48,128 nucleotides of DNA. It comes from Amoeboaphelidium occidentale. Taxonomy: Eukaryota. The notes under the pieces are model-generated. The model searched no databases and was not told where the DNA came from. It saw only the letters and a program-made list of their open reading frames with translations. Location of the stretch: positions 1 through 48,128 of the forward strand of contig JALGPX010000102.1 of the NCBI GenBank assembly GCA_023515795.1, written 5' to 3'. This document shows, piece by piece, positions 1 through 48,128 of the stretch. The translations under genes were made by a program, and so were the position numbers. Position 1 is the stretch's first letter; every line of letters begins with the position of its first letter.

Positions 1-281
1 ACAGTCACTCCAAAGAAACATGCTAGCATGGCAGACGTTTCAAGGAGAAAGAGCTGCAGCCCAAAAGAGTAATGATGATCTGTAGAACATCTCAGCAGAG
101 GGATAGATTACGGAAAAGAGCGATTTTTTAGTAATATCAATATGCAACATTCATTGTTGAAAAAAGCTTGTCTTGTCTTGTCTTGATCCGTCTTGCGGCA
201 ACCTGTGTAACATCGTGTTCACATACCGCGTGGTTTGATCAATTTGCAATTATAGCAGACTTATTTTTTTAAAGTATCAGA

Positions 282-725
282 ATGAAGCTATCATTATACG
301 CTATCCTCATCCTTAGCTTAGTATCAACATCGTTGTTTGCTGCACCAACCCCAGAAGGCGACAAGAATGATAAAAGCACTAGTGCAGCTTCAAACAAGGA
401 GAACCTAAACAAAGCGCCATCAAAAACTGCTCAAGAAGCCTCTAAATCTACTGCAGACGCGAAAGGTAAAGTATCACAATCTGTTCAGTTACAACAAGAT
501 GAACTGAAGAAGTTGGAAAGGTATCAAAAGCTGAAACAACAAGGCGCATCAAAAAGCGAGCTCAAGAAGGCCGCGTCAGAATACAGACAGTCTAGAACAA
601 ATACTTTGAACCATGGCCGTATTGGATTTGGTAAGGCATCATTGGCAGTGGTTGGAGCTGGGTTGTTGGCTGGATCTGTTGGATATGGTATAGGCAAGAG
701 CTCAGCAGAAGTTCTGACCTTATGA
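282..725 (+). CDS. Small secreted protein with C-terminal glycine-zipper-like hydrophobic segment (paralog of 1655-2140)
   Basis: ATG ORF of 147 aa: signal peptide MKLSLYAILILSLVSTSLFA, K/S/A-rich linker, C-terminal NHGRIGFGKASLAVVGAGLLAGSVGYGIG. Confidence 0.75.
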   Translation: MKLSLYAILILSLVSTSLFAAPTPEGDKNDKSTSAASNKENLNKAPSKTAQEASKSTADAKGKVSQSVQLQQDELKKLERYQKLKQQGASKSELKKAASEYRQSRTNTLNHGRIGFGKASLAVVGAGLLAGSVGYGIGKSSAEVLTL

Positions 726-958
726 GTCTTTCGATCATCAATAAATTTCTTAATGCGCATGAATTTTCACTTCAAACCACGTGGAGAACAAATCATGGCG
801 AGATCATCTCCGCAACAGCGTGAAAATTCCAAACGAGCGACGGGGCAAATTGCGTCTCAACTCCGAATGCAAAACGGCCCATGGGGTTTTTTCAACATCA
901 ACGAATTTCAAGGTTTCCTTTTCACTCTTTTATGTTTGAAAAATTAACATTCCAAAGG

Positions 959-1249
959 ATGCCATCAAAAGATTCTCAACAGATTAAAGCTCAAGCCCAA
1001 GCAGCAGTCGACACTGCAAAGATTCACTTTGAAGTCTCTTCACCAAAAGTTTTCCGCTTCATCGTTGACTTGGAACCTGTCGCTGTTTCCTTGGATGTCG
1101 CTGTTGGTGATTACGACAAGAAATTGGTTGTGCCTGTTCCTGGCTTTGTGCAAAAGGTTGGATCAGTCGCAGTTTCGTTTGTTCAGCCGTATGCGTCGTG
1201 GGGTTTCAACAAACTATTTGTTAAGAAGACTTTAACAGAGAAGAAATAA
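959..1249 (+). CDS. Hypothetical protein (96 aa, MPSKDSQQ...)
   Basis: ATG at 959 inside the 881-1249 ORF, host-like codon usage, AATAAA after the stop; no recognisable domain. Confidence 0.6.
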   Translation: MPSKDSQQIKAQAQAAVDTAKIHFEVSSPKVFRFIVDLEPVAVSLDVAVGDYDKKLVVPVPGFVQKVGSVAVSFVQPYASWGFNKLFVKKTLTEKK

Positions 1250-1257
1250 TAATAAAT

Positions 1258-1623
1258 TTATTCTCTTATGATGAATAGTTGCTTGGTGTCCTTTTGCAGT
1301 ATGAACTTTGTTAGAGTTTCAATCTGCCCCAGCTTTTGGGCAAATTGCGCAGAATCTTGAAACGGATATGACAGATTTATGATCATTAAGTCAGGCATAT
1401 CTTCGTCCCCACAAGCTTGAGAGTATGGTAATGTCAGAATGTATAATCTTGTTATTATTGCTTCGTACATTTGAGTGAAGGTATTGAATGTTAGGATGTT
1501 GTTACACATGAGTTCATCTTCATGGGGCAATTGGTATCCGGTAAATAGAATAGTTTTCTCTATTGGAATGTGTTGGTGCAATGAAATGGCTTGTTTCAAG
1601 TGTGTCGCGAAAGTAACAGTCAT
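1258..1623 (-). CDS. Hypothetical protein (121 aa)
   Basis: ATG-initiated ORF filling the space between neighbours; no confident family. Confidence 0.55.
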   Translation of the reverse strand: MTVTFATHLKQAISLHQHIPIEKTILFTGYQLPHEDELMCNNILTFNTFTQMYEAIITRLYILTLPYSQACGDEDMPDLMIINLSYPFQDSAQFAQKLGQIETLTKFILQKDTKQLFIIRE

Positions 1624-1654
1624 TTAACTGAAACACGATAATATATTCAGTTCG

Positions 1655-2140
1655 CTATTCAGTGGTTGTTTCTGGGGAAGCTGATGGTGAGAGTGCAGTG
1701 ACTATCGCCTGTCCGATAGGTACACCTGCTGCTACTCCGATTCCTGTGGCAGCTGCTACACCAGTCCAGCCTTTCCAATTGGCTATGTTTCCGTGATTCT
1801 TTCTTAGTTCATTGGCCTTTTGTAACTCGACGTTTGCTCTTTGTAAACGAGACGGTGATGCTCCAGCTTCTTGCATCTTCTTAACCAGAAGGAGATGTTT
1901 CATGACATATCTATCCAGTTGAGCTGTATTCGCACGACCAGCATTTGCTAGATTACCAAGAGACTTCATAGAAGCAGATACTGAAGGTATCATTGGCCTT
2001 TTCGGAAGAGATTGACTCGATGCTCTCAATGATGGCTGTTTCATAGTGCCAAGCCCAGGTGGAGCAGATTTCACAGAAGGAGCACAAACGCCACCTGATA
2101 AAAACATGAATACGCCAAGTATAGTGATATGGTATTTCAT
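1655..2140 (-). CDS. Small secreted protein with C-terminal glycine-zipper-like segment (paralog of 282-725)
   Basis: Likely start MKYHITILGVFMFLSGGVCA (ATG 2140) is a signal peptide; shares the GASxSxLxxAxxE...NHGxI motif and Gly-rich hydrophobic tail. Confidence 0.7.
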   Translation of the reverse strand: MKYHITILGVFMFLSGGVCAPSVKSAPPGLGTMKQPSLRASSQSLPKRPMIPSVSASMKSLGNLANAGRANTAQLDRYVMKHLLLVKKMQEAGASPSRLQRANVELQKANELRKNHGNIANWKGWTGVAAATGIGVAAGVPIGQAIVTALSPSASPETTTE

Positions 2141-2221
2141 TATATTGAAAAGAAAGAACTTTATGACACGAGGTTCCACTACGACGTGTGATGTTACATT
2201 ATCGATCACACCAACACTCAA

Positions 2222-3169
2222 TCAATCATCTTTGGTTGCGGCAAAGGAAGCATGGTCAGCAAACAATAATCTGAACACCGTAAAGTTGAAAACGATAGAT
2301 CCTAGAATTGTATACAGAATCTTCCGTTTCGAGTACAAGAAAGCGTGCTTGAAAGTCTTCAGTGACCATACTGAAACGATGAACAAGAAGTCTGCAAAGA
2401 AAAGAGCCAAGTTCCTGAGCACAAGACCAAAGTTCGGATTAAATATAAGGAAATGTTCATCAAGCAACAATTCAATTATATGAAAAGCATTGATACCCAA
2501 ACAAACGGACAATATCTCAATTGGTAATGTTGTCTTTTGAACCAAAAGATAAGTTCCACATATGAACACGACAAGATCACTCAATGAGAAGTATAACTGC
2601 GAGTAAAAGAATTCATAAAACGCATCATTGAAGTAGTGAATAAGAATTGAACTGGAATACCACAATGACCACATATTGAACAGAATCGCGACTGTGAAAC
2701 TGTACCGAAGCTTCCCAACAAACAAAGCTGACGCAATCCTTTCAACAGCCTTGAAAACCAGAATGGCCCAGAAGATAAAAATAGACGCAATTATGAAAGT
2801 GGTCCTCTCCAAATTGTAGTAAACTGCCTTGTAACAGGAACGCTCACCAGCTTTCAACAGAAACTGATTACGCAATAGAGTATCTTGCTTAACTTTGACA
2901 CAGGAATATCCTCCCTTCTTCATGTAAGAATCCCAACAGTCTGTAGGAGGTCTTTGACACTTCAATGGGTTAAAAGGATCTGTTGCTCCCGTAATAAAAT
3001 GTGGATCGCTTGAAGGTGTTAATTCGTCTGAGCTTATCAGAAAGAAGTGTGCACAGTAGAGAACTATTAAGCATGCGACATATCCAGAGATCGCAGGCAC
3101 AACAGAATGTTTAATTAATCCCTTCAGCGTCTGGGCCTTCTCATTCAAAGGCTGATATTGTAAATCCAT
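2222..3169 (-). CDS. Multi-pass membrane protein, unknown function
   Basis: Long ORF with about 7 hydrophobic segments and a Cys-containing loop; start MDLQYQPL (3169) assumed, ORF open to 3289. Confidence 0.7.
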   Translation of the reverse strand: MDLQYQPLNEKAQTLKGLIKHSVVPAISGYVACLIVLYCAHFFLISSDELTPSSDPHFITGATDPFNPLKCQRPPTDCWDSYMKKGGYSCVKVKQDTLLRNQFLLKAGERSCYKAVYYNLERTTFIIASIFIFWAILVFKAVERIASALFVGKLRYSFTVAILFNMWSLWYSSSILIHYFNDAFYEFFYSQLYFSLSDLVVFICGTYLLVQKTTLPIEILSVCLGINAFHIIELLLDEHFLIFNPNFGLVLRNLALFFADFLFIVSVWSLKTFKHAFLYSKRKILYTILGSIVFNFTVFRLLFADHASFAATKDD

Positions 3170-3357
3170 TCCGGAACTTTGCAAATAAAAGCGGCTGCCG
3201 GAGCAAACCGAGTGTAATATTCGAAGCACTTGTAACTTCATGACTTCGAAGTATGCGGAACTGCCACAGTACGCATGATCGTGTTTCATTCATCCGGAGC
3301 GTGACTTGAATCGTTCCTGTTCGATTCTCAACAATCACACCCCTGAAACTTCGGACA

Positions 3358-4391
3358 ATGAATAATCCTTTGCCAGAGAGTTTAGAACAAGTAAGAATCG
3401 CCTTATTAAGGGATGACGTCATAATACTTTGTTCTTTCTGTAGGAATGCAAGAAGGCTGCTAGAACACTGAAATCATTCATCAAGCCAGATCCTTCAAAG
3501 AATACGCCAGACTCCATAATTCCACCTGATCTCATTCAAAAGGCTAAAGGCTTAGCGATTATCACAGTCTTAAAAGGTGGTTTCATTTGGTCTGTTCGAC
3601 TTGGCTCTGGTTTGGTTGTAGCGAGACTTCCTGATGGATCTTGGAGTGCTCCTTCTGCGATCGCCATAACGGGTGTCGGTGTTGGTGGCCAAATTGGTGG
3701 AGAATTAACGGATTTTGTTTTTATTCTGAATACTACGGATTCTGTTAAAGCTTTCAGTCATGGTGGCAATTTTACTTTGGGAGCAAATGTTTCGATTTCA
3801 GCTGGTCCTATTGGTCGTAATGCAGAAGCTGCAGGTACTCTGAAGAATGCTGCTGCGATTTATTCTTACTCAAAAACTAAGGGACTATTTGCTGGTGTTT
3901 CACTGGAGGGAACAGTAATTGTCGAAAGAAAGGACGCAAACAATCGATTCTATCATAGGAAAGTCTCTGCAAAGGAAATACTCTCAGGATCAGTAGAGAG
4001 GCCTACAGCTTCTACGGATCTCTACAAGGCATTAGATCAAAGAGCTGGAACTACTTCTCCAATATCACCGATAGGAGAATCATTTCCATATGGTGACAAT
4101 TATCGTGGAGCTGAAGTCTATGCTGGTAATGCGACAGCGGCTGCAGCTTCTGCACAACAACCGCCTCCAGCGTATGCGCCTACTGGATCTGGAAAGCCAT
4201 CTCTACCGCCACGTTCAACGACTGCAGTAGCATTGTATGATTTCGCTGGAGAAAGACCAGAAGATCTATCCTTTATGAAAGGGGATGTGATACTCATTCT
4301 CAAGAAGACAGATTCTCAGAATGACTGGTGGTTTGGTCAGTTGAATGGGAAACAAGGTCATTTCCCAGCGAATTACGTCAAAGTGAAGTAA
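3358..4391 (+). CDS. YSC84: SYLF/YAB + SH3 domain protein (Ysc84/Lsb3/SH3YL1 family)
   Basis: Exon 1 MNNPLPESLEQ, intron 3391-3443 (GTAAG..TAG), then IIPPDLIQKAKGLAI, WSAPSAI, GGQIGGELTDFVFILN; C-terminal SH3 (ALYDF...WW...GHFPANYV). Confidence 0.93.
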
Positions 4392-4440
4392 ATAAAAAAT
4401 TCAGTTGTTTTTTTGGTTTTTACTTATTTAGGCGTTAGAT

Positions 4441-5810
4441 TTAGATCTTTGGATGTCTGAAATTCTCACCAGCGTAAACTGCATCAGCTCCCAATTCTTC
4501 TTCAATTCTCAGCAATTGATTATATTTTGCCAATCTTTCAGATCTGCATGGAGCACCAGTCTTGATTTGACCAGAGCCCAAACCAACAACCAAATCAGCA
4601 ATGAAGGTATCTTCTGTTTCACCAGATCTGTGAGAGACCATGACACCCCAACCATCAGATTTTGCCATCAAAGCAGCCTTGATGGATTCTGTAACAGAAC
4701 CAATTTGATTTACCTTCAAAAGCAAACCAGAGCATGCCTTCTGTTGAATAGCATCCTTAATTCTCTTTGGATTAGTAACAGTCAGATCATCACCAACAAT
4801 CTGGATAGGAGTTGAAGTAGTCAACTTGGACCAGTGTGCCCAGTCGTCTTGATCAAAAGGATCTTCAATGGAGACAATTGGGTAGTCATTGATGAAACTC
4901 TTGTATAACTCAACCATTTTATCACCAGACAACCATTTACTCTTGTCAGAGTTTGCATTCTTGAAATCCAAATCATACTGTTTAGCATCTTCCTTATAGA
5001 ACTCAGAAGCAGCACAATCCATAGCAATCTTGATCTTGTCAGTGTAACCAGCTTCAGCAATTGCTTGTTTCAACAATTCCAAACCTTCCTTGTTATCCTG
5101 AATATTCGGAGCGAAACCACCTTCATCACCAACATTAGTAGCATCCTGACCGTAACGCTTCTTAATTACGGATTTCAAAGTATGATAAACCTCTGAACCA
5201 ATCTTCATGGCTTCCTGGAATGATTTAGCACCAGTTGGCAAAATCATGAATTCTTGCATTGCCAATTTGTTACCAGCATGTGAACCACCATTAATAACAT
5301 TAAAAGCAGGAACAGGCAACACCAATTTCCTATCACGCCAACCACTCAAATCAGCCAAGTGACGATACAGAGGCACACCTTTAGCAGCAGCACCAGCCTT
5401 ACAACATGCCAAAGAAACACCAAGAATAGCATTAGCACCCAATTTACTCTTGTTCTCGGTACCATCCAACTTTAACAAAAATTCATCAATCTTTTCCTGT
5501 TCCGTAACATTCAATCCACTCTGAACCAAAGCAGGAGCAATTAAAAGCAAAACATTATCAACAGCCTTCTTGACACCTTTTCCCAAATAATTCTTTTTAT
5601 CACCATCGCGCAACTCCAATGCTTCATGAACACCAGTGGAAGCACCAGAAGGAACAGCAGCCCTGAAAACACCCTTCTCAGTAGTGACTTCAACTTCAAC
5701 TGTAGGATTACCACGAGAGTCAAAGATTTGTCTAGCGTGAACCTAACCAGAAGTTAAGTAGGTTCTGGGTTGGAGGAGTTGTGTACCTTTTTAACTGTAG
5801 AGACTGTCAT
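4441..5810 (-). CDS. ENO1: Enolase
   Basis: MTVSTVKK, intron 5743-5786, then [35 protein letters not shown] and [11 protein letters not shown] motifs. Confidence 0.98.
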
Positions 5811-6002
5811 GTAGTTTTATAAGAACGTTTTAAAAAGAAACGCTTTGCGATAGAGAAATTGGCACGATCCAAATCGATCAGGAACGACGCAACAGCAAAT
5901 CGATTATACACCAACACTTAATTACAGCAGAATTCATTTTTTTTATCGCGCAGTGTTCCAGCTCAAGAACCAACACCACTTTATTGAACAACGACAATTA
6001 TT

Positions 6003-6850
6003 TCAACTAGACTCTTCCTTTCCTTCCTTCAATACCTTTGTCCCTTCTTCTTCCGCAACCATTTCTCGACTACTAGCAATAGGCAAAGTGTCTCCTTCTT
6101 CTGGATTCTGAGTAGTTGTTTCAGTTGTTTGTGGCGTATCAACTGTACCACCTTGTTGTCCTTGCTGCTGTTCAGCTACACCCAATGGAGTAGTAGTAGT
6201 AGTAGTAGTAGGCAACAATTTCCTCCACTTTTCCAACAATGCTGCAGCCCTCTCAACAACATTTGCAGGTTCATTCTCAATCACCATAGAGCTCAATCTC
6301 TTTATAACCTTACCAATCTTTGTATCCTACAAGGATCGAATTAAATACAAACAATTAGAGTTACCCTTAACAAATCAAATGTCACATTGAATCGTTCCAC
6401 TTCCTCCATCAAATCATTCACTTTTCCAAAATCTTCAGTCTTCAAAGTATCACCAAGAAATATGCGCTGCAATTTATGACGCAAACCCAACAGAATTTCA
6501 CTCTCTGATTTTGATAAGGCTTCAGAGTTTAATTTCTTCTTCTTTTTCTTTTTAGAAGTGAAAGCAGCAGCAGATGATGACGCCACAGAAGATTCATCAT
6601 TAAAACTTTCCGCAGCAGCAGCAGCAGCAGCAGAAGTTGCAGTTCTCTTCTTTGAACTTTTAGACTTTTTAGAATATTCAATTTCCCCTTCTTGTGTAAC
6701 AAATCTNGCAAACCCAACAGAATTTCACTCTCTGATTTTGATAAGGCTTCAGAGTTTAATTTCTTCTTCTTTTTCTTTTTAGAAGTGAAAGCAGCAGCAG
6801 CAGCAGCAGCAGATGATGACGCCACAGAAGATTCCTCATTAAAACTTTCC

Positions 6851-6881
<31 letters not shown>

Positions 6882-7469
6882 TTGCAGTTCTCTTCTTTGA
6901 ACTTTTAGACTTTTTAGAATATTCAATTTCCCCTTCTTGTGTAACAAATCTGTCTTCTTCTTGTTCTTCTTGTTCATGCAAATTGTAAACAAAATCCACT
7001 GAATTTGGTGCATCTTGTGCCAGCGCAATAGCTTCCTTTAATCCCTTGACAGGCTTCTTCTTCAACTGACTCAAATGTTCTTCCAATTGAGAGAGAAAAG
7101 GTTTTATGGATTGCCCAGGAACAAAAGCATAATCATTCTGTCCGTAAAACACAACAGGAAAACTACCCAACGGCGCACTTCTCTTTTTCAGATCTCTAGG
7201 CAAGTTGGAAGAATCCAGAATCTACAATAACAACAAGAATAAAATCTCGTTAGTTAAAGCCCAGATACTAATAAAAATACTTTGGCAGGCCAGGAGGGAT
7301 AGCCCTTGAGTTTTGCCCATACCATGTCGCCCTTCTTGTAATTAAACTTCTGCTGCTGCTGCTGCTGTTGTTGTTCAGCCTTTACTCCCTTGCTCTTGTC
7401 ATTAGCAGCAGGTTCAGCTTCAGTTTTCCTTTTTATTTCTGGATTATTCAAAGAAACCACTAGAGACAT
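6003..7469 (-). CDS. PWWP-domain protein with C-terminal TFIIS-N/IBD-like domain (HDGF/LEDGF/Pdp-like); middle part duplicated at an assembly join
   Basis: KGDMVWAKLKGYPSWPAK; introns 7222-7280 and 6327-6364; C-terminal DTKIGKVIKRL...AAALLEKWRKLL; 6481-6706 repeated after N at 6707. Confidence 0.82.
6481..6951. repeat. Overlapping contig ends/alleles differing in (GCA)n tract length, joined by N at 6707
   Basis: 6481-6706 is nearly identical to 6708-6951 apart from poly-Ala codon tract lengths and a SNP. Confidence 0.85.
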
Positions 7470-7550
7470 TATTCTAGTTGTATGAATGAAAGACGAAAAG
7501 AAAAAGAGCGAAAAATTTTTTGATTGATTCACCAATCAAGCTTTTTCCAT

Positions 7551-8861
7551 CTATTCGTGCTCGTGAGATTCTGCTGCAAATAAAACATATCTCCACAACC
7601 TCTCTGCCACTTTCAATTTTACTTCAGAATCTAAATCATATAATTGTAATTCTTTTAAATCTTCCTGTAACATTTCCATCCTTTCAGTAGTAAAGATGTA
7701 CTTACTCCATCTCAGTCGACTCTGTTCCATCATCAAATTACTCAACACTACAATCTGCCCTGTAGAATAATATGAAGGTTGTTGTTTTCGTAAGAGTAAA
7801 ACTTCAATTTGCCGCAAGTACTGCAACAACTGTTTAATTCTCTTCCTCTTAAACCTTCTACCACCACTACTTTTTGATGATAATAATAATAAACCATTAA
7901 CAACAACAAAGTAAAAAATCATTAGAACTGGAGCTACTGCTACTAATCCAAAATTCAATTCATTACTCTTCAATATTTTATCCAATGCACTCAGAGCCAA
8001 TTCAACATCGACTTTTGCCTTTTGGATTTGAATTAGAATTAATTGGATTAAATCTCCTGCTAATAAATTCCTTAAAGGATGTTGCATTTCCTGTTCATAT
8101 TGTAAAAGTATTAAAGAGAAGTCTTTATCATTGTTATTAGAAGTAGAATAATTAGAGACCATCCTTCCTAATGACTCTAAATCTACTTCATATGACATCT
8201 GTGAATTATTTATGGAATGTTCATATCTAATTGTTTTATAAATTCCTTTCAAAGGTTCATATATCCAATTTAAAACTAAACTATTTATAGTCTTGTAAGA
8301 TTCTGTTGTTAATCTATAAATAGATTTTGTATTTTTAGACAAAATGTATAATGCACTCAGACTAACAGTTACAGGAATCCATATTCTAAACACAATTGGA
8401 GGCATTCCATACATTCTCTTTAAATTCAAATAATACTGAGATAATTTCTTTAATTGTGAATCTACATCAGTAGAAGTCTGAGGCTGTTGTATTAATAATT
8501 GAAAGGAATCTGTAGAGTCTTCCCTTGTTATTTTAGTTATAATAGAATGTATAATGTCTTTCTCTTGTTGTTCCTTCTTTTGTTTATATTCTTCCAATAT
8601 TCCCAAAGATATGGAAATAATTTTCATTGCATTGTTTAGTTTTTGTATTCTTTCTACTCTATTCTTAATAATACTTCCACCACTTACACCACTTACAATT
8701 CTTCTTGTGTAAAAATAGAAATTAAAAGATACTCTCTTGTATACAGATGATGACTCATAATATTTCAAATGATTATTATTCAAATCAAAATATTCTTTTA
8801 ATAAAGTAGATTTCAGTAAGTCAAGTAGTAGTAGTAGTAGATTGTTGTTGTTGTTGTTCAT
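7551..8861 (-). CDS. NCA2: Nuclear control of ATPase protein 2
   Basis: YEQEMQHPLRNLLAGDLIQLILIQIQKAKVDVELALSALDKILKSNELNFGLVAVAP is the Nca2 family signature. Confidence 0.88.
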   Translation of the reverse strand: MNNNNNNLLLLLLDLLKSTLLKEYFDLNNNHLKYYESSSVYKRVSFNFYFYTRRIVSGVSGGSIIKNRVERIQKLNNAMKIISISLGILEEYKQKKEQQEKDIIHSIITKITREDSTDSFQLLIQQPQTSTDVDSQLKKLSQYYLNLKRMYGMPPIVFRIWIPVTVSLSALYILSKNTKSIYRLTTESYKTINSLVLNWIYEPLKGIYKTIRYEHSINNSQMSYEVDLESLGRMVSNYSTSNNNDKDFSLILLQYEQEMQHPLRNLLAGDLIQLILIQIQKAKVDVELALSALDKILKSNELNFGLVAVAPVLMIFYFVVVNGLLLLSSKSSGGRRFKRKRIKQLLQYLRQIEVLLLRKQQPSYYSTGQIVVLSNLMMEQSRLRWSKYIFTTERMEMLQEDLKELQLYDLDSEVKLKVAERLWRYVLFAAESHEHE

Positions 8862-9362
8862 CTTCTTCTGTTTGATTTTGTAGAAGAAACTGTAATTATT
8901 GTAGTGATCATAGTGCAGCCAATCACGCTCAACCTAAAATTGTAGACAAATTTTTTTTGCATTTTGGGTATTTACCTTTTTAACCTTTAAGGAGATTTAG
9001 AAATGGTTGCACAGAAGAAACAAAAGAAGAGTATTGAGTCTATTAATTCGCGTCTTGCTCTAGTAATGNAAAATATTCTTTTAATAAAGTAGATTTCAGT
9101 AAGTCAAGTAGTAGTAGTAGTAGATTGTTGTTGTTGTTGTTGTTGTTGTTCATCTTCTTCTGTTTGATTTTGTAGAAGAAACTGTAATTATTGTAGTGAT
9201 CATAGTGCAGCCAATCACGCTCAACCTAAAATTGTAGACAAATTTTTTTTTGCATTTTGGGGTTTTTACCATTTTAACCTTTAAGGAGATTTAGAAATGG
9301 TTGCACAGAAGAAACAAAAGAAGAGTATTGAGTCTATTAATTCGCGTCTTGCTCTAGTAATG
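8787..9362. repeat. Allelic/overlap duplication of the NCA2-RPL30 divergent promoter, joined by N at 9069
   Basis: About 8787-9068 is repeated at 9070-9362 with a different (GTT)n length and a few SNPs. Confidence 0.85.
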
Positions 9363-9681
9363 AAATCTGGCAAGTACTATCTAGGGTATCGTTCTACTCT
9401 CCGCAGCATCAGGCAAGGCAAAGGTATTATAGATTCGTAGGGTATACACAACAACTTATTTCTGTTTAGCAAAGTTGATTTTGATTGCTGGTAATTGTCC
9501 TGCTTTGAGAAAGTCTGAATTGGAATACTATGCAATGTTGTCAAAGACTGGTGTACATCACTACTCTGGTAATAATATCGAAATGGGTACGGCTTGTGGA
9601 AAGTACTTTCGTGTTGGGTGCTTGAGTATTGTGGATGCAGGAGACTCTGATTTAATCAAGGCAAGTGAAGAAGCTCAGTAA
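9297..9681 (+). CDS. RPL30: 60S ribosomal protein eL30
   Basis: [26 protein letters not shown], intron 9424-9469, then [27 protein letters not shown]. Confidence 0.97.
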
Positions 9682-9728
9682 ACATTGACAGAAATAAATC
9701 TAAACAGAATGTAATCAACTGGTCTATT

Positions 9729-9760
<32 letters not shown>
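9729..9760. repeat. (TCTA)8 microsatellite
   Basis: Tandem tcta array between the RPL30 and oxidase 3' ends. Confidence 0.95.
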
Positions 9761-9761
9761 C

Positions 9762-11615
9762 CTAATAATCTTTATCCATAACAATTACATCTAATTGCAT
9801 GCCCATTTCCATGTGGTACGGAATGTGGCAGTGGAGAGGCCAGATGCCAGGGTTTGTAGTTTGAAATCGTATGATTGTGAAACCGCATGCATCGTGTGGT
9901 TTCAATTTAGTATTGTAGTAGTTTGGATAGACTGTAGTTGTGTCTCTGAACAACAGTGGTCTAGGTGATCTTCTTATCAACTTTGATATTTCTTTGGGAG
10001 AATAATCACTGTAATTGCCTCTTGCTCCTGCAACCAACTCATGAAAATGATAGCCATGTAAATGCCATGGATGTTGTTCACATTTACCATTCAAAGCAGC
10101 AGTGTTTTGAAGGATAATATCGACAATCTTGTTCTTTTTGAACAGAACAGATAGAAACTGTTTTTCATCTCTTGGAGCGGATAAATAATTATTTTGTCTT
10201 TTGAATTCTTCTAAAAGTGTTCGAGAATCTTGTAACTGTGAAGGTCTGTGCATTGATGCTATGCTGTTGACTGTCCATGTCATAAAAGTAGTATCATTGC
10301 TGCTATTATCCTTAAAGTTTAAAGAAGAAGAAGAAGCATGTAATCGTTCTTGTTTTCCAGTTATGATTATAGTGTAATCTGCTTTGTCATTTGCAGTAAT
10401 GCTTGCTGCAACCGGAATCTTTGGGTTGTTGTAATATGAAGTCTCTCTGGTTCTCAGATCAGACAGTATCCAACCAGGTTTGCTCTTTTTGATAGTTTGC
10501 AGAACAGGCGGATAACCAATTGATGGTTCTACATCTACTAAAGTATTGAAATTTGTATACATTAGTAGAGCATATGTAGTTGGTCCTGCTCTCCATCGAG
10601 GTTCTACGGAAATCTTGTAAAGATTAGGATCTTGATTTGCTTTCAATAGAACAGAATATCTCTGGCCAGAATTAATTTCTAATTCTTCCACATCAAAAGG
10701 TTCAGTGTAATAACCATCAGCTTCAATTATAGTTAGTTTGTGGTTTGGAATACGAAATGAGAAGTAAGTGAGTGTTGAAGCTGCTACCAAACGCAAACGA
10801 TAAGTCTTGCCAGGATCAACGTATAATCTCTCAAAAGAACAATCTGAAGTATCAGATTGTTCTAGAGCGCAGCTACACTTGGCTAAACGTTCCTGTTGGA
10901 GAGAGTCTGATACATTTCCATAATTACCAAAACAATCGAATTTCCCCTTGCCATTCACCAACAAACTTTGTGGATTTCCAGGCCATTTCCATTCCGGTAG
11001 AGGTTTCATTAGATTCTGTCGTGTTATATCGTCTTCTTGATGATACCAGTCAGAAAGTATCAGTGTGCGTTCCTCGTCGTAATGATACGCGTTGTTTGCT
11101 TTAGCTTCGTGCTGCTCTTCCTCATCGCTGACAATTAGAGCACCATAAGCAGTCGTCTGTAAACTGTAATGAGAATGATACCAATACGTTCCTGGTGCAG
11201 CTGTTACTTTGAAGAACATTCTGTACTCTTGCAGTGGACCAATGGGTAATTGCGAGACATAAGGAACACCATCGTACTCTGGTGTGCTCTCCATATGAAA
11301 TCCATGTAGATGAAGCGTAGTACTCTCAGAGTCCATATTGTTTATAATAGTTAAATTGAGCCAAGAATTCCTTCTAATTCTAATCTCTGGACCAGGAAAC
11401 ATGCCATTAATCACTTGGGAACGTCTCTGAAAACCATCAGCACTAATAACACCATAGGAAATGGTCAAATTAACACTCACAACGGGTGCTGCATTAGGTA
11501 ACGGAGAAGAAAGAATAGGGCTTAAGCATAGAGAAAGTAAAAAGAGATAACAAAAGCTGTTCATGATCATGATGCTGACAAAAGAACCCAAAACTAGGAC
11601 TTCTTTCGAGTTCAT
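9762..11615 (-). CDS. Secreted multicopper oxidase (laccase/ascorbate-oxidase-like)
   Basis: Copper ligand motifs HLHG, WYHSH, HPWHLHG, HCHIPYHMEMGM; signal peptide (alternative start MNSFCYL at 11564). Confidence 0.95.
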   Translation of the reverse strand: MNSKEVLVLGSFVSIMIMNSFCYLFLLSLCLSPILSSPLPNAAPVVSVNLTISYGVISADGFQRRSQVINGMFPGPEIRIRRNSWLNLTIINNMDSESTTLHLHGFHMESTPEYDGVPYVSQLPIGPLQEYRMFFKVTAAPGTYWYHSHYSLQTTAYGALIVSDEEEQHEAKANNAYHYDEERTLILSDWYHQEDDITRQNLMKPLPEWKWPGNPQSLLVNGKGKFDCFGNYGNVSDSLQQERLAKCSCALEQSDTSDCSFERLYVDPGKTYRLRLVAASTLTYFSFRIPNHKLTIIEADGYYTEPFDVEELEINSGQRYSVLLKANQDPNLYKISVEPRWRAGPTTYALLMYTNFNTLVDVEPSIGYPPVLQTIKKSKPGWILSDLRTRETSYYNNPKIPVAASITANDKADYTIIITGKQERLHASSSSLNFKDNSSNDTTFMTWTVNSIASMHRPSQLQDSRTLLEEFKRQNNYLSAPRDEKQFLSVLFKKNKIVDIILQNTAALNGKCEQHPWHLHGYHFHELVAGARGNYSDYSPKEISKLIRRSPRPLLFRDTTTVYPNYYNTKLKPHDACGFTIIRFQTTNPGIWPLHCHIPYHMEMGMQLDVIVMDKDY

Positions 11616-11711
11616 TTGAAGATTTGAAATTCCTTAAATTCAGGCGATTTTTAAGCAGTTTCATACCAGGTTGTACTTAAATGTAGAGGTTTCAATAGCT
11701 TTGAATGATAT

Positions 11712-12273
11712 TTATTCGTCAATTAACATTTCCTGCTCACCAGCTTGGAAAAGCATGTCGACCATCTCTTCGTCCTCCTCCAGAGCCTTTAGAGCCCACT
11801 CTTCTTCCGTTGTGCCTTCTGCTTTCGTTTCAGCTAAACCGAAATCGCTAACCCGAACTTGTCCGTTTTCGTCAACCAGCAAGTTTCTTTTTGCGACATC
11901 ATTATGTATGATGCCGATATGATGAAGCTCCTCAAACAAAGCCCTAATCTCATTCTCATATGGCGTGGCATCTTTCCCCTCCAACGACGAACCGCAATCT
12001 TCCAATTCCAGAATCAAATACATTCCATTAGCACAGTAGCAGCCACGAAACTCTGGTGCAATTTTTGTGGTGCTACTGTCCAATAGTCGGTATACTTGGA
12101 GTTCCCGGTCAAAGCGTTCGCGATACCCTTTTTCTTTGTAACTGAATATTTTGTAGACTGACTGCTTTTCAGGAAAGCGAAGACTCTTCCCTTTCATAAT
12201 ATTCCGATGAGATCTGAAAGAACCAGAAACATCAAACTTGATATCACTAAGCAGAATGTCTCCCACCACAAAC
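11712..12273 (-). CDS. Crinkler-type (REase-associated) protein kinase, C-terminal part; 5' end lost in gap
   Basis: YKIF...ELQVY, HNDVAKRN, DFG; aligns by eye with the kinase half of 44455-45858. Confidence 0.8.
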
Positions 12274-12274
12274 N

Positions 12275-13339
12275 AAAGCCACCGAGGAATCATTAAGAGA
12301 ACAAAACAAAGAGTTCAAATACAAAATGTCAAGAAAAAAGAAGAAAGATGTACGGCAAATTTTCAGCTTCTACCCAGGAGGCGCCTAGGCGATTCGATGC
12401 GTCCAATCCACCAGCACCAGAAACGGTACAAAAAAGAACAACTTTGGCTTAAAACTTCCTTTCGATGCACTAGTACAGCCTTTGAAGGTCACATCAGAGT
12501 CTGAGTTTAAGCAAGCAAAATCCATCATGGAAGATGAAAACGATAAAAAAGAATCCAATGAATACAAGAGACAAGTAGAAGTTGTTTGGGAGAAACCGGA
12601 CCAATACTACGTGTGCTTTCCTTACAACAAGACCAATCAAGAAAAAACTAAAGAAAATCATCTTACGGCTGCTGCTCTAGACCCCGGAGTTCGTACTTTT
12701 CAAACCGTGTACGACAGCTTCGGGGACTTCTTTGAGGCTGGTAAAGGTGACATCAGAAGAGTCGAGAGGCTGTGTCTCAAGTTGGATCGTCTGATTTCTA
12801 AAGCCACTGGGGTCAAAACCGGTCGCAAGAATCGGTACAAAAGAAGACGAATGAACGCGGCCATTCAGAGAGCACGACAACGTATTAAGAATTTGGTATC
12901 TGATTTTCATAGAAAACTAGCGCACGATCTCACAAGCCGTTACAATGCCATCTTGATTCCTACTTTTGATGTGAGTAAGATGGTCATTAAGAACAATCGC
13001 AAGATCAATTCGAAACCTGCGAGGAATATGCTGAATTGGTCTCATTACAAGTTTAAACAAAAACTTCTTCAAAAAGCAGAGGAAAATCCAAACTGCGAAG
13101 TTCATGTTGTCACCGAGGAATACACTTCAACAGCATGTGGAATTTGTGGGAGACTCAACCACAAACTAGGAGGAAACAAAAAGTTCAATTGTACACACTG
13201 CGGTTTCAAGTTCGATCGAGATATGAATGCTGCTCGGAATATTATGATCAAGAATTTGGAATCAAGTGGATACAAACTCGTGAGCCTTCGGGCCTGTAGG
13301 CTACTACCAGTCGCAAGACCGCAGAACCGGTACTCTTAG
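12275..13339 (+). pseudogene. Fanzor2 / IS607 TnpB-like RNA-guided nuclease, copy A (5' truncated by gap; in-frame TAG at 12386-12388)
   Basis: RuvC-I ALDPGVRTF, ILIPTF with the catalytic Glu shifted to VTEEYTS, zinc finger CGICG...CTHCG, RuvC-III DRDMNAARNI; upstream FKYKMSRKKKKD is in the same frame across one stop. Confidence 0.92.
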
Positions 13340-13436
13340 GATTATCAGGTTAAAGTAGCAGGTATTTTTTATTTTTTTACTATCTAATTCTGAATGCTGC
13401 GCGTCGGCTTGACAAGCCGGCTTGCGGCAACCTTAG
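13340..13436 (+). ncRNA. Predicted omegaRNA scaffold 3' part / transposon right end, copy A
   Basis: Conserved in 3 copies up to ...CAACCTTAG, then flanks diverge; hairpin TGCTGC-GC-GTCGGCTT GAC AAGCCGGC-TT-GCGGCA; 5' boundary unknown, may overlap the ORF. Confidence 0.75.
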
Positions 13437-13718
13437 TGTAGACAGTCTGTCGATCAGAGGATCGGGGCATTCTGCGCCGAATAAACTCAATAACAGAATT
13501 CTTACGACAGATTTAAAAGTTTATTAGTGGTATGCCTTAAGAGATAATGGTCAGCCTGCGGTGATCAAACGCTGTTCTTGTGTTGCCCTCGCCTGTTTCA
13601 ACAAACCGTTGTTTCATCCCTTCGATTTTAGCCTTTTGCAATTTATCTAGCTAGAAACAATGGCAAATACTCCTGATCTATCAAAGCTAAAGAAGGCTGA
13701 ACTGCAGTGTAATATCAT
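13437..13718 (+). repeat. Duplicate (allelic) copy of 17857-18138: promoter and exon 1 of the SAP-domain gene
   Basis: Identical except tgtag/tgcag at the start; ends at N 13719. Confidence 0.9.
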
Positions 13719-13719
13719 N

Positions 13720-14901
13720 CTACCTCCAATGTTCCAGAGGAAGATCGAGCAAGCCGTCCATTGCTGTACGATGGAAACATTTGTTCAAGCAAAATTAAAG
13801 AAGAAACTATTCACAAACTGGTCTCCTCTATTAAAGCCACCGAGGAATCATTAAAAGCACAAAACAAAGCATTCAAATACAAAATGTCAAGAAAAAAGAA
13901 GAAAGATGTACGGTAAAGCTTCAGCTTCTACTCAGGAGGCGCCTACGCAATACGATGTGTTGAAACTACAAGTACTGTTAGAAATAATGCCGAAAAGAAA
14001 AACATTTGGCCTGAAACTTCCTTTTGATGCACTCAGAAAGCATCTTAAGCTCATATCAGAGTCTGAGTTTCAGCGAGCCAAATCAATCATAGAGAATGAA
14101 AAGAACAAACAAGGATCTGATGAATACAAGAGACAAGTATAAGTTGTTTGGGAGAAACCGGACCAATACTTCTTTTGTTTCCCACACACCAAAGCCAATC
14201 AAGAGAAGACTATAAATGATCATCCAAAGGCTGCTGCATTGGACCCTGGAGTTCGTACGTTTCAAACCGTGTACGACAGCTCCGGGAACTTCTTTGAGGC
14301 TGGTAAAGGTGACATAAGAAGAGTTGAAAGACTGTGTCTCAAGTTGGATCGTCTGATTTCTAAAGCCACTGGGGTCAAAACTTGTCGCAAGAATCGGTAC
14401 AAACGAAGAAGAATGAACGCGGCAATTCAGAGGGCTCGGCAGCGCGTCAAGAACTTGATATCTGATTTTCATGGAAAACTAGCGCATGATTTGACGGGCC
14501 GTTACAATGTCATCTTGATTCCTACTTTTGATGTGAGTAAGATGGTCATTAAAAACAATCGCAAGATCAATTCGAAAACTGCGAGGAATATGCTGAATTG
14601 GTCTCATTACAAGTTCAAACAAAAACTTCTTCAAAAAGCAGAGGAAAATCCAAACTGCGAAGTTCATGTTGTCACCGAGGAATACACTTCAACAGCATGT
14701 GGAATTTGTGGGAGACTCAACCACAAACTAGGAGGAAACAAAAAGTTCAATTGTACACACTGCGGTTTCAAGTTCGATCGAGATATGAATGCTGCTCGGA
14801 ATATTATGATCAAGAATTTGGAATCGAGTGGATACAAACTCGTGAGCCTTAGTGCCTGTAGGCTTCTACCAGTCGCAAGACCGCAGAACCGGTACTCTTA
14901 G
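13720..14901 (+). pseudogene. Fanzor2 copy B (5' truncated; two in-frame TAA and one frameshift)
   Basis: TSNVPEEDRASRPLLYDGNICSSKIKEETIHKLVSSIKATEESL...KDVR*; frameshift near 13995; KRQV* at 14140-14142; RuvC and Zn-finger motifs intact. Confidence 0.92.
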
Positions 14902-14996
14902 GATTATCAGGTTAAAGTATGCACGTAAGTTTTTTTTTACTATCTAATTCTGAATGCTGCGCGTCGGCTTGACAAGCCGGCTTGCGGCAACCTTAG
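14902..14996 (+). ncRNA. Predicted omegaRNA scaffold 3' part / right end, copy B
   Basis: Same hairpin and terminal CAACCTTAG, followed by a different flank (ATGTTACACTTG). Confidence 0.75.
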
Positions 14997-15060
14997 ATGT
15001 TACACTTGATTGTCCATTTCAAGATTATCTATTGATTGTGGTACCAAAAATGCTTCATAT

Positions 15061-16275
15061 TTACCATCCAACATTAATTGGTCTACGTGGACGACGTCTT
15101 AAAGTAGACTGTGGTGGTGATACAGGAGCAGGAGCTGAAACAGGTTCAGAATCAGAATCAGTTGGCTTTTCTTCTTCTTTATCTGCTTGTTGTTCCTTCT
15201 TTTCTGGAGGAGATTGCTTCTTTAAATTAGGTTTTCCATCTTCCAATTCTTCAATAATAGATTCCAACTTTCTCTTTAATCCATCGCTAGCAACTCCTTT
15301 CTTAACAGTTGTTAGTAACTGGACTTGGCATTTTTGATCACATTCTTCTGTTTCCTCTTCCTTCTTCTCGTCCTCTTGGTTGAACTCTTTTTCATTCCTC
15401 TCAATTGGCCTTGACACGGATACGCTGACACTGTTTGTGATGAACCTTCTTCTTTCCAAGAACATTTCACCCTTCAATTCTGGTTCGGTCTTCATAGCTT
15501 TTTTCAAAGAGTACATTAACTCCAAGCATTGTGCTTTCTGTTGCTTCTTGCGGTTATTGTTGGCTCTCTTTTGAAGTCTACGACGAGAAGGCCTAGTATA
15601 ATCATCAACGTCATCGTCTTCAGAGTCGTCCATCCATCTGTTTTCGTCTTCGTAATATTCACGAGATTTACTTTGTTCAGCAGCGCGACTTTCCTTGGCT
15701 AGTTTCGCTTTGGTTGCAGTCATCGATGGAGTACGGCCTTCGTATTCGTCGTCTTCCCAGTCTTCTTCGTCTTCATCATTTGGATTCCAGTCTTCATCAT
15801 CATCATCTTCTTCTTCGTCTTCATTTGGATTCCATTCTTCATCATCATCTTCTTCTTCGTCTTCAGAATCATCATTGCCTTCGGTTTTCCAGTCTTCATC
15901 GTCTTCGTATTCCCATTCGTCGTCTTCGTCGTCTTCAGCGGATTGTGGCGCAACAGACTTTAGCGAAGCAGAGTTATCTACAGATCGCGATTTCTTCCTT
16001 TCCAAAGCATCGGCATAAGAAACCTTTTGTGCAGAAGTTATATCAAGAACGTATTCCTTCTGATTTTTATCGTTATCACCTTCAGGTGCAGCCTTAATTT
16101 TCAATTGGTCACGCTTATCATAAGTCAACTCTTCTTCGCCAACAGGACAAATAACAACAGAGCCAACAGGATAACTCAACTCAGCACCAATAAATTTAAC
16201 CTCCAATTCAGTTTTACCACGCGCGTTAGCAACGGATAAGGCACCAAGAGCGAGAAGCACGACACTGCGCCACAT
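15061..16275 (-). CDS. Secreted acidic low-complexity protein with D/E-rich Trp repeats
   Basis: Signal peptide MWRSVVLLALGALSVANA; repeats such as EEEDDDEEWNPN/EEEDDDDEDWNPN; LQKR possible kexin site. Confidence 0.8.
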   Translation of the reverse strand: MWRSVVLLALGALSVANARGKTELEVKFIGAELSYPVGSVVICPVGEEELTYDKRDQLKIKAAPEGDNDKNQKEYVLDITSAQKVSYADALERKKSRSVDNSASLKSVAPQSAEDDEDDEWEYEDDEDWKTEGNDDSEDEEEDDDEEWNPNEDEEEDDDDEDWNPNDEDEEDWEDDEYEGRTPSMTATKAKLAKESRAAEQSKSREYYEDENRWMDDSEDDDVDDYTRPSRRRLQKRANNNRKKQQKAQCLELMYSLKKAMKTEPELKGEMFLERRRFITNSVSVSVSRPIERNEKEFNQEDEKKEEETEECDQKCQVQLLTTVKKGVASDGLKRKLESIIEELEDGKPNLKKQSPPEKKEQQADKEEEKPTDSDSEPVSAPAPVSPPQSTLRRRPRRPINVGW

Positions 16276-16408
16276 TTTCAATCAGATCACGAGGAAAATT
16301 TGGAAAAGACTTTGAAATACGAAAACTTTGTCAAATTAAATAGATTTTTAAGCAGTTTCATAACAGGTTGTACTTCAATGTAGAGGTTTCAATAGCGTTG
16401 AATGATAT

Positions 16409-16973
16409 TTATTCGTCAATTAACATTTCCTGCTCACCAGCTTGGAAAAGCATGTCGACCATCTCTTCGTCCTCCTCCAGAGCCTTTAGAGCCCACTCTT
16501 CTTCCGTTGTGCCTTCTTTCATCGTTTCAGCTAAACCGAAATCGCAAACCCGAACTTGTCCGTTTTCGTCAACCAGCAAGTTTCTTTTTGCGACATCATT
16601 ATGTATGATGCCGATATGATGAAGCTCCTCAAACAAAGCCCTAATCTCATTCTCATATGGCGTGGCATCTTTCCCCTCTAGAGAGGCACCACAATCTTCC
16701 AATTCCAGAATCAAATACATTCCATTAGCACAGTAGCAGCCACGAAACTCTGGTGCAATTTTTGTGGTGCTACTGTCCAATAGTCGGTATACTTGGAGTT
16801 CCCGGTCAAAGCGTTCGCGATACCCTTTTTCTTTGTAACTGAATATTTTGTAGACTGACTGCTTTTCAGGAAAGCGAAGACTCTTCCCTTTCATAATATT
16901 CCGATGAGATCTGAAAGAACCAGAAACATCAAACTTGATATCACTAAGCAGAATGTCTCCCACCACAAACTTG
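16409..16973 (-). CDS. Crinkler-type protein kinase, second copy (5' lost in gap)
   Basis: Near-identical to 11712-12273 but with substitutions (GAS/GSS, VCDFG/VSDFG, MKEG/KAEG). Confidence 0.8.
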
Positions 16974-16974
16974 N

Positions 16975-17759
16975 AAAGCAACTGGGGTCAAAACCGGTCG
17001 CAAGAATTGGTACAAAAGAAGACGAATGAACGCGGCCATTCAGAGAGCACGACAACGTATTAAGAATTTGGTATCTGATTTTCACGCCAAACTTGCGCAC
17101 GATCTCACAAGCCGTTACAATGTCATCTTGATTCCTACTTTTGATGTGAGTAAGATGGTCATTAAGAACAATCGCAAGATCAATTCGAAACCTGCGAGGA
17201 ATATGCTGAATTGGTCTCATTACAAGTTNGGGTCAAAACTTGTCGCAAGAATCGGTACAAAAGATGACGAATGAACGCGGCCATTCAGAGGGCACGACAA
17301 CGTATTAAGAATTTGGTATCTGATTTTCACGGCAAACTTGCAAATGATCTCACAAGCCGTTACAATGTCATCTTGATTCCTACCTTTGATGTTAGCAAGA
17401 TGGTTATCAAGAACAATCTCAAGATCAATTCGAAAACTGCGAGGAATATGCTGAATTGGTCTCATTACAAGTTTAAACAAAAACTTCTTCAAAAGGCAGA
17501 GGAGACTCCAAACTGTGCAGTCCATGTTGTCACCGAGGAATACACCTCAAAAGCATGTGGAATTTTTGGGAGACTCAACCACAAACTAGGAGGAAACAAA
17601 AAGTTCAATTGTACTCACTGCGGTTTCAAGTTCGATCGAGATATGAATGCTGCTCGGAATATTATGATCAAGAATTTGGAATCAAGTGGATACAAACTCG
17701 TGAGCCTTCGGGCCTGTAGGCTACTACCAGTCGCAAGACCGCAGAACCGGTACTCTTAG
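16975..17759 (+). pseudogene. Fanzor2 fragments (two overlapping contig pieces, 16975-17228 and 17230-17759)
   Basis: MNAAIQRARQRIKNLVSDFH...DRDMNAARNI; the second piece has CGIFG (a Zn ligand lost) and TGA just before MNAA. Confidence 0.88.
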
Positions 17760-17856
17760 GATTATCAGGTTAAAGTAGCAGGTATTTTTTATTTTTTTAC
17801 TATCTAATTCCGAATGCTGCGCGTCGGCTTGACAAGCCGGCTTGCGGCAACCTTAG
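17760..17856 (+). ncRNA. Predicted omegaRNA scaffold 3' part / right end, copy C
   Basis: Same as copy A with one SNP; ends CAACCTTAG. Confidence 0.75.
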
Positions 17857-18079
17857 TGCAGACAGTCTGTCGATCAGAGGATCGGGGCATTCTGCGCCGA
17901 ATAAACTCAATAACAGAATTCTTACGACAGATTTAAAAGTTTATTAGTGGTATGCCTTAAGAGATAATGGTCAGCCTGCGGTGATCAAACGCTGTTCTTG
18001 TGTTGCCCTCGCCTGTTTCAACAAACCGTTGTTTCATCCCTTCGATTTTAGCCTTTTGCAATTTATCTAGCTAGAAACA

Positions 18080-19067
18080 ATGGCAAATACTCCTGATCTA
18101 TCAAAGCTAAAGAAGGCTGAACTGCAGTGTAATATCATTTTGAAATCTTTAGCTTATGTTGCTGATGTGTAGATATCTCTGCTCATTTTGAATTGGCAAC
18201 CGATGGCACCAAGTCAGATTTGGAGTCAAGAATCCTTAATTATGCTGAGACTAAAGGGGGCATTTCTAAATTGAATGTTAAGGATGATAAGGTTGCTCAG
18301 TGGCTGAATGTATCAAAGTCAACTCCTGCTAAAACTGCTGAAAAAGAGGAAGCAACACCTCCAAAAACTTCATCAAGAACTTCAAAAGCAGCAAAGAAGA
18401 GTGCTACTGAAGAAGTCAAGAAGGCTGAGATCGACTGGCCAGCGCTTAAAGAACAAACTCTTGCTTTCTTGTCTGAGCTTCAGCAAAAGCTATCTTCTGT
18501 CTATACAGTAGTTGGTATCTTGTTATTGGCTGAATTCTTCTCTTTGGTCATGTCTCAAGTTGGTTGGCAGCGTCCTTTTTACGTTATCAGTATTAATGAT
18601 GTTTGTTCTTCTGTTTTGGGTGGAACTACCACAAACGCTTGCTTGAACTTACGCTCCATCACTACAAGATTTTTTGGCGGACCAGCTATTAAGTTGAGCT
18701 TGCCGAGTTTTGCTGGTTTCCTGAGCTATTCAGGATTTTGGAGCCCTTTGTTCAACTGGTTGGTCTACTTTGTACTAACCCCTGCTGCTGCTGGTTATTT
18801 TATCAAGATCCGTAATTCGAATGCGTTTATCAATGCAGTAAGTTTACTGAAGTCTGTTTGATCTAACTTTTATTTCAGTATGTGTTTTCCGTCTCAAGAT
18901 TGTTGGTTTTTATTGTTGCCTTGCTAAAGTACTCTGACAATGGCGAATTTTTTATCAGAAGCAGCAACAAGTACCTGAACGTGCTTTTCGACGAAGATCA
19001 TTTGCCTTTAAAGTTGTTTTTAACAACAACAGTGTTCGGTTTATTACTTGCTTTATACGAATCTTAA
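18080..19067 (+). CDS. SAP-domain membrane protein (possibly Gtt3-like)
   Basis: Spliced N-terminus MANTPDLSKLKKAELQYISAHFELATDGTKSDLESRILNY is SAP-like; introns 18129-18172 and 18838-18878; about 4 C-terminal TM segments. Confidence 0.75.
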
Positions 19068-19103
19068 TAGACTGAGATTGTCGCTTATATCTAAATCGTT
19101 AAC

Positions 19104-20228
19104 TTAAGATAATTGGAAGAATGGGTGTTCAAGTATTTCTTCAATTGTAGTACGTTTCGCTGGATCCCATTTGAGGCAGCTTGAAATTAAATCATAAAAG
19201 CTTTCAAAGAGCTTGTCATCACTATCGTCATACTGAGGAATAGCGTCTAATAACCCATCATAATACACTACTTCTTTTGATTCTCTTCCCATCTTATCTT
19301 CTATGAATGACTTGAAAGAACCAGGTGTGTCAAAATATTTACGAACATAAGGAGACTCCATAACTTTGTATCGAGAAGATGGATCCGATTGTAACATCCA
19401 CATTATCGCATAAAGACGCTCTCCATCGTTATCGAATGGAACCAGCGGCTTTCCAAGATTCATTTCTGCGAGCACTAACCCAAAAGACCAAATATCAGAC
19501 TGCACAGAACCTCTACGCTCAATCGTAATCTCGGGAGCCTCATAAAATGAAGTTGAACGATGCCAATTATCCGAGAGATGAGTAGAAGAACACCTTTGAG
19601 CGATACCAAAATCTGCCAATAGTACCAGCGTCGATGGAATTCCACTTATACGCTTCAACAAAATATTCTCCGGTTTCAAATCATTCTGCACTATGCCCTG
19701 GGAGAACGCGTACTTAACAGCTAATGCCAGTTGATAACCGATGGATTGAATGGACTTGAAGTCTAAATGTCTTCCCGAACTCTTTATGCTGTGTAGGTCG
19801 CAATCCATCAAAGGAAGCACAACAAATACTTGGTCTTTCAATTGAAATGAGTCAATAACGTGAACACAATGCCCCCTTTCGCAGTACTTTGGTATGAGCT
19901 CCACTTCCTTCAAAGCATAAGAATGAAATTGATAAGATATTTTGATGGCCACCATATGAGAGTGCTTTTGATCAATAGCACTGAATACATGCCCAAAGCT
20001 TCCGGAATTCAAATGGCCCAACAACACGTAGCGATGTTTTATCACGCTTCCTATCACAGGCGAGTCTTTAGGGGCTTCAGGAACGTGCCAATAGATTTCA
20101 GAAGGGCTTTTGATGTAATTTCTCTCTGCTTGAGAGAGCGTTCTGTAAATGCGCGCGCGATCATCGTCTGTCAACGCATTACAAAGCAGCTGCAGTAAGC
20201 ACAACAGCAAAAGCAGGGTCCAACGCAT
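19104..20228 (-). CDS. CMGC (DYRK/CLK-like) protein kinase with N-terminal signal peptide
   Basis: LNSGSFGHV, VAIK, QNDLKPEN, DFG, YEAPE, DIWSFG, CLKWDPAKR, HPFF; N-terminus MRWTLLLLLCLLQLLCNA. Confidence 0.88.
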   Translation of the reverse strand: MRWTLLLLLCLLQLLCNALTDDDRARIYRTLSQAERNYIKSPSEIYWHVPEAPKDSPVIGSVIKHRYVLLGHLNSGSFGHVFSAIDQKHSHMVAIKISYQFHSYALKEVELIPKYCERGHCVHVIDSFQLKDQVFVVLPLMDCDLHSIKSSGRHLDFKSIQSIGYQLALAVKYAFSQGIVQNDLKPENILLKRISGIPSTLVLLADFGIAQRCSSTHLSDNWHRSTSFYEAPEITIERRGSVQSDIWSFGLVLAEMNLGKPLVPFDNDGERLYAIMWMLQSDPSSRYKVMESPYVRKYFDTPGSFKSFIEDKMGRESKEVVYYDGLLDAIPQYDDSDDKLFESFYDLISSCLKWDPAKRTTIEEILEHPFFQLS

Positions 20229-20733
20229 TTTTTGGCTACAAAGAAATAATGCTAAGCCACAAGCCTGAAGCCACGACCCCTGATCGACGGTTGACAGAAT
20301 GCAACTTCACTGATCTCTTCAACCAATGATTAATGCACATACGAACTATGAATTATCAGAGCTCTTTAAACTTTAAGGTATTCTCGGTGTTTGAAGGATT
20401 CCATGCGAATGAGGAACCCATTACACGATATTCCTTTTCCCTCTGTAACGATCACTACCATAACAACTCATAAAGTCTCAAGCACACATTCAGTCGTACT
20501 TTGCGGTAGGCGGTTTAACAAGTTAAACTTTACATCGGTTTCATAATCGTTAGTTCTTGAACCTTCAACACAATTCAAAGCCATTCTGTTGATTGACTTG
20601 CTAACAGCCTTTAGGAATAACCTTCGCCTTGTAAACCTTCTTTCTATCTCTGATAAACTATGAGGCGCTTCTGAATCTTGAAATCATTCAACAACGGCGA
20701 GACTTGATCAGCCAAAAATTTTCTCTCTGTCGA

Positions 20734-22052
20734 ATGCTTTTTGTCCAGTCGAATTTGGTTAAGAGGGCTCCTTCAGCTGCTACAGCGTCAATTATCCCAG
20801 TAGCACTTCAGAAACATTTTGCTTCTACTTGGGCTTCTGTCCCATTGGGTCCACCAGATCCAATTCTTGGAGTCACTGAGGCTTTTAAGAAGGACACAAA
20901 CCCTAACAAGATGAATTTGGGTGTTGGTGCTTACAGAGATGATAAGGGCAAACCATTTGTCTTGGAATGTGTTAGAAAAGCTGAAAGAGAAATTGTTGAT
21001 AAGAATGCTGATAAGGAATATCTTGGAATCACTGGTTTGGGTGACTTCACAAAGGCATCGTTAAAATTGGCATACGGTGACTCTGTTCCTTTGTCTAAAG
21101 TTGCAATTACTCAGTCTATTTCTGGTACAGGTGCTTTGCGTATTGGAGGTGCATTCATGGCAAGGTTCTATCCTTCAAAGAAGATTTACTTGCCTACTCC
21201 TTCTTGGGGAAACCATACGCCTATTTTCAAGGACTCTGGTCTTCAAGTGGCTCAGTACAGATACTACGACAAGAAGACTATTGGCTTGGACTTGAAAGGT
21301 TTGAAGGAAGATTTAATGAAAGCTGAAGAAAACAGCATTGTCTTGTTACACGCTTGTGCACACAATCCAACTGGTGTTGATCCAACTGAGAAGGAATGGC
21401 AAGAAATCCTTCAGGTATTCAAGCAGCGTAAACATTTTGCATTCTTTGATATGGCTTATCAAGGTTTCGCATCTGGTAACATTGACAAGGATGCTTATGC
21501 TTTGCGCCTGTTTGTGAAGAATAATATTCCAGTCTGTCTAACCCAAAGTTACGCAAAGAATATGGGATTATACGGTGAGAGAGTTGGTGCATTTTCCATC
21601 GTTTGTACAGATGAGAAGGAGATGAAGGCTGTAGAGTCTCAAATCAAGATCCTTGTTCGTCCAATGTACTCTAATCCTCCTTTGCACGGTGCTAGAATCG
21701 TTTCAACTGTTTTGAACAACCCTGAATTGTACAGCCTATGGTAAGCTTTCAGTGAGCAGAAGAACTCATGTGTTTTAGGTTGAAAGAAGTAAAAGCTATG
21801 GCTGATCGTATTATATCCATGCGTCACAAGTTGAAATCACATTTGGTCGAATTGAAGAATCCACACAATTGGGATCACATTACAAAGCAAATCGGAATGT
21901 TTTGCTATACTGGTCTATCACCTGAACAAGTCGAAAGATTATCAAAGGAGTTTTCAGTCTATTTGACTAAGGACGGCAGAATCAGCGTTGCAGGTATCAG
22001 TTCGCACAATGTTGAGTACTTGGCAAAAGCTATTCATGCTGTTTCAAAATAA
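20734..22052 (+). CDS. GOT2: Aspartate aminotransferase, mitochondrial type
   Basis: [43 protein letters not shown]; presequence; intron 21741-21778. Confidence 0.96.
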
Positions 22053-22094
22053 AACACGTGGTGCCTTGTGATAATTACTACTTCATTCTTTGAT

Positions 22095-22950
22095 ATGACC
22101 AAATTCCGGCCTTGTATCGACTTGCACGAAGGCAAAGTAAAACAGATTGTTGGCGGAACTTTGAAAGAAACTACTGAAAGTGTCGACGGCCCTGTTACAA
22201 ACTTCTCATCATCGTAAGTAATTCTAGCGATATCGCATTAAATTGAAGGCTGCCGCCGGAGCATTACGCTGAATTATATAGAAAGCACGACTTAACAGGA
22301 GGACATGTCATTATGCTCGGAAATGGATACGAGAAAGCTGCAAAGCGGTGTCTTTCCGCGTGGCCTAGTAATGATTCCTGATGTCATTTAAATTGTTAGA
22401 CGTGTTTCAAGTTGGTGGAGGAATCACAGAAGACAATGCCAAGGAATGGTTACAACATGGAGCCGGAAAGATCATAGTTACCTCTTACCTATTCCCGGAA
22501 GGAAAGTTTTCTATAGAAAGACTGAAGAATATATCTGATATTGCCGGAAAAGATCGTTTAGTCGTTGATCTTAGTTTTCGCAAGGTTGTTAATGGCTCCA
22601 ACTTCGAATACGTCGTGGCTATGAACAAGTGGCAAACTTTGACAGACATGAAAATAACTCATGAGAGCATTAAACTGTTTGAGGAATATTCATCGGAACT
22701 TCTTGTGCACGCTGCTGATGTTGAAGGATTATGCAAAGGCATCGATCAAGATATTGTAAAATCATTGGGCATGTGGTGAGAGAACCCAGTGACTTATGCG
22801 GGTGGTGGCAATTCAATTAATGACTTGGAATTAGTCAGAGAATTGTCTAACGGTAAGGTCGATTTAACTTTTGGAAGCGCTTTAGACGTTTTCGGTGGCT
22901 CAACCGTCAAACTGGCAGACTGCATTCAATGGAATCAACAGCACGGATAA
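22095..22950 (+). CDS. HIS6: ProFAR isomerase (His6) with an in-frame UGA at 22777-22779
   Basis: [23 protein letters not shown]; introns 22214-22248 and 22368-22399; [20 protein letters not shown]; after the TGA the frame continues [10 protein letters not shown]...[16 protein letters not shown]. Confidence 0.92.
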
Positions 22951-23008
22951 ATGAATTCTTTCTCTTTTGTTTATTTCCGATAAACTCCTATTCCACATAT
23001 TTTCCCAT

Positions 23009-23771
23009 TTAAGCCTTGTAACCGCGGGACTTTCTGCGACCACGAGCCTTTTCAAACTTGCGACCCTTTGAACGAACGTATGGTTTGGTAGATGAGCCAG
23101 GAACACCAGGAGCAGGACCAAAGTGCTTCACAGCTTCTCTAGAGTTCTTTGGACCTCTCAACAAGACAGTCCCAGAACCGGTTGGAGCGCGCATTGCCAA
23201 TTGATCAAAAGTCAATACTTCACCACCAGCCTTGACAATTCTTGCACGAGCACTCTCAGTAACCCTCAAAGCGCAAACAGTCAACTTTGGGACTTCGTAC
23301 AAACGCAAATCATCAGTAATAGTTCCAACAACGACTGCAATCTTGTCCTCCTTTCCCTTCATGAACTGCGCCAAGCGGGAAATTGAAAGTGGAGGGCGGT
23401 TAACACGCGACATGAACAGACGCTTTAGAATAACCTTGTTGAAGTTTGAGTCAGTTCTGCGGGCCAAAAATCTGTACAATTTGACCAACAATCTCAAGTA
23501 CACGTTCTCACTCTTTGGCTCAGTTCTGTTAGAGTTCTTGACACGCTTGTTCTTAATGTCGATACCCTAAAGAGATAAGTTCTGTCCAAAAAGATAATTA
23601 AAACGAAGAGAGCACGAGATTATGAAGTGGCTTGGTTCTTTTCGTGGTGGATAGTGCGCAGGAATCTACAGAGTAACGCTCCTGTTCACAAAGCCCACAA
23701 AGAACCAGTCATAGCCACGACTTTAAATCCATCTGCTGCTTCTTCTTCTTCTGCAATTATTGTCTTACCAT
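23009..23771 (-). CDS. RPL18: 60S ribosomal protein eL18
   Basis: ATG-only exon at 23769-23771, intron 23567-23768, then [38 protein letters not shown]...[13 protein letters not shown]. Confidence 0.97.
23627..23718 (-). other. Long bulged RNA hairpin in the RPL18 intron
   Basis: Nested pairings GTGGCT/AGCCAC, TGGTTCTTT/AAAGAACCA, GTGG/CCAC, CAGGA/TCCTG. Confidence 0.7.
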
Positions 23772-23960
23772 TTCTTTTCAAAAGAAAATTTTTTTGATTT
23801 TCGGTTCAATGCTGATCACAGTTTATTTTTTCAAAGTGCTGTGATTATTATTTCGCCGTGCACCACTCTGATCATCTGCTTTTAGCGGATATGGTGACAA
23901 CGCGATATCAACCAATACATATGAGCACTCAATTGTTGTAGTACCTTCTACTTACTCGTT

Positions 23961-25532
23961 TTATTCAACCTTCACTTCGACGCGATGCCATGCGTTGCTA
24001 AGAACACCTCTTCGATTGTAAATGCCTTGTACAGTGTCTGGTTGAACATTGTACGAAGAATCAACTGATTTGCAAACTAAATTGATATCAGACTTATCTT
24101 TTGGTAGGTCTAGATTAGCTTCCCATAATGTCCATCCATAAGATTTCGTTTTCTTGACATCAGGATGTTCAGCGTAGTAGTCTTTTGGAGTATGCACTAA
24201 ATCAGCAACCTGCCATGTTTTACCTCCATCTGGGCTCACATCTACCCTAACAATATCTCTTCCACCACCACTCCATGCATAGCCCTTCACAAGAACAGAT
24301 TCGCCCTTCTTGAACACGGTGTCTTTCTTGGGATATGTAATTGCACTTTGTACAGGAAGTTCTTGAATTGAAGGTGCTTCAGACCAGTCTAACTTGTCCC
24401 ATTTCGCATTTGGACTGAATCCTTTGTAATCTTTCTGCTGCCAGTGTCCTTCACATTCTGTTTCTCGCAAAACTATTTCATCAACCCATTTAACACTACG
24501 AGCTGCCACATGTCCGGGTATGACAACTCTTAGAGGACAGCCATTATCGGGTAGCATGTCTGAACCGTTCATCTCAAAAGCCAAAAGCACATCTCCATTC
24601 TCAGATAATACTTTATCAACGGGCACACTCGCACTATAACCATCTTTTCCTTTAAATTCGACATGTTGTACAGCACCATTCAAATTTCTCACACCAAAAT
24701 GGTTCAAAACGTCTTTCAATAGAACTCCTTTCCAAACAGCATTGCCAATTGCACCACCTTCCCATCCCAAACCTTGAACAGGCCCAGCAGCTTCAATATC
24801 TTTTCGTCTATTACCTGCGCATTGCAAAGTAGAAACTATCTTTTCTTGCTTGAACTTTTGCTTAAGTTCTTTTAATGAAAGCTTGACTGGTTGTTTCATC
24901 CCAACGCCTGATATTTGCAAGAAGTAATTATCTTCCTTGCCATCATAGACTGGTACTGGCAAATGATTCCGTTTGTAGAATAATTCATTCGGTGTGATAT
25001 ACTCATCAGAAAGTAGTACAAGCGGCGTCTCTGCGTTGAATGGCTGTCTCGATCGCACAACCAAAATCGGCGAGCGTTTATCGACAGGCTCTGACTTGAA
25101 TTCATCGCTGCCTGTCTGGCCAACTAATTCCTCCTCCAGCTTTTTTTGTGATTTCTCATCCAGCTGACCAATTTTGTATTTGTCCAGTATTTCGAATACT
25201 TCAGGCTTCTGATGAATTGTGTAAACTTTCCAGAATGGCTCCAAAGAAGAACCTGCAGCCAACATAATCTTATCACCACCCGGATGTAAATTTATAAATG
25301 AAGTTATATCGTAAACGTTTCCATTATAAGTAACCCAAATTCCATCCATTTTTGATGTATGGCTCTTCAGTTCTTGTAAGCTGATCACTTTTCCTTTTGC
25401 CCCGGTCTTGTGTGCTTCTAACTGCAGCTTTTTACTTCTAAAAGATGACAACGCAGTAAGGGAGCCCAGTGCTACGGATGTGGTGGCCACTCCTGCCCAG
25501 AACAGTCGCCTGTTGAATCGCAAATTGAACAT
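23961..25532 (-). CDS. SUOX: Sulfite oxidase, mitochondrial (cytochrome b5 + Mo-cofactor + dimerisation domains)
   Basis: Presequence plus TM, HPGG, PFNAETP, RNHLPVP, LQCAGNRR, GYAWSGGGR, NAWHRV. Confidence 0.95.
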   Translation of the reverse strand: MFNLRFNRRLFWAGVATTSVALGSLTALSSFRSKKLQLEAHKTGAKGKVISLQELKSHTSKMDGIWVTYNGNVYDITSFINLHPGGDKIMLAAGSSLEPFWKVYTIHQKPEVFEILDKYKIGQLDEKSQKKLEEELVGQTGSDEFKSEPVDKRSPILVVRSRQPFNAETPLVLLSDEYITPNELFYKRNHLPVPVYDGKEDNYFLQISGVGMKQPVKLSLKELKQKFKQEKIVSTLQCAGNRRKDIEAAGPVQGLGWEGGAIGNAVWKGVLLKDVLNHFGVRNLNGAVQHVEFKGKDGYSASVPVDKVLSENGDVLLAFEMNGSDMLPDNGCPLRVVIPGHVAARSVKWVDEIVLRETECEGHWQQKDYKGFSPNAKWDKLDWSEAPSIQELPVQSAITYPKKDTVFKKGESVLVKGYAWSGGGRDIVRVDVSPDGGKTWQVADLVHTPKDYYAEHPDVKKTKSYGWTLWEANLDLPKDKSDINLVCKSVDSSYNVQPDTVQGIYNRRGVLSNAWHRVEVKVE

Positions 25533-25844
25533 AGCCACACTCGCGGGAAATCATCCAAAAACCCCTGTTTGAACGCACACTAAGCCAGTTATTCTAAGAT
25601 ACATGAACGCTAAGTATTTCAGGTGATATTTAGAGTTGAAAAATTTGAAGTCGCGATAACTCAGCTGCGTCTAGTAGCGTGTGATACTGAGTTAAAACAA
25701 TGCTCACCAAGCCCCTGCGACTAGAACTTTGAATATCATAGTACTTCGGAAGACTTCAGACGTGACATACAGCATTAAACTTAATTCGAGCTCCACTGCG
25801 CAAGCACTGTCATAGAATCTATTTTTAGTGAAACAACGATTCAT

Positions 25845-27320
25845 ATGGCATCCAAATCGTTCTCAAAGAAAGCAGGATTTAAATTGGACTTTTCTGGGGG
25901 AAGCTTTAGTTCCGCAGACTCTTCAAAGAGACCGTCCCTCAGTATGACCTCCGATGCTGCTGAGCTTCACTCTGCCGGAAGTTCCAGCGAGAGTTTGCCT
26001 GCGCTCGGACAAGGCGATGATACGACGCCAAAGTCTAGACGTCCAAGACCGAAACCGATTAACTTAGGGCAGATTAGTTTACCTGCTAAACCTCAAGAAT
26101 CATCTAAAGAAGAATCTACTGCTATAAGGCAGGACTCTATCATGGAACTTGTTCAGAATCAGTTGACCGATAAGGATCTGACGACCATTGAAGAACTTGG
26201 TATGAATTCTTTCCAGTTGAAATTTCTGACAAGTATTTAGGGATGGGCAATGGTGGAACAGTCTTCAAAGTTCTGCATAAAGGGACAAATACTGTCATGG
26301 CAAAGAAGGTGATCCATCAGCTGACCGTTAAAGAAGGTCGCGAGATTATTCGGGAGCTACAGGTTCTGAAGAAGTGTAATTCTCCTTATATTGTCTCTTT
26401 CTATGGCGCATATCAGAATGACGGGGAAATTTGCATTTGTATGGAGTACATGGATGTTGGTTCTCTGGAAAAGATTCACAAGATTGCTGGAAAGCTACCG
26501 GAGAACATTCTCACTTTGATCATAATCTCTGTTCTTAGAGGATTAGTTTATTTATATCAACAGCACAAGATAATACACCGTGACATAAAGCCTTCTAACA
26601 TTCTGGTAAACTCAAAGGGAAAGATCAAAATATGTGATTTTGGTGTATCAGGTCAATTAGAGAACAGCATAGCAAACACTTTTGTCGGAACAGGTGCATA
26701 CATGAGTGTAAATTACTTTCTGATTCTGATCTAATTGTTTTTTATAGCCAGAACGAATTCAAGGTTCTAAGTATGCTTCACAAAGTGATACATGGGCTCT
26801 TGGTTTAACTATTTTGGAGCTTACTCTAGGAAGATACCCTTTCCATTCGCAATTGCAAAGTGATGATCCTGAAGATGCACTTCCTCTTTCGGAGTTTGAA
26901 TTGCTGCATCATATTATTAACGATCCTGTCCCAGAGATGCCAAAAGAGTATAGTGATGTCTTTAAATCATTTATACACGACTGCTTAGAAAAGGACCCCG
27001 CAAAGAGGCCTACTCCTGCGTATTTACTAGAGAAACATCCGATCGTCAAACAAGAATCAAAGATAAATTTTGACTTGGTTGGATGGGCACAACAATTCTT
27101 GGAACCTAATCTAGACGAGAAACAGATTCAGAGATGGAGTATGACAGTGTCACGGAAACGGGAAAGTATTAACATGGCAAAAGAAAAGAGAATGTCAAAA
27201 GCAAGAGTGCCGACATCATCTGTCGAGGCACCTCTAAGTTTTTTATCACTGAAAGATACACCAAAGAAAGCAGCCCCAGCTCCGTCCTCTTCATTGGGCA
27301 AGCAATTCTCTTCAAAATAA
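25845..27320 (+). CDS. MAP kinase kinase (Ste7/MEK1-like)
   Basis: Docking site [45 protein letters not shown]; introns 26200-26240 and 26708-26747. Confidence 0.93.
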
Positions 27321-27465
27321 AGTCCATAAAGTATTCTCGAGTTAACACAATTGGTTGACACGGCGACGTTACTACGCGAAGTGGTGTAATGGAACAAGCC
27401 AATCATGATAGATGTGTCCGTTACAGAATGGTTTCAAGCAAAGATGCACAATATTAATCCAGATA

Positions 27466-28830
27466 ATGAACAGCAAGATAACAAGGGGTGTTCCAAAAGT
27501 ATATGTTCCGTCTACTTCAACTATAAAGCCGCAGAGAGCGCCTGTTCGAACAGTATCAGATCCACACTTAAAGGAACCTTCTCCATCAACACCAGAGATG
27601 GCTAAAGGATCCAAGTCTTTGCCAAGCTCGACTTCCACAACACCCAACTCGTCTTTATCAAAGAAAACACGAAAGCTGAGACCGAAACCGGTTCATTTAG
27701 CAGGTTTACAATTAGGCGTGCCTCAGAAGATCGTTGAAACAGCACCAGCGCTTGATATTTCTGAATGTGTCATGAAGATCGACGAAAAAGATGTTGAGAA
27801 ATGCGAAGAATTGGGAATGGGTAGCGGCGGCATAGTTTACTTGGTCAAACATAAACCAACGAAGACTTGGATGGCAAAAAAGATTATTCTGAATGTTCAT
27901 GAGTCGAGGCGTGATAATTTACAAAAAGAGCTAAAGCTGATGAACCAGTGCAGATGCCCTCAAATTGTATCGTTTTATGGGGCCCAGATCACAGAGGGAG
28001 ATTTGCATATTTACATGGAACACATGGATGTCGGCTCACTTGAGAAGATTTGCAAGCTTGCTGGGAAGCTTAATGAAGAGACTTTGATCAAGATATCTGT
28101 TTCTATTCTTCGTGGACTTGGTTATCTTTACGACAAGCACAAGGTTATGCATCGCGACATTAAGCCTTCAAACGTCTTGTTAAATTCCAAAGGTGAAATC
28201 AAGATTTGCGATTTTGGAGAGTCAAGAGAGACTCTGGACTCAGTTGCTGATACCTTTGTTGGAACTGGGTATTACATGTCTCCAGAAAGAATTCAGGGCT
28301 GGAAAAATTACTCCTATAATGCTGATACTTGGTCTCTGGGACTTTCTATTCTTGAACTTGGTCTGGGATTCTACCCATTTAGTCACAGCAATGGTAAAAC
28401 ATGCGAGATGTCACCTCCTTTGAATGAGTTTGAATTGTTGTCTACGATCGTTCATGACAAACCTCATCCGCTATCTGCTAGTGAATATTCTGCTGATTTC
28501 ATCGAATTTATTAATCAATGTCTGATAAAGGATCATAAGAAGAGGCCAAGTCCTAAGGAATTGCTAACTAAGAGTCCAATTGTTGAAATCGAAAAACATC
28601 TGAAGTTGGACATGGCTGCTTGGGCGAAATCGTTCTTAGAGCCTAATCTCAGTCAACAACAACTTAAGCGTTGGAGTGTTACACAAGAATTCAAGAGACA
28701 GTCATTCATTGATAAAAGACAGTCTCGGCCAACACCAAGAAGTTCGTTGGTAGCTTCAAGACCTCCACCAAAACCTGTCACCAGAGTTGACGGGATTTCA
28801 GATATTTTGAAGGGTTTGTACGATAAATGA
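27466..28830 (+). CDS. MAP kinase kinase, intronless tandem paralog
   Basis: [56 protein letters not shown]; start uncertain (27412 or 27466). Confidence 0.92.
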   Translation: MNSKITRGVPKVYVPSTSTIKPQRAPVRTVSDPHLKEPSPSTPEMAKGSKSLPSSTSTTPNSSLSKKTRKLRPKPVHLAGLQLGVPQKIVETAPALDISECVMKIDEKDVEKCEELGMGSGGIVYLVKHKPTKTWMAKKIILNVHESRRDNLQKELKLMNQCRCPQIVSFYGAQITEGDLHIYMEHMDVGSLEKICKLAGKLNEETLIKISVSILRGLGYLYDKHKVMHRDIKPSNVLLNSKGEIKICDFGESRETLDSVADTFVGTGYYMSPERIQGWKNYSYNADTWSLGLSILELGLGFYPFSHSNGKTCEMSPPLNEFELLSTIVHDKPHPLSASEYSADFIEFINQCLIKDHKKRPSPKELLTKSPIVEIEKHLKLDMAAWAKSFLEPNLSQQQLKRWSVTQEFKRQSFIDKRQSRPTPRSSLVASRPPPKPVTRVDGISDILKGLYDK

Positions 28831-28855
28831 AACAAGCCATTTTTATATCAATAAA

Positions 28856-30883
28856 CTAAGTCTGCTTAAACCTTATCAGCTTACAGTAGATTAGGAGCAT
28901 GAGGAATATCAGGATAATGCAGCGTCTCCATTTACGATCTGTTCTTCTTGGTTTGATGCTCATGCAGCGGGGAAAAGTCGAACAAGAAGAAGCAGTTTCA
29001 TTGGGTTTGAATAAGTACGTAGTTGGAGCCAGTATGCGACCGGCAGCATCTACTGGAGTAATCTTCAACGTATAGCTCACATCAAAGTGACTAGGAAGAC
29101 TATCGCAACGGAACACATTGCACAAAGATAATCCAACAAAGCCAAAATTTTCTTCGCTGATTACAACATGATCAATCGGTAGTCCATCTTGTGTTTCATG
29201 GTCCCAGTGCAAAGTAAATAACAACTTTTTCTCGTGAACCACCAAGTCAGAACATCTTACATTTGTAATTTTTACTCGACTAACGCTTGAACTTTGTGGA
29301 ACTAAAGAGATGCAGCCAATAACGCCTCCTAAACTATTTGAAGTAAAATCAGACTTTGAATCCACATCAATGTAAACACCAATCTCTTTCAAAACCATGC
29401 AGTCTCCTTTTAAATTTAATTCAGCTGAGTTCCAGTCATTATTTGTGAATGCATCACAAAACAAAGTTGTGTCATCCTTTTTATCTGAAAAAGAGATGTA
29501 CACTCCAATTTCACATGAAACACTTTTCCCAACTGCCTTTAGAATCATTTGATCTTGCATCTTTTCGTTACAGAATTTAAACAAAGGAACATAATGTCTT
29601 CCCATTGGAGCATTCAAAGATTGTATCTTCTTTTTAATCTTCAGCCCGCTTCCTCCATTGTAAACACATTCTTCTTCATCAGTAATCTTCCACTCAAACA
29701 TGATATCAGAATCAACGATGTGTTGTGGCTGCTGATTCTGTAGCCCTATATGGAACCATAATGATCTTTTCAGTAGAGAGCCACTAGTTTTCAGAACCTT
29801 TCCAAATCCACGATTGAAATCAGAGTAAAAGAATCCTGGAAAGTATGCATAGGAAGGAATGTATTTGCAAATGCCCTCTTGTGGATTGCCTGAACCTATT
29901 CCTGTCCACAATCTCAAATCTCTCTTTTCATATGCCCCTTTACTGTGACCCTCATATGTCCAAGCCGGCGCAAAGACAGCAACGCCAAGATTACTTTTAT
30001 CAGTAGAATTATTCTCGATTTCCTGTAGAGCTAAATGAGTATTAAAACCACCACCTCCTAGCTGACTGCTTCTACCCCAAACGTCAATGCCGACCCAAAC
30101 TGGTCCTTTATCATCTGAAGCGTGTTTCAGAGATGTTTTTAATTCCATAGATCTCCATCCATAGTTAAGAAAAATGCCATCAGTAGCAGCATTATAGAAA
30201 TCTACATTCAGCACATTCAATGCATTCTGCCATAGTATCTTGTTATCATTTGTCAACGCATCATACCACATAACTCCCTTTCCAAGATCAGACATAACTG
30301 AGCTGAACTTCCGGATCCATTCAAGGAATAACGGAACAGAAGAAGCATCTGTAAATGGCGTTTCGATGTTCAGCAACCATCCGTCAATTTTGTAAGCAAC
30401 GCTGAGCTCTGCCAAACGAGTTATCCAAACATCACCACGATCTGTTCCGGAAACCAATTTGTCATTGTCAAGCATACCATCTTCTCCTTCCGTTATAAAA
30501 GTGCCATAAATTTTACATCCTTGTCGATGTGCAGCCTGAATCCAAGCAGGTGAAGGTATTGTCACACGATGATGCGAGAAGTAAACGAAGATATCTGTCA
30601 TAGCAAAGTAATTGAAAGTGTAACATGGATAAATATCTTCAGAAACATGTTCGAAATTGCCCTGTACGTAATGATCACCTTCTTTAACGTTATACCCTCC
30701 CATCATATCATGGCAAACCAGGAGTTTCGTTTTACGCTTTGAGCAATGCTGTTTTAAAGATGGGCTAGGCAACAGAGTCATCAGAAATGGATCCTTCTCT
30801 TTAAATTTATCCCGAAACTCATCCAACGAACCGTAAGCGTAAGCCCTGGGTGCTCTTTCTTTCAGTCGCTGCGACAAACTCAT
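28856..30883 (-). CDS. ENGASE: Endo-beta-N-acetylglucosaminidase, GH85
   Basis: LLVCHDMMGGY, FVYFSHHRVTIP, GTFITE, DGWLLNIE, WYDA, GIFLNYGW, GIDVWGR, FAPAWTYE. Confidence 0.93.
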   Translation of the reverse strand: MSLSQRLKERAPRAYAYGSLDEFRDKFKEKDPFLMTLLPSPSLKQHCSKRKTKLLVCHDMMGGYNVKEGDHYVQGNFEHVSEDIYPCYTFNYFAMTDIFVYFSHHRVTIPSPAWIQAAHRQGCKIYGTFITEGEDGMLDNDKLVSGTDRGDVWITRLAELSVAYKIDGWLLNIETPFTDASSVPLFLEWIRKFSSVMSDLGKGVMWYDALTNDNKILWQNALNVLNVDFYNAATDGIFLNYGWRSMELKTSLKHASDDKGPVWVGIDVWGRSSQLGGGGFNTHLALQEIENNSTDKSNLGVAVFAPAWTYEGHSKGAYEKRDLRLWTGIGSGNPQEGICKYIPSYAYFPGFFYSDFNRGFGKVLKTSGSLLKRSLWFHIGLQNQQPQHIVDSDIMFEWKITDEEECVYNGGSGLKIKKKIQSLNAPMGRHYVPLFKFCNEKMQDQMILKAVGKSVSCEIGVYISFSDKKDDTTLFCDAFTNNDWNSAELNLKGDCMVLKEIGVYIDVDSKSDFTSNSLGGVIGCISLVPQSSSVSRVKITNVRCSDLVVHEKKLLFTLHWDHETQDGLPIDHVVISEENFGFVGLSLCNVFRCDSLPSHFDVSYTLKITPVDAAGRILAPTTYLFKPNETASSCSTFPRCMSIKPRRTDRKWRRCIILIFLMLLIYCKLIRFKQT

Positions 30884-30895
30884 TGTTACTCAAAA

Positions 30896-33271
30896 ATGTT
30901 GTCGCCGCCGGATAACTTTATCGCTTCAGTCTCCGGAATCCTTCAGAATTGGTGTGACGATGAAATTTACGATTACGTGAAACATTACATGCAGAGAACT
31001 AAGGAAGCTGAAATGGAGTCCTTCTTGGATTTTATTCTGCCGCTGCTCGTTCCTAATGACTTGCTCCAAGATGATCACGATTCCATCGAACAGGAGGAAA
31101 TTGAGCGCGTAGAGAAGATAAGAAGCTTATGCATAGAATACTATGAGAAGAACATGGCGCCTGTTTCTCCTATTACTGCTGGTAAACAGTTAAAAAAGCT
31201 TGAGAATGCGATTACTTTGGGTGATCAAGACATGAGCTCTGATGCAACGATTCTCCCAAAGGCAACGGTTGATATTTCACTGTCATCGACTTCTTCCAGA
31301 TTCTTTGTCTCGAGGGTTAACAAGGAAAAGCTAAAGAAAGCAGAAGCACGCCTTGAAAAGAAGAAGAACAAGTCTGGTGCTGCTCAGCAGGAGCAAAAGG
31401 AAGTCGAATTCGTTGAAATTAAAAAGCCTCAAGAGGAAGAAATCGATTTGGATGATATCTTGTACGGTCAGGAGAAAGTTCAGAGGGACATTTTGTTGCG
31501 AGATGTCGATTTATCCTTTGCAGGAAAGTCTATTCTGTCGAATGCCTCTCTTACAATGGCTTACGGTCGCCGGTATGGTTTAATTGGTCTTAACGGTGTT
31601 GGTAAATCTACTTTCTTGCGTGCTTTGGCTCGGAAAGAATTGAAGGGTGTTTCTAAAGGTCTAAGTATTTTACACGTTGAACAAGAAGTGCAAGGCGATG
31701 ATCGTTCCGTAATTCAAACCGTTGTTGACAGCGATATTGTGCGCATTAAATTAATGGAAAGAGAAAAAGAATTAATTGCAGAAGGAAAACAAGATTCTGA
31801 TGAAATTAAGAAGATTTATCAGTACATGGAAGCAAATGATTCTGACAAGGTTGTTTCTAACGCCAGTAAAATATTGTTTGGTTTGGGTTTCAACCAAGAA
31901 GAAATGCAAAGATCCACAAAGTCTTTTAGTGGTGGTTGGAAAATGAGAATTGCTTTGGCGATCGCTTTGTTTAGAAAGCCAGATGTTTTGTTGCTCGACG
32001 AACCTACCAACCACTTGGATATCACTAGTGTAATTTGGCTTCAGGAATACTTAAAAGGACCATTGTTTAAAGGTACTGTCGTCATTGTTTCTCACGATAG
32101 AGAATTTTTGGATGAAATTTGCACAGATGTCATGCACATGTGGAATTCAAGCTCTTCAACTTCAAGTCAACAGCAACAACAACAACATACTGGCGCCTCA
32201 AGTAAGAGCTTTGCGTCGGTAGCTACTTCCTCTGGCGCAGGTGGTACAATTGATCAATACAGAGGAAACTACACTCAGTTCCTTGCTTCAAGACAAGAAA
32301 GAAGAAGAAATGAGCAGAAAGAGTATGAAAGTCAGTTAATGTATCGTCAACATTTACAAGCATTTGTTGACCGCTGGAGATTTGATTCAAAGAGAGCGTC
32401 TCAAGCTCAAAGTAAATTGAAGATCCTGGAAAAGTTACCTCCTTTGAAACCTCTTGACGACGATGGTATTGATGAAGCGTTGAACTTCAAATGGCCTGAT
32501 CCAGTTGATAAGCTTTCACCTCCCATTCTGCAGGCATCTGAACTTGTTTTCAGTTATGGCGATAAGAAGATTCTGGATGGTGTCAATTTTGATGTTCAAT
32601 TAACATCTCGTATTGCTATTGTTGGACCTAATGGTGCTGGTAAAAGTACTTTACTTAAGTTATTGATCGGAGAGCTTCAGCCTGTTAAAGGACAAATATT
32701 CCGAAATGCCAGACTTCGTGTTGCCTTTTTTAGTCAACATCATCTGGATTCATTTGGACCCGATGCATCAATGAATGATACTCCGATAGAATTACTCAGG
32801 AAAAGATATCCAGGATTCTCTGAAGAAGAATACCGTAGAAATTTAGGAAGATTTGGAATTACTGGTACAACAGGTACTCAAATGATAAAGACTTTGTCTG
32901 GTGGACAAAAATCAAGAGTTGTATTTGCTATGATGGCAATGTCCAATCCTCATATTCTTGTACTTGATGAAGTTTCTAATCACTTGGATATCATGACGGT
33001 AGATTCATTAACTAGAGCATTATCTTTGCCATCTCTTGTTCCAGAAGAAAACAAGAAGGATATTGGGTTTAAAGGTGGAGTGGTTGTTGTCAGTCACGAC
33101 ACGAGATTTATTGACAGAGTTTGTAATGAATTATGGGTTTGTGAAGGCGGCAAAGTTTCCAAGTTCATGGCAAAAGAGCAAGTTCTGGGATCCGGAGAAG
33201 ATGGCAGAGTAGCTGGAGTTAGTGGTATTACAGAGTACAAGAAGCGCATCTTGAAAACAATTCAAGCATAA
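30896..33271 (+). CDS. GCN20: ABC-F ATPase Gcn20/ABCF3
   Basis: Two NBDs (GLNGVGKST/FSGGWKMR/LLLDEPTNHLD and GPNGAGKST/LSGGQKSR), N-terminal extension, QYRGNY linker, no TM. Confidence 0.92.
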   Translation: MLSPPDNFIASVSGILQNWCDDEIYDYVKHYMQRTKEAEMESFLDFILPLLVPNDLLQDDHDSIEQEEIERVEKIRSLCIEYYEKNMAPVSPITAGKQLKKLENAITLGDQDMSSDATILPKATVDISLSSTSSRFFVSRVNKEKLKKAEARLEKKKNKSGAAQQEQKEVEFVEIKKPQEEEIDLDDILYGQEKVQRDILLRDVDLSFAGKSILSNASLTMAYGRRYGLIGLNGVGKSTFLRALARKELKGVSKGLSILHVEQEVQGDDRSVIQTVVDSDIVRIKLMEREKELIAEGKQDSDEIKKIYQYMEANDSDKVVSNASKILFGLGFNQEEMQRSTKSFSGGWKMRIALAIALFRKPDVLLLDEPTNHLDITSVIWLQEYLKGPLFKGTVVIVSHDREFLDEICTDVMHMWNSSSSTSSQQQQQQHTGASSKSFASVATSSGAGGTIDQYRGNYTQFLASRQERRRNEQKEYESQLMYRQHLQAFVDRWRFDSKRASQAQSKLKILEKLPPLKPLDDDGIDEALNFKWPDPVDKLSPPILQASELVFSYGDKKILDGVNFDVQLTSRIAIVGPNGAGKSTLLKLLIGELQPVKGQIFRNARLRVAFFSQHHLDSFGPDASMNDTPIELLRKRYPGFSEEEYRRNLGRFGITGTTGTQMIKTLSGGQKSRVVFAMMAMSNPHILVLDEVSNHLDIMTVDSLTRALSLPSLVPEENKKDIGFKGGVVVVSHDTRFIDRVCNELWVCEGGKVSKFMAKEQVLGSGEDGRVAGVSGITEYKKRILKTIQA

Positions 33272-33456
33272 AAGAATTGGAAAGCTTTATTATTTGAACA
33301 TTTTCTCAATATCACTTCTTTGAAACTAAATTGATTACTTCCCGCGCTTAACTTATTTGAAACCGCGATTCGTGAAACCTTCTCAATATAAAAAGAACTG
33401 TTTGAAAATTATGACTAATTAAATAATACAACAGTTCTTTGTGTGTGCACCAATTG

Positions 33457-33672
33457 GAAACATCTGGTTCTTCCAGATCGCATAAGAATATTATCAAAGG
33501 GACGAGTCTTCGCTTTCCGAAAAGCAATCACTCTACAAAATATTCAGTTTCAAAGACAACGGTTATCGCGAACGCTTTGACTGGGAACTGGAAGCATACC
33601 AACTATTGGACAGTAGCGGTGCAAAAATTTCACCTGAGTTTCGTGGTTGACGAAAAAGGGCAGGTTTTGCTT
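33457..33672 (+). pseudogene. Decayed remnant of the Crinkler-type kinase
   Basis: ETSGSSRSHKNIIKGTSLRFP, frameshift, KQSLYKIFSFKDNGYRERFDWELEAYQLLDSSGAKISPEFRG, then jumps to VDEKGQV; colinear with 11712-12273. Confidence 0.88.
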
Positions 33673-35209
33673 CTATTGTGGCAGAAATTTGTATGGATTC
33701 AGTATCCCATTCGGGTCGAAGGTGGTTTTCAAAGATTTCATGACTGATACTAAAGCATCGTTCTTGCTGTAAGAAATGTAATCTCTCTTCATTTGACCTA
33801 GACCATGTTCTGCGCTTATGCTTCCACCAGCTGAATTTGTCCATTCGTATACAAAAGGTTCAATTACATCTGTCACTTCGTCGTCAAACTTCTTTGCGCT
33901 TATGTTTAAATGCAAATTCCCATCTCCCACATGTCCGTAACCAATTACAGAATTAACTTTTGTTCCTAATAGACCTTTCTGTTTTAATCTGTCACGCATC
34001 AAATTTACTATTTCATATAATCTTGGAACAGGAATAGAAATATCATATTTATAAACAGCTCCAGACTTTGAACAAGCTTCTGGTATTCCCTCTCGCACAG
34101 CCCACATGGAAGCAAAACGAGTAGAATCCTGACTTATTACACAATCTGTCGCAATATTCTTATCCATCATGTTCTCCAAGAACGTCAACAGCTTTTCATT
34201 ATCATGTTCTTCATTGCTGCCTGAAGTCTCAATTAAAACATAGAATTTATCGTCTCCTGTGCTTTGATCATCCAAAGGAATCTTGACATGATCCAAATGT
34301 TTTCGAACCAACTTTAAAGATTCATTATCAAAGAATTCAAATGCAGATAATATTTCTGATAATCGCGACTTAGCTGCAACAAATAGTTCTGGTATTTTTT
34401 CAAATGAGTCCAATGAAAGCATCGCTGCAATAGATGACTTTGGCCGAGGAGGCGTTAAAATTGAACAAGCAGTAATAATCCCAAGTGTGCCTTCAGAACC
34501 GATAAACAGCTGTTTCAAATCGTAACCGGTATTATCTTTCCGCAGAGATCTCATATCACTTAACACAGTGCCATCAGCAAGAACAGCTTCTAACCCTAAA
34601 ACAGTACCGTGCAATGATCCATATCGCAATAGACGTAAACCACCAGCATTGGTTGCTAAGTTGCCACCAATATGACAAGAACCTTTAGCACCCAAATCTA
34701 GAGGCATCATAAATCCTTTGTCCATGAGGTAATTGTCCAACTTTTCCAAAACACAACCAGCTTGGCAACTAACAATACCAGAAATACTATCAAACTTTGT
34801 GACTTTGTTCATCAGCTGTGTAGATAGAATAATCTCATCAAATAACGGAACGCCACCACCAACCAGGCCAGTGTTACCACCTTGCGGCACGACAGCCAAA
34901 CGACGATCATTGCAGTACTTTAAAATATTTGAGACTTCCTCTGTACTCCGTGGCCTTAGAACTAACTGGGATTGTCCTTTGTACTTCTTGAGCCAGTCTG
35001 TATTATACATTTCTAAATCCTCCACGGCAGCTCCGGTGCTACGATGAATAACAGAGGAGCGATCCATAAATGTTTGAAAGTACGAAACATCCTTATCAGA
35101 TAGCTAAGAAAGTAAGTTAAATAATCAAGCGATAAAGTACCTTTGAGAATGAGGGGCTTCGTTTAAGTGACACTTTGGTGGCGTAACCTCTGAGCGACGA
35201 TACAATCAT
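33673..35209 (-). CDS. DLD2: D-2-hydroxyglutarate/D-lactate dehydrogenase, FAD-linked
   Basis: PQGGNTGLVGG, PLDLGAKGSCHIGGNLATNAGG, RKDNTGYDLKQLFIGSEGTLG, GHVGDGNLH, SAEHGLG; intron 35104-35140. Confidence 0.94.
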
Positions 35210-35262
35210 GTTCGACTGATGAACAAAAAAACTGCCGTGGATGGTAAAAGCTTTCTCGCTTA

Positions 35263-36303
35263 ATGTTCAGCGCTTATGGATTTTTAGTTGGTCTTTTCAT
35301 AGTATCACAAGTTATACTTTGGTACGGTGTTAAATGGATACTTAAACAGATGGATCCTTTGAGCAAGAAGAAGGAAGAAAGTGCTTTGAAAGCTAAAGCG
35401 TTATTCAGTCGCTTAAACTTGAAAGAATTGGAGCTGAATGAATACGAACAGATTATCGCATCAGAAATTGTACATCCGGCTGATTTAGAAGTTAAGTTCA
35501 CAGATATCGGAGGTTTGGATGATATTCTCGAGTCATTGCAGGAAGCTGTGATATATCCGCTTACTATGCCACACTTGTTTAATCAAGAGAATCCTCTTTT
35601 GGGACCTCCGAAAGGTGTTTTATTGTATGGACCGCCTGGTGTTGGAAAGACAATGATTGCTAAAGCATTGGCGAAAGAGTCTGGTGCCATTTTCATTCAC
35701 TTGCATGTTTCTACACTGACTGAGAAATGGTACGGTGAATCGCAAAAATTAGTCCGTGCAGTGTTCTCGCTTGCGAAGAAGTTACAGCCAACGATTATCT
35801 TTATTGATGAAATCGATTCTTTTCTGAGGGAAAGAGCATCATCTGATCACGAAGTTACTGGTATGATGAAGGCAGAGTTTATGTCATTGTGGGATGGTTT
35901 GGGATCATCGCTATCTGATCGCATTCTTATTCTTGGTGCAACAAACAGATATGCTGATATTGATAAGGCGATTTTGAGAAGAATGCCTAAAAGATTTGCT
36001 ATAAAACTTCCTGATGAACAGCAGAGAACAAAAATACTCACATTACTACTAAAAGGAAGTAGAATTGATCATCCCTCTAAAACTATTGCGAAATTAGCAA
36101 GAGCCACAGGAGGCTATTCTGGAAGTGATTTGAAAGAATTATGCAGAAATGCAGCGATGGTTCCAGTCAGGGAGCATTTCAAAACACTGAAACGATCGTC
36201 TTCAGAGTTAGAGAAGCCGTCTGACGAATTGCGACCTCTTAAATTCAGCGATTTCTTTGAAACAGCCACAAACAGAAACATAAAACACGAAGAAGTCGAA
36301 TAA
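35263..36303 (+). CDS. MSP1: Membrane-anchored AAA+ dislocase Msp1/ATAD1
   Basis: N-terminal TM, LNEYEQIIASEIVHP, GPPGVGKT, EKWYGESQKL, MMKAEFMSLWDGL. Confidence 0.94.
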   Translation: MFSAYGFLVGLFIVSQVILWYGVKWILKQMDPLSKKKEESALKAKALFSRLNLKELELNEYEQIIASEIVHPADLEVKFTDIGGLDDILESLQEAVIYPLTMPHLFNQENPLLGPPKGVLLYGPPGVGKTMIAKALAKESGAIFIHLHVSTLTEKWYGESQKLVRAVFSLAKKLQPTIIFIDEIDSFLRERASSDHEVTGMMKAEFMSLWDGLGSSLSDRILILGATNRYADIDKAILRRMPKRFAIKLPDEQQRTKILTLLLKGSRIDHPSKTIAKLARATGGYSGSDLKELCRNAAMVPVREHFKTLKRSSSELEKPSDELRPLKFSDFFETATNRNIKHEEVE

Positions 36304-36342
36304 AGAAGCATCATAAACATTGAAATTTTATTTCTCGGAATT

Positions 36343-37689
36343 TCACATAATCTTCTCATTCAAACCAAGTTTCTTCAAATGTTCCAAGTGACCTGAGATT
36401 GCTTCAGCATAAGTATCCTTGACTACATATCTGACATTGTGTTCCTTGCAAGCTTCAACAACAATTGGAGCGATTTCCATGTAATAATGTTGGCAAATGT
36501 TAGGGAACAAGTGATGAACAACTTGGTAATTCAAGGCACCAGCAAGATTAGTCCAAAAGTAACTCTTATGAGCATAATCCTGAGCTGTTAGAACCTGTAA
36601 CTCAGCCCAGTCCTTGCTAATTTCTTTCTTTTCATTAGGCTTAGGAAAGTCGACGCCAGTGACAACATGGTTAGCCTGGAAAGTGAAAGCCAACCAGTAA
36701 CTTGCAGTCAAATCAGCAATAAGGAATTGGAACAGAACTGCCTTCCATGTCAAACCACTATACATAATTGGTAGCACAAAACGGTAGAATACAAAGAATG
36801 CTTTTCCTAACCAAAATGCAAGTAAATGCCAAGTTTCAACTGGATTCACACGAATTTGGTCATTCATCTTTTCAACGAACAATAAATTCACATCTTGAAT
36901 TCTAACCTTCATTCCCAATGCGCCATATAGAACAGGAACAAAAATTTCTTGCTTTATATATCTCTTGTGCCATGGCTGAGATTCTTTGATTCTACGGACA
37001 TCACCTTCTGCGGTTACAATATCTGGGTCAGCATTTTCAACATTTGTGTAAGGATGATGTCCTAACTGGTGTTGATAACACCAATTCAAGTATGAACATC
37101 CATTGATAAAATCGTGAGAGGCACCCAAGATACGCCATAGCCAAGGTGAATGTCCAAAAGAGCAGTGAGAGGCATCGTGCAAAGGCAGCAAACCAACTTG
37201 AGCACAAGCAAAACCCAACACAATAGCACTAACAAAAGATAGAACGTAAGAGTCTCTGACAGGTCCATAGTAAAACTGAGCATAGTAGGATAGAGTGACA
37301 GTGGAGTAAACTAAGAAGTAGCGAACAATTTGCATCCAATGGAACTTTGGGTCTTGCTTTGTCTTTTCAAAATAAGAGTCTAGGCGCTTCTTTAAATCCT
37401 GATAAAACTTGCCTCTCTTTGGGTACACAGGAAGCTCATTAGAAATCAATTGTCCAATTTCGTACTTCTTCAAAACCTTCTCAGCAAAGTCGTATCGCTC
37501 ATGATAAGTCTCGAAAACCTGAGTTGCATCTCTTCCTGCAGCCAACAGGACAACATCTTCACCGCCTGGATGTCTTGAAATCCACTCGGTGACATCATAG
37601 ACTTTGCCATAGACAGCAACCCATGCGCTCTTTCTTGTATTGTGCTTGGCTAATTCCTGCCATGTAAAAACTTTCTTTAGTTCGACCAT
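36343..37689 (-). CDS. Front-end fatty acid desaturase (delta-5-like) with cytochrome b5 domain
   Basis: HPGG; His boxes HDASH, HQLGHH, QVVHHLFP. Confidence 0.92.
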   Translation of the reverse strand: MVELKKVFTWQELAKHNTRKSAWVAVYGKVYDVTEWISRHPGGEDVVLLAAGRDATQVFETYHERYDFAEKVLKKYEIGQLISNELPVYPKRGKFYQDLKKRLDSYFEKTKQDPKFHWMQIVRYFLVYSTVTLSYYAQFYYGPVRDSYVLSFVSAIVLGFACAQVGLLPLHDASHCSFGHSPWLWRILGASHDFINGCSYLNWCYQHQLGHHPYTNVENADPDIVTAEGDVRRIKESQPWHKRYIKQEIFVPVLYGALGMKVRIQDVNLLFVEKMNDQIRVNPVETWHLLAFWLGKAFFVFYRFVLPIMYSGLTWKAVLFQFLIADLTASYWLAFTFQANHVVTGVDFPKPNEKKEISKDWAELQVLTAQDYAHKSYFWTNLAGALNYQVVHHLFPNICQHYYMEIAPIVVEACKEHNVRYVVKDTYAEAISGHLEHLKKLGLNEKIM

Positions 37690-37880
37690 TCTATTTCAGG
37701 GGGCTTATGGATATCTGACTTGGCTCAGTTAAATTGTGAGTGCAGTCGCCTCTGAAAATGAAATTGTTTGACGGCTGGAGTCAAATCAAGTCACGCAAAC
37801 TTTTGGCACGAGCAGCTTCAATTCGAAGCATGTTTGGACCAAAATCTTTAAGAACGATTATATTTTTAAGACTTTATTAA

Positions 37881-38393
37881 TTAAAAGAAAAGAATAGCTG
37901 AGACAAAAACAGAAACGAGAGCCAAACCGTATGCAGTAACACGCGTAGCGTCGCTTGAAGCACCACCATTGACACCACCATTTGCCTTGCCCTTGTTAGC
38001 AGGAGAGCCAGAACCATTAGAGCTGACATTGAAAGTGGAGGAGTAGCTGATCTTCTTCTTGCCTGCATCACTAGTAGTTGTGATTCTCAAGAAGTACTCA
38101 TTACCAGTAACCAAATTATCAGGAACAGTCCATTGTTGGAACGAGTTCTTGTCACCAGGCCAGTTGTATGCAATGTTTGTTACAAACACAGCTGCATTTG
38201 AATTACCATACATCAAGTCAATAACAAGCGACTTTGGGACAAAGTTAGCATCACCTTCAGTAGATGGCTGCCAGTCGATCAGAGGCGTGTCGCCATTCTT
38301 CCATTGCACACCAGTGACTGGTTGAGTAATGAAAAACTGAGCGTAACACGTTTGGATAAGAGCAAAGAAAGCTAAAACGATTAAAGATTTCAT
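37881..38393 (-). CDS. GPI-anchored Kre9/Knh1-N-like (Ser/Thr-rich GPI family) protein
   Basis: Signal peptide MKSLIVLAFFALIQTCYA, ITQP...W...IDW...IDLMYG...WTVP...YFLRI...YSSTF, hydrophobic C-terminus. Confidence 0.82.
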   Translation of the reverse strand: MKSLIVLAFFALIQTCYAQFFITQPVTGVQWKNGDTPLIDWQPSTEGDANFVPKSLVIDLMYGNSNAAVFVTNIAYNWPGDKNSFQQWTVPDNLVTGNEYFLRITTTSDAGKKKISYSSTFNVSSNGSGSPANKGKANGGVNGGASSDATRVTAYGLALVSVFVSAILFF

Positions 38394-38683
38394 GGCGAGT
38401 TGAAGTGAAATTTTTGAAAAAAAGGGGAATAGAAAAGTCTGTGAAACGCAAGCTTCATTTATTGGATCCTGATTGGCGGAGCCTAGACTTTGCAAATCAT
38501 CTTACATCACGCAACCAAAAAAGACCAGTGGCGTGATAGAAAATAGAGCCAGAGATGGAATCAGCTGCACTGCTGAGGAATCTGTGTTCGGTGCCATCGG
38601 TGAAGTCTGGGATTGATTAGGGCCTCTTGGGTTAAGTGTAACAACGGTCTTTTGTGGGCTAACTAATACTGATGATGCGCCTG
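38350..38683 (-). repeat. Inverted allelic copy of 43430-43763 (3' half of the interrupted gene and start of the GPI gene)
   Basis: Reverse complement match with a few SNPs (TDSSAV vs TDFSAV). Confidence 0.9.
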
Positions 38684-38860
38684 AGAAGTAATATCGTTTA
38701 TTTGGTACCAAACTGAAAATGATCCTATTTTATCATTATTGTCATAATGATATAATGAAAATGATCATACTTTTTCAGTAACTTTTTGGTACCAAATAAA
38801 ACGGTTGTAAAATATGCCTCGAAAATGTTCAAATAGATCTTAAACACGCCTTGATATTCC
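38684..38860 (+). mobile_element. Terminus of the long-TIR element, joined to its target flank
   Basis: CGCCTG (reverse complement of the TSD) + AGAAGTAATATCGTTTATTTGGTACCAAACTG..., continuing identically to 43765-43917. Confidence 0.85.
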
Positions 38861-38861
38861 N

Positions 38862-38925
38862 CCGGATTTGAACCGGCGACCTCACGATTTGCAATCGTAC
38901 TTTCTAACCCCTGAAATACCAGGAC
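38862..38925 (-). tRNA. tRNA-Cys(GCA), 3' end truncated by the N gap
   Basis: GTCCTGG TA TTTC-AGGGGTTA-GAAA G TACGA-TTGCAAA-TCGTG AGGTC GCCGG-TTCAAAT-CCGG cloverleaf. Confidence 0.88.
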
Positions 38926-39422
38926 TGCAAACTAAACCAGTTGGACACGACGAAGTAAAATTTTGGGACCTTGAAAAGGAAAGTTTGAGCTACAAGTATT
39001 CCACTAAAATCGAAATATCAATGTTGCTATAAAAAGGAATAATAGCGAAGTTTCATGCAAAGGTTCACCTAAATGTGCAGAATAGTTTTTAGTTGATAAA
39101 TTCGCCATAAGTTCTCTGCTAATGAATGATTGTTAAAATTTTGGCTTGTTTCACTTCCAACATTATCTTGGGGTTTCATGGTATTAAGCTTTGAGGGCAT
39201 GGCAACTGAAACTTAAAATGCTTAAAGCAAGAATTACATCATTTATTCCTAAGTGATCATAATCTTGATTAAACCCCCTTTCCACGAGCTGCTGTGTAAA
39301 GCATCGTAAGCTATGCGCCTGATATGGAAAGGTCTGTCCAAACTCGTATGACGAAATGGCGCTTTTCAGAAACATCCTTCGCTTCGCTCGCTCGCAGTCT
39401 GATTTTCACACAGCGACAAGAG

Positions 39423-41041
39423 ATGTCCCACACAAAAGAAGAAGTTGCAAAACATGACAGCGAATCCAGTTGCTGGATTATTGTGCACGGCAACGTTTAC
39501 GATGTTACAAAGTTCTTGGCAGAGCATCCTGGTGGAAAGAAGGTTCTTTTGAAGGCTGCTGGAACTGATGCTTCAAAACAATTCGATGCATTCCATAACC
39601 AACAGATATTGCAACAGTATCATGACCAGTTCTTTATTGGTACTCTTGGCGAAGCACCTAAACAAACTGAGCTGGAAAAAGAGTTGGGCCATGAATCTAC
39701 AGATTTGTTTGGAGATTTGGTTCCATTCGGAGATCCTTACTGGTACAGTGGCTTAACTACACCTTACTACAAGGAAAGTCATTACAAACTTAGGGCTGCT
39801 GCAAGAGAATTCTGTGATAAAGAAGTCATGCCATATTGCCACGAGTGGGATGAAGCGAAACAGTTACCAAAAGGTTTGTATGTCAAGCTCGCAGAACACA
39901 ATTTGCTTGGTGCATTAATTGGTGCACCGTTCCCAAAAGAATATGCTCCAAATAATCCCATTCTTGGCGTTGTTTCGGTTGATGAGTATGATTACTTCCA
40001 TTGGTTCATTCTGTACGATGAAATATCTCGTTGCGGTTCCGGAGGTGTGTGTTGGGGATTGTCTGGTGGCTTAGCTATTGGTTTACCTCCTATTCTTCAC
40101 TTTGCTTCTGAAGCCATGAAGAAGAGAATTGTTACGGAGTGTTTGCGTGGTGAAAAGAACATTTGCTTGGCCATCACTGAACCTTATGCTGGATCTGATG
40201 TCGCAAACATCCGTTGTGAAGCTCGCGAGTCTCCTGATGGCACTCATTACATTGTCAATGGAGAAAAGAAGTGGATTACAAACGGTGTGTTTGCTGATTA
40301 TTTCACTGTCGCTTGTAGAACAGGAGGCTCTGGTATGGGTGGTATTTCATTCTTGTTGATCGAGAAAACGTTCCCAGGTGTCAAGACCAGGCAGATGAAG
40401 TGTTCTGGTGTTTGGTCATCTGGAACAACTTATATCACTTTTGAAGATGTTCAAGTTCCAAAGGAGAATCTAGTTGGACAGGAAAACAAGGGTTTCAAGT
40501 ATATCATGCACAATTTTAACCAAGAGCGTGTTGGTATTGCTATTCAAGCAACAAGATTTGCCAGAGTTTGCTATGAAGAAGCAATTAAATTTGCTCATAA
40601 ACGCAAGACTTTTGGAAAACGTTTAGTTGATCATCCTGTTATTCGCAACAAGTTGGCTCACATGGCAAGACAAATTGAAGCAACATATGCTTGGTTAGAA
40701 GTATTGATTAATCAAATGAACATTCTGTCTAAGCAGGAGGCAAACATTCGTTTAGGCGGTCCAATTGCATTATTGAAGGCTCAGTCAACACAAACATTTG
40801 AGTTTTGTGCAAGAGAAGCTGCACAGATTTTCGGCGGTTTGTCATACACAAGAGGAGGACAAGGTGAAAAGGTTGAGAGATTATACAGAGAAGTCAGAGC
40901 ATACGGTAAGACTTTTAAGTGATGATCAAAGTCTGACTATTAAATGTAGCTATACCTGGTGGCTCTGAGGAAATTATGTTGGACTTGGGAATAAGACAGT
41001 CTTTGAAGGTTGCTGAGATGAGTGGTTTAGCAAAGTTGTAA
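39423..41041 (+). CDS. Acyl-CoA dehydrogenase with N-terminal cytochrome b5 domain
   Basis: HPGGKK, CLAITEPYAGSDVA, NGEKKWITNG, RKTFGK, EAAQIFGG; intron 40906-40949 then AIPGGSEEIMLDLG. Confidence 0.95.
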
Positions 41042-41095
41042 TGAATTGACACAAATAATAAAAACGCTGTGAAAACTTTTTCTTCTTGTTTGAGC

Positions 41096-42973
41096 ATGAA
41101 GAGCAACGACAAGAGAATTCGACTGTTTGGAAAAGTTATCGTTCCATTCATAAACATTTTGAATGTTCTGCTGTTCGCTGCATCTATTGGATGGCTTCTG
41201 CTATTTCCGTTGGAAGATTTTCATTTATCAATTTGGCAACCCTCAGAGAACGCTTTGCTTGCGTACTCCAGAACTACCAACACATACGGACAGGACGAGT
41301 TGCGCTTCTTTGAGGAAACTTACTCAGCCATAAAAAACATTGTAGAGCATAGCAACGACAGCGGAATGAGCAATGCGACCATGTCGACTAAACAGGAAAT
41401 GCAAAAGTTCATTCTAGACGCACTAGAAGCAGAAGGCGTGGAAGTAAATGTGCAGGAATACGAATGCGCTGATGGTTTTGGCGATTGTTTTAATGTTTAC
41501 GGAATTATTCGCAGTCAAAGGGCGGACGGCAGCGAAAGCATTTTGGTTTCAGCTCCTCTTCAAAATCAAAAGGATCAGTTTAATTCTTTTGGAGTATCGC
41601 TGGCTGTTTCAATGGTCAAAATGTTTACAAAGGCTAATTTTTTTGCAAAAGACATAATTCTGGTCTTTAATGATGAGCATGCTTATGGTATGCATCAGTT
41701 TGTAGAATCATACTTGGGATTTGGTAAGAAAGATTTGGATAATCATGCAGGGGAAATCCAGGCTGGTTTAGTTCTAGATTTCTCTGGGACAAATGGTAAG
41801 TACAAGAAATTAGAGATCATTCCGGAAGGTTGGAACGGTCGGATGGCTAATTTAGATTTGGTGTATGTGTCTTATTTGATGGCACGGGATAAATTTGTTG
41901 ATATTGGTCTGCATGAGGGCCTCTTGTCTCAATTCGGTCATGATACATACACAAGTCGCTTGGTAAACATATTGAACACTATGATTAAGCAGACATTTGT
42001 CAATAACAGATATTCTCATGCGCCACTACTTTCATACAGAATTGATGCAATAACAATCCAGGGTGTTGAAGCGGAAGATAACGAATATGATATAACTACT
42101 GACACTCTTGCTAAAACGATAGAATCCATACTGAGATGTTTGAATAATCTATTGGAAAGGTTGCATCAGTCATACTTCTTTTACTTTGCTCTAAGCTTGG
42201 ATAAGTTCATTTCTATTGGTGTGTACTATCCTCCATTTATTCTTTTAATCGTTGGTTGCATTGGTAAAAGCTTGTGTCTGTTTTATGAATTATTAGAATT
42301 AGGAAAAGACATTGATGTTGGTGGAGATCACAGTGCTTTCATTAAAGACGTTCCGGCTTACTCTTCCCGAAAGAGGAGCTTTGATTTGGGCTTGATTTCT
42401 TTGATTATTTCAATGTGTTTCACATATGGAATTGCTGTGGGAATTGCACCCAACTACGAATTCACAGCAAAACAGATAATTCCATTCTTCTATGGTGGCT
42501 GTATCATTTTTGGAACATCATTCTCCAGCTTATTCTCGAATTACTTGGATCATTGGAATAAGGTGTCCCTGAGGGCTGTTTTCTTACTTTTGTCTGCAGC
42601 GACTTTCTTGAGTGTTTCGATAATCAATTTTTCATTGGCATACTTTGCTCTGTTGTTCTATTTTCTACTGTTCACAATAGTTCCTGATTTGCCTTCATGG
42701 TTTCCTAAGAAGCTTGTGTCTTTAATGATTTCTCCCCCTATAGTGTTGTTTTTGTGGTTCTTCTTTGAAACACTTTCTAGTGTTGGTTTGTCGTTATCTG
42801 TAGAGCTTTTGGATTTATCACTTATGCAGCTGGTAGCCACAGTCGCTTTCGAAACGCTGACTGTGAATTTACAAAATGTTGCTTTAGGTTTCGTTCAATT
42901 ACAATGGCTACTGTGGCCTTTTATATTTTCTCTTTATACACCTCTATGGATGATATCACATGCAGTGATATAA
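41096..42973 (+). CDS. GAA1: GPI transamidase subunit Gaa1
   Basis: SENALL, NVYGIIRSQRADGSESILV, AKDII, GRMANLDLV, LNNLLERLHQSYFFY; N-terminal TM and multiple C-terminal TMs. Confidence 0.93.
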   Translation: MKSNDKRIRLFGKVIVPFINILNVLLFAASIGWLLLFPLEDFHLSIWQPSENALLAYSRTTNTYGQDELRFFEETYSAIKNIVEHSNDSGMSNATMSTKQEMQKFILDALEAEGVEVNVQEYECADGFGDCFNVYGIIRSQRADGSESILVSAPLQNQKDQFNSFGVSLAVSMVKMFTKANFFAKDIILVFNDEHAYGMHQFVESYLGFGKKDLDNHAGEIQAGLVLDFSGTNGKYKKLEIIPEGWNGRMANLDLVYVSYLMARDKFVDIGLHEGLLSQFGHDTYTSRLVNILNTMIKQTFVNNRYSHAPLLSYRIDAITIQGVEAEDNEYDITTDTLAKTIESILRCLNNLLERLHQSYFFYFALSLDKFISIGVYYPPFILLIVGCIGKSLCLFYELLELGKDIDVGGDHSAFIKDVPAYSSRKRSFDLGLISLIISMCFTYGIAVGIAPNYEFTAKQIIPFFYGGCIIFGTSFSSLFSNYLDHWNKVSLRAVFLLLSAATFLSVSIINFSLAYFALLFYFLLFTIVPDLPSWFPKKLVSLMISPPIVLFLWFFFETLSSVGLSLSVELLDLSLMQLVATVAFETLTVNLQNVALGFVQLQWLLWPFIFSLYTPLWMISHAVI

Positions 42974-43075
42974 ATCGGTTAGCATTTCGGAATAAAGTGT
43001 CGTGAAGATTCTTATATCGCGTGTTGGATGTGTGATCAAAAGGAGTGCTGTATCATGGTTCTGCGAATTTTCTAA

Positions 43076-43611
43076 ATGACTAACTTTTGGTATAGCTCTG
43101 CTGGACTTCTTTTACTCTTCATTAACGTCGTCTTTTGTCTAACAGTGTTGGACCCACTAACACCAACTGGAAACACAGTTATTATCAGTAACGGAAACGG
43201 TAAGAAAGACGTTTCAACGACTAACACGTTTAGTGATGAGTACCACAGGAAGTATCAATAATCCTGTAGCAATATCAGCACCGCCGTCGGCTCCAGGCGA
43301 GAAGTAATATCGTTTATTTGGTACCAAAAAGTTACTGAAAAAGTATGATCATTTTCATTATATCATTATGACAATAATGATAAAATAGGATCATTTTCAG
43401 TTTGGTACCAAATAAACGATATTACTTCTCAGGCGCATCATCAGTATTAGTTAGCCCACAAAAGACCGTTGTTACACTTAACCCAAGAGGCCCTAATCAA
43501 TCCCAGACTTCACCGATGGCACCGAACACAGATTTCTCAGCAGTGCAGCTTATTCCATCTCTGGCTCTATTTTCTATCACGCCGCTGGTCTTTTTTGGTT
43601 GCGTGATGTAA
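43076..43611 (+). CDS. Small secreted/GPI-type S/T/P-rich protein interrupted by a transposon insertion
   Basis: Signal peptide; intron 43200-43233; removing 43300-43435 restores ...SAPPSAPGASSVLVSPQK... in frame; hydrophobic C-terminus. Confidence 0.8.
43300..43429. mobile_element. 130-bp MITE-like derivative with perfect 29-bp TIRs and 6-bp TSD
   Basis: CAGGCG (43294-43299) AGAAGTAATATCGTTTATTTGGTACCAAA ... TTTGGTACCAAATAAACGATATTACTTCT CAGGCG (43430-43435). Confidence 0.93.
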
Positions 43612-44247
43612 GATGATTTGCAAAGTCTAGGCTCCGCCAATCAGGATCCAATAAATGAAGCTTGCGTTTCACAGACTTTTCTATTCCCCTTTTTTTCAAA
43701 AATTTCACTTCAACTCGCCATGAAATCTTTAATCGTTTTAGCTTTCTTTGCTCTTATCCAAACNCCAAACTGAAAATGATCCTATTTTATCATTATTGTC
43801 ATAATGATATAATGAAAATGATCATACTTTTTCAGTAACTTTTTGGTACCAAATAAAACGGTTGTAAAATATGCCTCGAAAATGTTCAAATAGATCTTAA
43901 ACACGCCTTGATATTCCTCACTTGTGATTGTGCTCTGCAGTTCTCTATTTGGAATGTTTTGCGATGAGTCTTGGCTGTGTCTAACACGTGTCTAGAATGA
44001 GCTTGATAATCTCGTATCAATGATGATATAAAGCTCACAACAGATGCACTTGAATGCTTTCGTGTTTCACCCATGCAGGTGTTCAGGTTTGCTGTTTGTT
44101 CTTTGATGACTCTGATCTTTGACACTTGACATTTGGCACCTTTAACCTTTGAGCCTTTGATGTTTCACTTGGTCTTCATTGGAAACTCCAATCATTTCAA
44201 ACCATCTATATATATTGCGGGATATTTTCAAAATTAATTAATTAATT

Positions 44248-44406
44248 AAAGGTGAAGGGTAAAAGGTGAAACATACAAAGGTAAAACATCAAAGGTCAAA
44301 CATGCAAAGGTAAAATGGGTAAAGGTGAAAGCATCCAAAGGTTAGGCATACAAAGGTACAAAGGTACAAGGGTGCAAAGGTGCGAATGTGCAAAGATGCA
44401 AAGGTG
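44248..44406 (+). repeat. Array of short AAAGG(T) iterons inside the TIR
   Basis: Many (C)AAAGGT/AAAGAT units with 7-16 nt spacing; mirrored at 48044-48128; opposite-facing copies at about 44138-44165. Confidence 0.85.
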
Positions 44407-44454
44407 GAATATCAAAGATGAAATGAAGGTGAAAGGAACTTTTATTCAATGTCG

Positions 44455-45858
44455 TCACTGGAAAGTATCCAAATCAGCTTTGACTTTCTCATTCCAAATT
44501 TCCAAGTCAGTCTCATCAGTCTGAAGATAGCTAGAGTCAAAATCGATGATTTTGATCTTGTTGGCACCATCAACCATAATATTCCGACAGGCAATATCTC
44601 CGTGAGCGACGCCACAGGAGTGAATCTGGACGAACAGCGTTTTTATAAGCGCTCTTCGTTCTTCAAATATTTGCTGAGTGATCTCATCCCCACATGGCTC
44701 CAAGAACAAACCATAAAGAAATCCGGACGCGATAAAAGATCCATACAGTTTAGGGACAGTGGTGCCTTGCAGGGATTCCAGTTTCTTGTATGCTGCCAGT
44801 TCACAATGAAACTTTTCACTAGCATTCTCGTCTTTCGAAACATCGAAGAACTTCACATGTACGATCCGTGGACTTTTTGATGACCCAATATTCGCCCGCG
44901 AGACTAAATTTAGGGGACCAGCTTGGGTGAAGTAAATATCTGACAGCGAGACTTCTTGAACAGTGTACGGGTCACCTTTCTTGATCATTTTTCGCGACAT
45001 CGCGGGCGAAGTGTACGGCGAAGCATAGGTGTGCGATTCGACAGCCAAACTTATGATATACAGCCATGCGGTCATGAATGGCAGTTGACTTAGCCCAGTA
45101 CTAAGACAGTGCGAAACTTCCAGCTTACTTGCAGAGCCAACTTGATGTTCAACACGGCGAAAAAAATATGTATCATTCAGCGTTGTGAGAATCCCATACT
45201 TCAAATGATTAACAGTCATATATCCCCAAATTTGTGCGACAACACGTGAAACCTTGGTAGAATCCGCGGTAGATAGCTTCGTCATCGCATTATTTGGCCG
45301 TGCGATGCCAGATTGACGAGTCGGCATGCAGGATGGTTGAGGCTCTTGTCGAGCTCGTTCTTCGTTGAATGCGGCTACCAAATCACCGCCATTGACGGTT
45401 GGAAATGCATAGCATGTCTTGTACTCAATAGCACAATACGTAATTTCGTCTCGTGCATCGTCCTTGGGATAATAAATGATTCCAGCATCCGGTGCGAGTC
45501 CCAGGAGTCCAGAGACCGAGCCGATGGTGAACTGTTTGTTAAAGACAACCCCACATAAGTCTTCAATGGGAGTGACCACGTATTTCATCATCAAAGCATA
45601 CATTTCAACCTCGGAGCGTATGTAGGGCATCATTGTCACTTGTGGCAAGGGTACTTTCATTGGATGAGCGGCGAGTTGATTGCGAATCGCATTAGCATAA
45701 TCAAGAGCATTCTGGGCAAAGGATTCCCATTTAGTCAGCTCGATATCGTCTGTGCGAGGATTTGACGGATATGAGGTCTTGTGAGACGTGTGCTTCTTGG
45801 CCGCAACAAGTGTGGGTGGATTGTACGCCAAATAATCGTCGATCGTTGGTTGCTGCAT
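44455..45858 (-). CDS. Crinkler-type PD-(D/E)xK nuclease + protein kinase fusion (intact, intronless)
   Basis: LAPDAG...CAIEYKT and QIWGYMTVNHLKYGILTT (REase module); VKFFD...ELAAY, HGDIACRN, IIDFD (kinase). Confidence 0.88.
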   Translation of the reverse strand: MQQPTIDDYLAYNPPTLVAAKKHTSHKTSYPSNPRTDDIELTKWESFAQNALDYANAIRNQLAAHPMKVPLPQVTMMPYIRSEVEMYALMMKYVVTPIEDLCGVVFNKQFTIGSVSGLLGLAPDAGIIYYPKDDARDEITYCAIEYKTCYAFPTVNGGDLVAAFNEERARQEPQPSCMPTRQSGIARPNNAMTKLSTADSTKVSRVVAQIWGYMTVNHLKYGILTTLNDTYFFRRVEHQVGSASKLEVSHCLSTGLSQLPFMTAWLYIISLAVESHTYASPYTSPAMSRKMIKKGDPYTVQEVSLSDIYFTQAGPLNLVSRANIGSSKSPRIVHVKFFDVSKDENASEKFHCELAAYKKLESLQGTTVPKLYGSFIASGFLYGLFLEPCGDEITQQIFEERRALIKTLFVQIHSCGVAHGDIACRNIMVDGANKIKIIDFDSSYLQTDETDLEIWNEKVKADLDTFQ

Positions 45859-45912
45859 TCATCAAAAAATCTTGAAAAATCCCTCACGTGATTGTTATTC
45901 ACCATACCAGAC

Positions 45913-46335
45913 ATGGACAGATTTATTCAAACGTTCTGTTATGGAATACTGCTTTGGCTTCTCCCTACCATTTGGGTCAAGGTATTCAGTGCGAGGCCTA
46001 CTCAAGCTGCTCAGCAAACTCGTGCAGATGTTGTCAAATTTATCCTTGGCGGTCAGGCGGTTCTAATTGCTCCTCATGGCGTAAGGGCTTTATTAGGAAC
46101 TGAAGTACCGCTCGAGCAATTGCTCGTCATGATTATGGGTTCCGTCTGGTCGATTATTGTCAATCCTCTTGAAAATCTATCAAATAAAGCCTATCGTAAT
46201 ACAGATGTCCTATTCAGGAACATTAAGTTATTTCAAAACACTGGTCAAATGAGGTTTAGTGCAGGAAAGGGAAATTGTCGGTTTGATGAACTACGCGGCA
46301 GATTGTTGGATACCCCTGTTGACATTAAAAGTTAA
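45913..46335 (+). CDS. Possible hypothetical ORF inside the element
   Basis: About 140 codons from MDRFIQ; frame continues about 55 codons past one TAA; no recognisable domain. Confidence 0.25.
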   Translation: MDRFIQTFCYGILLWLLPTIWVKVFSARPTQAAQQTRADVVKFILGGQAVLIAPHGVRALLGTEVPLEQLLVMIMGSVWSIIVNPLENLSNKAYRNTDVLFRNIKLFQNTGQMRFSAGKGNCRFDELRGRLLDTPVDIKS

Positions 46336-46682
46336 CCATATCCAAGAACGGCGAAGTTTGGCCGTGGGAGTGGCGAGGTTGAACATCGATGGACCCAGGC
46401 CTTCATTGAAATTTACGAAATGCGTTTTCACATGGAGCGCTACGTATCGATCGCATTACTATCGATCACAATCCACCTGCACAGCCGCCATTTGAAGTAT
46501 TAATGTGGAATAATCATAAGGGCTATTATCAAATTTGCGTGATGAATCTCGCCAGTTTTGTAGAATTCCTACTTTGTTATTCTCAAATTATCCTAAACCA
46601 TATAAATGAGAATAATTATCTTATTTGCAACCTTAAAATGGTGCCAATAAATCCATTACTTTCTTAATCTTTTACTTTGTCT

Positions 46683-47695
46683 TCAATCAGGTTCAATACC
46701 TTCGCGTTCTTGAATGCGCTTATCAGCTCTATAGATATCAAGTTGCTTCTGTCTCAATGAGTTATCGATATCTTGACTTAATGGGGAAACCTTCAACACC
46801 TCAAACAAATTGAACTTTTGATGCTTGCCTTCTACCCGAACACTATTCAATCCCACTTCCTCGACAATGTAAACTTTCAGTGTGAATCGCTGACCCTCTT
46901 TCTCGAATGCTCCTCGTTTATTCAGTAATCTTAAAAAGTCACCACGTTTGATTACAGAATTGGTGATGTGATTGTGTGCAATGCTTTTCCTTATCAATTC
47001 TGCTTCATCGTACATTTCTAGCTGCTCGGGTATCTTTGAGATGCTACTATGAAACAATGAGTTGTAGTTTTGAACAAAGTCTTGCAACTTGTCAATCCAT
47101 CTATTTGTATTCTTACTTGTCAGGTACTTTTCAATCATGAGTTTTATAGTGCGATTGAACCTCTCGGCTACTCCTAAACACTTCTTATCATCTTTGTCAC
47201 AATACCGGGATGCTATATGGTGTTGATTCATCTAATTTGCGATGCGATTGTTTTGAAACTCTTTACCATTGTCTGTCTGTAGAACTTTTATTGACCGCCC
47301 ATCATTGGTTGATTTCTGGTGTATTTTGTCCAACGCGTTCAATAGAGTTTCCTGCGTTTATCTTTCAGGGCTGAGACATATACATATTTTGTATTCACAT
47401 TAATCACTACTAGTAAGATGTGATAGTTGGAGTTTTGTCTCTGATATCGTGTCAGAAAAGTCAAATCAGCCTGATAATGACCTAACTTACAATGAATTTT
47501 AGGTGTGAGCTTGGTATTCTTTGGCTTCTGAAACACTTGATTTATTGGATTCTGGGCGAGGAATTCCTTCACCTGTTTCATAGTAATCTTTGAGTTGATG
47601 ACTTTGGCACGTCTCAACAATTTTTCGGCACCCACAGAGCCAGTCTTGGGATCATTAAAGAGTTGATTTAGAACTTGATTAACACTTGGCGTCAT
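46683..47695 (-). pseudogene. Polinton/Maverick-type retroviral-like (rve) integrase with one frameshift and one in-frame TAG
   Basis: NDPKTGSVGAEKL, YQADL (D1), frameshift near 47357, LQTDNGKEF (D2), TAG at 47232-47234, AERFNRTIK (E), WIDKL...NYNSLFHSSISKIP. Confidence 0.9.
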
Positions 47696-48128
47696 GGTAT
47701 ATTTCAAAAAAGATAATCTTTCCTGATATTAATTATTTAATTTATTATCTTTTGTTGATAATTCAGTTTCATCAGCCCCTTTCCCGCCCCTCACTTATAC
47801 TTGTTAGCTTATATGCTATTGTCACAAGAATAGGTGAGCTCCTGTGATAATAGGGAAGAATTCTTCAATTTTTTCTTGAGACACAGGTGTTTCACATCAA
47901 AGACAAGATCGAACTCATCAATGAGATAGTCCAAGGAAGGAAGCCTCTTTGTTTCATTGAAAGAAATCCGACTGGCTTTGACCATGAGACATGTATATAT
48001 AGGGAACTATTAAAGTTCTGAAATTGAATAATTAATAGCTTTGCACCTTTGTATCTTTGCACATTCGCACCTTTGCACCCTTGTACCTTTGTACCTTTGT
48101 ATGCCTAACCTTTGGATGCTTTCACCTT

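Follow-up and report, generated by a model that had tools for sequence, protein, structure and literature searches.

A multi-copy Fanzor2-type nuclease family beside a paralogous kinase pair in an apparent aphelid: probably a chance neighbourhood

In the window, a stretch of 48,128 nucleotides from Amoeboaphelidium occidentale (contig JALGPX010000102.1), the end of a minus-strand kinase gene is followed twice by the end of a plus-strand nuclease gene of the Fanzor2 type. The earlier note read this as a composite transposon that carries a Crinkler-type kinase as cargo and was inserted twice. Does the kinase travel with the nuclease, or do the two only lie side by side?

Kinase K1 (11646–12273, minus strand) consisted of a 66-bp 3' spacer and the last 186 codons, and Kinase K2 (16343–16973, minus strand) of the 3' spacer and the last 187 codons. 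They were truncated by contig ends at the Ns at 12274 and 16974, respectively. These and the joins at 13719 and 17229 are all single Ns between contigs, and every kinase-to-Fanzor link passes through such a join. The spacing of about 1.35 kb between the right end at 14996 and the kinase boundary at 16343 was as described before.

The segment at 13437–13718 (plus strand) was the same as 17857–18138, with 1 difference in 282 bp. It is a duplicate assembly of the right-hand flank and includes the start of a SAP-domain-like gene, the real continuation of which is at 18139. Because the contig after K1 has the flank of the right-hand site, the join at 13719 is false. Contig 12275–13718 assembles the right-hand locus a second time and is misplaced, and K1 is therefore not joined to the Fanzor ending at 14996. 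With a single N at each join and Copy B having the flank of Copy E, the proposed physical link between kinase and Fanzor was not confirmed; among the read-contig pieces listed, none linked the two.

A second wedged-in contig was seen at 38862–43763. In a patchy scaffold of this kind, single-N joins between repeats can mimic a composite element.

The Fanzor2-type copies and their right end

Three long copies of the nuclease gene were assembled, all on the plus strand, and none of them had an intact ORF. Copy B (12275–13436), on the misplaced contig, lacks its 5' part, has a premature stop at 12386 and is a mosaic of Copies C and E. Copy C (13720–14996), at Site 1, also lacks the 5' part and has a frameshift near 13870–13990 and a stop at 14140. 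Copy E (17230–17856), at Site 2, is a 3' part only, with a stop at 17265 and one zinc-finger Cys lost; it is overlapped, at 93%, by a Fanzor fragment on Contig D (16975–17228, plus strand). Copies C and E differed at 51 of 627 positions.

The Fanzor2 motifs reported earlier were found, namely the DPG of RuvC-I, a Glu located six residues ahead of the first CxxC, a C4 finger and the terminal D. Copies B and C matched the published Fanzor2/pro-Fanzor regular expression, and the pattern was present in 115 of the 120 homologues listed; Copy E is without the 5' part and one Cys. By this motif test, the window nuclease is classed as Fanzor2/pro-Fanzor. The HTH_OrfB_IS605 domain was present in P0002 (pieces 76–92% identical to the window copies), and the N-terminus of the window nuclease falls in a gap. 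The best solved relative was 9b0l, 'TnpB-like protein L79' (E 4e-21; runner-up 2e-13), which we take to be the mimivirus Fanzor2.

The Fanzor is encoded in a eukaryotic genome and not in that of a bacterial contaminant. A contig of single-copy depth (record 6) bridged the right end at 14996 into the acidic, low-complexity 404-aa gene (15061–16275, minus strand) between the two sites. This gene is single copy, with a depth of 111 in X1, the DNA run best matching the window. A quick tree of 50 rows, with long branches, placed the copies with three unnamed proteins, apart from nine named cyanobacterial rows.

The copies share the right end CAACCTTAG at 13436, 14996 and 17856 and have two different right flanks, in agreement with the earlier note. 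AG was the dinucleotide at every right end seen. A terminal hairpin at 13390–13436 (plus strand) ends in CAACCTTAG, and the same is found at 14996 and 17856. Its predicted stability was −23.7 kcal/mol (z −4.15), which none of 200 shuffles equalled. The 150-nt right-end folds were significant for Copy B alone (z −2.9; the others −1.5 and −1.7), and an Rfam search of 11400–18200 gave zero matches. The hairpin is likely the 3' part of a predicted right-end guide-RNA scaffold.

As stated before, TIRs and TSDs were not seen at the three right ends, the true left end lying outside the assembly. No serine recombinase (TnpA) was found among the assembled ORFs of the window, the Fanzor 5' part lying in the gap. 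Among upstream ORFs from viral relatives, a resolvase domain occurred in 1 of the 45 scanned, from 77 picked, in a screen that could miss overlapping TnpA genes. Viral scans gave 0 of 5 for a single Fanzor query and 0 for the exact right-end motif.

The kinase copies and their family

The two kinases share the sharp boundary GATTTTTAAG at 11646 and 16343, and their left flanks are unrelated, as had been observed. K1 (11646–12273) and K2 (16343–16970) were 97.8% identical over 628 bp, with 14 of 628 positions different. K1 gave a Pkinase match (E 2.7e-10) and was 76% identical to P0121. A contig covering both K1 and K2 stopped 421 letters past the cut, within the expected coding region. A remnant of the family is at 33454–33649 (also given as 33463–33649; plus strand), 86.7% identical to K1/K2, with no Fanzor nearby.

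The boundaries do precede the ATGs at 11615 and 16275, by 31 and 68 bp respectively; the signal peptides of these genes were judged by eye. Such distances are ordinary head-to-tail spacing for same-strand genes. The left neighbour of K1 is a multicopper oxidase gene (laccase/ascorbate-oxidase-like; 9762–11615, minus strand) with Pfam Cu-oxidase domains, and the laccase orthologue P0284 (92.5% identity) is on a 7,504-letter Logan contig.

K1 and K2 correspond to the C-terminal half of a protein with a nuclease-like part and a kinase, an architecture also known from the C-termini of Crinklers. As judged from its sequences, the family comprises nuclease-like-plus-kinase proteins of about 460 aa without a Crinkler header. 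The header, or ubiquitin-like translocation domain (PF20147), was detected in none of P0121, P0123 (the N-terminal half of a close relative) and a 467-aa paralogue; the test is one of relatives, the N-termini and nuclease half of K1/K2 being outside the assembled window. P0123, the named N-terminal half of the kinase family, is on a separate 50,276-letter record. PF20147 was present in 1 of 24 family proteins scanned, the distant P0201, and a sign of secretion was not found in the K1/K2 family. The label 'Crinkler-type kinase' held for the C-terminal kinase domain, by Pkinase and fold match.

In a 15-sequence alignment, the domain before the kinase, a candidate restriction-endonuclease fold, had an invariant ExK and conserved E, PD and QxxxY. 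The structure model of the 467-aa paralogue (pLDDT 89.9) gave a predicted mixed alpha/beta topology before the kinase, and its matches to solved folds were kinases (best Z 14.2, rmsd 2.9, 155 aligned). Two fold searches listed only kinases and gave no match for the N-terminal domain, which excludes nothing; the single-domain model had a pLDDT of 33.9. Of 557 candidates in a metagenome scan with K1, 11 were kinase loci, all of them distant. The kinase-family alignment gave 0 of 3 against viral sequences.

Copy numbers, a related strain and the origin of the arrangement

Contig depths were compared in X1 and two other DNA runs, X2 and X3, the last of which is a metagenome and represents a related strain. 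In X1, unique DNA had a depth of 111 and the kinase contig 188 (about two copies, about 1.7 times single-copy). The Fanzor contigs summed to 484 at 13762, 895 at 14853 and 964 at 14924, with the 3' part at about eight times single-copy depth (about 900–960 versus 111), a summed contig depth being different from a copy number. In X2, the depths were 99–110 for unique DNA, 44–49 for the kinase and 124–1461 for the Fanzor bins, and in X3 they were 12–13, 12–22 and 38–243. Additional right-end flanks were on at least four contigs in X1 and at least one in X2 (24 loose-end rows listed). An RNA run (X8) gave short pieces alone.

Because the Fanzor 3' depth in X1 was several times the 188 of the kinase, with further right-end flanks, most Fanzors are without a kinase. 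The equal numbers of kinase and Fanzor that go with a composite were contradicted by depth in all three DNA runs.

In X3, the 993 letters before 14996 on record 20 were on neither Fanzor nor kinase. Record 21 had the 404-aa gene joined to a kinase that is in K2's place but differs from K2 at its 3' end. Record 22 (7,504 letters) had a kinase 3' end, and its next 4,647 letters were without Fanzor among the pieces and joints listed. Its spacing is consistent with a laccase beside the kinase, as matched to the P0284 contig by the equal 7,504 letters alone. The three records had depths of 12.8, 12 and 8.6 and, coming from a metagenome, may derive from different strains. In the related strain, kinases appear to be at both sites already, with the Fanzor absent at Site 1 (14996). 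An empty allele without both parts was not what this strain had; it lacked the Fanzor at 14996 and kept the kinase by the 404-aa gene. Kinase sites also differ between the strains.

These results bear on a true composite, in which a Fanzor2 element with GATTTTTAAG as its left end spreads the kinase as standing cargo. Sharp common boundaries at both sides and the IS607-like absence of TIRs and TSDs agree with it, as does AG at the left junction of K2 and at every right end seen. On the other hand, Fanzor DNA exceeded kinase DNA several-fold in the three runs, and both the related strain and position 33463 had a kinase with no Fanzor beside it. The left junction of K1 has CG, contrary to the rule that the two ends of a copy share one crossover dinucleotide. 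End motifs were not shared (5 shared 6-mers, matched by 1,038 of 2,000 shuffles, and not a single 7- or 8-mer), the assembled part is without a recombinase, and the kinase-family profile gave 0 of 2,077 ORFs at 80 viral loci of related nucleases. The copy imbalance has already largely refuted this reading, and we consider it very unlikely. Of the composite claimed before, the part labels (a Fanzor2 nuclease and a Crinkler-type C-terminal kinase) stood, and the single cargo-carrying element inserted twice was not supported, in view of the copy imbalance, the related-strain kinases without Fanzor, a left AG in only one of two copies and the lack of a serine recombinase in the assembled part.

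The strain-to-strain variation of the kinase sites would also fit kinases that ride a different element, with Fanzors nested later. An example is the integrase transposon at 44322–48128, in which a full-length 467-aa kinase paralogue (31–33% identical) and a frameshifted integrase-like gene lie between 88-bp terminal inverted repeats. Against this, nothing at the K1/K2 boundary resembles these repeats, no integrase was seen by K1 or K2, and the Pfam match of the integrase-like gene is weak (E 0.08–0.11). We regard such an origin as highly improbable.

Another route is a one-off co-copying in this strain, in which a Fanzor lands by the kinase and the block is copied once across the 404-aa gene. 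This would proceed by recombination or break repair between Fanzor copies, or by the recombinase using the true right end and a cryptic left site in the kinase 3' spacer. Order and orientation repeat at both places, K1 and K2 are nearly identical, and in X1 a contig of the Copy C type (13902–14223) had a depth of 196, near the kinase's 188. The mosaic in Copy B is expected from conversion or chimeric assembly, and the related-strain match begins at the terminal G of 14996, as both left boundaries begin with G. The kinases diverged by 2% and the Fanzors by 8–10%, a gap that was insignificant within 150–400 bp of the ends (p 0.09–1.0) and significant when measured over 620 bp (p ≤ 0.0013). Because the argument from divergence breaks down close to the anchored ends and Copy B is mosaic, we give it less weight.

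What speaks against co-copying is the kinase apparently at both sites already in the related strain. After a simple insertion the resident kinase should still be present, but X1 showed a single contig, of depth 188, at 16554–16662. The two-copy kinase contig ends within the gene, and the differences between Copies C and E (51 of 627 positions) outnumber those between the kinases (14 of 628). We consider co-copying possible but unlikely. Somewhat less likely still is the claim that Fanzor2 is, in this strain, a vehicle copying the adjacent Crinkler-type nuclease-kinase gene, through the right end and a cryptic left site or through Fanzor-copy repair. If this vehicle reading is true, an RNA-guided-nuclease element would amplify or reshuffle a toxin-like Crinkler-type module in an algal parasite.

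The reading that we favour, with somewhat better than even confidence, is that Fanzor2 elements inserted independently into a kinase pair that is older and undergoes gene conversion. The kinases were likely there before the transposon and likely do not travel inside the Fanzor. A multi-copy, IS607-derived family of the Fanzor2 type would have inserted alone where two paralogous nuclease-like-plus-kinase genes already sat, and scaffold joins across repeats would have given the false look of a composite inserted twice. The Fanzor may move by IS607-style recombination at the AG dinucleotide, with a serine recombinase encoded in the unassembled 5' part or supplied in trans. Recent local gene conversion may account for the 98% identity of K1 and K2, as may re-duplication from the laccase-side copy; the 'left end' would therefore be the edge of a tract and not a transposon end. 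At most one kinase-Fanzor neighbourhood (K2, a Fanzor and the SAP-like gene) would be real, and read pairs from it may also have been assigned to the near-identical K1. What was taken for a 'toxin-carrying transposon' probably reflects a chance neighbourhood, with its doubled look from the assembly.

Comparison with known systems

What remains is a modest result, namely a Fanzor2 family, present in multiple copies and variable between strains, whose right end is AG and whose host appears to be an aphelid, the best named relative being Amoeboaphelidium occidentale at 76%. It offers a new host for Fanzor2, a candidate guide-RNA scaffold and a candidate target motif, predicted to be TAG-like. Our literature search found no report of Fanzor in aphelids and no match for the pairing of an RNA-guided-nuclease element with a Crinkler-type module.

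Fanzor2/pro-Fanzor nucleases belong to IS607-type elements (Bao and Jurka 2013, PMC3627910; Yoon et al. 2023, PMC10711439). The window copies are like them in motifs, in showing no TIRs or TSDs at the right ends, in a fixed terminal dinucleotide and in a predicted structured right end. The dinucleotide is AG, whereas that of the usual IS607-type Fanzor2 is GG. Unlike those systems, the three long copies here are broken, and the assembly includes neither TnpA nor the true left end.

Crinkler (CRN/CR) proteins with REase-plus-kinase C-termini, such as the CRN8 type, are reviewed in PMC5289972, citing Zhang et al. 2016. The full-length relatives of K1/K2 are similar to these in that, ahead of the kinase, they have a domain carrying the E...PD...ExK and QxxxY motifs and predicted to be mixed alpha/beta. 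They differ in that the close relatives are without the Crinkler header and a sign of secretion.

Crinkler-like AACRNL genes have been copied by neighbouring DNA transposons, hAT/mariner, in fish (PMC12957317), and CRNs are in helitron-rich regions of Phytophthora (PMC5289972). As in these cases, a Crinkler-type gene is duplicated beside transposon copies in the window. There, TIRs or helitron arrays flank the genes, whereas in the window a Fanzor2 lies next to the gene and co-movement is putative.

Joins and boundaries of the kinase and Fanzor copies

Two near-identical kinase gene 3' parts, K1 (11646-12273) and K2 (16343-16973), both on the minus strand, started with GATTTTTAAG and had unrelated left flanks. 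Three TnpB-like Fanzor2-type copies (B, C and E) ended at CAACCTTAG, at 13436, 14996 and 17856, respectively. The earlier note had described these sharp boundaries and named the parts, and in both respects it was confirmed. It had further proposed a composite Fanzor2 transposon that carried the kinase and had inserted twice; this was not supported by the contig layout, the sequencing depths or a related strain.

The window contained eight single Ns. Contig A (9070-12273) carried a laccase-like gene and K1, contig B (12275-13718) carried Fanzor copy B and a 282-bp right flank, and contig C (13720-16973) carried a Fanzor, a 404-aa gene and K2, both kinases being cut at contig ends. Contig D (16975-17228) was followed by contig E (from 17230), with a Fanzor 3' part and a SAP-like gene. 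The 282-bp flank of contig B differed from the contig E flank at one position. This indicated that contig B was a second assembly of the right-hand locus, that the join at 13719 broke a gene whose true continuation starts at 18139, and that the only partner joined to K1 was a misplaced contig. Among the pieces listed, no contig bridged a kinase-Fanzor join.

Contig ends also overlapped across single Ns at 6481-6951 and 8787-9365 (92-95% identity), so single Ns in the window often represent overlapping rather than gapped joins. The contig at 38862-43763 was wedged between overlapping contig ends (38708-38860 equals 43765-43917), and its own end was an inverted repeat of 38350-38800 (99.3%); it may be either a scaffolding slip similar to contig B or a real inverted duplication.

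The putative left junction dinucleotide was AG once and CG once, and the left and right ends shared motifs no more than expected by chance. K1 and K2 differed at 14 of 628 positions. Over the 400 bp next to the ends, kinase and Fanzor divergence did not differ significantly; with Fanzor copy B also a mosaic, the 8-10% divergence of the Fanzors was weak evidence for independent insertion.

Copy imbalance and the related strain

Four of the listed 18 runs supplied contigs, which were compared with contig C only; the run X1 contained 83% of the sampled words and may be the source of the window itself. In X1 the depth was 111 for unique DNA and 188 for the single kinase contig, or about two copies, both in the window. 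Summed Fanzor contig depth was 484 at 13762, 895 at 14853 and 964 at 14924; summed depth does not equal copy number, and the direction of the imbalance agreed in all three DNA runs (X1, X2 and X3). At least four X1 contigs, among the 24 loose ends listed, left the Fanzor right end into other flanks, and a kinase remnant at 33463 had no Fanzor. The two parts were unequal in abundance, contrary to what a standing cargo element would predict, and we consider such an element unlikely. Among 80 viral loci of related nucleases, none of 2,077 ORFs matched the kinase-family profile.

We interpreted the region as one in which Fanzor2 copies probably inserted independently, at AG sites, beside two older kinase paralogues. 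The copies would have entered separately; the kinases would have been homogenised recently, K2 acquiring the laccase-side 3' end, which would produce the sharp apparent left end. At most, K2 would be a true Fanzor neighbour, the scaffolder having copied the same link to K1. Against independent insertion, one copy-C-type contig had a depth of 196, resembling that of the kinase. A single local co-copying of kinase and Fanzor in this strain is the next, less likely alternative. In X2, the kinase types had depths of 44 and 5 against 99-110 for unique DNA, indicating that kinase sites differ between strains.

X3, which represents a related strain, is a metagenome, and its records 20, 21 and 22 had unequal depths (12.8, 12 and 8.6) and may come from different strains. 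Record 20 had 993 letters matching nothing in the compared stretch, followed by 14996-15779, which indicated that the Fanzor was missing at that site. In record 21 the 404-aa gene was connected to a kinase that had 60 differences in 436 and ended, on its 3' side, in 190 dissimilar letters. In record 22 (7,504 letters), letters 2457-2857 held the kinase 3' end, and the pieces listed downstream of it included neither a Fanzor piece nor a joint. The orthologue of the laccase (P0284, 92.5%) comes from a Logan contig whose length is likewise exactly 7,504 letters, and its gene is small enough for the 2,456 letters preceding the kinase piece. If these two are the same contig, a match made by equal size alone, both kinase sites would be older than the Fanzor of copy C.

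Identity of the nuclease and the kinase

The Fanzor signature published as a regular expression (PMC10711439; Fanzor2 background also in PMC3627910) was matched by copies B and C and by 115 of 120 listed homologues. The closest solved structure was 9b0l (E 4e-21), and the closest named relative was from Amoeboaphelidium occidentale (76%), which makes an aphelid the likely host. A quick 50-row tree placed the window copies with three unnamed proteins, apart from the nine named cyanobacterial rows. The same group held the full-length relatives P0122 (628 aa) and P0004 (533 aa); P0122 was about 50% identical to the window Fanzor and had a long N-terminal part absent from the window. None of the three long copies was intact: a stop codon interrupted B at 12386, C at 14140 and E at 17265; C was also frameshifted, and E had lost one zinc-finger cysteine.

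The final 47 nt of the right end formed a predicted hairpin stabler than 200 of 200 shuffles. It matched no Rfam family and is the likely guide-RNA scaffold. Every right end seen terminated in AG. IS607-type elements insert through exchange at a fixed dinucleotide (PMC10711439, PMC6188088), and we infer such a mechanism here, TnpA and the left end falling in the gaps.

K1 and the C-terminal half of its close relative P0121 shared 76% identity. Family members were proteins of roughly 450-470 aa in which E, PD, ExK and QxxxY motifs preceded the kinase; this arrangement is reported in about one sixth of Crinkler C-termini (PMC5289972, citing Zhang et al. 2016). An in-window paralogue had a confident predicted structure (pLDDT 89.9), and two fold searches listed only kinases, so the putative nuclease fold rests on the motifs. 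The Crinkler header was absent from P0121, P0123 and the paralogue; a scan of 24 family proteins detected it in a single one. The protein likely acts like a Crinkler toxin module, with no sign of secretion. Also bearing on whether kinase and Fanzor travel together, the two-copy kinase contig stopped 421 letters beyond the cut, still within the expected gene, and a named N-terminal half of the family (P0123) was on a separate record.

Other elements and known systems

Tandem MAP-kinase-kinase-like genes, labelled by translation and source name, lay at 25785-27320 and 27412-28830. A near-palindromic 132-bp element (43299-43430; partial second copy 38683-38800) is likely a miniature inverted-repeat transposon.

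The stretch 44322-48128, which extends beyond the window end, is likely a TIR DNA transposon, with 88-bp inverted repeats at 44322-44409 and 48041-48128 (97.7%). Between them, on the minus strand, lay the intact 467-aa paralogue (44455-45858), a nuclease-like-plus-kinase ORF, and a frameshifted integrase-like gene (46683-47728) with a DDE pattern and a Pfam rve match of only E 0.08-0.11. Carriage of K1 and K2 by another transposon is also unlikely, and we rank it last.

The literature search found no paper pairing Fanzor with Crinkler or with Amoeboaphelidium in the library searched; Fanzor catalogues in supplementary tables may already include the window family. Crinkler-like AACRNL genes copied by neighbouring hAT/mariner DNA transposons are described in fish (PMC12957317). 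As a possible mobile Crinkler-type module, the element at 44322-48128 makes a clearer case than the K1/K2-Fanzor pair.
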